64,000 nt of DNA from an uncultured Fibrobacteraceae bacterium (GTDB taxonomy: Bacteria; Krumholzibacteriota; Krumholzibacteriia; LZORAL124-64-63): contig CAZLHO010000003.1 in NCBI GenBank assembly GCA_964559455.1, positions 42,963 through 106,962 of the forward strand, in the 5' to 3' direction. The notes beneath the pieces are model-generated. The model worked only from the letters and a program-made list of their open reading frames with translations. It made no database searches and had not been told where the DNA came from. Numbering within the stretch: position 1 is the first letter of the stretch; every line of letters starts with the position of its first letter. The position numbers and the translations under genes were made by a program. This document shows positions 1 to 64,000 of the stretch, one piece after another.

Positions 1-596
1 AGGCATTCCGTGTAGCGGTTCCAGTGCAGGATCTTGGTCGTCTCGGAGATGATCTGGATGATGCCCTTGGGACAGGCGCGGGCGCAGGAGCCGCAGCCGA
101 CGCAGCGGTCGGGGTCGAAGATCGGCAACCCCAGCGGGCCCATCGTGATCGCGCCGAACTTGCAGGCGCGCACGCAGGTGCCCAGGCCCAGGCAGCCGTG
201 GTCGCAGCGCACGGGACCGTGGTAGAAGAGCATCGCGGCGCGGCAGTCGTCGAAGCCGGCGTAGACGTACTTGCGCAGGGCGCGCACGCCGCCCTGGCAG
301 TCCGGACAGGCGATCTGCGGCTCGGTGTCGACCAGCTCCATGCCCAGGAACGCGGCGACCTGGGTCGCGACCTCGGTCTGGCCGACGACGCAGGCGTTGG
401 GTTCGGCCTGGGCCTTGACGATCGCCTCGGCGCAGGCGGCGCAGCCGGCGAAGCCGCAGCCGCCGCAGTTGGCGCCGGGCAGCAGGTCGGCCACCCCCTT
501 GATGCGGGGGTCCTCGGCGACGAAGAAGATGCGCGCGGCGACGCCCAGTCCGACGGCGGCGACGGCGGCGATCCCGCCCAGGATGGCGGCTGGCAT
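1..596 (-). CDS. rnfB: Rnf electron-transport complex subunit B (RnfB), C-terminal part runs off window edge
   Basis: Minus-strand reading frame open to position 1; ATG at 596..594. N-terminal TM helix (MPAAILGGIAAVAAVGL), then GANCGGCGFAGC-type Cys cluster and several CxxCxxC ferredoxin motifs. Positioned after rnfA as in rnfCDGEAB clusters. Confidence 0.8.
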   Translation of the reverse strand, partial: MPAAILGGIAAVAAVGLGVAARIFFVAEDPRIKGVADLLPGANCGGCGFAGCAACAEAIVKAQAEPNACVVGQTEVATQVAAFLGMELVDTEPQIACPDCQGGVRALRKYVYAGFDDCRAAMLFYHGPVRCDHGCLGLGTCVRACKFGAITMGPLGLPIFDPDRCVGCGSCARACPKGIIQIISETTKILHWNRYTEC

Positions 597-627
597 CCAC
601 ATATCCAGACTCCCGTCTCTACGGTCC

Positions 628-1203
628 CTACTGCACCATTCCGGCGAAGCCCAGGAACGCCAGCGACATGACGCCGGCGGTGACCAGGGCGATGGCGGTT
701 CCCTGCATCGAACGCGGCACCGGCGAGAGGAAGAGCCTCTCGCGCACGCCGGCGAAGAGCACGATCGCCAGGGCGAAACCGGCGGCGCTGGCCGCCGCGA
801 AGACCACCGTCTGCAGCAGGTTGAACTCGTGTTTGATGTTGAGCAACGCGATGCCCATCACGGCGCAGTTCGTCGTGATCAGCGGCAGGTAGATTCCCAG
901 CGAGTCGTAGAGGGCGCGGCTCTGCTTCTTCAGGAAGATCTCGACGAATTGCACCAGGGCGGCGATGACCAGGATGAAGACCAGCGTCTGCAGGTACTCC
1001 ATGCCCTGGGGCGCCAGGATGTAGTAGTAGGCCAGCCAGGTGAAGATCGAGGCCAGGGTGGCCACGAAGATCACGGCCAGCCCCATGCCCATGGCCGTGC
1101 CCAGCTTCTTCGAGACGCCGCAGAAGGGGCAGTTCCCCAGGTACTGCGCCAGCAGGATGTTGTTGACGAAGATGGCGCCGACGGCCAGCAGGATCAGGTT
1201 CAC
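628..1203 (-). CDS. rnfA: Rnf complex subunit A (RnfA/RsxA)
   Basis: 191 aa polytopic membrane protein with strong similarity to E. coli RsxA (VNNILLAQYLGNCPF.GVSKKL..AMGMGLAV...LPLITTNCAV). Confidence 0.95.
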   Translation of the reverse strand: MNLILLAVGAIFVNNILLAQYLGNCPFCGVSKKLGTAMGMGLAVIFVATLASIFTWLAYYYILAPQGMEYLQTLVFILVIAALVQFVEIFLKKQSRALYDSLGIYLPLITTNCAVMGIALLNIKHEFNLLQTVVFAAASAAGFALAIVLFAGVRERLFLSPVPRSMQGTAIALVTAGVMSLAFLGFAGMVQ

Positions 1204-1213
1204 GAGCCGCCCC

Positions 1214-1825
1214 CTAGGTCTGGATGAAAATCTCGCCGCGCTTGCGGCTCCAGGCGTTCATCAGCCCGAGCAGGACGCCCAGGCAGAGGAAGGCGCCGGG
1301 CGCCTTCACCATGAAACCGAAGGGCTCGTAGCCCTCGCCGAAGACCGGCATGGCGAACCAGGTGCCGGCGCCCAGGATCTCGCGCAGCGAGCCCACCAGC
1401 GTCAGCGACATGGTGAAGCCCAGGCCCACGCTGAGGCCGTCGGCCATCGAGATCGCCACCGGGTTGCGCGAGGCGAAGGCCTCGGCGCGGCCCAGGATGA
1501 TGCAGTTCACCACGATCAGCGGGATGTAGATGCCCAGCTGCTGCGAGAGCGGGAAGAAGAAGGCCTTCATCACCAGCTCGACCAGCACGACCAGGGTGGC
1601 GATCAGCACGATGTAGCTGGCGATGCGGACCTTGTCCGGGATCACCTTGCGCAGCATCGAGATGAACATGTTCGAGAAGATCAGGACGAAGGTCACGGCC
1701 ACCCCCATGCCCAGGCCGTTCTCGGCCGTGGCGGTCACGGCCAGCGAGGGGCAGAGCCCCAGCACCAGCCGGAAGGGGGGCAGGTCGCGCCAGAATCCGT
1801 GGGTCAGCGCCTGTCGGAAGTTCAT
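1214..1825 (-). CDS. rnfE: Rnf complex subunit E (RnfE/RsxE)
   Basis: 203 aa membrane protein, RnfA paralogue pattern (LVLGLCPSLAVT..GLGMG; IPLIVVNCIILGRAEAFA). Confidence 0.95.
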   Translation of the reverse strand: MNFRQALTHGFWRDLPPFRLVLGLCPSLAVTATAENGLGMGVAVTFVLIFSNMFISMLRKVIPDKVRIASYIVLIATLVVLVELVMKAFFFPLSQQLGIYIPLIVVNCIILGRAEAFASRNPVAISMADGLSVGLGFTMSLTLVGSLREILGAGTWFAMPVFGEGYEPFGFMVKAPGAFLCLGVLLGLMNAWSRKRGEIFIQT

Positions 1826-1828
1826 CGT

Positions 1829-2443
1829 CTACGCTCCCTCGGCGGGCCGGTCGTCGCCGGCGGCCGCGATCAGCTCCAGGATCTCGGCCTTGCGGCCGCG
1901 GACCAGGTCCAGCACCTGGTTCGTACCGTCGATCATCGCCCGGGACGAGTAGGTGGCGCCGGTGATGGCGTCCACCGATCCGCCGTCCGTGCGCAGGGCC
2001 GCCGGGGCGGCGACCGTCATTCCCGTCCACTGGCGGCGGAAGGAGGGGGTCTCGACCCGCGCCCCGACGCCGGGGGTCTCGCCGTGGGCGACGATCTCCA
2101 CGCCGAGCAGCCGCTCGCGGGGCAGGTCGACGCCGATCATGATCACGATGTCGCCGGCGTAGCCGCCGTGGCCGGGGGCCTCGACGGCGATGCCGGTCAC
2201 CTCGCCGTTCTCGCGGGTGAAGAAGACGGGGTAGGACAGGCCGTCGGATTCGATCACGACCTTGTTGGCCAGCAGTTCGTCGGCGGGGCGTTCGAAGAGC
2301 CGCTCGAGGGCGGGTCCCCGCACGTAGAAGTCGCTCTGCTGTTCGATGCGCGGGGCCAGGGCCTCGCGCACGTAGGCCAGCGCGGCGGCGCTCAGCGAGC
2401 AGATCAGGCCCAGGACGACGACCAGACGCAGGATCTCACGCAT
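1829..2443 (-). CDS. rnfG: Rnf complex subunit G (RnfG), FMN-binding
   Basis: Internal ATG at 2443 gives MREILRLVVVLGLICSLSAAALA signal-anchor. FMN-binding region with conserved S/TGATYSSRA motif. 8-nt overlap with rnfD. Confidence 0.9.
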   Translation of the reverse strand: MREILRLVVVLGLICSLSAAALAYVREALAPRIEQQSDFYVRGPALERLFERPADELLANKVVIESDGLSYPVFFTRENGEVTGIAVEAPGHGGYAGDIVIMIGVDLPRERLLGVEIVAHGETPGVGARVETPSFRRQWTGMTVAAPAALRTDGGSVDAITGATYSSRAMIDGTNQVLDLVRGRKAEILELIAAAGDDRPAEGA

Positions 2444-3416
2444 CGCTCGGCACCTCCAATCCCACGATCCGGGGCGTGAAGCGATCCAGCAGCGGACTCG
2501 CCAGGTTCGCCAGCAGCACGGCGAAGACCACGCCGTCGACATGGCTGGAGAAGGCGCGGATCAGCACCAGCAGGCAGCCGGCGAGCAGGCCGTAGATCAG
2601 CATCGGCCAGGGGTTCACCGGCGAGGTGGTGGACTCCGGCGCCAGGAAGAAGGCGGCCATCACGGTGCCGCCGGCCAGGATCTGGAAGAGGGGCGACGCG
2701 GTCAGCCCCGGGGCGGCCAGCCCGACGATCCAGGCGCAGAGCGCGACCCCGCCCAAAAATCCCAGGGGCACCTGCCAGGGGATCTGGCGCAGCACCAGCA
2801 GCAGCAGCCCGCCGGCCAGCAGCCAGAGGACCATGGCGCTGCCCGCGCCGGCGGCCTGGAAGCCCAGCAGCAGGTCCAGCTTGTCGTAGGCGCCCTCGGC
2901 GCCGGCGCCCAGGGTCTTCACCAGGCGCATCGGCTCGACGATGCTGCGCTCCCAGCCGATCCCCACCAGCGAGGCGGTGGCGTCCAGGCGGGCCGGCCAG
3001 GACACCGAGAGCATGGCGTAGCTCAGGGCCACCGGGTGGACCGGGTAGCCGCCCCAGCCGCCGAAGAGCTTCTTGCCGAAGATGATCATCAGGAAGCAGC
3101 CGACCAGGACCAGCCACCAGGGCGTGTCCAGGGGCAGCATCATGGCCAGCAGCACGCCCAGGGTGGCGCTGCTCCAGTTCCCGGTGTGGTCCTTGGCGGC
3201 CAGGAAGCGGTTGCCCAGCGCGTCGAAGACGATCGAGGCGCCGACGGCCAGTCCGATCACGCGCAGCGCGCGCACGCCGAAGACGGCCACGGCCGCGACC
3301 ACGGCCGGCAGCAGGGCCAGCAGCCACAGCAGCTGCATCCGGCTCAGGGAGCTGCCGTCGTGCAGGTGGGGGCTCGAGGCGACGCTCAGCGTGGTGGTTT
3401 CGAGATCCTGGTTCAT
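2436..3416 (-). CDS. rnfD: Rnf complex subunit D (RnfD)
   Basis: 326 aa polytopic membrane protein with RnfD/NqrB-like sequence (GGTVMAAFFLAPE.TTSP). Confidence 0.95.
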   Translation of the reverse strand: MNQDLETTTLSVASSPHLHDGSSLSRMQLLWLLALLPAVVAAVAVFGVRALRVIGLAVGASIVFDALGNRFLAAKDHTGNWSSATLGVLLAMMLPLDTPWWLVLVGCFLMIIFGKKLFGGWGGYPVHPVALSYAMLSVSWPARLDATASLVGIGWERSIVEPMRLVKTLGAGAEGAYDKLDLLLGFQAAGAGSAMVLWLLAGGLLLLVLRQIPWQVPLGFLGGVALCAWIVGLAAPGLTASPLFQILAGGTVMAAFFLAPESTTSPVNPWPMLIYGLLAGCLLVLIRAFSSHVDGVVFAVLLANLASPLLDRFTPRIVGLEVPSDA

Positions 3417-3419
3417 CGC

Positions 3420-4700
3420 TCAACCCCCGTACTTCTTGGCCATCTTCACCAGCTGCACCAGCGGCCGGTGAGCGGGGCAGACGAAGGCGCAGAGACCGCA
3501 TTCGTGGCAGGCTTCGGGATGCAGGGCCAGGGCGTCGGCCATCTGGTCGTATTCGACGCAGCGGCCGAGCAGGTGGACCTGGATGTTCTGGGGGCAGGCC
3601 TGGGTGCAGCGCCCGCAGTTGACGCAGGTCAGGTTCAGCTCCGTATGCAGGCGGTCGGCCGCCATCAGGTAGACGCCGTGCTGCAGCTTGGTCAGGGGCG
3701 TCTCGTCGGTGTACTGCGCCGTGCCGTGCATCGGCCCGCCCGCGATCAGCCGTCCGCCCTCGGGCAGGGACAGCCCCCGGTTCGCCAGCAGGTCGCGCAG
3801 CCGGGTGCCCAGCGGCGCGCGCAGCGTCACCGGACGGGGCAGCGAGTCGCCGGTCAGGGTCACCGTCTTGTGGGTGAAGGGCCGGCCGGAGAGGGCGTCC
3901 AGGGCGGCCAGGGCGTTCTCCACGGTGAGCACGCCCACGCCGTGGCTGCGGTAGGCCTGGTCGACGGGGATCCGGATGCCGGTCAGCCGCGGGATCACCA
4001 CGCGCTTGAGCCGGTTCCGGTAGTCGTCGGGCAGGCCCACGACCTCCACCGCGTCGCCGAAGGTCTCGGCCGCCCAATCCCGCAACGAGCGGGAGGTCAG
4101 CAGCCACAGCTTGGCCTGGGGCTCGATCTCCGTCACGCGGCGCACGCCGTCGCGGATGTCGTCGGCGCGGGCGCGCAGCAGCAGTTCCTGGTTGGAGATC
4201 GTCGGCTCCTGATGCATCGCCAGCAGCACGATGTGCCGGATGGGCGGGTAGGCGTCCAGGTCGCCCTCGCAGTCCATGTGGCCGGGCGTGGTCCAGGGTG
4301 TGATGACGCCGCCGACGCGCAGCAGTTCCAGGCGCGAGGCCGAGGCCAGATCGAGGCCGCTCTGGGCCAGGGTCTCCTCGGGGGCCAGGGCGGGCGGCGA
4401 GCCGCGGACGATCTCGACCGCCGGCACGTGGTACCCGCGGGCGGTCCAGACGGCGCGGATCTCGTCGACCCGGCCGCCGATCGAGGCGTGGATGCAGTTG
4501 CCCAGTTCCGAGCGGCCGATCACCTGGTTGCGGGCGACCTCGTCGCCGGCCTGTACCGTGGGGCGGAAGAGGATCCGGCCCGGGTACTCCAGGGGAATGA
4601 CGACCGACTCGGGATCGGGCAGGTCGACGATCTCGGGGTCGCCCTCGATGCGGCGCGGCACGCGCGCGGCGGGTGGTTTCAACAGGTCGAGCAGGCTCAT
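3420..4700 (-). CDS. rnfC: Rnf complex subunit C (RnfC), NADH-binding, 2x[4Fe-4S]
   Basis: 426 aa. C-terminal CVNCGRCTQACP and CHECGLCAFVCP ferredoxin motifs. RnfC N-terminal domain. Confidence 0.95.
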   Translation of the reverse strand: MSLLDLLKPPAARVPRRIEGDPEIVDLPDPESVVIPLEYPGRILFRPTVQAGDEVARNQVIGRSELGNCIHASIGGRVDEIRAVWTARGYHVPAVEIVRGSPPALAPEETLAQSGLDLASASRLELLRVGGVITPWTTPGHMDCEGDLDAYPPIRHIVLLAMHQEPTISNQELLLRARADDIRDGVRRVTEIEPQAKLWLLTSRSLRDWAAETFGDAVEVVGLPDDYRNRLKRVVIPRLTGIRIPVDQAYRSHGVGVLTVENALAALDALSGRPFTHKTVTLTGDSLPRPVTLRAPLGTRLRDLLANRGLSLPEGGRLIAGGPMHGTAQYTDETPLTKLQHGVYLMAADRLHTELNLTCVNCGRCTQACPQNIQVHLLGRCVEYDQMADALALHPEACHECGLCAFVCPAHRPLVQLVKMAKKYGG

Positions 4701-4716
4701 GGACTCTCGCTTCCGC

Positions 4717-5337
4717 TCACTTCAGGTGGCAGGCCCCGCACATGACCTCGCCCTTCGCGTCGGCGAAGCGGGTCGCGGCCGCCGCCAGGTGGCAGGCGTT
4801 GCATTGGGCGTGATAGGCGTCGGCGACCGAGCGCGGCGTGTGGCAGCCCACGCATTCGTGGCCGTCGATCGCCAGCAGTTCGGCGTGGGTCGCCATGTCG
4901 GGACCGAAGTCGTCGTCGTGGCAGGAGTCGCAGCCCAGGAAGGCGGCGCCCTCGGCGGCGGCGGCCGGGTGGCAGGCGCGGCAGCCGCGAGCCTGTCCGG
5001 AGTCCGCCAGCTCGTGGCAGCCCTCGCAGCTGTGGCCGTCGATCGCGGTCAACTCGTCGTGCCCGGCCAGGTCCGGTGTGTAGTCGTCGTCGTGACAGTC
5101 GGCGCAGGGACCGGCCTCGCCGACGAGCTCGTGGTGGCAGACCGCACAGGCGTCGGTCGCTTCCTGGTGTCCCGCATGCGCGAAGAGGACCGCGCCGCTG
5201 GAGTTGCGCAGGTAGACGGTGTCGGCGCCGGCTTCGGGGGCCGGCAGCAGGTAGCCGACCAGGCCGCAGACGCAGGCCGCGACGGCGACCGTCGTCAGCG
5301 CCAGCAGCTTCCCGCGGGGATTGGAGGGATTGGCCAT
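4717..5337 (-). CDS. Periplasmic multiheme c-type cytochrome (8 CxxCH motifs) encoded immediately upstream of rnfC
   Basis: Start at ATG 5337 (MANPSNPRGKLLALTTVAVAACVCGLVGYLL signal/anchor). Eight CxxCH motifs in ~150 residues with an internal tandem duplication (C.DCHDDD[YF].PD...H.EL.AIDGH.C.GCH). Stop lies 16 bp upstream of the rnfC start. Confidence 0.8.
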   Translation of the reverse strand: MANPSNPRGKLLALTTVAVAACVCGLVGYLLPAPEAGADTVYLRNSSGAVLFAHAGHQEATDACAVCHHELVGEAGPCADCHDDDYTPDLAGHDELTAIDGHSCEGCHELADSGQARGCRACHPAAAAEGAAFLGCDSCHDDDFGPDMATHAELLAIDGHECVGCHTPRSVADAYHAQCNACHLAAAATRFADAKGEVMCGACHLK

Positions 5338-5342
5338 CTTCG

Positions 5343-5816
5343 TCACCACTCCATGCTGTCGTCGAGGATGATCTTGTGCTGGTCGTCGGGATCGATGCGG
5401 TGCCAGTGGCAGCCTTCGCGCATGCAGAAGTAGAAGGGCACCTTGATGCTCGAGATCGCGACCATCACGCAGGCGACCTGGGCGTCGCCCCGCTCGCATA
5501 GGTGGCCTTCGACCCGCAGCGAGCGGTGGCAGTGGTCACAGCGCAGGTCGGCGACCTCCTGCCCGTCGGGCAGGCGGATGTCGCTGCGCCGCTCGAAGAC
5601 GTTCAGGAAGGGGCTGAGCTCGACCCACCCCGTCCGGCCGTCCTGGGTGACGGTCTCCAGATGGATCATGTGCTCGCGAACCAGGCTCTCGCCGCAATGC
5701 GGGCAGAAGGAGTTCAGGAAGGAGCCGGTCTTGAGCACCGTCCGCTCGTTGTAGCGGTGCGCCTTCCAGTAGATCTCCTCCCAGCGGTCACCCTTGTCGT
5801 TCTTGTCGGGGGCCAT
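5343..5816 (-). CDS. Cys-rich hypothetical protein (CPHC/CDHC zinc-ribbon-like), first gene of the cytochrome-rnf operon
   Basis: 157 aa, no signal peptide, eight Cys including CxxC pairs. 5-bp gap to the cytochrome gene. GC3-rich coding frame. Confidence 0.6.
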   Translation of the reverse strand: MAPDKNDKGDRWEEIYWKAHRYNERTVLKTGSFLNSFCPHCGESLVREHMIHLETVTQDGRTGWVELSPFLNVFERRSDIRLPDGQEVADLRCDHCHRSLRVEGHLCERGDAQVACVMVAISSIKVPFYFCMREGCHWHRIDPDDQHKIILDDSMEW

Positions 5817-5883
5817 GGGTCCACCTCGATTCCGCGCCCGGAGGCGGGCGCCGTGAAATTGCTCGCTCGTCCCTAAAGAGCGA

Positions 5884-5912
5884 TGTGAACGCTAGGTGAA
5901 CAAGCGTTCACG
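5884..5912. promoter_or_regulatory. Inverted repeat TGTGAACGCT-N9-AGCGTTCAC containing a Rex-like core GTGAA-N6-TTCAC (5897..5912) in the rnf operon upstream region
   Basis: Read directly: 5885 tgtgaacgct aggtgaaca agcgttcac 5912. Arms GTGAA/TTCAC with 6-nt spacer match the Rex operator core TTGTGAA-N6-TTCACAA. Lies in an AT-rich island between the epimerase stop (5981) and the rnf operon. Confidence 0.4.
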
Positions 5913-5980
5913 ATGAGAAATAATATCATATATCACCACAATGATATGACTTAGGCGGATGGCGGAGGCCGGCCCGGGGG

Positions 5981-7621
5981 TCAGCAGCCTCCGCGCAGGC
6001 GGACCGGCAGGGCATCCTCGCAGATGTTCTCGAGTTGCCGGACCATATGCTCAAGGTCGCCGGGGGAGGTCGGGAGCTCGCCCAGGTTCCGGATCCGGTC
6101 GAGGAACTCGGGCGACGGGTCCGCCAGCAGGTCGTAGGCGTCCTCGACCCCGTCCCCGGCCAGCTGGAAGCTGAGGTTGACGTGGTCGTGGATCTGCTGG
6201 TGGAAGTCGGCGAGGTCCGGCGTCTCGCGCAGGGAGGCGCCGATGATCTCGCCGACGGTCAGCAGGAAGTCGCGGACCTGCTCGGCCGAGAACCCTTCCT
6301 GGCGGCGGCGGACGGCGATCGCCTGGGCGTAGTTGCGGACCAGCTGCCGGTCGCGCGTCCTCACGGCGGTCACCAGCACCTGGTAGACCAGGGTGATGAA
6401 CCAGCGCAGCACTTCGGGGGCCATCTTGTGATAGCCGCAGAAGCGCTGCGCGTTCTCGGGGGCGGAGACGACCTGGGCGATGCGCTCGACCAGGGCCTCG
6501 CGCTGGTCGGTCAGGATCTCGCTGATCAGCAGGTTCGGACGGCGGGCGGTGCGGTGCAGGGCCGTCTCGTTGCGCAGGCTCCAGGCGCCGTGGTGGGATT
6601 TCATGTTCTCGATCATCACCAGCAGGCGGCGCTGGATGTCCAGACGCGGGGTCGGGCGCCAGCCCGTCTCGGCCTGGGTCCGCGTCGCGTCCACGCGCAG
6701 CTGCTTGTCGAGGTAGCGCATCATCCAGGGGGCCTCGAAGGGCGGCGAGCCGGTCAGGCGGCCCAGCCACCAGCGGGCGGCGACGCCGGGCGCGGCCAGC
6801 CACTTCGGCATCAGCCGGGGCTTGCCTTCCTCTCCGTAGAAGTAGCGCGTGGCCGAACGGAAGAGGTCCTTGTGGGTGGTGACGTGGTTCGGGCTGGCGT
6901 TCAGGACGTGGATCCGCGGCAGCTGGTCGCTGATCTCCAGGGTCCGGTGGATCAGCCGCATCAGGTCCTGGATGTGGATGTAGGTGACGGCGGAATCGCC
7001 GCGGCCGCCCAGGATGCGCGCGTTCCAGTGCTCCGAGAGCCATGTCCGCAGGAAGACGTAGACCGGAGGATACTCGCACCAGTCGCTGAAGACCGCCGCG
7101 AAGCGCAGGATCGAGGCCGGGAACCACTCGGCGAATTCGTTCACCATGTCCTCGCCGCGGCGCTTGCTCCAGGCGTAGGCGAAGTCGGCGTCGGGCGGGG
7201 TCTGCTCATCGACGACCGCGTCGCCCTCGGGGAAGCGGCAGGCGGCGAGCGAGCTGGCGAAGAGGAAGCGCTTGACGCTGAGCTGCTGGGTCAGCTTCAG
7301 CACGTTGCGCGTGCCCTGCACGTTGGTCCGCTCGTACTCGGGGTGGTTCATGTGCTGGAAGTCGTAGTAGCCCGCCAGGTGCAGCACGTAGTCGGCGCCG
7401 CCGTGGTCCTTGATGCAGCGCACGACCTCGCGCATCGTGCTCCAGTTGGCGATGTCGACCTGGGTCCAGCGCAGGTTGTCGTCGGGGGGGACGCCTACCT
7501 CGCGGCGGGAGCGCCGCGCCAGGCAGAACAGTCGGTAGCGGCCGGTGGCGCTGGCGAGGAAGTGGCGTCCGACGAAGCCCGAGGCTCCGGTGACCACGAT
7601 GCCGGGCAGGCTCTTGTCCAT
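5981..7621 (-). CDS. NAD-dependent epimerase/dehydratase (SDR) family protein with long C-terminal extension
   Basis: Start at ATG 7621 (MDKSLPGIVVTGASGFVGRH = Rossmann GxxGxxG). ~250-aa SDR core followed by ~290-aa extra domain. Confidence 0.8.
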   Translation of the reverse strand: MDKSLPGIVVTGASGFVGRHFLASATGRYRLFCLARRSRREVGVPPDDNLRWTQVDIANWSTMREVVRCIKDHGGADYVLHLAGYYDFQHMNHPEYERTNVQGTRNVLKLTQQLSVKRFLFASSLAACRFPEGDAVVDEQTPPDADFAYAWSKRRGEDMVNEFAEWFPASILRFAAVFSDWCEYPPVYVFLRTWLSEHWNARILGGRGDSAVTYIHIQDLMRLIHRTLEISDQLPRIHVLNASPNHVTTHKDLFRSATRYFYGEEGKPRLMPKWLAAPGVAARWWLGRLTGSPPFEAPWMMRYLDKQLRVDATRTQAETGWRPTPRLDIQRRLLVMIENMKSHHGAWSLRNETALHRTARRPNLLISEILTDQREALVERIAQVVSAPENAQRFCGYHKMAPEVLRWFITLVYQVLVTAVRTRDRQLVRNYAQAIAVRRRQEGFSAEQVRDFLLTVGEIIGASLRETPDLADFHQQIHDHVNLSFQLAGDGVEDAYDLLADPSPEFLDRIRNLGELPTSPGDLEHMVRQLENICEDALPVRLRGGC

Positions 7622-7732
7622 GGGCGTCCCTCCGCGCGGGGGTCTGGCGTCTATCTCTATCATGATGGTTGGATTTCATCAGCGCAAGGCCGGTGTCGCG
7701 GCGGGGCCCCGGCGGGGGGAAACAACGGATCC

Positions 7733-7753
7733 GGTCGTGCGTAGGTCGTGCGT
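7733..7753 (+). promoter_or_regulatory. Tandem direct repeat GGTCGTGCGT-a-GGTCGTGCGT, 25-45 bp upstream of the 7778 start codon
   Basis: Exact 10-bp unit repeated twice with 1-nt spacer in the divergent intergenic region between the epimerase and the secreted HExxH protein. Confidence 0.35.
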
Positions 7754-7777
7754 CGACTCCAGAGAAAGGAATTCACC

Positions 7778-8827
7778 ATGACACTGCCCGCCCGGGTCCA
7801 CCTCCTCCTCTTCGCATCCGCGGTGATCCTGCTCGCCGCCCCGCCCGTCGCGGCCCGGCCCGACGGCGTCGTGCTCGACACGGCCGAACCCGAGGCCGTC
7901 CTGGCCATCCTCGACGCGCTGAACGCGGGCGCCGATCCCGCCGACGCGGCCTGGGACCGCCTCTTCGCCACCGTCGGCTACCGCCGCCTGAAGGAGCGTG
8001 AGGCCGCCATGAAGCGCGACTTCACCGACGACGACTTCCGCGCCTTCGTGCTCGACCCCGCTCTGCGCGCCCGCGCCCCCGAACTGTGGACCTCGCTGGA
8101 GGCCTGGCGCCGCGTCGATATCGCAGGCGCCGTCACGTCCGCCCGGGCCTACCTGCCGCCGGACGCGCCCATCGACGTCACCATCCACCCTTCGATCAAG
8201 CCCAAGGGCAACAGCTTTGTCTGGGACCTGGGCGGCGACCCGACGATCTTCATGTACCTGGACCCGGCGGTGCCCTCGGAGCAGCTGGCCAACACCCTGG
8301 CCCACGAGCTGCACCACATCGGCCTGGGCGCCGCCTGCGACGGCGAGGGGGAAGAACCGCCGGAGCCCCTGGACAGCTTCGCGACCTGGCTGGGCGCCTT
8401 CGGCGAGGGCATGGCCATGCTCGCCGCCGCCGGCGGGCCGGACATCCACCCGCTGGCGACCCACCCGGACACGGCGCAGTCCCGCTGGGACCGCGACGCG
8501 GCCGCGATGCCGGCGGACCTGGATCGCGTCGACGCCTTCTTCCGCGGAATCCTGGACGGCACGCTGGCCGGCGGCGCGGTTCGCAAGGCCGGCTTCGCCT
8601 TCTTCGGCTGGCAGGGTCCCTGGTACACCGTCGGCTGGAAGATGTGGACGCTGGTCGAGCGCGAGCGGGGCCGCGCGGTCCTGGTCGAGCACGCCTGCGA
8701 CTACCCCCGCCTGATCCTGATCTACGACGCATGCGCCCGCGCCCGCAACGCCGCCGGCGCCGATCCGGCCTGGCCCCTCTGGTCCGACGCCGTGCTGGCG
8801 GCTTGCAGACGAATCGCCGAAAGCTGA
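7778..8827 (+). CDS. Secreted HExxH-motif protein (putative zinc-dependent peptidase-like)
   Basis: ATG 7778 with RBS aaagga. Signal peptide MTLPARVHLLLFASAVILLAAPPVAA. HELHH motif. Confidence 0.7.
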   Translation: MTLPARVHLLLFASAVILLAAPPVAARPDGVVLDTAEPEAVLAILDALNAGADPADAAWDRLFATVGYRRLKEREAAMKRDFTDDDFRAFVLDPALRARAPELWTSLEAWRRVDIAGAVTSARAYLPPDAPIDVTIHPSIKPKGNSFVWDLGGDPTIFMYLDPAVPSEQLANTLAHELHHIGLGAACDGEGEEPPEPLDSFATWLGAFGEGMAMLAAAGGPDIHPLATHPDTAQSRWDRDAAAMPADLDRVDAFFRGILDGTLAGGAVRKAGFAFFGWQGPWYTVGWKMWTLVERERGRAVLVEHACDYPRLILIYDACARARNAAGADPAWPLWSDAVLAACRRIAES

Positions 8828-8829
8828 AC

Positions 8830-8966
8830 AGGACGCGGACCACGCCTTCGCGGAAGGCCCGCGAGGCCGTCGCGGCGGCAGGACGCCGCCGCAGGCCGAG
8901 CGAGAGACGGGGAGACTCACGATGAGTCTCCCCGTTGTCCTTCCTCGAAGGCGTGGTCCGCGTCCT
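8830..8966. repeat. Nested inverted-repeat element filling the convergent intergenic gap (21-bp perfect outer IR enclosing 8-bp and 12-bp perfect hairpins)
   Basis: Outer IR AGGACGCGGACCACGCCTTCG (8830..8850) pairs with CGAAGGCGTGGTCCGCGTCCT (8946..8966). Inner hairpins GCGGCGGC-aggac-GCCGCCGC (~8870..8890) and ACGGGGAGACTC-acgat-GAGTCTCCCCGT (8906..8934). Occupies exactly the space between stop codons at 8827 and 8969. Confidence 0.5.
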
Positions 8967-8968
8967 CG

Positions 8969-9190
8969 TCAGTCTTTGCGCTTGCCTCCGGCCATCCCCA
9001 GCAGCGCATGCGCGATGCAGAAGAGCACGCTGACGGCGGCGAATTCGACCAGGCGGCCGGGGCTGTAGTCCATGAAGCGCAGGGTCTGGCCGTTCCAGTT
9101 CACGATCTTCTCGACGAGGGCGAGCAGCAGCAGCAGGTAGGCCAGCCACAGGAAGACCCCGCCGCCGCGGAAGCGATTGTCGCGGTTCAT
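8969..9190 (-). CDS. Small two-TM membrane protein (73 aa), unknown function
   Basis: ATG at 9190 overlaps the stop of the upstream lipoprotein gene (ATGA). Hydrophobic helices (VFLWLAYLLLLLALV; FAAVSVLFCIAHALLGMA). It is the only coherent part of a 787-aa artefactual ORF. Confidence 0.5.
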   Translation of the reverse strand: MNRDNRFRGGGVFLWLAYLLLLLALVEKIVNWNGQTLRFMDYSPGRLVEFAAVSVLFCIAHALLGMAGGKRKD

Positions 9191-9486
9191 GGCGCACCTC
9201 CCGGGCTCGCGGCGGGCAGCCGGTCGACGATCTTGACGTGGTCGGGGTTGTACTGCCAGGACGTGCGGTAGACGGGCACGTAGGTGATGACGCCCGTCTC
9301 GGGGTTGCTGAACCAGAGCTCGTACCAGTGCGGCTTGCTGTGATGCTGGGTCACGGAGATGAGCTGACCGTACTCGGCGGGCACCTGGTCGAAAGCGACG
9401 AGGCCCTCCAGGGACTCCTGCATCGGGCTGCAGGAGAGCAGCAGAAGAACCCCGCAGGACAAGAGAAGAACGGGCCACATGCGCAT
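9187..9486 (-). CDS. Small lipoprotein (99 aa), unknown function
   Basis: Signal peptide with lipobox (LLLLSCS). Translationally coupled (ATGA) to the downstream membrane protein. Confidence 0.55.
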   Translation of the reverse strand: MRMWPVLLLSCGVLLLLSCSPMQESLEGLVAFDQVPAEYGQLISVTQHHSKPHWYELWFSNPETGVITYVPVYRTSWQYNPDHVKIVDRLPAASPGGAP

Positions 9487-9771
9487 GGCGCTCCTCCTTT
9501 CGCAGGGCCGGACTCCAGGGCCCGACGCTAGCCGATGGGGTGAGAGTTGGCAACGGCGGTTCTTCCCCGGGCCCGCGGGGCTGGGGCGGGGGCCTCCGGT
9601 CGGGACGGCGTGGGGGTGGGTCAGGCCAGACGCGGGGGGCGATGCTTCCGGCTCCAGAGGGGATCCGGGAGCGTGGCCCGGGGCACGAGGCCCCGGGCCC
9701 GCGGACGAATAGGCGGCCGGGCGCAGGAAGCGCCGGCCGCCGTCCCCGATGGAGCCGGAAGCATCGCCCCC

Positions 9772-10191
9772 CTACTCGTCGTCGACCTTCCCCCGCGCCC
9801 GCTTGACCGACGACCGCCGCTTCTTCTCCTCCAGCCGCTTCCGCTGCGACGCAGCCGAAGGCTTCGTCGCCCTGCGCGGGCGGGGCTGCTCCGTGGCCCT
9901 GCGGATCAGTTCGGCCAGGCGGTCCAGGGCGTCCTGGCGGTTGCGCTCCTGGGTGCGGCGGCGGCGGGCGTCGATCACGATCACGCCCTCGTTGGTGGCG
10001 CGGGCGCCGGCCAGCGACAGCAGGCGCGCGCGGACGTCGTCGGGAAGCGAAGGTGAGTGGAGGGCGTCGAAGCGCAGCTGGACGGCGGTGGCCACCTTGT
10101 TCACGTTCTGGCCGCCGGGCCCGCTGGCGCGGACGAAGGCGAACTCCAGCTCTTCGTCGGGAATGGCGATGCGGTTCGTGACGCGGAGCAA
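9772..10191 (-). CDS. arfB: Alternative ribosome-rescue factor ArfB (peptidyl-tRNA hydrolase, GGQ motif); probable TTG start
   Basis: GPGGQNVNKV motif and Lys/Arg-rich C-terminal tail, collinear with E. coli ArfB. No in-frame ATG near the N-terminus; TTG at 10191..10189 preceded by GGGAGG (6-nt spacer) gives MLRVTNRIAIPDEEL. Confidence 0.75.
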   Translation of the reverse strand: MLRVTNRIAIPDEELEFAFVRASGPGGQNVNKVATAVQLRFDALHSPSLPDDVRARLLSLAGARATNEGVIVIDARRRRTQERNRQDALDRLAELIRRATEQPRPRRATKPSAASQRKRLEEKKRRSSVKRARGKVDDE

Positions 10192-10351
10192 GGCGGCCTC
10201 CCGGAGGGTGCGGGGCGCGGGACGGATCGCCGCCAGTATGGTCGCTGGGGGGCGATCCTGTCCAGGACGCCAGGGGGGTTGACGCGGACGGAAGCCGCGA
10301 CGAAACTGGGAGCTCCCGCAGACCGCCACCGCATTCCGAGGAGAGCGCCTC

Positions 10352-11722
10352 ATGCCCGAGATCCCCAACTGCTTCAAGGCCTATGACATCCGCGGCCGCG
10401 TGCCCGATGAGCTGGACGCCGGCCTGGCCCGGCGCATCGGCCGCGCCGCCGTCGCCCACCTGGGCGGACGCCGCTTCTGCGTGGGGCGCGACATCCGCGA
10501 CAGCAGCCCCGAACTGGCCGCGGCCGTGGCGGCGGGGCTGACCGACGCCGGCGCCGACGTCCAGGACCTGGGCCTCTGCGGCACCGAGCAGGTCTATTTC
10601 GCGACCTTCAGCCGGAAGCTGGACGGCGGCGTGATGGTCACCGCCAGCCACAATCCGGTCGGCTACAACGGCCTGAAGATCGTCCGCGAGCAGGCCCGCC
10701 CGGTCAGCGGCGACTCGGGGCTGCGCGACATCGGCGCCCTGGCCGTGGGCGGCGGGCTGGAACCGGCCGCGCAGCCGGGAACCGTCACCGCCGCGCCCTG
10801 CGACGAGGCCTTCGTGCGCTTCCTGCTGGACCTGGTCGATCCCGCCTCGCTGCCGCCGCTGAAGATCGTGGTCAACGCCGGCAACGGCTGCGCCGGACCG
10901 ATCCTGGACCGGCTGGAGCCCGCCCTGCCCGTCAGTTTCGTGCGCGTCAACCACGAGCCCGACGGCAGCTTCCCCAACGGCGTGCCCAACCCCCTGCTGC
11001 CCGGGAACCGGGCCGCCACCGCCGACGCCGTCCGCGCCCACGGCGCCGACCTGGGCCTGGCCTGGGACGGCGATTTCGACCGCTGCTTCTTCTTCGACGA
11101 GAGCGGCGCCTTCGTCGAGGGCTACTACCTGGTCGGCCTGCTGGCCCGCGCCGCCCTGCGCCGCGCCCCGGGGGCGAGCGTCGTCCACGACCCGCGCCTG
11201 GTCTGGAACACCCGGGCCGTGGTCGAGGCCGGCGGCGGCGTGGCGGTGCAGCACAAGGCAGGCCACGCCTTCATCAAGGAGCGCATGCGCGCCGAGGACG
11301 CCGTCTACGGCGGCGAGATGTCGGCCCACCACTACTTCCGCGAGTTCGCCTACTGCGACAGCGGCATGATCCCCTGGCTCTTCGTGCTGCAGGAGATGGC
11401 CGCGACCGGGAAGCCCCTGTCGGCCCTGGTGGCCGAGATGCAGCGCGATTTCCCGGCCAGCGGCGAGATCAACCGCCGCGTCGCCGATCCCGCGGCCGTG
11501 CTGGCCGCGATCGAGAAGCGCTACGGGCCCGAGGCGCGGGAGCTGGACCGCACCGACGGCCTGTCCTTCGACATGGGGCAGTGGCGTTTCAACCTGCGGG
11601 CCTCGAACACCGAGCCCCTGCTGCGTCTGAACGTCGAGGCCCGGGGCGACGCCGACCTGATGCGCCGGCGCACCGACGAGGTCCTGGCCGTGCTCCGGGA
11701 TCTGGGCGCCGAGGATTCCTGA
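10352..11722 (+). CDS. manB: Phosphomannomutase/phosphoglucomutase
   Basis: MPEIPNCFKAYDIRGRV N-terminus, active-site TASHNP, ~456 aa alpha-D-phosphohexomutase. Confidence 0.9.
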   Translation: MPEIPNCFKAYDIRGRVPDELDAGLARRIGRAAVAHLGGRRFCVGRDIRDSSPELAAAVAAGLTDAGADVQDLGLCGTEQVYFATFSRKLDGGVMVTASHNPVGYNGLKIVREQARPVSGDSGLRDIGALAVGGGLEPAAQPGTVTAAPCDEAFVRFLLDLVDPASLPPLKIVVNAGNGCAGPILDRLEPALPVSFVRVNHEPDGSFPNGVPNPLLPGNRAATADAVRAHGADLGLAWDGDFDRCFFFDESGAFVEGYYLVGLLARAALRRAPGASVVHDPRLVWNTRAVVEAGGGVAVQHKAGHAFIKERMRAEDAVYGGEMSAHHYFREFAYCDSGMIPWLFVLQEMAATGKPLSALVAEMQRDFPASGEINRRVADPAAVLAAIEKRYGPEARELDRTDGLSFDMGQWRFNLRASNTEPLLRLNVEARGDADLMRRRTDEVLAVLRDLGAEDS

Positions 11723-11742
11723 GCCGCGCCGGGGAGGCCGCC

Positions 11743-12651
11743 ATGCGGATGCGGACGACGACCCTGATCCTGCTGGCCGCAGTCCTGGTCGCCCTGGCGG
11801 CCCTGCGGCCCGGCGCGCCGGCGGCCGACGCCGCCGACGAGGTCGCGTCGCCGGCGGATGCGTCCCCGGGCGAGGGCTGGAGCCGGCTGGAGCCCGGCCT
11901 GGAGCTGGGCGTCTTCACGGCGCCGGTCCCCGCCGCCTCGGGCGAGTCCCGCATCCGCGTCCTGCGCGTGGACGTCCGCCGCTGGGAGCTGGTCCTCTGC
12001 AACACCTCGGCGCCGGGCGAGGGCGAGCTCCATTCGGCCCGGGAATGGTGCCGGCGCCGGGGGCTGGCCGCGGCGATCAACGCCGGCATGTTCCAGGCCG
12101 ACGGCCAGACCGGCGTCTCGCTGATGCGCACCCGCGACCACGTCAACAATCCCCGGTTGAGCAGGGACAACAGCGTGCTCGCCTTCGACGCCGGCGACGC
12201 CGCCCTGCCGCCGGTCACGCTCATCGACCGCCAGTGCGACGATTTCGAGGCCCTGGCCGAAGGCTACGGAACCCTGGTCCAGGGCATCCGCATGGTCTCG
12301 TGCCGCGGCAACAACGTCTGGGCCCCGCAGGAGCGCCGCTACAGCACGGCCGCCCTGGCCGTCGACGGCGCCGGCCGGGTCCTGCTGATCCACTGCCGCT
12401 CTCCCTACAGCACCCACGACCTGATCGAGAACCTGCTCGCCCTGCCCCTGGACATCGCGCGGGCGATGTACCTCGAGGGCGGGCCCCAGGCCCAGCTGGC
12501 CGTCGAGGCGGGCGGACGCAGCCTGGAGTTCGTGGGCAGCTATCGGACGGGATTGCTGGAGAGCGACCTCAACACGATCGGCTGGCCGGTGCCCAACGTC
12601 CTGGGCGTGGCGCGCCGCAAGGCGATCCAGCAGGGCGGCGGCGAGCAGTAG
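11743..12651 (+). CDS. Secreted hypothetical protein (possibly phosphodiester-glycosidase/DUF2233-like)
   Basis: ATG 11743 with RBS ggggagg. Signal peptide MRMRTTTLILLAAVLVALAAL. Function assignment weak. Confidence 0.55.
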   Translation: MRMRTTTLILLAAVLVALAALRPGAPAADAADEVASPADASPGEGWSRLEPGLELGVFTAPVPAASGESRIRVLRVDVRRWELVLCNTSAPGEGELHSAREWCRRRGLAAAINAGMFQADGQTGVSLMRTRDHVNNPRLSRDNSVLAFDAGDAALPPVTLIDRQCDDFEALAEGYGTLVQGIRMVSCRGNNVWAPQERRYSTAALAVDGAGRVLLIHCRSPYSTHDLIENLLALPLDIARAMYLEGGPQAQLAVEAGGRSLEFVGSYRTGLLESDLNTIGWPVPNVLGVARRKAIQQGGGEQ

Positions 12652-12668
12652 GCGGGCTCGAAAACGAC

Positions 12669-12706
12669 GAAGCGGGCGCCCCCTTGTTCGAGGGGACGCC
12701 CGCTTC
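12669..12706. terminator. Bidirectional intrinsic-terminator-like hairpin between convergent genes
   Basis: GAAGCGGGCGCCCCC-ttgttcga-GGGGACGCCCGCTTC (14/15 bp). On the minus strand it is followed by GUCGUUUUCG. Confidence 0.5.
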
Positions 12707-12731
12707 TCCATGTCGGCCATCGGCCGTTCTG

Positions 12732-13271
12732 CTAGCGGAACAATTCCTTCACGCCGCCCCAGGTCGTGTCCGCGTCGTCGACGGGGACCGTCAGGTAGGC
12801 GCAGGTGCCGGCGGCGGGCGTCGAGGCGCCCTGGCCGTCGCTCAGCGAGACGAAGCTGAAGCTGGGGTGGGGGATGGTGTTCAGGCGGCCGTAGTAGACC
12901 AGGAACTCGCCGGTGAAGAGGGTCAGCTCGCCGAGCACGACGGGCTGGCCGGCCGGATCCACGGGAACGTCCAGGGTCAGTTCGAGGCCGGTCTTGGCGC
13001 TGCCGATCGCCGTGCCGCCGAAGTAGATCTCGTCCAGGATCGTGATGTCGGGAAGGATGTCCAGCATGAAGGCCGCCCCGGCGATGGGGGTGTCGCTGAA
13101 GGCCAGGACCCAGGCGGTGTGCGTCTCGTCGTTGCCGCCGTTCAGGACCGCGTGGGCCTGCAGGCCGTCGGTGTCGAAGTAGACGCCGACCGAAGGGGTC
13201 TGGGCGACGGCGAGGACGGGGGTCAGGCCCAGGGCGAGGGCCAGGATCAGGATCGTTCGCATTCTCTTCAT
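12732..13271 (-). CDS. Small secreted protein (179 aa) ending in conserved tail ...VPVDDADTTWGGVKELFR
   Basis: ATG 13271. Signal peptide MKRMRTILILALALGLTPVLAVAQ. Beta-rich composition. C-terminal tail shared with the 36574..37617 protein. Confidence 0.65.
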   Translation of the reverse strand: MKRMRTILILALALGLTPVLAVAQTPSVGVYFDTDGLQAHAVLNGGNDETHTAWVLAFSDTPIAGAAFMLDILPDITILDEIYFGGTAIGSAKTGLELTLDVPVDPAGQPVVLGELTLFTGEFLVYYGRLNTIPHPSFSFVSLSDGQGASTPAAGTCAYLTVPVDDADTTWGGVKELFR

Positions 13272-13363
13272 GGGGGGCTCCTTTGGCTGCGGTCGTCCCG
13301 GCGGGGTTAAGCCGCCGGCGGGGGCGGCCGGTAAATACCGGATTATTTCCGTCTCTTTTACAA

Positions 13364-13392
13364 ACAATATTCGCATCGTCGCAGATAGTCAA
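13364..13392 (-). promoter_or_regulatory. Sigma-70-like promoter (TTGACT-N17-TATTGT, minus strand) in an AT-rich island upstream of the 13271 gene
   Basis: Minus-strand reading ttgactatctgcgacgatgcgaatattgt. Region 13290..13450 is markedly AT-rich relative to the window. Confidence 0.4.
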
Positions 13393-13474
13393 TATTAAAT
13401 TTGAGTATTATTGTCTTTTTTTAAATGGGCGTCGATGTTGCCATAGATCAACAAGTTGGGCGAATGGATGGAAA

Positions 13475-13498
13475 GGGCCGCGTCAGAGGACGCGGCCC
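13475..13498 (-). terminator. Intrinsic-terminator-like hairpin downstream of the 13528 gene
   Basis: GGGCCGCGTC-agag-GACGCGGCCC perfect 10-bp stem, followed on the minus strand by UUUCC. Confidence 0.5.
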
Positions 13499-13527
13499 GT
13501 AGGGAGGCAGGCGGCGGGCGCGCCGGG

Positions 13528-14673
13528 CTAGAAGACGTCCACGTAGAGCCCGTCGCGCATCAGGGGGCGCGGGCCGTCGGGGCCGTCGAGGTCGACCGAG
13601 ACGACCCGGATGCGGGGCTGCACCTCGGGGATGTAGACGCGGTCGATGTGGACCACGGCCTCCGGCGAGGAGAAGTCGCCCGGGCCCACGACGCCGCCGA
13701 AGTGGTCGCTGCGCCCGAAGGCCACGTGCAGGCCCAGCTTCTCGTCCAGCAGGATGCTGCCGGTCGGCGCCAGGCCGAAGTCGCCGAGCACGCCCAGGCC
13801 CAACTCCGAGAGGTTGGCGTAGGCCGGCTCGTCGACGATGCGGCGGGCCTCGGCCCTGCTCGCCTCGCCCTCGCTCAGCACTGCGACGGCGCGGTTGCCC
13901 TCGATGCGGTAGACGACGACCTCGTCGCCGAACTGCACGGGCAGCTCGCCGCGGCCGCCGCTGGGGTCGCCCGGGCGCTCGCCCTCGTAGGGCACGATGT
14001 AGGTCTCGCCCGAGGGCAGGTTGCCGGCGACGCCGTTGGCGGGGAAGAGGCCGCCCGAGGCGTGGCTCTCGCGGTGGCGCAGGTCCAGGTCGAGCCGGTG
14101 CTCGCGGCCGTCGGCGGCCAGGACCAGGCGGGCCCCGACGGCCGGATCCAGCAGCTCCTTGAGCGCCAGCACGCGCCGGTTGACCTCGCCGTAGTCGATC
14201 CTCAGGGCGGGGATCATCGACGGCAGGAAGCCGGGCATCGTCGCGGCCCGCAGGGCGCGCCCGCGGCAGGCCACCTTCATCGGCGCGGTGGCCGAGAGCT
14301 CGGTCGGGGCCAGCACCATGCTGTGGGCCGCGAAGAGCTCGGCGAAGGGCAGGGTCGCGCGGCCGGCCAGCTCGTCGGCGTGGTGCAGCGCCGCGCCACC
14401 GGGGGCCGGGACGCAGTCCGGCGGCAGGTCGGCGTTGTTGCCCCCGGCGTTGCGGTACCAGGCCAGGGTCACCGTTGCCGGGGCGCCGGCGGCGCCGTCC
14501 AGCAGGCGGACCCACTCGGCGGCCATCCCGCGCCGGGCGCGCCAGTCGGGGTTGTCGGCCACGCGGGCGTCGGGCAGGTCCACGATCACGGCCAGGCCGC
14601 GATCGTCGTCGCCGGGAAGGAAGACGCGCCGGACCAGTTGGACGAGGTCGTCTGCGGACAGGGATTCGTTCAT
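13528..14673 (-). CDS. Hypothetical protein, possibly aminopeptidase-like (M29-type)
   Basis: ATG at 14673 (MNESLSADDLVQLV...). 381 aa. Upstream part of the longer ORF is Arg-rich artefact. Functional call is weak. Confidence 0.5.
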   Translation of the reverse strand: MNESLSADDLVQLVRRVFLPGDDDRGLAVIVDLPDARVADNPDWRARRGMAAEWVRLLDGAAGAPATVTLAWYRNAGGNNADLPPDCVPAPGGAALHHADELAGRATLPFAELFAAHSMVLAPTELSATAPMKVACRGRALRAATMPGFLPSMIPALRIDYGEVNRRVLALKELLDPAVGARLVLAADGREHRLDLDLRHRESHASGGLFPANGVAGNLPSGETYIVPYEGERPGDPSGGRGELPVQFGDEVVVYRIEGNRAVAVLSEGEASRAEARRIVDEPAYANLSELGLGVLGDFGLAPTGSILLDEKLGLHVAFGRSDHFGGVVGPGDFSSPEAVVHIDRVYIPEVQPRIRVVSVDLDGPDGPRPLMRDGLYVDVF

Positions 14674-14854
14674 GGGGATCGCTCCGGAGTCTGGAGAGGT
14701 GGGATGACCGTGCCGGGCGGCAGTATAGCATCGTCCCCGGGCCGCGGGAAGGATTTGGGTGGCACTCCACGCGCCCATGTGGCTATGTTGCAACCGGAAA
14801 ACGGCGCGGCCCCCTTCCGGGACTCCGCCCCGCAACGTCTGCAAGGAGCTCCGC

Positions 14855-15979
14855 ATGAGCCAGAACCGCGAGACCAACCTCGCCCTTTTCATCGATTTCG
14901 ACAACGTCGCCCTGGGCGCGCGCGACGCGCGCAAGCGCTTCGACATCCGCCCCGTGCTCGAGCGCATCCTCGAGAAGGGCAAGATCATCATCAAGAAGGC
15001 CTATGCGGACTGGAGCTACTACCAGGACTACATGGCCGACCTGCACGGGGCCGCGATCGAGCTGATCGAGGTGCCCTCGCCCCGGGTCAGCGGCAAGAAC
15101 AGCGCCGACATCCGCCTGGTCGTGGACGCCATGGACCTGTGCTACAGCAAGGACCACATCGACACCTTCGTCATCATCTCGGGCGACTCCGACTTCTCGC
15201 CCCTGGTGTCGAAGCTGCGCGAGAACAACAAGTCGGTCATCGGCATCGGCATGAAGGATTCCAGCTCGAAGCTGCTGATCCGCAACTGCGACGAGTTCAT
15301 CTTCTACGACGACATCATGCACGCGCCGGCGCCGGCTCGCGCGGTGCGTCTGGACGACGTCCCGCCCGAGAAGCGCAAGCTCTTCAGCCTGATCCTGACC
15401 ACCCTGCAGGGCCTGATGCTCGAGCACAAGGGCGTGCTCTACTCGTCGCTGATCAAGGACACGATCAAGCGCAAGAAGCCCGACTTCAATGAGGGCAACT
15501 GGGGCTACGGCTCGTTCGGCGAGCTGCTGGAGGACGCCCAGGCCCACGGCCTGCTCTCCGCCCGCCGCGACGAGGCCGCCGGCGGCACCTGGGTCGTCGA
15601 GGCCCTGGGCGGCGAGGCCGCGCCGGCGCGCCAGGGCAACGGACGCAAGACCTCGCGCCGGCGTTCGCGCCGCCGGGGTGGCGCCGGAGCCCGCGAGGGC
15701 GCCGACAGCCAGGCCGCGGCCGAGACCCCGGCCGAGAAGAAGGCGTCGGCCGCAGCGGCCGAGAAGAAGGCGCCGGCTCCCGCGGCGGAGGCCGCCCCGG
15801 CGAAGAAGGGCGCGAAGAAGACGACGGCCGCCAAGGCCACGGCCGCGAAGAAGAAGACGACGGCGAAGAAGACGACCGCCGCCAAGAAGACGACGGCGAA
15901 GAAGACGACGGCCAAGAAGACCACCACGCGCAAGAAGACCGCCAAGAAGGCCGCGACGAAGAAGGCGGCCGGCAGCTAG
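14855..15979 (+). CDS. NYN-domain (LabA-like) + OST-HTH/LOTUS protein with Lys/Ala/Thr-rich histone-H1-like C-terminal tail
   Basis: ATG 14855 with RBS aaggag. LALFIDFDNVALG NYN signature. KRKLFSLILTTLQGLM...GYGSFGELLEDAQ OST-HTH-like region. ~110-aa tail of AKK/TTAKK repeats. Confidence 0.8.
   Translation: MSQNRETNLALFIDFDNVALGARDARKRFDIRPVLERILEKGKIIIKKAYADWSYYQDYMADLHGAAIELIEVPSPRVSGKNSADIRLVVDAMDLCYSKDHIDTFVIISGDSDFSPLVSKLRENNKSVIGIGMKDSSSKLLIRNCDEFIFYDDIMHAPAPARAVRLDDVPPEKRKLFSLILTTLQGLMLEHKGVLYSSLIKDTIKRKKPDFNEGNWGYGSFGELLEDAQAHGLLSARRDEAAGGTWVVEALGGEAAPARQGNGRKTSRRRSRRRGGAGAREGADSQAAAETPAEKKASAAAAEKKAPAPAAEAAPAKKGAKKTTAAKATAAKKKTTAKKTTAAKKTTAKKTTAKKTTTRKKTAKKAATKKAAGS
15700..15976 (+). 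repeat. Low-complexity coding repeat (AAKK/TTAKK units) encoding the Lys/Ala-rich tail
   Basis: Reiterated gccaagaag / acgacggcgaagaag units. Confidence 0.6.
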
Positions 15980-16003
15980 CCGGCCGCGCCGCCGGTCTTC
16001 GCG

Positions 16004-18328
16004 ATGGAGAGAGCGATGCCGCAGCCCACGGCCAAGACGCCCTGGCGCCAGGACTTGAACCATTTCCGTCGCCGCGACCCGGTCCTCTACGAGAAGATCA
16101 TCCGCTTCCTGATGCTCACCCTGCACAAGGAGGGCATCATGCGGATGGAGCAGATCGAGCTGAACGTCAGCCGCATCCTGGGCAACCCCGACTTCCTGCA
16201 CTGGACCGATCCCAACCGCCTCGAGCCCGCCCTGACCATGAAGGAGCTGCAGGCCCTGCGGGAGCTGGTGATCCAGTACGCGTCGCACCACTGGGACGAC
16301 GCCCGCATGAAGCAGCTGATCATGCTCGCGATCACGAAGGACGTCGCCCTGCGCCTCGAGGAGAAGGCCGACGACCCCTTCAGCACCTGGGACGGGATCC
16401 GCGCCGAGGTGCTGAAGTTCTGCGACCTGGCGCCGGGCGGCCCCGCGCTGCCCATGTCCGCCGTCCGCGGCGCCCGCGTGGCCCTGATTCGCCGCCTGCT
16501 CACCGACCAGCTCGAGCTGCTGCGCGTGGCTCGCGACACCCTGACCGTCCGCGACATCGCCGACATCATCACGCGCGTGATCGGCCCGGCGCGGGGCCTG
16601 GGCAAGCTGGGCGGCAAGGCCACCGGCTTCATCCTGGCCCACGACGTGCTGAACAAGGCCCGCGACGAGGGCCGTCCGGTCGGCGACTTCACGACCCCCC
16701 TGACCTACTACGTCCGCTCCGACGTGATGCTCGAGTTCGTCAAGATGAACGGGCTCGAGGAGGTCATCGACATCAAGTACGGCGACGTCGAGGAGCTGCG
16801 CAGCGAGTACCGTCTGCTCAAGCAGTTCTTCCGCAACGGACGCTTCCCGCGCTACGTCGTCTCGAACCTGGCGCGGATGCTGCGTCGGCTGGGCGAGGTG
16901 CCGCTGGTGGTGCGCTCGAGCAGCCTGCTCGAGGATCGCCTGGGCGCCGCCTTCTCGGGCAAGTACCAGAGCGTCTTCGTGGCCAACCAGGGTCCCCTGA
17001 GGCAGCGGCTGAGCGAACTGCTGGGCGCGATCACGCAGGTCTACGCCAGCATCTTCACGCCGGACGCCATCCAGTACCGCGACGAGCGGGGCCTGCTGGA
17101 CTTCAAGGAGGAGATGGCCTGCATCATCCAGCCGGTCGTGGGCCAGCGCCTGGGCCGCTACTGGCTGCCGGCCTTCGCGGGTGTCGCCTTCAGCCTGAAC
17201 GAGTACCGCTGGTCGCCGCGGCTCGAGCGCGGGAACGGCATGGTGCGGCTGGTGGCCGGCCTGGGCACGCGCGCCGTCGACCGCGTGGGCGAGGACTATC
17301 CCCGCCTCTTCAGCCCCGGCCAGCCCCGCCTGCGCACCAACGTGCATCCCGACGAAGTGCTGCGCTACAGCCAGCGCCTGGTCGACGTCATCGACCTGGA
17401 GGAGAACAAGTTCGCCACGATCCCCCTGGAGGCCCTGCTGCGGGAGCGGGGGGGGCGCTTCCCGGCCGGCGAGCGCATCTTCTCGGTCTTCCGCGACGGC
17501 GACCTGCTGCCGCAGACGGGCATGCTCTTCAACATCGACCCCCGCGACCTGATCGTCACCTTCAACGGCTTGATCGAGCGCACGCCCTTCGCCGCGCAGA
17601 TGAAGGCGATCCTGGACACCCTGGCCGAATCCTGGCGGGCGCCCGTCGACGTGGAGTTCGCCCACGACGGCCGCAAGCTCTACATCCTGCAGTGCCGCCC
17701 CCAGAGCCGCGGCGAGAAGCACGAGAAGGTGCGCATCCCCGGCGGCGTGCCTTCCGCCGACCGCATCTTCTCGGCGAACCGCTTCGTGCAGATGGCCCAC
17801 GTGCGCGACATCGACTACGTGGTCTACGTGCCGCCCGAGGCCTACGAGCAGGTGGAGTTCTACGACGACCTGGTGGAGATCGGCCGCGCGGTGGGCGAAC
17901 TGAACCGGCTGCTGCCCCACCGCCGCTTCATCCTGATCGGTCCCGGGCGCTGGGGAAGCCGCGGCGACATCAAGCTGGGCGTGCGCGTGGAGTACGCGGA
18001 CATCAACCACTCGCGGATGCTGGTCGAGGTGGCCCGCCGCAAGGGCGGCTACGTGCCCGACGTCTCCTTCGGCACGCACTTCTTCCAGGACCTGGTCGAG
18101 GCCGACATCGCCTACCTGCCCCTCTACCCCGACGAGCCGGACGTGGTCTTCAACGACGACTTCCTGGCCCGCTCCCCGAGCGTCCTGGCCGAGGTCCTGC
18201 CCCGCCGCGCCGAGCTGGCCGACGTGGTGCGCGTGATCCGCGTGCCGGACGTGACCGGGGGCCGCCGCCTGCATGTGGCCATGGACGCCGACCGCGACCG
18301 GGCGCTGGCCTACATCGGCGAGGGGTAG
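16004..18328 (+). CDS. PEP/pyruvate-binding (PPDK_N, PEP-synthase N-terminal-like ATP-grasp) domain protein, 774 aa, without phospho-His domain
   Basis: Central region matches the pyruvate phosphate dikinase nucleotide-binding domain (GKLGGKATGF; LVVRSSSLLEDRLGAAFSGKYQSVFV). ~190-aa N-terminal and ~250-aa C-terminal regions of unknown function. Begins 24 bp after the NYN gene. Confidence 0.8.
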   Translation: MERAMPQPTAKTPWRQDLNHFRRRDPVLYEKIIRFLMLTLHKEGIMRMEQIELNVSRILGNPDFLHWTDPNRLEPALTMKELQALRELVIQYASHHWDDARMKQLIMLAITKDVALRLEEKADDPFSTWDGIRAEVLKFCDLAPGGPALPMSAVRGARVALIRRLLTDQLELLRVARDTLTVRDIADIITRVIGPARGLGKLGGKATGFILAHDVLNKARDEGRPVGDFTTPLTYYVRSDVMLEFVKMNGLEEVIDIKYGDVEELRSEYRLLKQFFRNGRFPRYVVSNLARMLRRLGEVPLVVRSSSLLEDRLGAAFSGKYQSVFVANQGPLRQRLSELLGAITQVYASIFTPDAIQYRDERGLLDFKEEMACIIQPVVGQRLGRYWLPAFAGVAFSLNEYRWSPRLERGNGMVRLVAGLGTRAVDRVGEDYPRLFSPGQPRLRTNVHPDEVLRYSQRLVDVIDLEENKFATIPLEALLRERGGRFPAGERIFSVFRDGDLLPQTGMLFNIDPRDLIVTFNGLIERTPFAAQMKAILDTLAESWRAPVDVEFAHDGRKLYILQCRPQSRGEKHEKVRIPGGVPSADRIFSANRFVQMAHVRDIDYVVYVPPEAYEQVEFYDDLVEIGRAVGELNRLLPHRRFILIGPGRWGSRGDIKLGVRVEYADINHSRMLVEVARRKGGYVPDVSFGTHFFQDLVEADIAYLPLYPDEPDVVFNDDFLARSPSVLAEVLPRRAELADVVRVIRVPDVTGGRRLHVAMDADRDRALAYIGEG

Positions 18329-18350
18329 GCCGGGGCGCGGTCCCGGGCGG

Positions 18351-18388
18351 AGAAAAGAAAACCGGCGGCCCCTCCGGGACCGCCGGTT
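18351..18388. terminator. Bidirectional intrinsic terminator (A-tract + hairpin)
   Basis: AAAAGAAA then AACCGGCGG-cccctccggga-CCGCCGGTT then TCTTC. On the minus strand the hairpin is followed by UUUCUUUUCU, downstream of gdhA. Confidence 0.6.
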
Positions 18389-18474
18389 CTTCACTCTGCG
18401 GGAGGTCGCGACCGATTCGCGAGCGACTTTCGCGAAGCGAGGAGTCGAGCGGATCGCGTCGCGGCCGAGCCCGC

Positions 18475-19761
<1,287 letters not shown>

Positions 19762-19858
19762 GCCGATCCCCTTCCGGGAAACAACTCGTTATATGTGCGC
19801 GGGACGTGGCGCGCCGGCGGAAGTGGCGCGGCGCGGGACGGGCCGCAGGGGGGTACAG

Positions 19859-19873
19859 GTGGCGTAACGCCAC
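19859..19873. promoter_or_regulatory. Perfect 15-bp palindrome GTGGCGT-A-ACGCCAC ~100 bp upstream of gdhA
   Basis: Read directly; self-complementary. Lies in the gdhA 5' region. Confidence 0.3.
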
Positions 19874-19904
19874 GACAAATCTAGTCAGCCGAAGGCCGGG
19901 GACC

Positions 19905-19935
19905 AAAGGAAATCGGACCCGCTCGCGCAGGTCCG
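19905..19935 (-). terminator. Terminator-like hairpin downstream of the TPR gene
   Basis: CGGACC-cgctcgcgca-GGTCCG. On the minus strand followed by AUUUCCUUUGG. Confidence 0.4.
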
Positions 19936-19969
19936 ACTCCTTGGTGAGGGATCGTTTACGTCTTTGATT

Positions 19970-21034
19970 CTATTCGGTTACGGCGGCGACCGAGGTGTCG
20001 GGGGCCTCGGCCTCGACGGCTTCGGCGACCGTGTCGGTCGTTTCGCCGGGCGCGAAGGACGCGGCGAGGGCGACCAGGTCCGCGCGCGCGCCCGTGTCGG
20101 CCTCGGCCAGCGGCGCCAGGCGCTCCAGGCTGTCGCCGGCGAGCGCGTGGCCCGCATCGGCGGCCAGGGCGTAGGCCTCGGCGGCGTCGCGCAGGTGGCC
20201 GGTGCGCTCCAGCGCCACGCCCAGGTTGTTGCGGATGCGGCCCTGGTCGGCGGCGAGTTGAGCGGCCCGGGCCAGCGGCGCCAGGGCGTCGGCGAAGCGC
20301 TCGGCCTCGATATGCAGCAGGCCGAGGTTGTTCAGGGCCCAGACGTCGTCGTCGTCGCGGCGCAGCACCTGCTCGTAGGCGTCGACGGCCTCGTCGCCGC
20401 GGCCCAGGTTGTGGTAGACGCGGCCCAGCACCCGCCAGGCCTCGACCGACTCGGGGTCGCTGTCGAGCGCGGCCTCGACCAGGGGCAGGGCGTCGGCGGG
20501 ACGCCGCTGGTCGAGCAGCACCCGGGCCAGGTTGACGCGGCTCTTCTGGTGGTCGGGCATGATCTCGAGCGCGCGGCCGAAAGCGTCCTCGGCGTCCTCG
20601 AGCGCACCCTGCTTCCACAGCGCCAGGCCGAGCATGTACGGACCCCAGGCGTTGCCGGGCTTGCGGTCGGCGTAGGCGGCGAAGAGGCGGGCGGCCTCGG
20701 AGTGGTCGCCGGCGAAGTAGGCGGCCTCGCCATCGGCGTAGAGCATGTGGTCGGGCACGAAGGGGCCGATGGCCTCGGGCTCTTCCGCGGCCTCGGCGAC
20801 GACAACGGCGTCGTCGTCGACGGGCGCGGCCTCGGGCTCGGGCTGCGGCTCGGCCAGGGCGACGGTCGGGGCGGGGTCGGCCACGGAGGCGACCGTGGCC
20901 TCGCCGCCGCCGCCGGCCAGCTTCATGCCGATGAGGACGACGGCGGCCAGGGCGAAGACGAAGGCCAGGCCGGCCTCGGCGAACTTGATGTGCCGCTGGC
21001 GGCGGCTCGATCCGGTGGCTTCCTGCTGCTTCAT
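19970..21034 (-). CDS. TPR-repeat protein with N-terminal membrane anchor
   Basis: 354 aa. TM helix LAFVFALAAVVLIGM. Multiple TPR-like units (AW.VLG.VYHNLG, ALNNLG). Confidence 0.8.
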   Translation of the reverse strand: MKQQEATGSSRRQRHIKFAEAGLAFVFALAAVVLIGMKLAGGGGEATVASVADPAPTVALAEPQPEPEAAPVDDDAVVVAEAAEEPEAIGPFVPDHMLYADGEAAYFAGDHSEAARLFAAYADRKPGNAWGPYMLGLALWKQGALEDAEDAFGRALEIMPDHQKSRVNLARVLLDQRRPADALPLVEAALDSDPESVEAWRVLGRVYHNLGRGDEAVDAYEQVLRRDDDDVWALNNLGLLHIEAERFADALAPLARAAQLAADQGRIRNNLGVALERTGHLRDAAEAYALAADAGHALAGDSLERLAPLAEADTGARADLVALAASFAPGETTDTVAEAVEAEAPDTSVAAVTE

Positions 21035-21103
21035 GGCGAGCTCCTTTCGCTCGTGGGTCGTCGGGGCCGGAGCCCCGGGGTGGACGGTCGTTGCCCCAGG
21101 AAG

Positions 21104-21119
21104 CGCAAGGGAGCGGCCA
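21104..21119 (-). promoter_or_regulatory. Candidate sigma-54 (-24/-12) promoter TGGCCG-N5-TTGCG ~70-85 bp upstream of the TPR gene
   Basis: Minus-strand tggccgctcccttgcg. GG and GC dinucleotides at the canonical spacing of TGGCAC-N5-TTGC. Confidence 0.45.
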
Positions 21120-21157
21120 GAAGAGCGGCGGCAGCAGATTGTTTATAAGATGTTCTA

Positions 21158-21170
21158 TATCAATTGGTTG
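21158..21170. promoter_or_regulatory. IHF-like site TATCAATTGGTTG (WATCAA-N4-TTR) between UAS and the sigma-54 promoter
   Basis: Direct read. AT-rich segment 21140..21175. Confidence 0.35.
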
Positions 21171-21175
21171 AAGGG

Positions 21176-21256
21176 TGTACACGTACACGACTTCGCCGCA
21201 ATGAAGCAGAAGTGTGTCTGACGGGACACGTCGACTTGTGTTTGATTGGACACGTT
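21176..21256. promoter_or_regulatory. Candidate enhancer (UAS): repeated ACACGT motifs (TACACGTACACG; GGACACGT x2 spaced 24 bp)
   Basis: GGACACGT at 21224..21231 and 21248..21255, plus tandem ACACGT at 21178..21189. Lies 57-137 bp upstream of the -24/-12 element and immediately 3' of the sigma-54 activator gene. Confidence 0.4.
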
Positions 21257-21302
21257 GCGGGATGGTCGCGGTACCCCTCGTCGGACCAGGGGCCGAACGT
21301 CC

Positions 21303-24535
<3,233 letters not shown>

Positions 24536-24576
24536 AGGCCCGCGAGAGCGACTTTGGAGGGAGGCATAAGTAATTG

Positions 24577-24606
24577 TTGAAGATTCGTGAATACTTTTGA
24601 TATAAT
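24577..24606 (+). promoter_or_regulatory. Strong sigma-70 promoter TTGAAG-N18-TGaTATAAT (extended -10)
   Basis: Direct read: ttgaag attcgtgaatacttttga tataat. Lies in a low-GC island. Confidence 0.55.
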
Positions 24607-24612
24607 CGCCCC

Positions 24613-24800
24613 TAGCCCACGATCGGGTTTCCGGGTTTCTTGAGTCGCATTAAGGAGCAGTCTACCGGAAATGTTCTTCGTGGGGGCAGCGATCTAGGCA
24701 TCGCTAAGCTTCGGCCGGCCACGATCCCGCCCGTTCCGCGGTCGGGGGGTGGCCGGCTCGAAACTTCCTTCCTCGCCTCTTTTTCCGCTTCCGCTTTCCC
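24613..24800 (+). ncRNA. Candidate structured leader / small RNA downstream of promoter P1 (hairpins + pyrimidine tract)
   Basis: AGCGAT-ctaggc-ATCGCT hairpin (24689..24706). GGCCGGCCAC...GTGGCCGGC 9-10-bp stem (24713..24757). Then CCUCUUUUUCCGCUUCCGCUUUCCC tract (24775..24800). The overlapping 79-aa TTG ORF has atypically low GC3. Confidence 0.3.
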
Positions 24801-24809
24801 GCCGTCGGG

Positions 24810-24837
24810 TTGCTGTCTTGTAAAACTGGACTATTAT
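24810..24837 (+). promoter_or_regulatory. Second promoter-like element TTGCTG-N16-TATTAT immediately upstream of the CDGSH gene
   Basis: Direct read. RBS GGAGGG at 24871..24876 precedes ATG 24882. Confidence 0.4.
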
Positions 24838-24881
24838 GGTCAATATTATCTCCCGCCCATTCGGATCCTGGAGGGATAGAC

Positions 24882-25139
24882 ATGGAACATCCACGAGTCG
24901 TGGCCAAGCGCCCCGATGTCCGCGAGCTGGAACCGGGCACCTACCACTACTGCACCTGCGGCCTTTCGCAGAACCAGCCCTTCTGTGACGGCGGCCACGC
25001 CGGCTCCAGCTTCCGCCCCCACACGTTCACGGTCGAGGAGACCTGCAGGATGGCCCTGTGCCTCTGCAAGCATTCCAAGGAGAACCAGTGCTGCGACGGC
25101 TCGCATCGCATGGTGATGGAAGAAGGAGAAGAGCGATGA
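24882..25139 (+). CDS. CDGSH-type iron-sulfur domain protein (two CDG[GS]H motifs)
   Basis: 85 aa. CDGGH and CDGSH motifs with flanking Cys/His ligands (mitoNEET-like zf-CDGSH). Confidence 0.8.
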   Translation: MEHPRVVAKRPDVRELEPGTYHYCTCGLSQNQPFCDGGHAGSSFRPHTFTVEETCRMALCLCKHSKENQCCDGSHRMVMEEGEER

Positions 25140-25732
25140 CGAAGATCACTCGGACGATCCTGATGACGGCGGTCGCCGCGCTGCTGACCGCCGGTTCCGT
25201 GACCGCCGCCCCCTACGACCTGGACGCCTCGCATTCGAGCGTGGGCTTCAAGGTCAAGCACCTGGTGATCAGCAAGGTCACCGGCTCCTTCGGCGAATTC
25301 ACCGCCGAGCTGGACCTGGACGTCCAGGACATGACGAAGTCCAGCGTCAAGGCGACGATCGCCGTGGCGTCGATCGACACCGGCAACAAGGACCGCGACG
25401 ACCACCTGCGCGGCGCCGACTTCTTCGACGTGGAGCAGCACCCGGAGATGAGCTTCGTCTCGACCGGAGTCACCGCCCGCGAGGACGGCGGCTACGACCT
25501 GGCCGGCGAGCTGACCCTGCACGGAGTGACCAAGCCCGTCGTGCTGGACCTGACGTTCAACGGCACGGTCACCGACCCCTGGGGCAACGACCGCGCCGGG
25601 TTCAGCGCCGAGGGGAAGATCGACCGCAGCGAGTTCGGCCTGACCTGGAACAAGGCCCTGGAGACCGGCGGCGTGGTCGTCGGCGACGAGGTGGAGATCG
25701 AGATCGAGCTCGAGGCGATCAAGCGCAAGTGA
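25136..25732 (+). CDS. YceI-family periplasmic protein (polyisoprenoid-binding-like)
   Basis: ATGA overlap with the CDGSH gene stop. Signal peptide MTKITRTILMTAVAALLTAGSVTA. YceI-like 8-strand barrel sequence pattern. Confidence 0.85.
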   Translation: MTKITRTILMTAVAALLTAGSVTAAPYDLDASHSSVGFKVKHLVISKVTGSFGEFTAELDLDVQDMTKSSVKATIAVASIDTGNKDRDDHLRGADFFDVEQHPEMSFVSTGVTAREDGGYDLAGELTLHGVTKPVVLDLTFNGTVTDPWGNDRAGFSAEGKIDRSEFGLTWNKALETGGVVVGDEVEIEIELEAIKRK

Positions 25733-25767
25733 GGGGCGCCGGACGGCGCGACCTCGACGGGACGAAG

Positions 25768-25797
25768 GGGCGGCGCTTCCGGGCGCCGCCTCTTCTC
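25768..25797 (+). terminator. Intrinsic-terminator-like hairpin after the YceI gene
   Basis: GGCGGCGC-ttccgg-GCGCCGCC followed by TCTTCT. Confidence 0.5.
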
Positions 25798-26042
25798 GCG
25801 CTCCGGCTGCGCCGGCGTCCTGCCGGCGCGACGCCTCCGCGAGCCCGTCCCGGTCGCGCCGTCCGACGCCCAGGGGTAGGGCGGCCGTCGCTTCGCGCCC
25901 GGCGAAGATCATGGCGTCCCGCCGGCCCCGAAAATGTCCTCCGGGGTGCATCTCTGACCCCCTGGAGCGGGCTTCCCCCCGCTGCGAGGGGCTCGTGAGG
26001 GCGCGGCTCCGGCAGGACGCCGGAGCAGCCCGAACGCGAGAC

Positions 26043-26068
26043 GGGGCGACACCAGGAGGTGTCGCCCC
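26043..26068 (-). terminator. Perfect 11-bp hairpin downstream of mdh
   Basis: GGGGCGACACC-agga-GGTGTCGCCCC. Weak U-tract. Confidence 0.4.
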
Positions 26069-26097
26069 GTCGTCCCCGAGTAGCGGGGGGAACCCGC

Positions 26098-27051
26098 TCA
26101 GCCCAGCTTGTCGACCTCCGCGCAGGTCTTCTTGACCGCGTTGACCGACTTGCGGAAGCCCGCCTTCTCGGCCGGCGTCATCTTGACCTCGACGAACTTC
26201 TCGATGCCCTTCTTGCCCAGCACGACGGGCACGCCGACGAAGAGGCCCTTCACGCCGAACTCGCCCTGGAGCAGGGCGCAGGCGGCCATGATCTTCTTCT
26301 TGTCGAAGACGATGGCCTCGAGCATCTCGAGCGCCGACCAGGCCGGGCTGACGAAGGCCGAGCCGCTGCCCAGCAGGCCGACGATCTCGCCGCCCGCCTT
26401 GCGGGTGCGGAGCTCGATCGCCTCGAGCGTCTTCTTGTCGACGAACTGCTCCACGGGCAGGCCGGCGATGCGGCAGGTGCTGCGGATCGGCACCATGGTG
26501 TCGCCGTGGCCGCCCAGGACCATCGCCTCGACGTTCTCCACCGAAACGCCCGCGGCCTGGGCCACGAAGTAGCGGTAGCGCGCCGAGTCCAGCACGCCGG
26601 CCATGCCCATCAGGCGGCCGCGGGCCGGGCGCAGCTTCTGGTGCAGCCGGTAGACGATCGCGTCCAGGGGGTTGGCGATCGAGATCACCAGGGCCTTGGG
26701 GCAGTACTTCTTGATGCCCTCGGCCACGGCGTCGGTGATCTTCAGGTTGACGGCCAGCAGCTCCTCGCGGCTGGGGAAGGTGCCGTCGGGGCGCACGGTG
26801 CGGGGCACGCCGGCCGTGTTGATCACGTACTCGGCGCCGCGCAGGGCGCTGAAGTTCTTGGACGCCTTGTAGGCGATGTCGGCGCCGATCACCGCCGAGC
26901 CCTCGGCCACGTCCAGGCACTTGCCCTCGGCCAGGGCGGGGGGCTTGACGTCGACGAGGCCGACCTCGCGGGCCAGGCCGCGGGAGACGATTTCCGACAG
27001 CAGCACGCCGCCGATCTGGCCGCCGCCGACGAGTCCGATCTTGTTGACCAT
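26098..27051 (-). CDS. mdh: Malate dehydrogenase (LDH-like family)
   Basis: 317 aa. N-terminal KIGLVGGGQIGG Rossmann. Full-length similarity to LDH-type NAD-MDH. Confidence 0.95.
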   Translation of the reverse strand: MVNKIGLVGGGQIGGVLLSEIVSRGLAREVGLVDVKPPALAEGKCLDVAEGSAVIGADIAYKASKNFSALRGAEYVINTAGVPRTVRPDGTFPSREELLAVNLKITDAVAEGIKKYCPKALVISIANPLDAIVYRLHQKLRPARGRLMGMAGVLDSARYRYFVAQAAGVSVENVEAMVLGGHGDTMVPIRSTCRIAGLPVEQFVDKKTLEAIELRTRKAGGEIVGLLGSGSAFVSPAWSALEMLEAIVFDKKKIMAACALLQGEFGVKGLFVGVPVVLGKKGIEKFVEVKMTPAEKAGFRKSVNAVKKTCAEVDKLG

Positions 27052-27181
27052 GAGCCTATCTCCTCGCTCGCGTGGGACGACCCCCCGTGGACGTCGGGGG
27101 GCAGGGGATGTTATTTGTGCAACGTTGCGAATCTACTGGACTTCGCGACGGTTTTCCACGGAAAACTGACCGCGCCCGGAG

Positions 27182-27844
27182 CTAGGCGCCGGAGCCGAAG
27201 ATCCCCTCGATCGCGATCCGCGACCAGTCCTCGAAGCTGCCGCCGTCGGGCGCGGCGCCGGGACCGGTCATGCCGACCAGGTCGCCGACGGGCAGCCACA
27301 GCGCCCGGTGGGGCTCGGCCTGGGCCGAGACCAGGGCGACCAGCGCGTCGTCATCCTCGGGCCGCGCATCCAGGTCCACCCGGAAGACCACGCCGAAGTG
27401 CACGCTCGAGACGTCCTCGCGGTCGGAGTTGATGAACCCCGCCGGGCGCAGGGCCTCCGAAGCCACCGACAGTCCGGTCTCCTCGTCCAGTTCGCGCAGG
27501 GCGCCGGCCAGCACCAGGCCGTGCACCGCGGCCTCGCCCCGATCGCGGTCCAGGGGCTCGATGTGTCCGCCGAAGCCCACCGACCACAGGCCGCCCAGCC
27601 GGCTCTCGGAGTGGTCGCCGCGCCGCTGGTAGGCCAGCACGCGCGCCTGGGCCCCGCGGCCGCGCTGCAGCACGAGGTAGGGGATGATCTGCTTGAAGTG
27701 CGAGTTGCGCTCCATGAAGTCGCGCTCGGCGAAGAAGAGGTGGGGATGGATCGCCTCGAGGTCGATGGAGACCTCGGGCAGGAAGCCCTGGGGGCTCAGC
27801 CCCGGAAAGAGGTGCTTGCGGTCGAGGACGAGGATGCTGCGCAA
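27182..27844 (-). CDS. NUDIX hydrolase
   Basis: NUDIX box GGHIEPLDRDRGEAAVHGLVLAGALRELDEETGL. Confidence 0.8.
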   Translation of the reverse strand: MRSILVLDRKHLFPGLSPQGFLPEVSIDLEAIHPHLFFAERDFMERNSHFKQIIPYLVLQRGRGAQARVLAYQRRGDHSESRLGGLWSVGFGGHIEPLDRDRGEAAVHGLVLAGALRELDEETGLSVASEALRPAGFINSDREDVSSVHFGVVFRVDLDARPEDDDALVALVSAQAEPHRALWLPVGDLVGMTGPGAAPDGGSFEDWSRIAIEGIFGSGA

Positions 27845-27871
27845 TGTGGCCTCCGTAGCGTGGGCGCGGCG

Positions 27872-28708
27872 TCAGTCGGCGGCGCGCAGGCCGGCCGTGG
27901 CGGCCCGGAAGGCCTGGCGCTCGCGGCGGCGGGGGTGGTCGTTCATGTCGTAGGCCGCCAGCTCGGCGCGGGCCCTCGCGATGCGGTCGTCGGTGTTCGG
28001 ATGGGTGCTGAGCCAGCCGGCGAAGCCGGTGGGGCCGACGCCGTGCATCTGCGCCAGCTTGCCGAAGAAGTCCAGCATCGCGGCCGGGTCGTAGCCCGCC
28101 ATGTAGGCGTGCTTGACGCCGAACTGGTCGGCCTGGAATTCGTGGTCGCGGCTGTTCTTCATCATGAAGAGCCCGCCGCCCATGCCGGCCACCTGGCTCC
28201 AGAGCTGCTCGCCGGCGGCGTCGCCGAGCACGAGCTGGGCGGCCATCTGCAGGCCCATGGCGCTCTGCATCTGCCGCACCGAGTGGCGGCCGACCACGTG
28301 GCCGACCTCGTGGCTCAGGACGCAGGCCAGCTCGGCCTCGTCGTCGGCCATGGCCAGCAGGCCGGTCGTCACGTAGATGAAGCCGCCGGGCGCGGCGAAG
28401 GCGTTGACCACGTCGCTCTGCAGCACGGTGAAGGTGTAGTCCACGTCCTTGCGCTCGCTGTGGGCGGCGACCTGCGCGCCCACGCCCTGCACGTAGGCGC
28501 TCAGGGCCGCGTCCTGGACCACGGGGTATTCCTGGCGGATCCCCTTGTCGGTCTCCAGGCCCATGCGGACCTCGGTGGGGGTGTCGATCAGGATCAGGCT
28601 GCGCTCGCCGTGCGGGCCGGTGGTGGCGCAGCCGGCCAGCAGCGCGGCCAGCGCGGCGAGAAGGACCAGCGCGGACGCGGCGGCCGGGATTCGACGACGG
28701 CGGTTCAT
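27872..28708 (-). CDS. M48-family zinc metalloprotease lipoprotein
   Basis: Lipobox ALLAGC. HEVGHVVGRH HExxH motif. M48/BepA-like length and pattern. Confidence 0.85.
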   Translation of the reverse strand: MNRRRRIPAAASALVLLAALAALLAGCATTGPHGERSLILIDTPTEVRMGLETDKGIRQEYPVVQDAALSAYVQGVGAQVAAHSERKDVDYTFTVLQSDVVNAFAAPGGFIYVTTGLLAMADDEAELACVLSHEVGHVVGRHSVRQMQSAMGLQMAAQLVLGDAAGEQLWSQVAGMGGGLFMMKNSRDHEFQADQFGVKHAYMAGYDPAAMLDFFGKLAQMHGVGPTGFAGWLSTHPNTDDRIARARAELAAYDMNDHPRRRERQAFRAATAGLRAAD

Positions 28709-28778
28709 GGCGTTCCTTTCCCTCGGAAGGCGGCGGCGGGCGACGCCGCACAGGATAGCAGATCGAGGCGGCCCCGGC

Positions 28779-30083
28779 CTAGGGCAGGAAGCCGCGCACG
28801 TCCGAGAGCTTCTGCGGCAGGTACTCCTCGATCACGTAGTTCAGCCCGTGCTTGGCCAGGGCCTGCTGCTCGGCGCGCACCCCCATCTTGATCATCTGCA
28901 GCAGCGCCAGCTGCCACGGCTTGTGGTGGATCACGAAGGGGTCGTTCTTCAGGGCGTCCTTGGCCCGCTTGATGTCCACGTCCTTCAGGGGGTGGGTGGG
29001 CAGCTCGTAGTCCACGATGTCCTGCGGCGTGATGCCCAGGAAACGGGCCTGGGGCACGCAGAAGAAGCGGTTCAGGTGGGCGGCGTTGCCGCTGCCCACC
29101 TTCAGGGTGCGGTAGATGTTCATGAAGCCGTAGGGGTCGCCGTCGACGAAGACGTAGACCGGGATCTTCTTGGCGTCCGACAGGCGGCGCACGAAGCGGC
29201 GGCAGGCGCGCGTGGGCACGCCGCCCATCGAGATCAGGATGCAGCCGGCGTGCTTCCAGTAGTTGTGCTTCACCAGGCGCTGGAACATGCCCGCGGTCTC
29301 GATGCAGAGGATGAACTTGGCGTCGGTCTCGAAGCCCAGCTCCTCGACCGAGATCGGGATCGAGTAGGCGCCGCTGCCGAACTTCGTGCAGTCGATGCGC
29401 AGCTCCTCGCCGGTCTCGCCGTCGCGGTCGATCACGACCAGGCGCCCGGCCACGTCGCCGCCCTTCTCCTCGGGCACGAAGCCCATCTGCTCGCGGTTCA
29501 CGCCGTAGAAGGCCTCGACGTCCTCCATCACCGCGTCCGACTCGGGCTGCTCGCCGAAGCGGGCGTCCGCCCAGTTCTTGCTGACGTAGTAGGCCTCTCG
29601 CTTGGTGGCGATGTCGTCGGTCTCGACCAGTTCCTTGGACAGGGCCATCATCTTCAGGGTCTGGGCGAAGGTCTTGACCGTGCTCACGGTCAGGGTGCGC
29701 TCCTTGGTGCGGCCGCGCAGCTCGAAGAAGCCGACCTTGGGCTGGTAGCTGACGTTCTGCAGCGAGCGCAGCGGGAAGCGCAGCGACGGCTTGTCGCCCT
29801 TCAGGATCCGGCCTCGCACCGTGGCCGCCTCGTCGTGGATGCGCCCGAGCAGGGCGCCGCGGTCGTCGGGACCCTTCTTGGCGGCTCCGGCGGCCTTGCC
29901 CACGGCGGCCTTTGCCTGAGCGGTCTTCACGGGGGCCGTCCTGGCCGGCGCTTTTCCGGCGGCGGCCTTCTTCGCCGGCGCCGTCTTCTTCGGCGGCGGC
30001 CCGAAGGCCAGCTCGGCCTGCTTGTCGCCGGCCTTGGCGGGCGCCTTCTTCCCGGCGGTCTTCTTGCGCTTGTCCTGCGGCAA
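28779..30083 (-). CDS. top6A: Type IIB DNA topoisomerase VI subunit A (Spo11/Top6A homologue) with Lys/Ala-rich N-terminal extension
   Basis: TKREAYYVS (catalytic Tyr, 5Y-CAP). ILCIETAGMF and YVFVDGDPYG (Toprim DxD). ~75-aa KKAPAKAG/KTAPAKKAAAGK tail. TTG start at 30083. Confidence 0.8.
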   Translation of the reverse strand: MPQDKRKKTAGKKAPAKAGDKQAELAFGPPPKKTAPAKKAAAGKAPARTAPVKTAQAKAAVGKAAGAAKKGPDDRGALLGRIHDEAATVRGRILKGDKPSLRFPLRSLQNVSYQPKVGFFELRGRTKERTLTVSTVKTFAQTLKMMALSKELVETDDIATKREAYYVSKNWADARFGEQPESDAVMEDVEAFYGVNREQMGFVPEEKGGDVAGRLVVIDRDGETGEELRIDCTKFGSGAYSIPISVEELGFETDAKFILCIETAGMFQRLVKHNYWKHAGCILISMGGVPTRACRRFVRRLSDAKKIPVYVFVDGDPYGFMNIYRTLKVGSGNAAHLNRFFCVPQARFLGITPQDIVDYELPTHPLKDVDIKRAKDALKNDPFVIHHKPWQLALLQMIKMGVRAEQQALAKHGLNYVIEEYLPQKLSDVRGFLP

Positions 30084-30110
30084 CGCTTTGCCTCCGTGCG
30101 CGGCGAGGGG

Positions 30111-31619
30111 CTAGAGCCCGTAGAGCTCGCCGTACTTCTGGTTCAGGTAGTCCGCGAAGGGCGCGATCGACAGGTCGCGTCCGGTGACCTCGCGGCACAG
30201 GTCGGGGGCGGCCAGCAGCCGGCCCTTGACGTGGATCCGGCCCCGCAGCCAGTTCAGCAGCGGCGCGAACTCGCCCCGCGACGCCTGCTGCTGCAGGTCG
30301 CCCAGGTCCTCGGCGGCCTTCGCGTAGAACTGCGCCGCGTAGAGGTTCCCCAGGCTGTAGGTCGGGAAGTAGCCGAAGCTGCCGAAGGCCCAGTGGATGT
30401 CCTGCAGCACGCCCTCGGCGTCGTCGGTCGGCGTCAGCCCCAGGTACTCGCGCATCTTCTCGTTCCAGAGCCCGGGCAGGTCGGCCACGGCGATCTCGTC
30501 GCGGAAGAGCGCCGTCTCGAGCTCGGTGCGCAGCACGATGTGCAGGTTGTAGGTCATCTCGTCGGCCTCGATGCGCACGGGCGAGCGGCGCACGACGTTG
30601 GCGGCGCGATACAGGGCCTCGTCGTCGGCGTCGCCGAAGGCCTCGGGGAAGAGGCGCGTCAGCAGCGGCCGGCAGTGGGACAGGAAGGCGCGGCTGCGGC
30701 CGACCATGTTCTCCCAGAGCCGGGACTGCGATTCGTGGATGCCCAGGCTCGCCGCCTCTCCCATCGGGGTGCCGGCGTGCTCGACCGGGAAGCCCTGCTC
30801 GTAGAGGCCATGGCCGCCCTCGTGCAGGGTCGAGAAGAGCGAGTTCGAAAGGTCGCCGGTGTCGTAGTGGGTCGTCAGGCGCACGTCGCGCGGATCGACT
30901 CCCGAGGTGAAGGGATGCCGCGAGACGTCCAGGCGGCCGCGCCGGAAATCGAAGCCCATGATCTCCAGCACCCGCGTCGCTAGCTCCTGCTGCCGGGCGA
31001 CGGGGAAGCTGCCGCGCAGCAGGGCGTCGTCGTGGCGTTCGCCGCGGTCCACGACGGCCGCGACCAGGGGCACGAGCAGATTCTTCAGCTCGGCCAGCAG
31101 GGGCAGCAGGGCCGCGGTGGTCATGCCGGGCTCGTATTCGTCGAGCATGGCGTCGTAGGGCTCGCCGGCGTAGCCCACGCATTCGGCCTCGCGGCGGCGC
31201 AGCGCCGCCAGGCGCTCCAGGTTGGGGGCGAAGCGCGCCCAGTCGCGGGCGGCGCGGGCCTCGGCCCAGGCCTGCTGGGCCAGGCTGCCTTCGCGGGTCA
31301 GCTCGGTCACCAGCTCCTTCGGCACCTTCACGGCCCGGTCGCGGTCGCGGCGCGCCTCGCGCACGTTGGCCGCCTGCTCGGGCGTCAGGCCGTCGGCGGC
31401 CGCGAGCTCGTCGATCATCGCGCCCAGGGCCGGGTCGACCACCCGGTCGTGGACGATGCCGGACAGGGTGGCCCGCGAGCGGGCCCGCCCGGCGATCCCC
31501 TCGGGGGGCATGTAGGTCTCCTGATCCCAGGACAGCAGGGACTGGGCGGCGTTCAGGTCGTGGACCTCGCGGATATGCGCGAGGAAATCGGCATGGATTC
31601 CGGCGATACGTTCGGACAT
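30111..31619 (-). CDS. M32 carboxypeptidase (Taq-type thermostable carboxypeptidase family)
   Basis: HEGGHGLYE HExxH motif, HESQSRLWEN and DIHW motifs. ATG 31619 preceded by GGGAGG. Confidence 0.85.
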   Translation of the reverse strand: MSERIAGIHADFLAHIREVHDLNAAQSLLSWDQETYMPPEGIAGRARSRATLSGIVHDRVVDPALGAMIDELAAADGLTPEQAANVREARRDRDRAVKVPKELVTELTREGSLAQQAWAEARAARDWARFAPNLERLAALRRREAECVGYAGEPYDAMLDEYEPGMTTAALLPLLAELKNLLVPLVAAVVDRGERHDDALLRGSFPVARQQELATRVLEIMGFDFRRGRLDVSRHPFTSGVDPRDVRLTTHYDTGDLSNSLFSTLHEGGHGLYEQGFPVEHAGTPMGEAASLGIHESQSRLWENMVGRSRAFLSHCRPLLTRLFPEAFGDADDEALYRAANVVRRSPVRIEADEMTYNLHIVLRTELETALFRDEIAVADLPGLWNEKMREYLGLTPTDDAEGVLQDIHWAFGSFGYFPTYSLGNLYAAQFYAKAAEDLGDLQQQASRGEFAPLLNWLRGRIHVKGRLLAAPDLCREVTGRDLSIAPFADYLNQKYGELYGL

Positions 31620-31680
31620 GGGGAACCTCCCGGGTTCGGGCACGGGGAGGAAAAGGTGACGCCGCCGGGAGGGGGCGGCC

Positions 31681-33393
31681 TTACATCTTGCGGCTGCGTT
31701 CCAGGGTGTCGGTGAGCGTGACGATGATGTCCTCGCGCTCGTCCTCCTTCAGGCCCAGGATGTCGCGCAGGGCATCCCCGATGTGCGGGATGTACTTCTG
31801 GATGTAGCTCTGCTTCTTCAGGGCCTCGCGCTCGCGCACCCGGCGCCGGATGTGGCGCTGCAGCTGCCGGCCGGCCTCCTGCAGGCCCAGCCGGATCTCC
31901 TTGACGATCTCCGGGTAGTGGGCCACGGCCTCCTTGCTCTCCGACGTGAAGGGCACCCACACCGAGGCCATGTGCACCAGGATCACCAGCGGGCCGGTGG
32001 GCAGCGCGCCCCGCGACTGCTGCATGCCGTAGCTGCGCCAGTTGTTGGCGAGCACCGCCTTGTGGATGGCGCAGGCCGAGGCCTGGTAGAGCAGGGGCAC
32101 GCGGTTGGCGAAGCGCAGCACCTCGGCCAGCTCGTCGCCGGGCAGGTCGCCGCCGTAGGCCAGCCCGACCTCGATCTGGAAGGGGTTGCCGCGGTAGACG
32201 GCCGCGGGACGGGTCACCGCCGTGTAGAAGTCGGCCCGGATGCGCTGCTCCAGGCCCTTGAGCACCAGCTCGGCCCCGATCGGCGACAGGCAGTCGGTGG
32301 GCGGCGAGGGGATGCGCGTCTCGCCGATGGCGTCCAGCAGCGCCTGCACGTCCTCCTGGCCCAGCAGCCGCGGATTCTTGCGGGCGGGAAAGCCCGCGGC
32401 CTCCAGGACCTGGCCCGCGGTCTTCGGGCCGACGCGGCAGAATTCGTTGCGCAGGAACGCGGTCAGGTTGCGGCTCTTGGTCTCCTTGAGCATCTGCAGC
32501 ATGCGGCCCAGCTCGACCCCGTAGGGGTGGGGCCGGATCTCGGCGGCCTCGACCGGCAGCTCGTCGGCGGCCCGGGCGTAGACCACCTCCTCGCCGCGCG
32601 GGTTGCGGTAGACCAGGCGCACGTGGGGGTTGGCCACGGCCGTCTGCTGCAGGTAGGTGTCGACGGAGTGGTGGCCGCGCTTGTACGAACCCGCCAGCTC
32701 GATCTCCACGCGGGTGCCGTGCTCCACGTCCCAGGGCGCGGTCTCGTCCTTCTGGACCACGGGCTCGTTGCGCTTCATGTCCAGGGTCAGCTCGCAGCGC
32801 CGGGCCTCGGGCATGTCCTTGGTGCGGCTCAGGACGACCACCGGCTTGCCCGTGGTCAGCTGCCCGTACATGCCGGCGGCCGAGATGCCGATGCCCTGCT
32901 GGCCCCGGCTCTGGCGCAGGCTGTGGAACTTCGAGCCGTAGAGCAGCTTGCCGAAGATGCGCGGCACCTGGGCGCGCACGATGCCCGGGCCGTTGTCCTG
33001 GACCACGACCCGGAAGCGCTCCTCGCGCTGCGGAGGGGCGGCGCCGCGGCGTCGGCCGTTGCTCTTGCCGTTGCCGTTGTCCTCGGCGTGGGCCTCGCCG
33101 CCGTCCATCTCCAGGGAGGCCGCCGCGCGGTTCTTGCCGTTGCCGTTGGCCTGCACGGGCTGGATCTCGACCAGGATGTCGGGCAGGATCCCGGCCTCCT
33201 CGCAGGCGTCCAGGGCGTTGTCGACGGCTTCCTTGATCGTGGTCAACAGGGCCTTGGCCGGGGAGTCGAAGCCCAGCAGGTGGCGGTTCTTCGTGAAGAA
33301 CTCGCTGATCGAGATCTCCCGCTGCTTCTTCGCCATGCTCTGCGCGGTGGCGGCGGTGTGGTTGCGGGATGACTTGCGCGCGGTGGCAGGCAT
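31681..33393 (-). CDS. top6B: DNA topoisomerase VI subunit B (GHKL ATPase + transducer)
   Basis: Bergerat-fold N-box EAVDNALDA, G1 DNGPGI, G2 GQQGIGISAAG, H2TH-like and transducer regions. ATG 33393 with RBS aaggaacggag. Low-complexity insert between the N-box and G1. Confidence 0.8.
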   Translation of the reverse strand: MPATARKSSRNHTAATAQSMAKKQREISISEFFTKNRHLLGFDSPAKALLTTIKEAVDNALDACEEAGILPDILVEIQPVQANGNGKNRAAASLEMDGGEAHAEDNGNGKSNGRRRGAAPPQREERFRVVVQDNGPGIVRAQVPRIFGKLLYGSKFHSLRQSRGQQGIGISAAGMYGQLTTGKPVVVLSRTKDMPEARRCELTLDMKRNEPVVQKDETAPWDVEHGTRVEIELAGSYKRGHHSVDTYLQQTAVANPHVRLVYRNPRGEEVVYARAADELPVEAAEIRPHPYGVELGRMLQMLKETKSRNLTAFLRNEFCRVGPKTAGQVLEAAGFPARKNPRLLGQEDVQALLDAIGETRIPSPPTDCLSPIGAELVLKGLEQRIRADFYTAVTRPAAVYRGNPFQIEVGLAYGGDLPGDELAEVLRFANRVPLLYQASACAIHKAVLANNWRSYGMQQSRGALPTGPLVILVHMASVWVPFTSESKEAVAHYPEIVKEIRLGLQEAGRQLQRHIRRRVREREALKKQSYIQKYIPHIGDALRDILGLKEDEREDIIVTLTDTLERSRKM

Positions 33394-33501
33394 GAGACTC
33401 CGTTCCTTCCTGCCGGGAAGGGCTGACCAGAGGTTGCTGTTCGTGCGGCCCAACAGTACGGGAGGGCCCGGGCGATTGCAAGCCGGGCCTGACGGCGGGG
33501 G

Positions 33502-34350
33502 TCAGATCTCGGCGATGATGAAGAACGGGCTGAGCCGGAACAGGTCGACGGCCAGCCGGCGGAGGCGGCCACGGGGGATGCGGGCGGCCAGGGCCTCGCT
33601 CGGAAGGTAGCAGGCGCCGGGCAGGACGGTGAAGCGGGGCAGCCAGGGCAGGCGGCGGTACATCCGGTCCCGGAACAGCGGCGAGCGGACCCGCCGGAAC
33701 CCCGCCGCGCGGAGCATCGGCAGCAGGGAGCGGAAATCGTATTCCCGCAGGTGGAAGCAGGTGCTCTCGGCGTCGAAATGGCGCGAGACGTCGTGGGGGC
33801 CGGTCAGGCGGGAGGGGGTGTCGAAGACGTAGCGGCCGCCGGGCCGCAGCACGCGGCGCACCGCGGCCAGGTGGCGCGGCGCGTCGTCGGGGTGCAGGTG
33901 CTCCAGCAGCTGGTTGCTGATCACCACGTCGAAGCTCGCGTCGGGGATGACGGCCAGGTCCACGGCGTCGCCGAGCACGAAGGAGATGTTGGCGGGACGC
34001 TCGGCCTCGGGCATCAGCACCTCGGCCGAGACGTCCAGGCCCACGCAGCGGCGGTGCTGCGCGGCCAGCGCGATCAGCTGGTCGCCGCGGCCGCAGCCGA
34101 TGTCCAGCAGTTCCTTGTCCCGACCCGTGAAGCGCATGAAGGGTGCGTAGCCGACCTCCAGGTAACGCTTCTGGGCCTCGCCGCGGCGGAGGCCGTCGTG
34201 CCAGGTCACCTTGCGGAAGAGCTCGTCGTAGGCGGCGATCGTCACCTGCCGGCGCTCGTCGGCCGGGGCGTTGCGGATGCGGTCGGCCAGCTCCCGTTCC
34301 AGCCGGTAGTGGAACTCGATCTGCTCGGGAGTGGGTGGAATCGGCGGCAC
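33502..34350 (-). CDS. Class I SAM-dependent methyltransferase (paralogue 2), GTG start overlapping upstream stop
   Basis: LLDIGCGRGDQ motif I. VISNQLLEHLHPDD...LRPGG. GTG 34350..34348 shares a base with the TAG of the upstream gene. Confidence 0.75.
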   Translation of the reverse strand: MPPIPPTPEQIEFHYRLERELADRIRNAPADERRQVTIAAYDELFRKVTWHDGLRRGEAQKRYLEVGYAPFMRFTGRDKELLDIGCGRGDQLIALAAQHRRCVGLDVSAEVLMPEAERPANISFVLGDAVDLAVIPDASFDVVISNQLLEHLHPDDAPRHLAAVRRVLRPGGRYVFDTPSRLTGPHDVSRHFDAESTCFHLREYDFRSLLPMLRAAGFRRVRSPLFRDRMYRRLPWLPRFTVLPGACYLPSEALAARIPRGRLRRLAVDLFRLSPFFIIAEI

Positions 34351-35234
34351 TACTTGCGTCCGACGATGAAGATCGAGCTCGGCCCGTCGTCCGGAAGCCG
34401 GGTTCCGGAGAAGAGGGGATCGAACCAGCTGAAACCGAACATCAGGCGGCGGAACAGGCGTACGAGCCGCCGGAAGAGGGTCGGGTTCCCGAACGAGAAG
34501 ATCGCGGCCAGGAACTCGGAATTGACGGTCGCCGCCGCGGTGCCCAGTCCCGCGTTCACGCCCTGGCGGACAACCGTGAAGTCCTTCATCAGCTCGGACA
34601 GCCCTCGCGGCGTGTAGCGCCAAAAGTCGGAGTACATGTGGACGCACTGCAGGAAGGGCACGTCGACGAAGATCCAGCCGCCGGGCTTGAGCACCCGGCG
34701 CATCTCGGCGACCACCCGCCGGGGATCGCGGACGTGCTCCAGGACCGCCTGGGAAACCACGAAGTCGAAGCTCGCGTCGGGGAAGGGGATGGCGTGGCCG
34801 TCGGCGACGATGTCGACGACCGGACCCGGCTCGACTTCGAGGTTGACGAAATTGGCGAGGATCTTGCCGCCGAGAAGATCGATGTCCTTGCCGTAGCTCT
34901 GGATCCCGCCGCCCACGGCCAGGGTGACGGGGCGGGAGGGAAGGTTCTCGGCGATGAAGGCCATGTTCTCGCGGGTGACCGGCGAGCGATAGCTGTCGGG
35001 CAGGGCCTCGATCAGGCGGTCGAAGGTCCGCTTGAGGGGGCCGCGTCGCCGTGGCGGCTTGCCGGCCTCGGGATGGAGCAGGACCTCGTTGTGTTCCGCC
35101 AGCAGGACCGGGACGCCCGCGATGAAGCGATAGGTCCGATCGCAGCCGGGACAGTTCAGTTCCTCATCGCCGCGCACCAGATCGTGACGGCAGGCTGGAC
35201 AGATGAGGTTGTCCATCAGGGCGGATTTGCTCAT
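34350..35234 (-). CDS. Class I SAM-dependent methyltransferase (paralogue 1) with N-terminal Trm112-like zinc ribbon
   Basis: ATG 35234. CPACRHDL...CPGCDRTY Zn ribbon. TLAVGGG...VVSQAVLEHVRDP...LKPGG. Confidence 0.75.
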   Translation of the reverse strand: MSKSALMDNLICPACRHDLVRGDEELNCPGCDRTYRFIAGVPVLLAEHNEVLLHPEAGKPPRRRGPLKRTFDRLIEALPDSYRSPVTRENMAFIAENLPSRPVTLAVGGGIQSYGKDIDLLGGKILANFVNLEVEPGPVVDIVADGHAIPFPDASFDFVVSQAVLEHVRDPRRVVAEMRRVLKPGGWIFVDVPFLQCVHMYSDFWRYTPRGLSELMKDFTVVRQGVNAGLGTAAATVNSEFLAAIFSFGNPTLFRRLVRLFRRLMFGFSWFDPLFSGTRLPDDGPSSIFIVGRK

Positions 35235-35421
35235 GTTCGACTCTAGAATTAAGTTCACGCATCGCTGGATCGTTGACCCCGGATTTCGACGATGATAGCA
35301 TCCGCCCGCCGCAGGAAGCGATTGTTTTCGCTGACATTTATGTGATACCGGAGTCCCGCGGGGCAGGAGCGGCCGGGGAGCTTTCGCGCAGCGGCCGGTC
35401 CAGTCCAGCGAGGGGTGCCCG

Positions 35422-36540
35422 ATGTCCAGGCCGGTCCTGCTCCAGCTCACGGGTCTCACCAGCCTCAAGTACGGCGGCATCGAACGCTACCTGTGCGCAG
35501 TGTCCGCGGAATGCAGCCGGCGCGGCTGGAGCACCATCGTCCAGTTCGAAGCCCCGCCCGCTACGGAGAATATCGTCGCCGATTTCACGGCCGCCGGAGC
35601 GCGGCTGGAGTACTTCCCCACGAATCGTAACGGCTGGTCCGCGCGGCGGGGCATCATTTCCTGCCTGCGCCGCCACCGACCGGACATTCTCCACGTCCAT
35701 TTCACGAGCCGAGACAGCCTGCTGCTCACGCCGCGCCTGGCCCGGCTGCTCGGGACGAAGACGTCCGTCTCGACCCTTCACGGATTGGTCCATGATCAGG
35801 CTGGATGGGTCTGGCGGGTCGGCTACCGGGCCTTCGACCACATCGTTCCCGTCAGCGACGCCGTCGCCCGGTCCGCCGAGAGGGGCGGGTTCGGGCGCAA
35901 CCTGCGGCAACCCCTGTATCTGGGGCTCTTCGGCGACCCCGCGCCCGATCCGGCGCGCCGGGCGAGCACGCGGGCGGAGTTCGGCATTCCCGAACAGGCG
36001 CCCGTCGCCGCCTGCATCACCTTCGATGCGCGCATCAAGGGCGTCGACGTCCTGATGAGGGGCTTCGCGCTGCTCCGGGAGTCCGTGCCCGAGGCGAGGC
36101 TTCTCGTCGTGGGAATCGATCCGCGCAATTCTGATCTGCCGCGGATGGCAGACGAACTGGGTGCCGGGGACGGAGTGATCTGGGCGGGAATCCGGGACGA
36201 TGCCTGGCGCCTGTTCGACGCCGCCGACGTCTATGTCCAGCCCTCGCGATCCGAGGGGCTGCCGCTGGCCATCCTGGAGGCGATGGCGCTCGCCCTGCCC
36301 GTCGTGGGCAGCGATGTGGGCGGCATCCCCGAGGCGGTGGTCGATGGGGAGACGGGCCGCCTCGTGCCGGTCGAGGACCCGGTCGCCCTGGCCGACGCCG
36401 TGCAGGGGCTCTTCGCCGACGCCGGTCGAAGACGGGCCTGGGGCGAGGCCGGGCGCCGCCGCTACCAGGACATCTTCAAAGGGCCCGAATCCGTGCGGCG
36501 GCTGGTTTCCGAGTATTACGGCATTCCCGAACTGCAGTAG
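35422..36540 (+). CDS. GT4-family glycosyltransferase
   Basis: C-terminal EGLPLAILEAMA...PVVGSDVGGIPE signature. Confidence 0.85.
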   Translation: MSRPVLLQLTGLTSLKYGGIERYLCAVSAECSRRGWSTIVQFEAPPATENIVADFTAAGARLEYFPTNRNGWSARRGIISCLRRHRPDILHVHFTSRDSLLLTPRLARLLGTKTSVSTLHGLVHDQAGWVWRVGYRAFDHIVPVSDAVARSAERGGFGRNLRQPLYLGLFGDPAPDPARRASTRAEFGIPEQAPVAACITFDARIKGVDVLMRGFALLRESVPEARLLVVGIDPRNSDLPRMADELGAGDGVIWAGIRDDAWRLFDAADVYVQPSRSEGLPLAILEAMALALPVVGSDVGGIPEAVVDGETGRLVPVEDPVALADAVQGLFADAGRRRAWGEAGRRRYQDIFKGPESVRRLVSEYYGIPELQ

Positions 36541-36573
36541 AGAGACGCGACCCGCCCGGCGGCATGGCGCTTC

Positions 36574-37617
36574 CTAGCGGAAGAGGGCCTTGACGCGGCC
36601 CAGGGTCCGGGACTCGGCCGGCACCGGCACGTTGTCGCAGAGGATCTCGAGAGTGAAGGCGCCGTCGCCCTCGAAGTCGCCGCCCTCGGTGGTCAGGGGG
36701 CGGAAGGCGTCCACGCCCAGGTAGAAGACCCCGGCTTCGCCGGTGTCGTTCTCGTAGTCCAGCACCTCGCCGACCCCGGCCAGGCCCCGGTCGACGGCGG
36801 CCACGCAGACGGCGTCGGGGCCGACTCCGGAGAAAAGCCAGAGGGCGCCGTCGAAGACGATCTGGCTCAGCTCGGCGCGGAAGACGGCGGTATCCGGCAG
36901 GGTGACGGCGAACCAGACCTCGCCGCCCTTCTCCAGGTAGTCGGAGCAGCCGGCCGCGGCCGTCAGCAGGTCGGGCCGGTCGAAGATGTTGTCCAGGGCC
37001 GTGGCCCCCTCGACGTTGCAGGCCAGCGGCCGGGCGGCGGCGGCGACGGCGGGGTCCAGCCCCGCGGCGCCGGCGGCCAGGCTCAGCTCGTAGGCGCCCG
37101 CCGCGGCCGTGGCCGGATCCTGGCCCAGCCCGTCGACCACCAGCAGGTAGTCGCCGGCCTCGAGCTCGACGGCGAATTCGGCGTTGGCCCAGGCCACGCA
37201 GGCGTCGCTGTCGCAGTCCGAGAGCAGCAGCACGTCCAGGTCGGGCACCGGGTCCAGCAGCACGTGCAGCCGGGCGGCCTCGGGCAGGTGCAGGCGATAG
37301 AGATCCTCGCCGCCGGCCAGGAACCAGGCGGCGCAGGGGTAGTCCGAGACGCGGTCGGGCGCGGTCGAGGTGTCGCCGCTCCACGTGGTGTCGAATCCGG
37401 CGGTCACGGTGATCAGGGGCGCGGCGGCGCAGTCGATGGGCACGCGCAGCGGCGCGACGGCCGGCTTCGCGGGCAGGACGCGGGCGGGCTCGTCCTTGGG
37501 GAGCGCGACGGGGGGATGAGTGACGGGGACGCCGGCGCCTTGGCCCGGGCCTGCGGCGGCCAGGACCCAGAGGGCGATAGCGAACGGGATCGAGCTGTCT
37601 AAACGAAGGCGGCGCAT
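36574..37617 (-). CDS. Secreted protein with two PPC-like repeats, ending in conserved tail ...VPVPAESRTLGRVKALFR
   Basis: ATG 37617 with RBS gagga. Signal peptide. Internal duplication (SDYPCAAWF... / CSDYLEKGGEVWF...). C-terminal tail shared with the 12732..13271 protein. Confidence 0.65.
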   Translation of the reverse strand: MRRLRLDSSIPFAIALWVLAAAGPGQGAGVPVTHPPVALPKDEPARVLPAKPAVAPLRVPIDCAAAPLITVTAGFDTTWSGDTSTAPDRVSDYPCAAWFLAGGEDLYRLHLPEAARLHVLLDPVPDLDVLLLSDCDSDACVAWANAEFAVELEAGDYLLVVDGLGQDPATAAAGAYELSLAAGAAGLDPAVAAAARPLACNVEGATALDNIFDRPDLLTAAAGCSDYLEKGGEVWFAVTLPDTAVFRAELSQIVFDGALWLFSGVGPDAVCVAAVDRGLAGVGEVLDYENDTGEAGVFYLGVDAFRPLTTEGGDFEGDGAFTLEILCDNVPVPAESRTLGRVKALFR

Positions 37618-37831
37618 CGAGGTCCTCACTGGGGGTACGGGAAGGCGGCGTCCTCAAACGATAGCACATGAGCGCGCAGGCGGCCAAGGTCCAGGGTCTG
37701 GGCCGGGATGCGGGCGCCGTCTCCACCGCTTGACCGGGTCGGAAAGGCGATGATACTATTCCCGGCGGTCGCCAAACCCTGATGAATCAGGGCGATGGGC
37801 GCACAAGCCGGGGCGGCGCCGCACGAAGTCA

Positions 37832-37860
37832 GTTGAGATTTAGTTTGAAAAAATGTACAA
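37832..37860 (+). promoter_or_regulatory. Near-consensus sigma-70 promoter TTGAGA-N17-TACAAT upstream of gtrA
   Basis: Direct read. AT-rich island 37830..37900. RBS aggaag before ATG 37903. Confidence 0.55.
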
Positions 37861-37902
37861 TAGTCACCTTCGGCGCCTCGAATCCCGAAACAGGAAGCGC
37901 AA

Positions 37903-38331
37903 ATGATCGATAGACTCCTGCGCCAGCCTACCGACAACACCCTGATCCAGCTCTTCCGCTACACCTTCGTCGGCGGTTTCGCCTTCGTGGTGGATTTCGG
38001 CTCCCTCTACGCGCTGACCGAATTCGCCGGCCTCCACTACCTGGTGTCGGCGGCCGTCGCCTTCCTGCTCGGGCTCTGCGTCAACTACCTGCTGAGCGTG
38101 CGCTGGGTCTTCAATTCCCGCACCATGAGCAACCGCTGGCTCGAGTTCGGGCTCTTCGCCCTGGTCGGCGTCGTGGGTCTGGGGCTGAACGAACTGATCA
38201 TCTGGTTCTTCACCGAGAAGGTCGGCCTGCACTACATGGGCTCGAAGGCGGTCTCCGCGATCATCGTCTACCTTTGGAACTTCTTCGCCCGCAAGCGCCT
38301 CCTATTCAGCCGGGAGCAAAACGATTCATGA
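37903..38331 (+). CDS. GtrA-family membrane protein
   Basis: 142 aa, 4 TM, GtrA-like pattern ([16 protein letters not shown]; [22 protein letters not shown]). Confidence 0.85.
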
Positions 38332-39935
38332 AGAAAGCCGTGATCATCGGGGCGGGCCCCGCCGGTCTGACCGCCGCCTGGGAACTGCTCGACCGCACCG
38401 ACGTGAAGCCGGTCGTCTTCGAGGCGACCGGGGCCATCGGCGGCATCTCGCAGACGGTCGAGCACAACGGCAACCGCATGGACATCGGCGGGCACCGTTT
38501 CTTCTCGAAGTCGGACCGCGTCATGGACTGGTGGCGCAACATCATGCCGCTGCAGGGGGCGCCCGCCCGCGACGATCTCGCCCTCGGCCGCGAGGTGCCG
38601 CTCGCGCAATCGACGCGCCAGCGGCCCCTGGGCGACGGCGGCGCGGTCGATGTCCCGGCCCCCGATCCCGAGCGGACCGACAAGGTGATGCTCTACCGCC
38701 AGCGCCTGTCGCGGATCTTCTACCTGCGCAGCTTCTTCAGCTACCCCGTCTCGCTCACGTTGCAGACGATGCGCAACCTGGGCCTGGTCCGGATGGCCCG
38801 CATCGGGATCAGCTACGTCTGGGCGCGGCTGTTCCCGATCCGCGAGGAGAAGTCGCTCGAGGACTTCTTCATCAACCGCTTCGGCCGCGAGCTCTACGCC
38901 ACCTTCTTCAAGGACTACACCGAGAAGGTCTGGGGCGTGCCCTGCGACATCATCAAGCCCGAGTGGGGCGCCCAGCGGATCAAGGGCCTGAGCATCACCA
39001 AGGCCGTCATCCACGCCGTCGGCCAGCTGACCCGCCGCGACCGGTCCATCGACCAGAAGAACATCGAGACCAGCCTGATCGAGCAGTTCCTCTATCCCAA
39101 GCTGGGCCCGGGGCAGATGTGGGAGGAGGTCGCCCGGCAGGTCGCCGGCGGCGGCGGCGAGGTGCACTTGCACAGCGAGGTCAGCGGCCTGATCCTGCGC
39201 GACGGAGCCGTTGTCGGGGTGCGCGTGCGCGACGCGCGGACCGGGCAGACCGTCGATCACGACTGCGACCTGGTCTTCTCCACGATGCCGATCAAGGACC
39301 TGGTCGAGCGCGTCGACGGCGAGGTCCCGGCCGAGGCGCAGGAGGTCGCCGGCGGCCTGATGTACCGAGACTTCATCACGGTCGGGCTGCTGCTGGACAA
39401 GCTGCTGATCAGCAACGAGACCGACCGGCCGACCGTCGGCGGCATCGTCCCCGACAACTGGATCTACATCCAGGAGCGCGACGTCAGGCTGGGGCGCCTG
39501 CAGATCTTCAACAACTGGAGCCCCTACATGGTCGCCGATCCGTCCCAGACCTGGATCGGCATGGAGTATTTCTGCAACGAGGGCGATGATCTGTGGTCGA
39601 TGTCCGACGCCGACTTCGCCGACTTCGCCGTCGCCGAGCTCGCCAAGATCGACATCTGCGATCCGGCGGACGTCCGCGACAGCGTCGTGATCCGGATGCC
39701 CAAGACCTACCCCGCCTATTTCGGCACCTACGACCGCTTCGACGAGCTGCGCCGCTGGGCCGACGGGATCGGGAACCTCTATCTGATCGGCCGCAACGGG
39801 ATGCACCGCTACAACAACCAGGACCACTCCATGCTCACCGCCATGACCGCGGTCGACAACATCCTCGCCGGGCGCCTGGACAAGGCGAACATCTGGGACG
39901 TGAACGCGGAAGAGGAGTACCATGAGCAGAAGTGA
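38328..39935 (+). CDS. FAD/NAD(P)-binding oxidoreductase (amine-oxidase/UDP-galactopyranose-mutase-like)
   Basis: ATGA overlap with gtr[17 protein letters not shown] dinucleotide-binding motif. ~535 aa. Confidence 0.8.
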
Positions 39936-41499
39936 TCGGGACTGGCCGGCGCCGCGGTCCGGCCGCTACGTGCTGCTCTACCTGATCCTCGGCGCGGTCC
40001 TGCTGCCCTTCTTCCGGCACCAGATCAACTCGGACGGCCTGTCCTACATCTCCATCGCGATGCGTTACGCCGCCGGCGACCTGGCCGGAGCGGTCAACGG
40101 CTACTGGGGGCCGCTGCTCTCGTGGCTGATGGTCCCGCTGATCGCCCTGGGGATCGAACCGCTGCTGGCCGGCAAGATCGTCAGCCTGGGCCTGGGCGCC
40201 GCCGCCGCCGCGGGGCTGGTCCGGTTGGCCCGGTTCATGCCCCTGACCGAGAAGCTGCGGTGGATCACGCTGCTCTCGCTGCTGCCCTTCCTGGCGACGG
40301 CCTCGCTGCGCGCGCTCTTCCCCGACCTGCTGGTGGTGGCCCTCATGCTCCACTACCTGGCCTTCGTCTTCGCCGACGGCTACGAGGACCGCCTGCGCAA
40401 CGGCCTGTGGTGCGGACTCCTGGGCGGCCTGCTCTACTACGCCAAGGCCTACGGCTTCTACGTCTTCCTGCTGCACTTCGCCGTGATGGGCCTGCTGCGC
40501 CTGCTGCGCGCGGACGACGGGCGCCGCCGGCTGGCCCTGGTGCGCAACCACGCCCTCGGGCTGGCGGTCTTCGCCGTGCTGGCGGGCGCCTGGATCGGCG
40601 TGCTCAGCGCCCGCTACGGGGAGCCGACGATCAGCACGACCGGCGTCTTCAACCACGCCCTGGCCGGGCCCGCCTCGCGCGGGCAGCCGATGCATTATCT
40701 GGGCTTCCTGCCGCCCCAGGACGAGCGGGCCTTCAGCGCCTGGGAGACGCCCACCACGATCCCCATCGCCGACTGGTCGCTGCGCGATCCCGGCGGCCTG
40801 CGCCACCAGCTCGGGTTGCTGAAGGACAACCTCAAGCTGCTGGGCAGGGACATCACGGCCTATTCCCGCCTGATGGCGCTGATCCTCGTCGGGTCGCTGC
40901 TGCTGTGCGTCCAGCCGCTCCGCCGGCTGCTGCGCGACGGCCCCACGCTCTATCCCCTGGTCACCGTCGCCGTCTTCCCGGCCGGCTACCTGCTGATGCT
41001 GCTCGAGGTCCGCTACGTCTGGATCTGCCCGCTGCTGATCACCCTGATGGGGGCCCGGCTGCTCGGGATGTTCATGGAATCCGGCCTGGGCACCCGCCCT
41101 CGCCGCATCGCCGCGATCGCCCTGTTCGTCGTCTCGGTGATCATCTATCCGGTCAAGCTGATCGTCCAGGGCGTCGGCCAGGGCGAGCGGGTGCGCGCCG
41201 TCGCGGCGACGCTGGCCGACCTGGGGCTGGAGCGCGGCGCGCGCACGGCGTCGAACCGTGAATGGGCCGACTCCCTGTACCTGGCCTACCATCTGGATTC
41301 GCGATATTACGGCGAGCGGGGCGACCTGACCGACGAGCAGGTCGCGGCCGCGCTGCAAGAGTACCGGGTGCGCTACTATCTGGTCTGGGATCCGGAGCCG
41401 GCCGCGGCCGCGCCGCGGGAGGGATGGACCGAGATCACGGCCGGCAGGGTGCCGCGCCTGGCGGTCTACGAGGCGCCCCGGGAAAGCGTGGGACAATGA
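39922..41499 (+). CDS. Polytopic membrane glycosyltransferase (GT-C, ArnT/PMT-like) with C-terminal soluble domain
   Basis: ~11 predicted TM helices. Forms the GtrA/oxidoreductase/GT-C cassette. 14-bp overlap upstream. Confidence 0.7.
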
Positions 41500-42632
41500 A
41501 CGGTAAGGCCCTATTCGTCCGTTTCGGCACCTTTTCCCATACCAATCTCAGCGTTCTGGAGCAGTTGCGGATCAACTTTCCCGACGTCGAGATCGAGGAC
41601 TTCGACCTTCCGTCCGAGATCGGGAAAGGGGTCGGGGATCGATTACTGGCTCTGTGGCGGGTCCTGTTCGAGTACGGCCCGAAAGAACTGTCGAGCCTGA
41701 AGAAGATCCGTCGCGCCCGCTGGACTTCCGCTCCCATGTTCCGCCGTATCCGCGACATGGTGCGGGAAAGGGTCTCGGGATCGGGCGACTACCGCTTCAC
41801 CTTCCAGACCCAGAGCCTCTTCGACGCTTCGGTCCCGGGCATTCCCCATTTCGTCTACACCGACCACACCGTCGCCGTGAACGATCACTATCCGCTACGC
41901 AATCGCCGCCACATCTACTATTCCCGGCGATGGCTGAGGTTGGAGCCGGAGATCTACCGGAACGCAACCGCTGTCTTCACGATGAGCGATCACGTCTCCA
42001 GATCCCTGCGCGATGATTACGGCCTTCCCGCCGGAAGGGCGATCCGGGTCGGGGTGGGGTGCAACGCATTCCGCGACGGCGTGCTGCCCGACCTCGCGGC
42101 GGCCCCGCGGGATCGCTACGAACGCAAGAACATCCTGTTCGTCGGCACCGAATGGGATCTCAAGGGCGGGCCGGAACTTGCCGCGGCTTTCGCGCTCGTG
42201 CTGGAGACCCACCCGGACGCACGCCTGACGGTCGTCGGCGCCTCGCCGGAGCTCGATCTGCCGAACTGCGAAGTCCATGGGGTCGTCCCCTTGGAGAGGG
42301 TGCGGGACTTCTTCAGCGAGGCGACGGTCTTCTGCATGCCCAGCCGCGGCGACGCTTTCGGAATCGTCTTCGTGGAAGCCTTCCTCAGCGGGCTGCCGGT
42401 GGTGGCGCTGAATATCGGGGCGGCTCCCGACATCGTTCGCGATGGAGTGACCGGCCATCTGCTCGACCCCGACGATATCGAGGGTCTTGCACGGAAGCTG
42501 TCCGCGATCCTGGGCGATCCGGAAGGCTGCCGTCGGATGGGCGAGGCGGGACGAAAGCTGGCCGAGGAGTCCTATACGTGGTCCAGAGTCGGCCTGAGGC
42601 TGAAGGAAGAGATCATCAGGCTGATCGGCTGA
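41496..42632 (+). CDS. GT4-family glycosyltransferase
   Basis: ATGA overlap. FGIVFVEAFLSGLPVVALNIGAAPDIV signature. Confidence 0.85.
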   Translation: MNGKALFVRFGTFSHTNLSVLEQLRINFPDVEIEDFDLPSEIGKGVGDRLLALWRVLFEYGPKELSSLKKIRRARWTSAPMFRRIRDMVRERVSGSGDYRFTFQTQSLFDASVPGIPHFVYTDHTVAVNDHYPLRNRRHIYYSRRWLRLEPEIYRNATAVFTMSDHVSRSLRDDYGLPAGRAIRVGVGCNAFRDGVLPDLAAAPRDRYERKNILFVGTEWDLKGGPELAAAFALVLETHPDARLTVVGASPELDLPNCEVHGVVPLERVRDFFSEATVFCMPSRGDAFGIVFVEAFLSGLPVVALNIGAAPDIVRDGVTGHLLDPDDIEGLARKLSAILGDPEGCRRMGEAGRKLAEESYTWSRVGLRLKEEIIRLIG

Positions 42633-42644
42633 TATGCCGCCCCG

Positions 42645-44540
42645 TTACCCGGGTCGGCGATCGATCCAGTGGCGGGCGAAGAGTTCGACGGTACCCAACA
42701 ACCCCAATTCCAGTCCGAAGTCGGTTGTTCCGGCGAGGTGGTCTTCGACCATCCGCCTCGCCTCTTTCCCATCCCAAAGGGGGCGAGCCAGGGCGGGCCC
42801 GTCCAGGATCAGGTGGCGATAATATTCCTTCTGCGCGGGGCAGATTGATTCCGTCACCCTGATCCCGGTGCTGCCGGCGGGATCGAACGCAGGCCTGCCC
42901 GCCATCCGGTTGCGGATCTGGGTCACGATCTTGTGCCGAACCACTCTCGCCGCCGGCGTGTCGGCCGGCATTCCCGTATTGCCGTAGATGATGCCGGCGA
43001 CTTCGGGCATGAGCCGCTTGAACACCTCGATGTAGAGGCGGCGGCCACGGCGGTGCCGGTTGGGAGTCCGGAAGCACCGGTCGGTGAAATCGTAGTCGTA
43101 GAAGTGGGAAGCGTCGTCGAAATAGGGGCGGTCGGAGCGGGATCCCAGCATCGTCCAGCGTCGGACCCGGTTCTGCATCAACCACTGCTCGACCCTGTAC
43201 ACCGACGGAACGTCGGCCAGGGGACCGGCGAAGTCTGTCCGGATGCTTTCGACCAAGTCGGCGGCGGGTGTCGCCACGATGCCTGCCAACCCTGACTTCC
43301 CACCATAGAACGAAGCCATGAAAATGGCCAGAGCGCCATCGTCGTCGTTGTGCTCCAGCCAGGGCGAGGGGAAGTACGGACCGCGGCCGGTTCGGCTTTT
43401 CAGCCACTTGACCACGTCCTTGTACTTGGGCCCGACCATGTATCCGCCGGCGGAGACCTCGCCCGCCAGGCCGTTGAGGACCACGTTGGCCCTTCCGCGC
43501 AAGTCGAGCCTTCGCCCGCGACCATAGGCGTAGGACAGGGAGCAGGAACCGTCGACCGCATCGACGAACTCATCCGCGTACTCGGGCAGTGTCTCAGGGT
43601 CGGGGTCGAATGTCCGGTGGCCGAGCCCCAGGGCTCGGCAGACCTCGCCGGCGATGGTGATGTCGGTGGAGTCCGGGGAGCCGAAGGTCCAGGCTTCCCG
43701 GGGCTTCCCCGTTCTGACGGCCATCGCCGCCACCAGTCGTGAATCCATGCCGCCCGAAAGCCCGCAGAGGTAGGTCCCCTCGCGCCGCATGATCCGGCGA
43801 TTGGCCTCGATCAGCGTGTCACAGACCTCGTCCACGTGCTGAGTCAGCGAAAGCCCCCGCCGCTTCTCGCCGATGTGCCCGAAATGCCAGTAGCGCCGCA
43901 GCGATCGCTCCCTGCCGTCGAGGGGAATGCTCAGGATCGTGGCCGGGTCCATGGGCCGGACGCCCTTGATGAGGGTGTGGTCCCTGAAGAGCTGCCCATA
44001 GGTCAGGAACTCGGCGACGGATGCCGGATCCAGCTCCGGCTCGAAGAGTCCGCCGGCGGTCATCGGCCCCAGGTACGAGCAGAAAAGCGTCCAGTCGTCG
44101 CGCTCCAGTACGTACAGGGGCTCCAGGCCCTGGCGGTCGTTGGCTGCGATCAGCGTCCCGGCGTCGTCGTCGGCCAGCAGCACGGCGAAATGCCCGTGCA
44201 GCCGCGTGGCGAAGTCCGGGCCCAGGGCCCGGTAGGCGCCGACCGCCGCGGCGGCGTAGCGCTCGGCGTCGATGTCGGCGTCGATGCCGCAGCTTTCGTC
44301 GGAATGCCAGATCCAGCCCGAGAGCACGCAGGTCAGGTCGCCGTCGGCGTGGAAATGGGCGTGGGCGGGGTGGGGCGGCTGCGAGTTCCGGACGTGTCCG
44401 AGATACAGCCTTCCCGGCCGCGCTTCGCGCACGGCGGACTCCTGCCACTCGCAGAGGCGCATCCGGTCGGCGATCCGATTTGCTGCTTCACGCGCGCGGG
44501 GGAGGTCGCGAGTGGCGACCAGACCGAGGATTCCAGCCAT
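42645..44540 (-). CDS. Asparagine-synthase-family amidotransferase (PP-loop SGGMDS present; N-terminal nucleophile Cys replaced by Ala)
   Basis: ATG 44540 gives MAGILGLV (cf. MCGI in AsnB). LCGLSGGMDSRLVAA PP-loop. ~630 aa. Confidence 0.8.
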   Translation of the reverse strand: MAGILGLVATRDLPRAREAANRIADRMRLCEWQESAVREARPGRLYLGHVRNSQPPHPAHAHFHADGDLTCVLSGWIWHSDESCGIDADIDAERYAAAAVGAYRALGPDFATRLHGHFAVLLADDDAGTLIAANDRQGLEPLYVLERDDWTLFCSYLGPMTAGGLFEPELDPASVAEFLTYGQLFRDHTLIKGVRPMDPATILSIPLDGRERSLRRYWHFGHIGEKRRGLSLTQHVDEVCDTLIEANRRIMRREGTYLCGLSGGMDSRLVAAMAVRTGKPREAWTFGSPDSTDITIAGEVCRALGLGHRTFDPDPETLPEYADEFVDAVDGSCSLSYAYGRGRRLDLRGRANVVLNGLAGEVSAGGYMVGPKYKDVVKWLKSRTGRGPYFPSPWLEHNDDDGALAIFMASFYGGKSGLAGIVATPAADLVESIRTDFAGPLADVPSVYRVEQWLMQNRVRRWTMLGSRSDRPYFDDASHFYDYDFTDRCFRTPNRHRRGRRLYIEVFKRLMPEVAGIIYGNTGMPADTPAARVVRHKIVTQIRNRMAGRPAFDPAGSTGIRVTESICPAQKEYYRHLILDGPALARPLWDGKEARRMVEDHLAGTTDFGLELGLLGTVELFARHWIDRRPG

Positions 44541-44642
44541 GAGACCTTCCTCTGCGTCGCCTCTCCGGATCGCCCCTGCCATCCGGGATGACGACTTGTC
44601 CCGGTCGGGGCGTGCGGGCGCATGCCGACCCCGTCCCGACTA

Positions 44643-45833
44643 TTAAATGCCCCGTGATCTATGACCGGCCAGCGCCTCTTCCAGCTTGGCCATCATCTCC
44701 GCGGCCCTCGCCGCCCACGACTCGTCCTGCACATGTTCGATGCGCCGCCGGCGCAGTTCGGGGGAATCATCCGCCAGAGCCCTGCGCAGCCCGGCCAGGA
44801 ATTCCTCCGGCGTCGCCGCCAGGTAGACGACGTCGCGATAGCTCTTCTCCAGCTCCTCGATCGGGGTCGATACCACCGGCAGACCGAGGCTGAGGTATTC
44901 CTTCGTCTTCAGCGGGTTGCAGTTGCGGTACCAGTCTGTCTGCGGCCAGACCATGAACGCGCAGTCGAAGTGCTTGGCGTAGAGCGGCAGTTCGGCGTAG
45001 GGCCGGGGCCCCAGGAAATGCACGTTGGGCAGCTTCGCGACGGCCGAGAAGTCGCCGAGGACCGGGCCGATCAGGACGAAATGCAGCAAAGGGTCCGCGA
45101 CGGCGGCGTGACGGATCATCTCCTGGTCGTTGGCGTCGTCCAGCGAGCCGTAGTAGCCGATCCGGGGCTGAGGAATCGTGGCCAGGTCGACGGGCAACGG
45201 CGTTTCGGATGCCAGCGCGGAATTGAAATGTTGGAAATCCACCGCATGGGGCAGGTAGTGCACGTCGGGTCTGGTCCCGGCCAATTCGGCGTAGACCATT
45301 TCGGAGGCGCAGAAGACGGCGTCGGCGGCCTCGAGCAGCATCCGGTCGCAGGCGACGATGGCCGCCCGGGCGGTGATGCTCCGATGGGCGGTGTACTTGT
45401 CGGAATAGTAGTAGATCAGGGCCGAGCGCGGCAGCTTCTCGATCACGCCGGCGAACGCGGGGATCGAGGCGAAGACCACCGGGCGGCCCATGCCGGTCAG
45501 CCGGTAGGCGAGACCGATCTGCAGGCTCATCCAGGCGTTGTTGAGGCGCTCGAGCAGCCGGTTGCCGAACAGCGGCAAGGCGATCGGCGAGAGGACCCAG
45601 AAACCGGGTTCGGCCCGACGCAGCCATCGGCCCCAGCTGCGCAGCCTTTGCAGAACCCGCTTGGCGAGGCGCTTCCGCCGGAGGCTGGGCATGCTCATCC
45701 CGATGTTGTTCACCCAGAGCACACGGTAATCCCGCCGGTGCAGGGCGTGCATCAGGTGGTAGCGGCTGTGGGGATTGCTGAACCAGTAGTTGTCGCCGGC
45801 GTAGCAGACGACGGTTCTCCTATCGGTCGACAT
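44643..45833 (-). CDS. Glycosyltransferase (GT1/GT4-like)
   Basis: 396 aa. GT-B fold pattern (HFLGPRPYAELPLYAKHFDCAFMVW...GLPVVSTP). Confidence 0.75.
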   Translation of the reverse strand: MSTDRRTVVCYAGDNYWFSNPHSRYHLMHALHRRDYRVLWVNNIGMSMPSLRRKRLAKRVLQRLRSWGRWLRRAEPGFWVLSPIALPLFGNRLLERLNNAWMSLQIGLAYRLTGMGRPVVFASIPAFAGVIEKLPRSALIYYYSDKYTAHRSITARAAIVACDRMLLEAADAVFCASEMVYAELAGTRPDVHYLPHAVDFQHFNSALASETPLPVDLATIPQPRIGYYGSLDDANDQEMIRHAAVADPLLHFVLIGPVLGDFSAVAKLPNVHFLGPRPYAELPLYAKHFDCAFMVWPQTDWYRNCNPLKTKEYLSLGLPVVSTPIEELEKSYRDVVYLAATPEEFLAGLRRALADDSPELRRRRIEHVQDESWAARAAEMMAKLEEALAGHRSRGI

Positions 45834-47103
45834 CGCGGGGCCTTTGCTGGAGGCGACGGAAGAAATCCAGGAGCTTGGCCCCTTCGCGGATCAGGTCGAA
45901 ATCCGTTTCGATCTTTTGCCGGCCGGCGGCGGACAGCCGTGACACCGTCCGCGAATCATCGGCGATTGTCTGCAGGGCGTCGGCCAGAGCCCGGGCGTCG
46001 CCCTGGGGAACAGTAAGGCCCGCCCCGTCGCCGATCAACTCGGGGATCGCCGCCACGTCGGTCGAGATCACGGGACAGCCCGCGGCCATGGCTTCCATCA
46101 GCGACACCGGAATGTTGTCGCGGTCGCCGTCCGCCGCCACCACGCAGGGCAGGGCGAAAACGTCGGCCTTCTCCATCAGGGAACGGATCTCGTTCTGCTG
46201 CATGCCCCCCGCGAAATCCAGATCCTTGAGGCCCTCCGCATCGGCGCGGGCCCGCAGTTCGGCCGCGAGCGGTCCTTCGCCGACGATTCGCGCCCGCCAG
46301 GCGACGCCGCGCCGGTCCAGCTCGGCCAGGGCGTCGATCAGGACCGCGAAACCCTTCTTGGGCACCAGCCTGCCGACCGCGAGCACGTCGAGCGGCTTGC
46401 CCGCCCTCTCGCGGCGGTAGCAGGCGACGCTTCCCGAATCGATGCCGCAGCGCACCAGGGCGGTCGGCGGCAGATCGGCGACCAGGCTGTGGAAGTGGCG
46501 CCGGTTGTACTCCGAGATGCAGACGACCCCGGCGGCGCGGCGCAGCTTGGTGTCGAGGGCCGACTCCTCGCGGAAGATGTCCGCGGCGTGGCCGGTGAAG
46601 CTGAACGGAACGCCGGTCAGCTCGGATATCAGCAGCGCAAAGGTTGCCGGCGAGCTGGCGAAGTGGGCGTGGATGTGATCGTAGCCCTGGGCCTCGATCT
46701 CGGGCGCGACGGTCGTGGCGACGGCCAGTTGGTACAGCAGCTTCAGCTTGGTCGTCGCCGAGTCGCGACGGGAGGCCAGGCAGGCGCCCATCGCCGAGAT
46801 GAACCGCCGCGGGCGCCCGATCAGCGCGCGCGCCACTCCCCACAGGACGCGCAGCGGACCGACCGGATAGATCCGGCGCATCCCCGTCAGGTCGCATTCC
46901 GGGCGCGCGGCCCCGCTGCATCCGGAGTGGGTGCGCAGGGAGAGCAGCCCGATCTCGCAACCAGAACGTCGCAACTGGTTGATCTCGCGGGTGATGAAGG
47001 TGTGGGTCAGGGCTGTGAAACTCGTGGAGAGGTAGAGCAGCTTCAAGGCTTCTCCCGCGGTGCGGAGACGGGCGATATCAGAACACTGTCCGCCGCCGAT
47101 CAT
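45820..47103 (-). CDS. GT4-family glycosyltransferase
   Basis: ATG 47103. PKKGFAVLIDA...NIPVSLMEAMAAGCPVISTDVAAIPELI. Confidence 0.85.
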   Translation of the reverse strand: MIGGGQCSDIARLRTAGEALKLLYLSTSFTALTHTFITREINQLRRSGCEIGLLSLRTHSGCSGAARPECDLTGMRRIYPVGPLRVLWGVARALIGRPRRFISAMGACLASRRDSATTKLKLLYQLAVATTVAPEIEAQGYDHIHAHFASSPATFALLISELTGVPFSFTGHAADIFREESALDTKLRRAAGVVCISEYNRRHFHSLVADLPPTALVRCGIDSGSVACYRRERAGKPLDVLAVGRLVPKKGFAVLIDALAELDRRGVAWRARIVGEGPLAAELRARADAEGLKDLDFAGGMQQNEIRSLMEKADVFALPCVVAADGDRDNIPVSLMEAMAAGCPVISTDVAAIPELIGDGAGLTVPQGDARALADALQTIADDSRTVSRLSAAGRQKIETDFDLIREGAKLLDFFRRLQQRPRDVDR

Positions 47104-47205
47104 CGGCACGGAACGAAAACCGGCATGACAGGGAACAGCCGGTATAATACCATGACCCGCGATCCTGGGCAACCTCTCACCATGTCACAACCTACGGGAG
47201 CCGGC

Positions 47206-48372
47206 ATGCCCCGACGCATCCGCATCTGCTACGTCATCAACGCCTTCGCGATCGGGGGAGCGGAGACCGTGGTCCTGGACCTCGCCCGCGGCCTCGACCC
47301 CGAGATCTACGATGTCACCGTCCTGGCCGTCCACGATCGGGCCGGCGGCGAAGAGCCCGAGATGCGGCGCCGATTTCGGGCGGCGGGGGTGCGCACGGCG
47401 GCGATGACTCTGGGTTCGATGCGCAATCCGCTGTCGCTGTACCGGCTCTGGCGGTTCCTGCGGTCCGGCCGCTTCGACATCGTGCACGGTCACAATCGCC
47501 CGAGCGACGCCTGGGCGGTCACCGTCGGGGGCTGGGCCGGGATCCCCCACCGGTTGTGGACTCGGCATCTGGTCTATCGGGACATGAGCCCTCGCCAGTT
47601 GAGTCGCTATTCGGATATCTCGCGCCGGGCCGCGATCGTGCTGGCGGTCTCCGATGCGGTGCGGGAGAACTGCATCCGGGTCGAGGGCGTCTCGCCCGAC
47701 AAGGTGACGACGCTGGTCAACGGCATCGACACGGACCGTTACCGGCCGCTGGGCGCGGAGGCCAGGCGCGCCAAGAGACGCGACCTGGGACTCGCCGAGG
47801 GCCAGCGGATGCTTCTGTTCGTGGGCAGGTTGTCGCATCAGAAGGCCCCGGACGCCTTCGTGCGGCTGATCTGGTCGTTGCGCGAGGAGAGGCCGGAGAT
47901 CCGCGGGTTCGTCTGCGGCGGGGGACCGTTGGCGGCGGATCTGGCGACAATGGTCGCCGGCGGCCCCGGCGGCGTCGATCTGCTCGGTTTCCGGGGGGAT
48001 GTCCCGGCACTGCTCGGGGCCAGCGACCTTTTCGTCTCCACCTCGCGGAACGAGGGGCTGCCCTTGAACATGATGGAGGCCATGTCCTGCGCCGCGCCCT
48101 TCGTCGGGCCGGACATTCCGCAGGTCTCGTGCCTCTTCGCGGGCGAGGCTTCCCTGCGCAGGCGACTCTATGCGCCGCCGCCCCTGGAGGGGGATGTCCC
48201 CGCCGGGACCCTGGCTGCCTGGCGCGACCGGATTATCGCCGCGCTGGACGATCCCATGGCGGTCGCCGTCGGGAATCGGGGACGAGAAATCATCCGCGGG
48301 GAGTACTCGCTCGGCAGGATGATCGAGCGCCATCACGAGATCTACCTAAGTTTCGCGTTGTCAGGGAATTGA
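47206..48372 (+). CDS. GT4-family glycosyltransferase
   Basis: ATG 47206 preceded by GGGAG. ICYVINAFAIGGAE...NEGLPLNMMEAMS. Confidence 0.85.
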   Translation: MPRRIRICYVINAFAIGGAETVVLDLARGLDPEIYDVTVLAVHDRAGGEEPEMRRRFRAAGVRTAAMTLGSMRNPLSLYRLWRFLRSGRFDIVHGHNRPSDAWAVTVGGWAGIPHRLWTRHLVYRDMSPRQLSRYSDISRRAAIVLAVSDAVRENCIRVEGVSPDKVTTLVNGIDTDRYRPLGAEARRAKRRDLGLAEGQRMLLFVGRLSHQKAPDAFVRLIWSLREERPEIRGFVCGGGPLAADLATMVAGGPGGVDLLGFRGDVPALLGASDLFVSTSRNEGLPLNMMEAMSCAAPFVGPDIPQVSCLFAGEASLRRRLYAPPPLEGDVPAGTLAAWRDRIIAALDDPMAVAVGNRGREIIRGEYSLGRMIERHHEIYLSFALSGN

Positions 48373-48397
48373 CAATATGTCCGCAGTGGATTATCAT
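48369..48397 (+). promoter_or_regulatory. Sigma-70 promoter-like TTGACA-N17-TATCAT at the head of a 270-bp lower-GC leader
   Basis: Direct read. Overlaps the stop of the preceding GT4 gene. Confidence 0.45.
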
Positions 48398-48642
48398 AAG
48401 GGAGCGATTTGGACCGGTCCCCGTGCCTTCGGGAGACTTCCGGTTTTCAGCCTTGCCACCCCGCAACGGCTTCGTGAGGAGTTGACTAGAGCGATTTTTG
48501 CTACAGCCAGGCAACTCGCGGACGATTGTATTTTCACGTAGCCGGTGTGCGTCTGCCTTCAGACCAACGCAAGATATTCCAAGGGGGTGTGCCACCCCCC
48601 GCTACCCGGTATTCGCCGCCGGGCCAGGTTGACAGGTGTGCC

Positions 48643-49356
48643 ATGAGCAAGATTCTGGATTCTGTGAAGATCAAATCGGGTGGCGCGGACGAGATCACCC
48701 TGCGGTTGGCCAATATCGGCCGCAGTGCTCTCTTCCCGCTGCCGCATAAGCGTCAAAGGCGCGAATTCGAGAACATCACCAACGCACTGATGAATCTGCA
48801 CAACAGCAGGACCGGCGAGGCGGTGGTTTTCGCGTCGTCGGTCAAGGGAGAGGGCGCGTCCTTCGTTTCCTACAACGTGGCTCGCTTCATCAGCGTGCTT
48901 TTCGACCGGAGCGTGGCCTGGATCGACGCCAACTTCCGTTCTCCCCACCCCCGGCTGAATTCCGACGGCATCGATTTCCGCAGCCTGCTGCTCTATCCCG
49001 AACTCGTGCGCGACATTCCCGACAACGACTCGTTCCAGGTCATTCCCCACGGCACCGCGCCGATCAAATCGGCGGGCCTGCTGACCAGCGAAAACTACCT
49101 TCAGCTGCTGCGGGGACTTCAGGACAGATTCTTCTTCACAGTGATCGACGGCCCCCCGATACTGGACGCTGTGGATTCCGGCCACTTGGCTCTGCCGACG
49201 TTGGGGCTGGTGCTCGTCGTCGAGAGTCGGCGCCTGGACCGCGAGGTGATCCGCCATGGGATCCAGACCGTCAGGTCCAACAACGTGAACGTCCTGGGTT
49301 CGGTGCTCAACAGACGGGTGTACGACATCCCCGATTTCATCTATTCCAGGTTGTAG
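48643..49356 (+). CDS. BY-kinase/CpsD-like P-loop protein with degenerate Walker A (VKGEGAS instead of GxGKT)
   Basis: ATG 48643. VFASSVKGEGASFVSYNVA aligns to the BY-kinase Walker A but lacks Lys/Thr. FFTVIDGPPILD Walker-B-like DxxP region. Confidence 0.65.
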   Translation: MSKILDSVKIKSGGADEITLRLANIGRSALFPLPHKRQRREFENITNALMNLHNSRTGEAVVFASSVKGEGASFVSYNVARFISVLFDRSVAWIDANFRSPHPRLNSDGIDFRSLLLYPELVRDIPDNDSFQVIPHGTAPIKSAGLLTSENYLQLLRGLQDRFFFTVIDGPPILDAVDSGHLALPTLGLVLVVESRRLDREVIRHGIQTVRSNNVNVLGSVLNRRVYDIPDFIYSRL

Positions 49357-49370
49357 CCGGGAGGTCAGCC

Positions 49371-50168
49371 TTGCCCCTGATTCCGCCGAGCAGCGTCCGC
49401 CGCGGTCTTATTCCCCGGTTGACCCAAGCGGTCTTCTGCATCCTTGCGCTGGCTGCGCTTTCGGGATGCGGTTCGACGGGGCCTGCGGTCAGGACCGAGT
49501 TCCGGCCCTTCTCGGCGGAGGAGGCCGCCCTCGACCGGAGCCAGCGGGGAGCCCGCTATACGCTCCAGCCCGGCGATGTGGTCACCGTCAGCTTCAAGTA
49601 CGAGAAGGACCTGGACCAGAATCACCTGCGGGTGCTGCCCGACGGCCGATTCACCATGAGCGGCGCGGAGGACATCAAGGTTGTCGGCATGACCATCTCC
49701 GAGTTGGACAGCGTGCTGACCGGAACCTTCGCAGCGGACTACGTCGCTCCCGAACTGTCGGTCATCATGGAGGAGTTCGGGGCCCAGCAGGTCTTCGTTC
49801 TCGGCGAGGTCGGGGCGCCCGGCCAGTACAAGCTGCCGGACCAGGGGCGCGGCGTGCTGCAGGCGGTGGCGATGGCGGGCGGCTTCAGCCAGCACGCATC
49901 CACTTCCGAGGTCCTGCTGGTGCGGGTCGTGGACGGCGGCTTCGAGTACAAGCTCTTCGACGTCTCCCACCTCGAGAAAGAGGGGTTGCGGTCCTTCGAG
50001 GCCATGGATGTCAGGCCCAACGACATCATCTACGTTCCGCGATCCACACTCGGCGACCTCGGCTATTTCCACCAGACCGTCCTGCGCAACATCGTCGACC
50101 TCGGGGATCTGTTCTGGGACATCTACGCGATCGTGAACATCGAGGATGTGGACCGTCTTTACAGATAA
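49371..50168 (+). CDS. Polysaccharide export outer-membrane lipoprotein (Wza/GumB-like)
   Basis: TTG start with GGGAGG RBS. Lipobox LSGC. Poly_export + SLBB pattern. Confidence 0.8.
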   Translation: MPLIPPSSVRRGLIPRLTQAVFCILALAALSGCGSTGPAVRTEFRPFSAEEAALDRSQRGARYTLQPGDVVTVSFKYEKDLDQNHLRVLPDGRFTMSGAEDIKVVGMTISELDSVLTGTFAADYVAPELSVIMEEFGAQQVFVLGEVGAPGQYKLPDQGRGVLQAVAMAGGFSQHASTSEVLLVRVVDGGFEYKLFDVSHLEKEGLRSFEAMDVRPNDIIYVPRSTLGDLGYFHQTVLRNIVDLGDLFWDIYAIVNIEDVDRLYR

Positions 50169-50182
50169 GCGGGGACGCGACC

Positions 50183-51610
50183 ATGCGCGAGAGCGGTAAT
50201 TACGACGATCAGGTACAGTCGCCCCTTCCGACGCAATCCCGGATCGGGACGAAGGATCTCCTGGCCATTCTCAGCCGTCGCCGCTGGGTGGTCCTGGGCA
50301 TCGCCGTGCCCGTGATCATCATCGCCCTGATCGGCACCCTGAGGACCTCCAACGTCACCACGGCCAGCACCATGGTCATGCTGGAGATGCGCAGCCCCGA
50401 GAACCCGAGCTTCGGCAACCGGATCATCAACTACGACGTCGAGATCGCGTCGGCCGCCCAGGTGGCCATGAGCATCCCGGTGTCGCGCCTCGCCGCCGCC
50501 GCGCTCATAGATTCCCTGCCGGCGCTGGCCGAGAAGATGGAAAACGGCGTGGCGGTCGGGACCGAAGAGGATCTGGTCAATCTCCTGCAGGACGGGATCA
50601 ACTGCACGCAGGTCGGCGAGAGCACCATTCTCAGGATCGCCTACACCCATACCAGCCCCGACTTCGCGCTGCAGGCGGTGGAAGAGTTGACCGAAGCCTA
50701 CATCGAGTACACGATCAGCCGGGAGCACAATCCGCGCGCGGTCGACTACTACACCGACCAGATCGACGACGTCCAGGCCGAGATCGACAGCCTGCTGTCC
50801 CAGCGCGCCGACATCCTGCGGAAGGCCGGCTTCGCGGAAATGGTGACGGACGTGCGCGCGGCCTCGAACCTGATCTGGTCGTTGGAGGACGATTATTACC
50901 GGGCCCGTTCGAACCGCGTGGGATTGGAATCCCGGTACCAGGGCATGCTCGAATCGATCCGGCTGGATCCCGATTATGCCCCCAGCACCAAGACCGGCCA
51001 ATACGTGGAGCTCAGCAACCTGAAGGTGATGCTGTCTTCGGAGAAGGCCAAACTGGCCGCCCTGAGGCTCAAATACACCGAGGACTCGGTGTGGGTGCAG
51101 CGCCAGGCCGAGCTGGTCGAGGAGGCCCGCCGGGCGCTGGCGCATGAGCGCCAGAACATGATCAACGGGATCAAGCTCGACCTGGACGAGGCCCTCAGCA
51201 CCGAGCGGGAATTGAGCCGGATCATCGCCCAGCAGCGTGGGAATCTCGCCGATTATCCGGATGTCGAGCGGCAGGTTTCGTCTCTCCAGTACCAGATCAA
51301 TACCCGCAGCGATCTGATCGAGACCCTGCACATGAAGCGCGGAGAGGTCAGGCTGAAGTCGGCCTCCGACCAGCGAATCAGCAACATCATTCCCCTGAAC
51401 GAACCTTCCATCGGGATGATGGTCGGGGGCAGCAAGAAGGCCATCTACCTGACCCTGTCGACCCTGTTCGCGCTGGCCCTGGGCATCCTGGCGGCCCTGT
51501 TCATCGACAACAGCGACCGCCGGATCTACACCAAGCGCCAGGCGGAGGAAAGCCTCGGCGTCAACGTGTTGGGATACGTGAGCGACGACGGATCCGAACG
51601 TTCGAGGTAA
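50183..51610 (+). CDS. Polysaccharide co-polymerase / chain-length determinant (Wzz/GumC-like PCP, no kinase domain)
   Basis: ATG 50183. N-terminal TM (WVVLGIAVPVIIIAL), long coiled-coil periplasmic region, C-terminal TM (IYLTLSTLFALALGILAALFI). Confidence 0.8.
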   Translation: MRESGNYDDQVQSPLPTQSRIGTKDLLAILSRRRWVVLGIAVPVIIIALIGTLRTSNVTTASTMVMLEMRSPENPSFGNRIINYDVEIASAAQVAMSIPVSRLAAAALIDSLPALAEKMENGVAVGTEEDLVNLLQDGINCTQVGESTILRIAYTHTSPDFALQAVEELTEAYIEYTISREHNPRAVDYYTDQIDDVQAEIDSLLSQRADILRKAGFAEMVTDVRAASNLIWSLEDDYYRARSNRVGLESRYQGMLESIRLDPDYAPSTKTGQYVELSNLKVMLSSEKAKLAALRLKYTEDSVWVQRQAELVEEARRALAHERQNMINGIKLDLDEALSTERELSRIIAQQRGNLADYPDVERQVSSLQYQINTRSDLIETLHMKRGEVRLKSASDQRISNIIPLNEPSIGMMVGGSKKAIYLTLSTLFALALGILAALFIDNSDRRIYTKRQAEESLGVNVLGYVSDDGSERSR

Positions 51611-51615
51611 TCCCG

Positions 51616-53112
51616 ATGAGGCTCGCCACACAAGGCGGCATCGAGCGGCGGCTCCTGGCTGCCGTTTCTTCTCCCGGCTGGTCCGCCGTCCTGCTCTGCA
51701 TCGTCTTCATCTTCCTGGCCCAGTCCGCGGTCACGAAACTCGGCATGTCCGGGCTGGTGCTGGTCCTGGGCGGCCTGCTGGCCATGACCATCCTGACCGC
51801 CATCTCCCTGCACGATCTCACCATGGCCCTGATGATCTGGATGCTGTCGATGTCGGGCTTCCGATACCTCGGCATGGTCCGGATGCCGGTGCTGCCGGAC
51901 TTCTCGATCGATCGCCTGATGCTCGTGTGGATCATGCTGATGTTCCTGCTGCACTCCGTGGTCGAGAGGCGCAGACTGAAAGGTCCTTTCGGGGCCGACA
52001 TCGTCATGTTGGCTGGAGCCATTCTGGTCCTGTTCCAGGCCCAGCGAGGGGGCTTCACCCATTTCCACGAATGGGTCCTCAGCACCCTGTCGCCGCTCTT
52101 CGCCTACTTCTACGGGAAGAACGTGATCAACAAGGAAAGGGAGATCCGCAACATCATGATCTTCCTGTCCGGCCTGTGCCTGTATTACACGATCCAGGCC
52201 ATCGCCGAACACTTCATGTGGCGGCCCCTGATCTGGCCCAAGACGATCATCGACTACACGACCGGCTTCGTCGCCCCCGGGCGTTCGCGCGGCCCGATGC
52301 TGCACCCGCCCCTGTTCGGGCAGTTGGTGGGGATGGTGGTGATGGTCCAGTTCCTGTTCCTGGTCAAGGCCCGGACCATGCCCGCCCGGCTCGGGATGTT
52401 CGTGCTGCTCGGCGCCGGCCTGCTGGCGCTGTTCTTCTCGTACACCCGCGGCCCCTGGTTGGCCGCCGGCGTGGCCCTGGTGCTCCTGACCGTCCTGCGG
52501 CCAGGTTTCCGCCGCGTGACGATGGTGCTGGGCGTGGTCCTGTTCATCGGCGCGCTTTTCGGCGCACTCCAGATGGCTAACACCGAATTCTTCCAGGACC
52601 GGATGAACTCGCAGAACACGGTGGAAAACCGGCTCGGGATCTTTGCGAACACCCTGCGCATCATCCGGGACCATCCTTTCCTGGGCATCGGCTACTTCGA
52701 GTGGCAGAACGTGGTCGGCCTCTACAACCAGGCGGTCTACGTACCCCTCTACGGCTTCGTGAAGAAGTCGCTCGGGGCCGGCATGCCCATCCACGACATC
52801 TATCTCGGCCGGCTGGCGGAGGAGGGCATCTTCAGCTCGATCCTCCAGTTCACGTTCTACTTCATGGTCCTCAGGGCGTGGCTCCGCAAGTGGCGCCTGG
52901 ATCCCCGGGGGGATTGGTTCAACCGGGATACCCTGGCCGTCATGGCTGCGACCATGGTCTGCTATCTGGTCGGCGGCATGGTCATCGACTACCGCTACTT
53001 CGATCTCGTCAACGTCATCTTCTACTTCTTCGCCGGCATCATTTGCGGCTATTCGCCTCGAATCGCAAACAACGCTCTCGCTGAGGGCCGCGCCATGACG
53101 GCGCGTTCCTGA
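51616..53112 (+). CDS. O-antigen-ligase/Wzy-like polysaccharide polymerase
   Basis: ~11 TM helices. Wzy_C-type SYTRGPWLAAG motif. Confidence 0.75.
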   Translation: MRLATQGGIERRLLAAVSSPGWSAVLLCIVFIFLAQSAVTKLGMSGLVLVLGGLLAMTILTAISLHDLTMALMIWMLSMSGFRYLGMVRMPVLPDFSIDRLMLVWIMLMFLLHSVVERRRLKGPFGADIVMLAGAILVLFQAQRGGFTHFHEWVLSTLSPLFAYFYGKNVINKEREIRNIMIFLSGLCLYYTIQAIAEHFMWRPLIWPKTIIDYTTGFVAPGRSRGPMLHPPLFGQLVGMVVMVQFLFLVKARTMPARLGMFVLLGAGLLALFFSYTRGPWLAAGVALVLLTVLRPGFRRVTMVLGVVLFIGALFGALQMANTEFFQDRMNSQNTVENRLGIFANTLRIIRDHPFLGIGYFEWQNVVGLYNQAVYVPLYGFVKKSLGAGMPIHDIYLGRLAEEGIFSSILQFTFYFMVLRAWLRKWRLDPRGDWFNRDTLAVMAATMVCYLVGGMVIDYRYFDLVNVIFYFFAGIICGYSPRIANNALAEGRAMTARS

Positions 53113-53121
53113 GGGGGCGGC

Positions 53122-54690
53122 GTGAAGCTCGGGGATCTCAGACGCCAGTTGTTCGAGGGGGAAGTCCTGCGCCTGATGGGCATCACCCTGGTGACCAAGC
53201 CCATCGGCCTGGCGGTGCAGATGCTCATCGCCGGGATCTTCGGCGCCGGCTACAGCTACGACGCCTACGCCTTCTCCCTGTTCCTGGTCGGCCTCGTCGA
53301 CACTCCGCTGGCCTGCATCTACGATTCGGCCATCATCCCCCTGATCGCCAACCTGCGTCGGGAGTTGCCTCGCGACAAGCTGCTCGCGGTGCAGAACGCC
53401 ACCCTGCTGCTCTTCCTGGCGCCCGGTACCCTCTATGCCCTGTTGATGATCTTCCGTCCGGAAATCGTCATCGATGTCATCGGCGGCCGGCTGCCGCCGG
53501 AAACCAGGGCCTACGTCCTGCAGATGGTGCGGGTGATGGCGGTGCCTTCGCTGGTGATGCAGGCGGTGGCGATGCTCAAGTCCCTGCTGAACCTCTCGCG
53601 CCGGTTCCGGGTGCCGGCCGTGATGCCGCTGCTGAACAGCGTGACGATGCTGGTCGCGGTCCTGGCCGCCTACAAACCGCTGGGGATCTGGGCGCTGCCG
53701 CTCGGCTTCGTCGTCTCCTACATGATCCAATTGATTGCCACTTCGGTCTTCGCCGTGGGTTCCGGCACCCTGTCGCCGGTCAGGCCGAGGCTGCCGGCCG
53801 GCATGCTCGCGCGCATCTGGCGCCAGGGCCGGCTGCTGATCCTCTCGCAGGGCATGCTGATGGTGAATCTGTCGGTCGACCGGTTCTTCGCCGCGATGCT
53901 GGTCGCGGGCAGCATCTCCGCCGTCACCTACTCCTCGACGATCATGAACCTGGGCTGCCAGATGATCGGCTACAGCCTGGGCGTGGTGATGTTCACCCGC
54001 ATGGCCGAACTCTTCGCCGCCAGGGACTACCGGGTCTGCGGCGACTATATCCTCGTGAATCTGAGCCGCCTCATGCGCATCATCATGCCCGTCTGCCTGG
54101 CCCTGGTCCTGTCCGGCCCGGAGGTGGTGCGGGTCCTGTTCCAGCGCGGCGCCTTCGACGCCGAGGCGGCGGTCCGCACTTCGGGCGTCCTGGCGATGTA
54201 CCTGATCGGGATGCCGGCCACCCTGCTCAACCTGATCGTCGCGCGGGCCTTGAACGCGATGCAGAAGTATCGCGACAAGCTGTGGCTCGATGGGCAATAC
54301 ATGCTCACCAACATCATCGGCAACGCCATTCTGGTCCGCTACCTGGCGGTTAAGGGTCTGGCCATTTCCTCCGCCTTCGCGATCACCCTGCACGTGTCCC
54401 TGTCGCTCCTGGTGATGCATCGCTACCGGACAGGCATGGCCACCGGGGCCATCGGCCGCGTCGTGTTCCGCTCGTACTTGCTGGCTGCGGCAGCCTATGC
54501 GGTCTATTCACTCAGCGGTTTCGGCCGCTTCGTCGACAGCCTCGACCTGCTGCCGACCGTGCCGGGCGCCATCGGATCGGCGCTGCTGCGATTCGCTTTC
54601 GTGGCCGGCGTCTACTACCTGATGGATGTCGGCGCCGTCCTGTGGCGGCGCCGGAACCGCCGGCGGAGGGCGGAGGTGGGGACATCGTGA
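53122..54690 (+). CDS. MOP-superfamily flippase (MurJ/Wzx-like polysaccharide biosynthesis protein)
   Basis: GTG start with RBS gaggggg. 522 aa, ~14 TM. Confidence 0.8.
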   Translation: MKLGDLRRQLFEGEVLRLMGITLVTKPIGLAVQMLIAGIFGAGYSYDAYAFSLFLVGLVDTPLACIYDSAIIPLIANLRRELPRDKLLAVQNATLLLFLAPGTLYALLMIFRPEIVIDVIGGRLPPETRAYVLQMVRVMAVPSLVMQAVAMLKSLLNLSRRFRVPAVMPLLNSVTMLVAVLAAYKPLGIWALPLGFVVSYMIQLIATSVFAVGSGTLSPVRPRLPAGMLARIWRQGRLLILSQGMLMVNLSVDRFFAAMLVAGSISAVTYSSTIMNLGCQMIGYSLGVVMFTRMAELFAARDYRVCGDYILVNLSRLMRIIMPVCLALVLSGPEVVRVLFQRGAFDAEAAVRTSGVLAMYLIGMPATLLNLIVARALNAMQKYRDKLWLDGQYMLTNIIGNAILVRYLAVKGLAISSAFAITLHVSLSLLVMHRYRTGMATGAIGRVVFRSYLLAAAAYAVYSLSGFGRFVDSLDLLPTVPGAIGSALLRFAFVAGVYYLMDVGAVLWRRRNRRRRAEVGTS

Positions 54691-55715
54691 TCGTCCACGA
54701 ACTCGATCCCCTGCGCGATCCCCGCTGGCCGCGGTTCCTCGACCGGCAGGCCGCGGCGTCGATCTTCCACGGCCGGGGCTGGCTGACGGCGCTGCGCCGC
54801 AGCTACGGTTTCGAGCCCGTCGTCCTGACGACGACGCCGGCGGGACGCGAGCTCGACGACGGGATCGCGCTCTGCCGCGTGAACAGCCGCCTGACCGGTC
54901 GCCGGCTGGTCTCGCTGCCGTTTTCGGACCACTGCCAGCCGCTGTGCCAAGATGCCGGTGCCGCGGCCGCGCTGGCCGCCGGCCTGACGGCCATGGTCGA
55001 CGGCGGCGGCTGGCGGCGCTGCGAGCTGCGGCCCCTGGAGCCGGTCCCCTTCCCGGCGTCCCTGGCGCCCGGCGAGACCTTCCGCTTCCACGCGCTCGAC
55101 CTGACGCCGGACGAGGACGCGCTCTGGTCGGGCTTGCACAAGACGGCCGTCCGTCAGATGATCGGCCGCGGCGAGCGGGAGGATCTCCAGGTGAGCGCGG
55201 GCCGCGACGCCCGGCATATCGACCTCTTCTACGAGCTGCTGCTCAAGACCCGCCGCAAGCATCGGTTGCCGCCGCAGCCGCGGAGCTGGTTCCGGAACCT
55301 GGCCGCCTGCCTCGGCGACGCGGTCGGCTTCCGCGTGGCGCTGAAGGACGAACGCCCGGTGGCGGCGATCGTCACGACCCGGTATCGGGACGTCGTCACG
55401 CACAAGTACGGCTGTTCCGACGCGGCCTTCAGCGGCCTGGGCGGCACCCAGCTGCTGCTGTGGCGGGCCATGCTCGAGGGTCGGGCCGAGGGCGCCCGGG
55501 TCTTCGACATGGGCCGCAGCGATCCGGAGAACGAAGGGCTCGTCCGCTTCAAACGCCGCTGGGGCGCCGCGGAGCGGGAGATCGTCTACCTGGGCTACCC
55601 GGCGGCGGAATCCGGCGGCGGTCGCTTGACCGGCCTGGCCGGCGCCGTCTTCGCCCGCCTGCCCGATCCGTTGCTGGAGGCTGCCGGCAGGCTGCTGTAC
55701 CGACACGTCGGCTGA
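54687..55715 (+). CDS. FemAB-like/GNAT (CelD/BioF2-like) acyltransferase-fold protein
   Basis: GTG start with AGGTGG RBS, GTGA overlap with upstream stop. ~340 aa Acetyltransf_6/FemAB-like pattern. Confidence 0.65.
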
Positions 55716-55725
55716 GGAGAGGACC

Positions 55726-56220
55726 ATGGCCTACACGCGCGACGCCCGGCCCTTGAGCGCCGGTGACCGCCTCTGGATGCTGCGCAAGCGCCTGGCCAAG
55801 ATCGGCGGCCGCTTCTGGCCCATGCTGGGGATGCGTCTGCGCTGCCTGCGCGGCGCCGGCTACGTCATCGGCCGCGAGGTCTATATCGGCGAGGACTTCA
55901 TGGTGACCGACCTTCTCGAGGACCGGAGCCCCTCGCTGTTCGTGGGCGACCGCGTGGCGATCGCCCAGCGCGTGACGATCGTCACCGCGTCGGACCCGAA
56001 CTGGTCGCGTCTCTACCCCCATGTGCGCATCGAACGGGCGCCGGTGCGCATCGAGGACGACGCCTGGATCGGCGCCGGCGTCATCATCCTGCCGGGCGTG
56101 ACCGTCGGCGCGGGCGCGATCGTCGCCGCCGGAGCCGTCGTGAATCGCGACGTGCCGCCGTTGACCGTGGTCGGCGGAGTGCCCGCCCGCACCATCAAGA
56201 AGCTGGACGTGGAACTGTGA
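55726..56220 (+). CDS. Hexapeptide-repeat (LbH) sugar O-acetyltransferase
   Basis: [25 protein letters not shown] hexapeptide repeats. Confidence 0.85.
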
Positions 56221-57413
56221 GCGACAAGCGACGCATCGCGATGGTGGCCTACACCTTCTTCGCGCCGGACGCCAGGGTCCGCCGCCACGTCAAGGCCCTG
56301 CTCGAGGCCGGCTACGCCGTCGACGTCTTCTGCCTGCGCAATCCCGACGGGGACGGCGTGCCGCCCACGCCCGGGCTCGAATTCTTCTATCCCCGCTTCC
56401 GACGCTACGACAAGACCAGCCAGCTGAACGTCGTGACGGAGTACCTGCTCTTCGCCCTGATCTGCGGGGCGCGCCTGCTGCGGCATCAGCTGGGCGGTCG
56501 CCGCTACGCCCTGGTCCACGTCAACAACATGCCGAATTTCCTGGTCTTCGCGGCCTTGCCCCTGCGCCTGTTCGGCGTGCCCGTGCTGCTGGACATCCAC
56601 GACACGATGCCCGAGATCTACCAGGACCGCTTCGCCGTCGGCCCCGGGCATCCCGTGATCCGGATGCTGCGGCTCGAGGAGCGGCTGTCGATGGCGGCGG
56701 CCGGATTCGTGATGACCACGGAGCACACCAAGTGGGAGCGGCTGTTGCGGAACGGCCTGCGGCGCGGGAAGTCGGCCGTGACCCTGAACCTGCCCGACGC
56801 CGACCTCTTCCCCGACCTGCCGGTGCCCGCAGCGCCGCCGGCGGGCGACGGCTTCCGGCTGATCTACCACGGGACCTTCGCCCGACGCCTGGGCCTGGAC
56901 CTGGCCGTCCGGGCCGTGGCCCGGGTCCGCGACCGGATCCCCGGCCTGCGCTTCGACATCATCGGCGACGGCGAGCAGCGCTCCGAGCTCGAGGCCCTGG
57001 TCGCCGAGCTGGACGTCGCCGACGTGGTGCGCCTGAGCCCGGGCTTCGTGCCCACCTGCGATCTGCCCGCCATGGTGCGCGGGGCGGACCTGGCGCTGAT
57101 CCCCTCGCGCAACACGATCGGCACGAGCCTGATGCTGCCGACCAAGATGCTGGAATACGTCTGCATGGGAATCCCCTGCCTGACCGTGCCCACGCCGACG
57201 ATCACGCACTACTTCGACGAGCGGGCGGCGTATTTCGTGCCGACCGAGGACGTCGCGGCCATCGCCGACGGGATCGTCCGGCTTCACGCCGACCCGGAAC
57301 GGCGGCTGGCCCTGGCCCGGTCCGCCAAGCGTTTCTTCGCCGACCACGATTTCGCCGCGGAGCGCAGGCGCTACCTGGACTGCGTGGCGCGGATGTCGGG
57401 AGGAGAGTCGTGA
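56217..57413 (+). CDS. GT4-family glycosyltransferase
   Basis: GTGA overlap. [23 protein letters not shown] motif. Confidence 0.85.
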
Positions 57414-58750
57414 GCGTCGCCAGCCTGCACGAACGCTTCCGCATCGCCGGGGAGCCGCGCCTGGACAGCGCCGGGCCGGGGCACGGCGACGCCGGCTTCT
57501 TCGCCTTCGGCCCGGACGCCCTGGGCTTCGGGCGCCTTTCCGGACTCAGCCCCGCGTCGCGGGCGGACGCGCCGTTGCCCGACGCCTTGAGCCGCGTCGA
57601 ACTGTCCCCCGACGGCTGCCGCCTGCCCTTCGATCTCGACGAGGTCGTCGAGGCCCTGCGCCGCGAGCGGCACGCCGGCAGCGCCGGCGAGACCCAGGTC
57701 GCCGCGGGCCGGCGCTCGTTGCTGCGCACGCTCTACTATGCGGTTCGTCCCCTTTTGCCGGTGGACGTGCGCAAGCATCTGCAGCGCGTCTTTCTCTCGG
57801 GTTGGCGGCGGATCCCGTTCCCGGCCTGGCCCGTCGACGCCAGCGTCGACCTGATCCTGGAGCGTGCGCTCGAGTTGGCGATCAAGGCGTCGGGTGAGGG
57901 TTCCGTTCCCTTCATCTGGTTCTGGCCCGAGGGCCGCAGCGGCTGCCTGACCCTGACCCACGACGTCGAGACGGCCGACGGCCTGGCCGCCTGCCCCGAC
58001 ATGATGAACCGCGACGCCGCGCGGGGCTTCCGGGCCTCCTACCAGCTGGTGCCCGAGAAGTATCCGGTGGAGTTCGGCCACCTGGACGCTTTCCGGCAGG
58101 GCGGCTGCGAGATCAACGTCCACGGCCTGAGCCACGACGGGCTGCTCTTCCGCGACCGCGCGACGTTCCGCGAGCGGGTCGGCGCCATGCGCGGCTACGC
58201 CGAGCGCTGGGGGGCGCGCGGTTTCCGGTCCCCGGTGCTGTACCGCAACCTCGAATGGTTCGACGAACTGCCCTTCGACTACGACATGTCGGTGCCGAAC
58301 ACCGCCCGCCTGGATCCGCAGCGGGGAGGCTGCTGCACGGTCTTTCCCTACTTCGTGGGGAACGTCCTCGAGATCCCGTTGACGACGACCCAGGACTACT
58401 CCCTGATCCACGTCCTGGGCCGCGGCGACGCCGGGCTTTGGCGCGATCAGACGGAACGGATCCTGGCGCGCCACGGTCTGATCAGCGTGAATACCCATCC
58501 CGACTATCTCGCCGACAAGGCCGGCCGCGCGATCTACGCCGAGCTCCTGGACCTGCTCGCCCACCTGCGGGACGAGCGGAACCTCTGGGCGGCCCTGCCC
58601 GGGGAGATCGAGGCCTGGTGGCGGCGGCGCGCTGCGATGAGGCCCGTGCGCCGGGACGGCGAATGGGCGATCGAGGGGCCCCGGGACGAGCGCGCCCGCG
58701 TGGCCCTGGCCCGCAGCGGTACGCACGGTCTGGAGTTCGAGATCGTCTAG
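57410..58750 (+). CDS. Polysaccharide-deacetylase-like (CE4-related) protein
   Basis: GTG start with GGGAGGAGAG RBS, overlapping the upstream stop. LTLTHDVE and NVHGLSHD motifs. Assignment tentative. Confidence 0.55.
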   Translation: MSVASLHERFRIAGEPRLDSAGPGHGDAGFFAFGPDALGFGRLSGLSPASRADAPLPDALSRVELSPDGCRLPFDLDEVVEALRRERHAGSAGETQVAAGRRSLLRTLYYAVRPLLPVDVRKHLQRVFLSGWRRIPFPAWPVDASVDLILERALELAIKASGEGSVPFIWFWPEGRSGCLTLTHDVETADGLAACPDMMNRDAARGFRASYQLVPEKYPVEFGHLDAFRQGGCEINVHGLSHDGLLFRDRATFRERVGAMRGYAERWGARGFRSPVLYRNLEWFDELPFDYDMSVPNTARLDPQRGGCCTVFPYFVGNVLEIPLTTTQDYSLIHVLGRGDAGLWRDQTERILARHGLISVNTHPDYLADKAGRAIYAELLDLLAHLRDERNLWAALPGEIEAWWRRRAAMRPVRRDGEWAIEGPRDERARVALARSGTHGLEFEIV

Positions 58751-58862
58751 CCTCAGCGGTGCGGCGTCCTCGTTGTTGCCCGGAGCCCGCCGCTCGGCTA
58801 GATTCTGTTGCGCGACCATCGGCGCCGGACATCGACGGCGGGCCCCTTCGATTCGAGGAAGC

Positions 58863-60434
58863 ATGTACCTGGAACACTTCGGACTCTCGGCATCGCCGTT
58901 CATGCTCGGGCCCGAGACCCGCTTCGCCTATTCATCCACCGCCTACGGCGAGACGATGGCGCACCTCCTCTACGGATTGGAGGGCGGCGAGGAGATCGTC
59001 CTGATCACCGGGGAGATCGGCACCGGCAAGACGCTGGCCCTGCACTGCCTGATCGAGAACCTCAATCCCCTCTACCGGATCGCGTTCATCAACGTCACGG
59101 ACCTGAACTTCAACGAGTTCCTGAAGCTCGTTCTCGCGGAGCTCGATCTCGAGATCGCCGGCGGCGCCGACCGCGCCGATCTGCTGACAGCCCTGCGCCG
59201 GGAACTGGTGGCCAGCCGATCGCGCGCGGCAAAGATCCTGCTGATCGTCGACGAAGCCCAGAACCTCGAGATGCAGATTCTCGAGGATCTCAGGATGCTG
59301 ACGAACCTCGCCCAGCCCGGCGCCCAGGCCCTGCAGATCGTGTTCTCGGGGCAACCTTCGCTGGCCGCGAAAATCGACCATCCGGAGCTGGCCCAGCTCA
59401 AGCAGCGCATCAGGGTGCGCTATGAACTGGAGCCGCTTTCCCGCGACGAGATCGCGGACTACATCACCCACCGCATGCAGGTGGCGGGCGCCAGCTTGGA
59501 TCCCTTCGCGCGCTCGGCCGTCGACCGCATCTTTGTCCTGAGCGGCGGGATCCCGCGGCTGGTGAACTTCCTGGCCGACGGCGCCCTGCTCTCGGCCTTC
59601 GTCTCCGGCAGGAGCAAGGTGACCGCCGAGGATGTCGAGGACCGCGACCTCGCCCGCGCCTCTGCGGCGGCCCGGGTGTCCATCTCGCCGCCCTCGCCGG
59701 CGACGGAATCGCTCCCGGGCGGCAAGAGCGTCGAACCAGCGGGCCCGCCGCCGGAACCCGAGCCGGAGCCCGACCCGGAGCCCGACCCGGAACCCGAGCC
59801 CGAACGATCCGTCCCCCTGGCCGTGCGCCGCCCCCGTCGGGGAGGGGCCGGACGCGTCCTGGGCGTGGCGGCCGCGATCCTGGTCCTGGCCGCGGCGGCC
59901 TGGTTCTTCCGCGCCGGACTGGCCGACCTCTACGCGGGCCTGCGCGGGTCCGGGCCGGCGCCCGTCGCCGTCCAGCCGGTCCCGGACATCCCCAGCGACG
60001 TCGTGCCCGACGACGCACTCGACGAGGAGAGGGACGCCGCTGTCGACACGGCCGTCGCCGACGATACCGAGACCGACACGTCGGCGCCGACCGTCGTCCC
60101 GGCCGGGAACGAGGCCGAACCCGCCGCCGAATCCATCGCCGCGACACCCGAAGAGACCCCGCCGGCGGCGACCGCCGCCGCGCCCGCGCCCCTGGCGCCG
60201 GGCTTCTACATCCATGTCGGCTCGTTCCTGGATCCGGTCCGGGCCGAGGCCTACCGGCTGCGGCTGGAGGGCTCCGGCCACCCCACCGTCGTGCGCGACC
60301 GGAGCTTCGACGGCAGCCTCTGGCACCGGGTCTACGTGGGCCCCTTCGTCGACCTCGGCGCCGCCCGCGAGGCCGAGCTCGTCCTGAAGCGCGAGCACGC
60401 GATCACCTACACGATGATCCACGAGATCGGATGA
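58863..60434 (+). CDS. ExeA/GspA-like AAA ATPase fused to Pro/Glu-repeat linker, TM segment and C-terminal SPOR domain
   Basis: Walker A GEIGTGKT. Walker B LLIVDEAQ. (PEPEPEPDPEPDPEPEPE) linker. TM VLGVAAAILVLAAAAWFF. C-terminal FYIHVGSFLDP...WHRVYVGPF SPOR-like domain. Confidence 0.8.
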   Translation: MYLEHFGLSASPFMLGPETRFAYSSTAYGETMAHLLYGLEGGEEIVLITGEIGTGKTLALHCLIENLNPLYRIAFINVTDLNFNEFLKLVLAELDLEIAGGADRADLLTALRRELVASRSRAAKILLIVDEAQNLEMQILEDLRMLTNLAQPGAQALQIVFSGQPSLAAKIDHPELAQLKQRIRVRYELEPLSRDEIADYITHRMQVAGASLDPFARSAVDRIFVLSGGIPRLVNFLADGALLSAFVSGRSKVTAEDVEDRDLARASAAARVSISPPSPATESLPGGKSVEPAGPPPEPEPEPDPEPDPEPEPERSVPLAVRRPRRGGAGRVLGVAAAILVLAAAAWFFRAGLADLYAGLRGSGPAPVAVQPVPDIPSDVVPDDALDEERDAAVDTAVADDTETDTSAPTVVPAGNEAEPAAESIAATPEETPPAATAAAPAPLAPGFYIHVGSFLDPVRAEAYRLRLEGSGHPTVVRDRSFDGSLWHRVYVGPFVDLGAAREAELVLKREHAITYTMIHEIG

Positions 60435-60437
60435 GGC

Positions 60438-61628
60438 ATGGGGACTGCTGACGGGACATCCTCCCTGCGCGTCGCCCAGCTGATCGAGACCCTGGACATG
60501 GGCGGCGCCGAGCGCCTGGCGGTCCAGATCGCGAACGCCCGCGCCGCGGCGGGCGACGCCTCGCACCTCTACGTCCTGACCGATCCGGGCCCTCTCTCCG
60601 CCGCCATCGCTCCCGAGGTGCGCGTGCGCTACTTCGGCTATCGCCGGGTGCCGATCGGTCGGCCCTGGGCCTTTCTGGTCTCGCTGCGCCGCGGCTGGCG
60701 GCTGCTTTCGGAGCAGGCGGCCCGCGACGGGATCGCGATCATCCAGACCCACCTGCCGGCGGCAAACTTCTGGGGTCTGCTCCTGCAATGGCGGGGACGC
60801 TGCGCCGCGGTCCCCACCGTGCACAACAACCGGGAGTTCGACTACGGCGAGGCCGACGCCCCGCTGCGCCGCCGCCTGCGTCGACGCGCCTACGCCGAGA
60901 TGCTGCGCCGCTGCCCCGCAATCGTCGCGGTCAGCGAACGGGTGCGCGCCTCGCTGCTGACCGAGCTGGGCGCGGCCGACCCCGGTCCCGAACGCCTGCT
61001 GTCGGTGCCCAACGGCGTGCCCGAACCGCCGCCGCGCGACGACGCCTACCGCGCCGCCGTGCGCGAGCGCCACGGCGTCGGCGCCGACGAGTCCCTGGTC
61101 CTGGCCGCGGGCCGGCACTGCGAGCAGAAGGATTTCCGCACCCTGGTCGAGGCCGCCGCCCGGCTGCGCGATCGCGGCGTGTCCTGCCGGGTGCTGATCG
61201 CCGGCGACGGCCCGCTGCGCGCCGACCTGCGCCGGCGCGCGCGGCGCCTGGGTCTCGAGAGCGTCGTGCTTTTTCCCGGCAACGTGGACGACCTGGGCGA
61301 CCTGATGCAGGCCGCGGACATCTTCGTGCTCTCCTCGCTCTGGGAGGGCCTGCCCCTGGTCCTGCTCGAGGCCATGGCGGCCGCCCTGCCCGTGGTCGGC
61401 ACCCGCATCGACGGCATCGGCGAGATCCTGCGCGACGGCGAGACCGGTCGCCTGGTCTCGCCCGCCGATCCGGAGGTCATGGCCGACGCCGTCGCCGAGC
61501 TGCTGGCCGACCCTCAGCGGCGACGGGCCCTCGGCGAGGGGGGACGCGACCTGGTGCGGGAACGCTTTTCCTTCGCCCGCGTCGACCGCGACCTGGCGGC
61601 GCTGTACCATCGCATCGCCGGCGTCTGA
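60438..61628 (+). CDS. GT4-family glycosyltransferase
   Basis: WEGLPLVLLEAMAAALPVVGTRIDGIGE signature. Confidence 0.85.
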   Translation: MGTADGTSSLRVAQLIETLDMGGAERLAVQIANARAAAGDASHLYVLTDPGPLSAAIAPEVRVRYFGYRRVPIGRPWAFLVSLRRGWRLLSEQAARDGIAIIQTHLPAANFWGLLLQWRGRCAAVPTVHNNREFDYGEADAPLRRRLRRRAYAEMLRRCPAIVAVSERVRASLLTELGAADPGPERLLSVPNGVPEPPPRDDAYRAAVRERHGVGADESLVLAAGRHCEQKDFRTLVEAAARLRDRGVSCRVLIAGDGPLRADLRRRARRLGLESVVLFPGNVDDLGDLMQAADIFVLSSLWEGLPLVLLEAMAAALPVVGTRIDGIGEILRDGETGRLVSPADPEVMADAVAELLADPQRRRALGEGGRDLVRERFSFARVDRDLAALYHRIAGV

Positions 61629-61673
61629 GCCGCTTCGTCCCGAACACCGCCCGCGTCCGAACCGAGGACCGCC

Positions 61674-62528
61674 ATGCCCCTGCGCATCGCCAACGTCGCC
61701 TTCCTGAACACGCGCCCTCTCGTGGCTGGTCTGGCCGACGATCCCGGGGTGGAGCTGGTCGCCGACCTGCCCAGCCGCCTGGGCGCCCTGCTCGACGAGG
61801 ACCGGGCCGACGTGGCCATGCTCCCGGTCGTCGAGCACCTGCGCGGGGTCGGCGCCTGCCTGGTGCCGGGGGCGGCCATCGCGGCCCGGGGGCCCGTGGC
61901 CAGCGTCAAGCTCTTCCACCGGGGCGACGCCGCGGGGCTGGACCGCGTGGTCGTCGATCGGGGCAGCCGCACCAGCGCCGCCCTGCTCCGGGTGCTGCTG
62001 GACGAGCGGCACGGCGTCCGCCCCGATTTCGTCGAGGTGGCGCCCGATCCACGCGATCCCCTGGCCGGCGCCGACGGCGCGCTGGTCATCGGCGACCGCT
62101 GCTTCGCGGTCGAGGGGGCGCTGCGGCGGTCCGGCCGGCTGGGCCGCGACCTGTCGGCCATGGACCTGGGCGAGGCCTGGCACGCGATGACGGGCCTGCC
62201 CTTCGTCTTCGCCGCCTGGGTCGTGGGCGAGGGTTTCGCCCGGCGGGCCGGCGATGACGGACTACGCACCCTGACGGCGATGCTGCAGCGGGCCCGCAAC
62301 GCCGGGCTGGCGACCCTGGACGCGATCGCCGACCGGGCCGCCGCCGAGGGGCATGTCGGCCCCGGCGGGGAGCCCTCGGCGGCCGCCCTGCGCCGCTACT
62401 ACCGCGACAACCTGGATTTCGACCTCGGCGACGAGGAGCTGGCGGGCCTGGCGCGCTTCCGCGACCTGGCCGCGGCGCGGGGGCTCTGCCCGGCGGACCG
62501 GCCGCTGCGGCTGGCGCCCGGCCCCTAG
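61674..62528 (+). CDS. mqnA: Chorismate dehydratase MqnA (futalosine pathway)
   Basis: IANVAFLNTRPLVAGL N-terminus and overall MqnA (VitK2_biosynth) pattern. Confidence 0.8.
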   Translation: MPLRIANVAFLNTRPLVAGLADDPGVELVADLPSRLGALLDEDRADVAMLPVVEHLRGVGACLVPGAAIAARGPVASVKLFHRGDAAGLDRVVVDRGSRTSAALLRVLLDERHGVRPDFVEVAPDPRDPLAGADGALVIGDRCFAVEGALRRSGRLGRDLSAMDLGEAWHAMTGLPFVFAAWVVGEGFARRAGDDGLRTLTAMLQRARNAGLATLDAIADRAAAEGHVGPGGEPSAAALRRYYRDNLDFDLGDEELAGLARFRDLAAARGLCPADRPLRLAPGP

Positions 62529-62600
62529 CAGGCGTTGGCGGCCGCGGCGCCCCGGACTTAGCTTTCCCCGACCGCGCACGACCGCGCGGCGCACCCCTCC

Positions 62601-63779
62601 GTGGAGGACCCGATGGACGCCCGGACCCCGGAACCGACGACCGCCGCCATCGCCGACGCCGTGCCCCCGACCTCGTCGCCCGAGGCGCTGGAGATCCTGG
62701 CCGAGGCCGGTCGCCGCCGCCTCTCCGGCGGCGAGATCCTGCTGCTCTTCGAGGAGGCCGCCCTGCCCGACCTGGGCCGCGTCGCCCACGCCCTGCGCCT
62801 GGAGCGCGCCGACGCCGGCCTGGCCACCTACGTCGTCGACCGCAACGTCACCTACACGAACCTCTGCTACGTCGACTGCGAGTTCTGCGCCTTCAACCGG
62901 CACAAGGGCGACGCGGACGCCTACCTGTTGGAGCCGGACGAGATCCGCGCCAAGGTCGCCAGCGTCTTCGCCGCCGGCGGCAACCAGATCCTGCTGCAGG
63001 GGGGCCACCACCCGACGCTGAAGATCGACTGGTACGAGGATCTGCTGCGCGACCTCAAGCGTGAGTTTCCGGAGCTGTGGGTGCACGGCTTCTCGCCGAA
63101 CGAGGTGTTGCACGTGGCCAAGGTCACGCGCATCGCCACGCTCGAGGTCCTGAAGCGTCTGAGGGAGGCCGGCCTGGACTCGATCCCGGGCGGCGGCGCC
63201 GAGATCCTCAGCCCCCGCGTCCGCGAGCTGCTGGCCGCGCGCAAGACCACGGCCGACGAGTGGATCGCGATCATGGAGGAGGCCCACTTCCTGGGCCTGC
63301 CCACGACGGCGACCATGATGTTCGGCCACGTCGAGACCCTGGCCGAGCGGGTCGAGCACCTGCTGCGCCTGCGCGAGAGCCAGGACAAGACCCGCGGCTA
63401 TACAGCCTTCATCCCCTGGACCTTCCAGCCCGGCAACACCCCGCTGAGCCGCAAGCCGGAGCTGATGGCCGCCGTGACCGCCCGCGGCTACGCCGGCGCC
63501 CTGGACTACCTGCGCACCCTGGCGGTCTCGCGCATCGCCCTGGACAACTTCGCGAACATCCAGGCCTCGTGGGTCACGCAGGGCAAGGCCGTGGGCCAAC
63601 TGACCCTGCTCCACGGCGCCAACGACCTGGGCAGCACGATGATGGAGGAGAGCGTCGTCTCGGCCGCCGGCACGACCCACCCCCTGACCCGGACGGACCT
63701 GCACGAGATGATCCGCGGCGCCGGTTTCCGGCCCGCCCGGCGCGACAACGGCTACAACGTGCTCGAGCTCATCGACTGA
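62601..63779 (+). CDS. Radical SAM enzyme of the futalosine pathway (MqnC/MqnE family)
   Basis: CYVDCEFCAF radical-SAM CxxxCxxC. ~390 aa with MqnC/MqnE-like C-terminal region. Confidence 0.75.
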   Translation: MEDPMDARTPEPTTAAIADAVPPTSSPEALEILAEAGRRRLSGGEILLLFEEAALPDLGRVAHALRLERADAGLATYVVDRNVTYTNLCYVDCEFCAFNRHKGDADAYLLEPDEIRAKVASVFAAGGNQILLQGGHHPTLKIDWYEDLLRDLKREFPELWVHGFSPNEVLHVAKVTRIATLEVLKRLREAGLDSIPGGGAEILSPRVRELLAARKTTADEWIAIMEEAHFLGLPTTATMMFGHVETLAERVEHLLRLRESQDKTRGYTAFIPWTFQPGNTPLSRKPELMAAVTARGYAGALDYLRTLAVSRIALDNFANIQASWVTQGKAVGQLTLLHGANDLGSTMMEESVVSAAGTTHPLTRTDLHEMIRGAGFRPARRDNGYNVLELID

Positions 63780-63850
63780 TCCGAGTTCGGGGAACGCGAC
63801 GAGGCCGGCTTCCCGCGGGGGAGGCCGGCCTTCTCGCGTGCGGCGGCGGC

Positions 63851-64000
63851 CTATTCCAGGCGCAGCCAGTCCGTTCCGTAGATGGCGCGGGGGAAGAGGC
63901 GGGGCACCAGCCCGTAGAGGAACTGGCGCAGCTTCAGGGCCAGGTGGCTGGCGGCGTGGGCGCCGTGGACGGTGCGCAGGAAGCCCTCGAGGGTGTAGAT
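63851..64000 (-). CDS. Partial CDS (C-terminal 49 aa), unknown product
   Basis: Minus-strand ORF entering from the right edge, stop at 63851..63853. GC3-rich. Confidence 0.35.
   Translation of the reverse strand: MYTLEGFLRTVHGAHAASHLALKLRQFLYGLVPRLFPRAIYGTDWLRLE

What the first reader, a model, noticed from the sequence alone, without database searches (positions are those of the whole stretch)
36577..36630. Conserved C-terminal tail (copy 2) on a tandem PPC-like-domain secreted protein adjacent to the polysaccharide locus
This is the second carrier of the VPV-x6-[TL]-G-x-VK-x-LFR-COOH tail described in the previous entry. The protein (36574..37617) has a signal peptide and two repeated Cys-containing beta domains, and lies between the first glycosyltransferase (35422..36540) and the gtrA cassette of the EPS locus. 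Position and tail together suggest a surface- or matrix-associated protein whose anchoring may depend on the tail.
Basis: partly seen in the sequence, partly recalled or inferred. Interest (0 to 1): 0.6.

Follow-up and report, generated by a model that had tools for sequence, protein, structure and literature searches.

The report
Unnamed C-terminal tag on secreted proteins
The 18-residue tail is real and conserved: it is one copy of an uncatalogued C-terminal tag carried by many unrelated secreted proteins in Krumholzibacteriota, Eisenbacteria, Ignavibacteria and related uncultured bacteria, and it probably directs or anchors them in the cell envelope.

Summary
ORF 36574..37617 (-) encodes a 347-aa Sec-signal protein with two homologous PPC/collagen-binding-like beta-sandwich domains. 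It ends in VPVPAESRTLGRVKALFR (36577..36630).

The tail is the best-conserved part of a fast-evolving protein. At least 48 orthologues of 280-410 aa end in V-[PA]-x-E-x-x-[ST]-[WFL]-G-x-[LIV]-[KR]-x-[LM]-[YF]-R-COOH.

The tag is not specific to this family. Nearly all matches are ORF ends. About 87% of complete carriers have a signal peptide. Passenger domains are unrelated to one another, and some have PEP-CTERM or T9SS-tailed homologues elsewhere.

In the fetched sequence the motif was terminal 149 times and internal 3 times. No Pfam or NCBIfam model covers it, and literature searches found nothing.

It lacks the transmembrane segment of sortase/exosortase-type signals and is far shorter than a T9SS C-terminal domain.

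Best reading (about 0.5): a new C-terminal sorting or retention tag read by an unidentified envelope factor. Function and machinery remain inferred.

Four of five orthologue lineages examined also sit between polysaccharide genes and a topoisomerase VI block. The link to the EPS locus is therefore positional and conserved, but the tail is genome-wide.

The parts
36574..37617 (-). Whole gene: 347-aa secreted tandem-PPC-like protein with C-terminal tag (stop codon 36574-36576)
   Evidence: ORF and translation. A 99%-identical 347-aa protein, P0001, is in public data. 447 homologues at E<=1e-3.
37534..37617 (-). Sec-type signal peptide (about residues 1-28: MRRLRLDSS + hydrophobic IPFAIALWVLAAAG + PGQGA)
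   Evidence: Read directly from the sequence. AF2 gives helix 10-21. Orthologues all start with comparable signal-like N-termini. No lipobox Cys.
37060..37440 (-). PPC/collagen-binding-domain-like beta-sandwich domain 1 (about residues 60-186; conserved C63, Y93, C95, D126, D128, C135, C140, VDG161-163)
36634..37032 (-). PPC-like beta-sandwich domain 2 (about residues 196-328; conserved C224, D256, C265, C271, D276, E284, D303)
   Evidence: hhalign of the domain 1 profile against the domain 2 profile: 99.4%, E 5.4e-21. AF2 model.
36577..36630 (-). The reported tail: VPVPAESRTLGRVKALFR (residues 330-347), made of a Pro-containing linker (VPVPAESR) and the core
   Evidence: Logo from 48 orthologues and from 180 non-redundant tails.
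36577..36606 (-). Core of the tag: T-L-G-R-V-K-A-L-F-R-COOH (consensus [ST]-W-G-x-[VIL]-K-x-L-[YF]-R). This copy has Leu at the usual Trp position.
   Evidence: Most conserved segment of the family: 2.67 bits per column against 2.0-2.2 in the domains. AF2 predicts helix 339-345 with pLDDT 79-87. Arg at -1 in 180/180 tails and Gly at -8 in 175/180.
12732..13376 (-). Other tail carrier in the window (probable start 13271, MKRMRTILILALALGL...). It is an unrelated small secreted protein ending in VPVDDADTTWGGVKELFR (tail 12735-12788).
   Evidence: No Pfam or NCBIfam hit. 34%-identical tail-bearing homologue in L065.
35422..36540 (+). GT4 glycosyltransferase, convergent neighbour (context)
   Evidence: Pfam Glycos_transf_1, 2e-35.
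37903..38331 (+). GtrA-family membrane protein, divergent neighbour (context)
   Evidence: Pfam GtrA_DPMS_TM, 3.7e-26.
31681..33453 (-). Topoisomerase VI subunit B. It is the gene directly downstream of the orthologue in L120, L122-124, L125 and L126. Here two methyltransferases and the GT4 gene separate it from the target.
   Evidence: Pfam. Orthologue contexts. tblastn 61-78% identity.

Best explanation
The tail is one copy of a lineage-wide C-terminal tag, about 16-17 residues long, on Sec-exported proteins: [PV]-[VT]-[PA]-x-[ER]-x-x-[ST]-W-G-x-[VIL]-K-x-L-[YF]-R-COOH.

Proposed sequence of events:
1. The N-terminal signal peptide takes the protein across the inner membrane.
2. The two PPC-like beta-sandwich domains fold.
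3. The tail hangs off the last domain on a short Pro-containing linker. It presents a compact, cationic, partly helical peptide with an invariant C-terminal Arg.
4. One shared envelope factor (a receptor, or a processing enzyme) reads that peptide on all carriers. The factor routes or retains them at the cell envelope, surface or matrix.

For this particular protein, the tandem PPC/collagen-binding-like domains and the conserved position at the edge of a polysaccharide locus suggest a polymer-binding surface or matrix protein that the tag keeps cell-associated.

Shown: existence of the tail, its conservation, strict C-terminal placement, selection at the protein level, Sec signals on carriers, unrelated passenger domains, the fold, and the synteny.

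Inferred: that the tag is a sorting or retention signal, that a dedicated reader exists, and the final location.
For: 1. Conservation. 48 orthologues of 280-410 aa end in the motif. The last 10 residues are the most conserved segment. Between the same genome pairs the protein body is only 35-39% identical, against 83-87% for TopoVI-A.
2. The tag sits on unrelated proteins. [ST] at -10 was not part of the search pattern, yet it is present in 161 of 180 tails.
3. Terminal specificity: 149 terminal against 3 internal matches, with 0.014 terminal matches expected by chance.
4. Selection acts on the protein. All synonymous codons are used, Ser is encoded by both AGY and TCN, and the DNA downstream is not conserved.
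5. 93 of 107 complete carriers have a Sec-like signal peptide, and only 7 have a lipobox.
6. The passengers are typical surface or extracellular modules: LTD x7, beta-helix x5, NosD, NHL, CHRD, spondin, PPC, cytochrome c7. Several are homologues of proteins that carry PEP-CTERM elsewhere (ScyF 6e-55, PepA, FxDxF). The target's own domain occurs with T9SS type A tails in other phyla. This is the swappable-anchor pattern seen with known sorting signals.
7. An Ignavibacteria family keeps the tail in 120 of 120 members.
8. The sequence is conserved across non-homologous carriers and across phyla. That argues for a specific protein reader rather than generic physico-chemistry.
Against: No reader or processing enzyme was found. 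Clustering all neighbours in the 119 loci gave no recurrent partner apart from T9SS-type cargo.

There are no localisation, cleavage or proteomic data.

A minority of homologues carry the core followed by 5-15 hydrophilic residues. A free Arg carboxylate is therefore not universally required.

The tag has none of the features (TM helix, basic cluster) that made earlier in-silico sorting-signal calls reliable (10.1101/2023.06.07.544157).

The window copy is a divergent one: Leu replaces Trp at -9.
Confidence: 0.5

Rival explanations
1. Direct binding with no dedicated machinery. The tail is a short cationic amphipathic helix that lies in the interface of a membrane leaflet, or sticks to LPS or an anionic exopolysaccharide. 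It would tether the protein the way the C-terminal membrane-targeting helices of MinD, FtsA or PBP5 do (those comparisons are from my own knowledge).
For: AF2 predicts helix 339-345. Trp, [VIL], Leu and [YF] are spaced i, i+3, i+6, i+7, with Lys and Arg and a net charge of about +2 over the last 10 residues. No processing enzyme turned up in the neighbourhoods. A flexible Pro-rich linker precedes the core.
Against: The hydrophobic moment at 100 degrees (0.49) is no higher than at 180 degrees (0.50) and only modestly above shuffles (0.37 +/- 0.17). Ten residues is very short for a stable in-plane anchor. Gly at -8, Arg at -1 and [ST] at -10 are near-invariant across unrelated carriers and phyla, which is more than lipid binding should demand.
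Confidence: 0.2
2. A minimal type IX secretion or attachment signal. The tail is read by a T9SS component (a PorV-like shuttle, a PorU-like sortase, or a lineage-specific paralogue). It would mimic the last strand of a classical T9SS C-terminal domain.
For: In this sample the tag is essentially confined to FCB-group lineages, the clade to which the T9SS is specific (PMC12398890). Classical FlgD_ig/type A CTD cargo is encoded in the same genomes, in 21 of 119 loci. Those CTDs end in [KR]-x-x-L-[LV]-[KR]-COOH, and their last three residues resemble L-[YF]-R. Both classes use a Sec signal plus a C-terminal signal (PMC12618676). The target's domain is T9SS cargo in other phyla.
Against: None of the 93 carriers scores against a T9SS type A, B or C model. 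About 16 residues cannot form the beta-sandwich CTD. The similarity is limited to three residues. Carriers are mostly small (about 200-260 aa), whereas CTD cargo in the same loci has a median of 704 aa, which suggests two distinct classes.
Confidence: 0.12
3. A structural or assembly element rather than a sorting signal. The tail caps or staples the last domain, or mediates oligomerisation or docking of carriers onto each other.
For: AF2 gives the tail fairly high confidence, pLDDT 79-87. A Cys lies 17-21 residues from the end in about half of the tails. Tail genes occur in tandem arrays (L039, L086, L048, L070).
Against: The same tail sits on unrelated folds: beta-helix, NHL propeller, LTD, cytochrome c7, PPC. 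A common intramolecular packing site is therefore implausible. The linker in front of the core is variable and Pro-rich.
Confidence: 0.08
4. A C-terminal quality-control or turnover tag. It would be read by a periplasmic tail-specific protease or a PDZ protein, or removed as a pro-peptide to activate the carriers.
For: The motif sits strictly at the C-terminus with an invariant last residue. That fits readers that bind a free C-terminus (own knowledge of PDZ and Prc-type proteases).
Against: It is hard to see why dozens of unrelated, mostly non-enzymatic surface modules would share a degron. Some homologues have C-terminal extensions beyond the core. No such protease recurs nearby.
Confidence: 0.05
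5. Chance resemblance, or a repeated DNA element at gene 3' ends that happens to be translated.
For: None beyond the shortness of the motif.
Against: 0.014 terminal matches expected against 149 seen. Third codon positions vary freely and the downstream DNA is not conserved. In 2.9 million viral contigs the pattern matched only 6 times, and 5 of those are genuine-looking tails.
Confidence: 0.01

Closest known systems
Tripartite C-terminal sorting signals: LPXTG/sortase, PEP-CTERM/exosortase, GlyGly-CTERM/rhombosortase, MYXO-CTERM/myxosortase
   Same: Short, at the extreme C-terminus, and present on many unrelated Sec-exported proteins per genome. The passenger repertoire is shared (ScyF-, PepA-, FxDxF- and spondin-like proteins). 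Distribution is lineage-restricted. PEP-CTERM is also associated with EPS loci (10.1101/2023.06.07.544157).
   Different: There is no hydrophobic transmembrane segment and no terminal Arg cluster. The whole tag is about 16 residues with a single terminal Arg. No model of this class scores on it. No intramembrane protease is implicated.
T9SS C-terminal domains (type A TIGR04183 / PF18962, type B, type C)
   Same: Sec signal plus C-terminal signal logic. FCB-group distribution. Present in the same genomes. The last three residues are hydrophobic-hydrophobic-basic.
   Different: CTDs are folded domains. The TIGR04183 profile is 72 positions long, and it matched 64-80 residues in P0016, P0039, P0074 and P0092. 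The tail is about 16 residues, and 0 of 93 carriers hit any T9SS tail model.
Outer-membrane-protein beta-signal (C-terminal strand ending in an aromatic residue; own knowledge)
   Same: About 10 conserved C-terminal residues with Gly and aromatic positions, read in the periplasm.
   Different: The terminal residue is Arg in 180 of 180 tails, not Phe, Tyr or Trp. Hydrophobic positions do not alternate. The passengers are soluble beta-sandwich, beta-helix or propeller folds, not barrels.
C-terminal amphipathic membrane-targeting helices (MinD ...KGFLKRLFGG, FtsA ...GSWIKRL..., PBP5 anchor; own knowledge)
   Same: Length, C-terminal position, and a Trp/Phe-Ile/Leu-Lys-x-Leu-Phe/Tyr composition. 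Predicted helix.
   Different: MinD and FtsA act on the cytoplasmic face, and each of these helices belongs to one orthologous protein family. Here one sequence is kept across many non-homologous exported proteins and several phyla. Amphipathicity is not clearly above background.
PPC (pre-peptidase C-terminal) / clostridial collagen-binding domain. This concerns the passenger, not the tail.
   Different: Pfam PF04151 does not score the protein even at E<=1. Extra conserved Cys pairs are present. There is no attached peptidase.
Braun lipoprotein C-terminus (...K-Y-R-K-COOH, Lys cross-linked to peptidoglycan; own knowledge)
   Same: A conserved basic/aromatic C-terminal tripeptide on an envelope protein, used for anchoring.
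   Different: The last residue is Arg, not Lys. The conserved Lys at -5 is replaced by Arg in 20 of 180 tails overall, and in 17 of 48 orthologues. That is incompatible with an epsilon-amino cross-link.

Membership tests
Tripartite sortase/exosortase-type sorting signals (PEP-CTERM, LPXTG, GlyGly-CTERM, MYXO-CTERM) | Signature motif followed by a hydrophobic segment long enough to span a membrane | tested here: not met
   The last 18 residues, VPVPAESRTLGRVKALFR, contain no hydrophobic run. The consensus of 180 tails likewise has none. Definition taken from 10.1101/2023.06.07.544157.
Tripartite sortase/exosortase-type sorting signals | Cluster of basic residues (usually several Arg) at the C-terminus after the TM segment | tested here: not met
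   Only one Lys (-5) and one Arg (-1). Net charge is about +2.
Tripartite sortase/exosortase-type sorting signals | Multiple carriers per genome with unrelated passenger domains, located at the extreme C-terminus | tested here: met
   Two carriers in this 64-kb window and up to six in 8 kb (L039). Diverse Pfam families among carriers. 149 terminal against 3 internal matches.
Tripartite sortase/exosortase-type sorting signals | Co-occurrence with a cognate processing enzyme (sortase, exosortase, rhombosortase, CPBP-type) | not testable with these tools
   Whole-genome presence/absence profiling is not available here. No such enzyme recurred within 8 kb of carriers.
T9SS C-terminal domain (type A/B/C) | Folded C-terminal domain scoring against TIGR04183 / PF18962 / TIGR04131 / NF033708 | tested here: not met
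   No hit for the target. 0 of 93 carriers hit any of these models. The models do work on control proteins P0016, P0039, P0074 and P0092.
T9SS C-terminal domain | Occurs in organisms that possess a T9SS | tested here: inconclusive
   Type-A-CTD-like cargo lies in 21 of 119 carrier loci. T9SS core genes themselves were not examined.
OMP beta-signal | C-terminal residue aromatic (usually Phe), alternating hydrophobic residues, beta-barrel passenger | tested here: not met
   Arg at -1 in 180 of 180 tails. Hydrophobic residues at -9, -6, -3 and -2. The AF2 model shows two soluble beta-sandwiches.
PPC domain (Pfam PF04151) for the passenger domains | Scores above Pfam's threshold for PF04151 | tested here: not met
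   No Pfam family at E<=1.
PPC / collagen-binding-domain fold | Beta-sandwich superposable on solved PPC/CBD structures | tested here: met
C-terminal amphipathic membrane-targeting helix (MinD/FtsA/PBP5 type) | C-terminal helix with a clear hydrophobic face and flanking basic residues | tested here: inconclusive
   A helix is predicted at 339-345. Mean hydrophobic moment is 0.49 at 100 degrees, 0.50 at 180 degrees, and 0.37 +/- 0.17 for shuffles.
Lpp-type C-terminal Lys cross-link to peptidoglycan | Invariant C-terminal (or otherwise essential) Lys providing the epsilon-amino group | tested here: not met
   The terminal residue is Arg. Lys at -5 is Arg in 17 of 48 orthologues and in 20 of 180 tails.

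The most novel reading that the evidence does not exclude
The tail marks the cargo of a previously undescribed protein-sorting or anchoring system of FCB-group bacteria (Krumholzibacteriota, Eisenbacteria, Latescibacterota, Ignavibacteria and relatives). The system would have its own dedicated receptor or processing enzyme and tens of substrates per genome. It would run alongside the T9SS and use a transmembrane-less peptide of about 16 residues ending in an invariant Arg. No known bacterial sorting signal has that architecture.
Probability: 0.4. Interest if true: 0.85.

Novelty: new variant of a known kind. Interest (0 to 1): 0.7.

Why it matters
Short C-terminal sorting signals (LPXTG, PEP-CTERM, GlyGly-CTERM, T9SS CTD) have each led to the discovery of a dedicated envelope machine. 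They are also the main way surface proteomes are predicted from genomes.

Here is a sharply defined, strictly terminal, cross-phylum tag that no Pfam or NCBIfam model covers and that I could not find in the literature. It marks a whole class of exported proteins in phyla known almost only from metagenomes, where nearly all carriers are annotated as 'hypothetical protein'.

A simple HMM or regular expression would immediately label this class. It would also make the reader protein findable by phylogenetic profiling.

For this locus specifically, it flags a conserved, fast-evolving, PPC-like protein at the border of the polysaccharide locus as a likely envelope- or matrix-associated component.

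Tried and rejected
- The word-indexed protein search found only the protein itself. The exhaustive HMMER search was needed.
- Single-sequence AF2 was useless, with pLDDT 35. The alignment-based run worked.
- BLAST between the two halves of the protein, and between the two window carriers, showed nothing significant. Profile-profile comparison showed that the two halves are homologous.
- The search for related loci with the family alignment failed because no stretch was conserved enough. A back-translated tail pattern was used instead.
- The afdb50 fold library was unavailable.
- Neighbour clustering over 119 loci, and inspection of tandem arrays, looked for a processing enzyme or receptor. Only T9SS-type cargo recurred.
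- Hydrophobic-moment analysis could not separate helix from strand.
- Literature searches on motif strings, exact tail sequences, phylum names plus 'sorting signal', and T9SS plus Ignavibacteria found no description.

Considered and rejected:
- PEP-CTERM-type signal: no TM segment.
- T9SS CTD: too short, and no model hit.
- OMP beta-signal: terminal Arg, soluble folds.
- Lpp-like Lys cross-link: Lys/Arg exchange at -5.
- DNA repeat: synonymous variation.
- The adjacent M48 and M32 peptidases as tail processors: they belong to a conserved housekeeping block and do not recur near other carriers.
Full report
**1. What is in the sequence**

On the minus strand, an ORF runs from ATG 37617 to TAG 36574-36576. 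A GAGGA Shine-Dalgarno-like sequence lies a few bases upstream of the ATG. The ORF encodes 347 aa.

- It starts with a Sec-type signal peptide: MRRLRLDSS, then IPFAIALWVLAAAG, then PGQGA.
- It ends in ...LEILCDNVPVPAESRTLGRVKALFR.
- The reported interval 36577..36630 is exactly the last 18 codons.

A six-frame scan of the window finds only one other ORF with such an ending. It is 12732..13376 (-), more likely starting at MKRMRTIL, coordinate 13271. It ends in ...LTVPVDDADTTWGGVKELFR. The two proteins share nothing detectable except the tail. Neither has a Pfam or NCBIfam hit even at E<=1.

GT4 is at 35422..36540 and GtrA is at 37903..38331. There are also two methyltransferases, a FAD oxidoreductase, an AsnB-like gene and more glycosyltransferases. 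Wzy_C, a MurJ-like flippase, a FemAB-like acyltransferase, further GT4 genes and an AAA+SPOR protein extend the locus to about 61.6 kb.

**2. The protein and its orthologues**

The word-indexed search found only a 99% identical copy. The exhaustive HMMER search found 447 homologues at E<=1e-3.

- 48 homologues of 280-410 aa align to the very last residue and end in the same tail. About 20 more carry it in longer, partial or slightly extended proteins.
- The orthologue logo is V-[PA]-[VTA]-E-x-[TR]-[ST]-[WFL]-G-x-[LVI]-[KR]-x-[LM]-[YF]-R-COOH.
- In the 57-sequence alignment the last ten residues are the most conserved segment: 2.67 bits per column, against 2.16 and 1.98 for the two domains.

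With that alignment, AlphaFold2 gives a confident model (pLDDT 89.7, pTM 0.81). It shows two beta-sandwich domains at about residues 60-186 and 196-328, followed by a short helix at 339-345 in the tail.

- The two domains are homologous to each other (hhalign 99.4%, E 5.4e-21).
- Foldseek also finds the ColG tandem collagen-binding domains.

'Tandem PPC-like' is therefore right at fold level. The Pfam PPC model does not score the protein.

**3. Genomic position**

TopoVI-A of the window is 82-89% identical to proteins from many metagenomes. The named ones are Candidatus Krumholzibacteriia/-ota MAGs. The window therefore comes from a Krumholzibacteriota-like member of the FCB group.

Four orthologue lineages were examined: P0005/L120, P0008/L122-124, P0007/L125 and P0009/L126.

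- In all four, the gene lies directly upstream of, and co-directional with, topoisomerase VI-B.
- In L120, L122 and L125 the block then continues as M32 carboxypeptidase, TopoVI-A, and further genes (M48, NUDIX) that the window shares at 26-33.5 kb. L126 ends before this can be seen.
- On the other side lie polysaccharide genes. These are GT4/DUF354/MBOAT in L122, MurJ-Wza-Wzz-Wzy in L125, AsnB-GT4-Wzy-Wza in L126, and sulfotransferases plus beta-helix/FlgD_ig proteins in L120.

A more distant orthologue (P0023/L127) has neither context. In the window, two methyltransferases and the GT4 gene are inserted between the gene and TopoVI-B.

The most constant neighbour is the TopoVI block, however.

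Between the same genome pairs, TopoVI-A is 83-87% identical and TopoVI-B is 71-78% identical (61% in L126). This protein is only 35-39% identical. It is a fast-evolving exported protein with a slow-evolving tail.

**4. The tail is a general tag**

A back-translated pattern for W-G-x-Φ-K-x-L-[YF]-R-stop was scanned over one genome per GTDB species.

- The records are mostly Candidatus Eisenbacteria, Krumholzibacteriia, 'uncultured Fibrobacteraceae', Latescibacteria, Kapaibacterium/Ignavibacteriales/Melioribacteraceae, Gemmatimonadota and unclassified 'bacterium' MAGs.
- A few hits come from other phyla and sit on very short contigs. These could be binning errors.
- Almost all of the 126 matches are the true ends of ORFs.
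- Positions that were not in the pattern are also conserved. In 180 non-redundant tails, [ST] at -10 occurs in 161, and a [VT]-[PA]-x-[ER] box lies at -16 to -13.
- Arg at -1 is invariant (180/180). Gly at -8 occurs in 175 of 180. Lys at -5 occurs in 160, with Arg in the other 20.

With a relaxed pattern, the motif was terminal 149 times and internal 3 times in 1.23 million six-frame residues. The chance expectation for terminal matches is 0.014. The internal cases look like read-through, fused tandem paralogues or short extensions.

Third codon positions vary freely. Ser is encoded by both codon families. The DNA after the stop codon is not conserved. The constraint is therefore on the peptide, not on a DNA element.

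As a control, the same pattern matched only 6 times in 2.9 million viral contigs. Five of those are genuine-looking tails.

In an Ignavibacteria family of about 132 aa, 120 of 120 members end in KRTWGSIKA[ML]FR.

**5. Who carries it**

- Of 107 complete carriers, 93 have a recognisable Sec signal peptide by a simple heuristic, and only 7 have a lipobox.
- Most mature carriers are about 200-260 aa.
- Their domains are unrelated: lamin-tail domain (7), right-handed beta-helix (5), NosD, NHL propeller, CHRD, spondin, PPC, cytochrome c7, CBM4_9 and others.
- No family covers more than 7 of 93 in Pfam, or more than 2 of 93 in NCBIfam. Neither library therefore has a model for the tail.
- Several carriers are homologues of proteins that carry PEP-CTERM in other bacteria: ScyF 6e-55, PepA-like and FxDxF-like.
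- The target's own PPC-like domain occurs in large proteins with a T9SS type A tail: TIGR04183 hits in P0016, P0039, P0074 and P0092.

The same passenger modules with different C-terminal tails in different lineages is the pattern seen with established sorting signals.

All orthologues that carry a name are called 'hypothetical protein'.

**6. What it is not**

- It is not a sortase, exosortase, rhombosortase or myxosortase-type signal. Those have a signature motif, a transmembrane helix and an Arg cluster (10.1101/2023.06.07.544157). The tail has neither a transmembrane helix nor an Arg cluster.
- It is not a T9SS CTD. It is too short, and no model hits it. Classical FlgD_ig/type A CTD proteins co-exist in the same genomes: 29 proteins in 21 of 119 loci, median 704 aa.
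- It is not an OMP beta-signal. The terminal residue is Arg, the hydrophobic positions do not alternate, and the passengers are soluble.
- It is not an Lpp-like cross-linking Lys. Arg replaces Lys at -5 in 11-35% of tails.

**7. How it most likely works**

The data fit a post-Sec C-terminal tag read by one shared factor. A short linker presents a compact cationic peptide. Its conservation across non-homologous carriers and across phyla argues for a specific protein reader. The passenger repertoire argues for a surface, matrix or envelope destination.

No gene recurs next to carriers except T9SS-type cargo.

The rivals, in order of weight, are:

1. A self-sufficient amphipathic anchor, MinD/FtsA/PBP5-like. 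AF2 predicts a helix, but the hydrophobic moment is not decisive.
2. A minimal T9SS-linked signal. Support comes from the FCB-restricted distribution and an L-Φ-basic ending shared with local CTDs.
3. A structural or assembly element.
4. A turnover tag.

For this protein, the tandem PPC/collagen-binding-like domains and the conserved locus border suggest a polymer-binding envelope or matrix protein. That part is inference.

**8. Novelty**

Searches of Pfam (2025 copy), NCBIfam release 20 and about 8 million full-text papers and preprints found no description of the tag. The searches cover only the held library. A description elsewhere cannot be excluded.

I rate the tag a new variant of a known kind (C-terminal protein-sorting tags). 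The copy at 36577..36630 is a somewhat divergent member, with Leu in place of Trp at -9.

Noticed in passing
window 26098-33453 (-): A conserved block: TopoVI-B, M32 carboxypeptidase, TopoVI-A, M48 peptidase, NUDIX, malate/lactate dehydrogenase. The two topoisomerase VI subunits are separated by a carboxypeptidase gene. The order is the same in L122 and L125 and, as far as it was seen, in L120. TopoVI-A is 82-89% identical across many Krumholzibacteriota-like metagenomic contigs.
   Followed up: partly
L039:1649-6975: Six tail-bearing paralogues lie within 8 kb, several with a lipoprotein signal (…LALGC). One 420-aa ORF carries an internal tail copy as well as a terminal one, as if two tandem genes had fused. 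Another ends in the core plus 'SP'.
   Followed up: partly
P0076, P0089, P0103, P0110, P0117, P0141; L072: A subset of homologues keeps the core SW[GSA]xΦKxx[FY]. Instead of ending in Arg, these continue for 5-15 hydrophilic residues. A free Arg carboxylate is therefore not required in every lineage.
   Followed up: no
L018, L024, L051, L062, L106, L111; P0287-P0406: A family of about 132 aa from Ignavibacteria and Melioribacteraceae, encoded next to a Maf-like gene (seen in L024, L062, L106 and L111), has an N-terminal hydrophobic segment. It ends in KRTWGSIKA[ML]FR in 120 of 120 members. All are annotated as hypothetical.
   Followed up: partly
L002, L011, L017, L065, L067, L083, L116 and others (21 of 119 loci): Large proteins (median 704 aa) with a FlgD_ig/T9SS type-A-like C-terminal domain lie near tail genes. 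They end in [KR]-x-x-L-[LV]-[KR]-COOH. Their last three residues resemble the tail's L-[YF]-R.
   Followed up: partly
L128-L132 (IMG/VR contigs): Five contigs classed as viral encode proteins that end in a genuine-looking tail. They may be prophage regions or misclassified bacterial DNA from the same lineages.
   Followed up: no
window 14729-15979 (+): A NYN-domain protein carries a long Lys/Ala/Thr-rich C-terminal tail resembling histone H1/HC2.
   Followed up: no
window 628-5535 (-): An Rnf/Nqr-type operon (RnfA/E, FMN_bind, RnfD, RnfC-like) lies next to a cytochrome c7-like gene.
   Followed up: no
window 39922-41499 (+): A 525-aa polytopic membrane protein inside the polysaccharide locus has no Pfam hit. 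By position it could be an unclassified glycosyltransferase or polymerase.
   Followed up: no
L025, L041, L069, L049: Tail-pattern matches occur in records labelled Polyangiaceae, Verrucomicrobiia and Phycisphaera, all on contigs of 2-4 kb, and Humidesulfovibrio, on a 22-kb contig where the ORF is only 62 aa. These could be binning errors or chance rather than genuine spread outside the FCB group.
   Followed up: no
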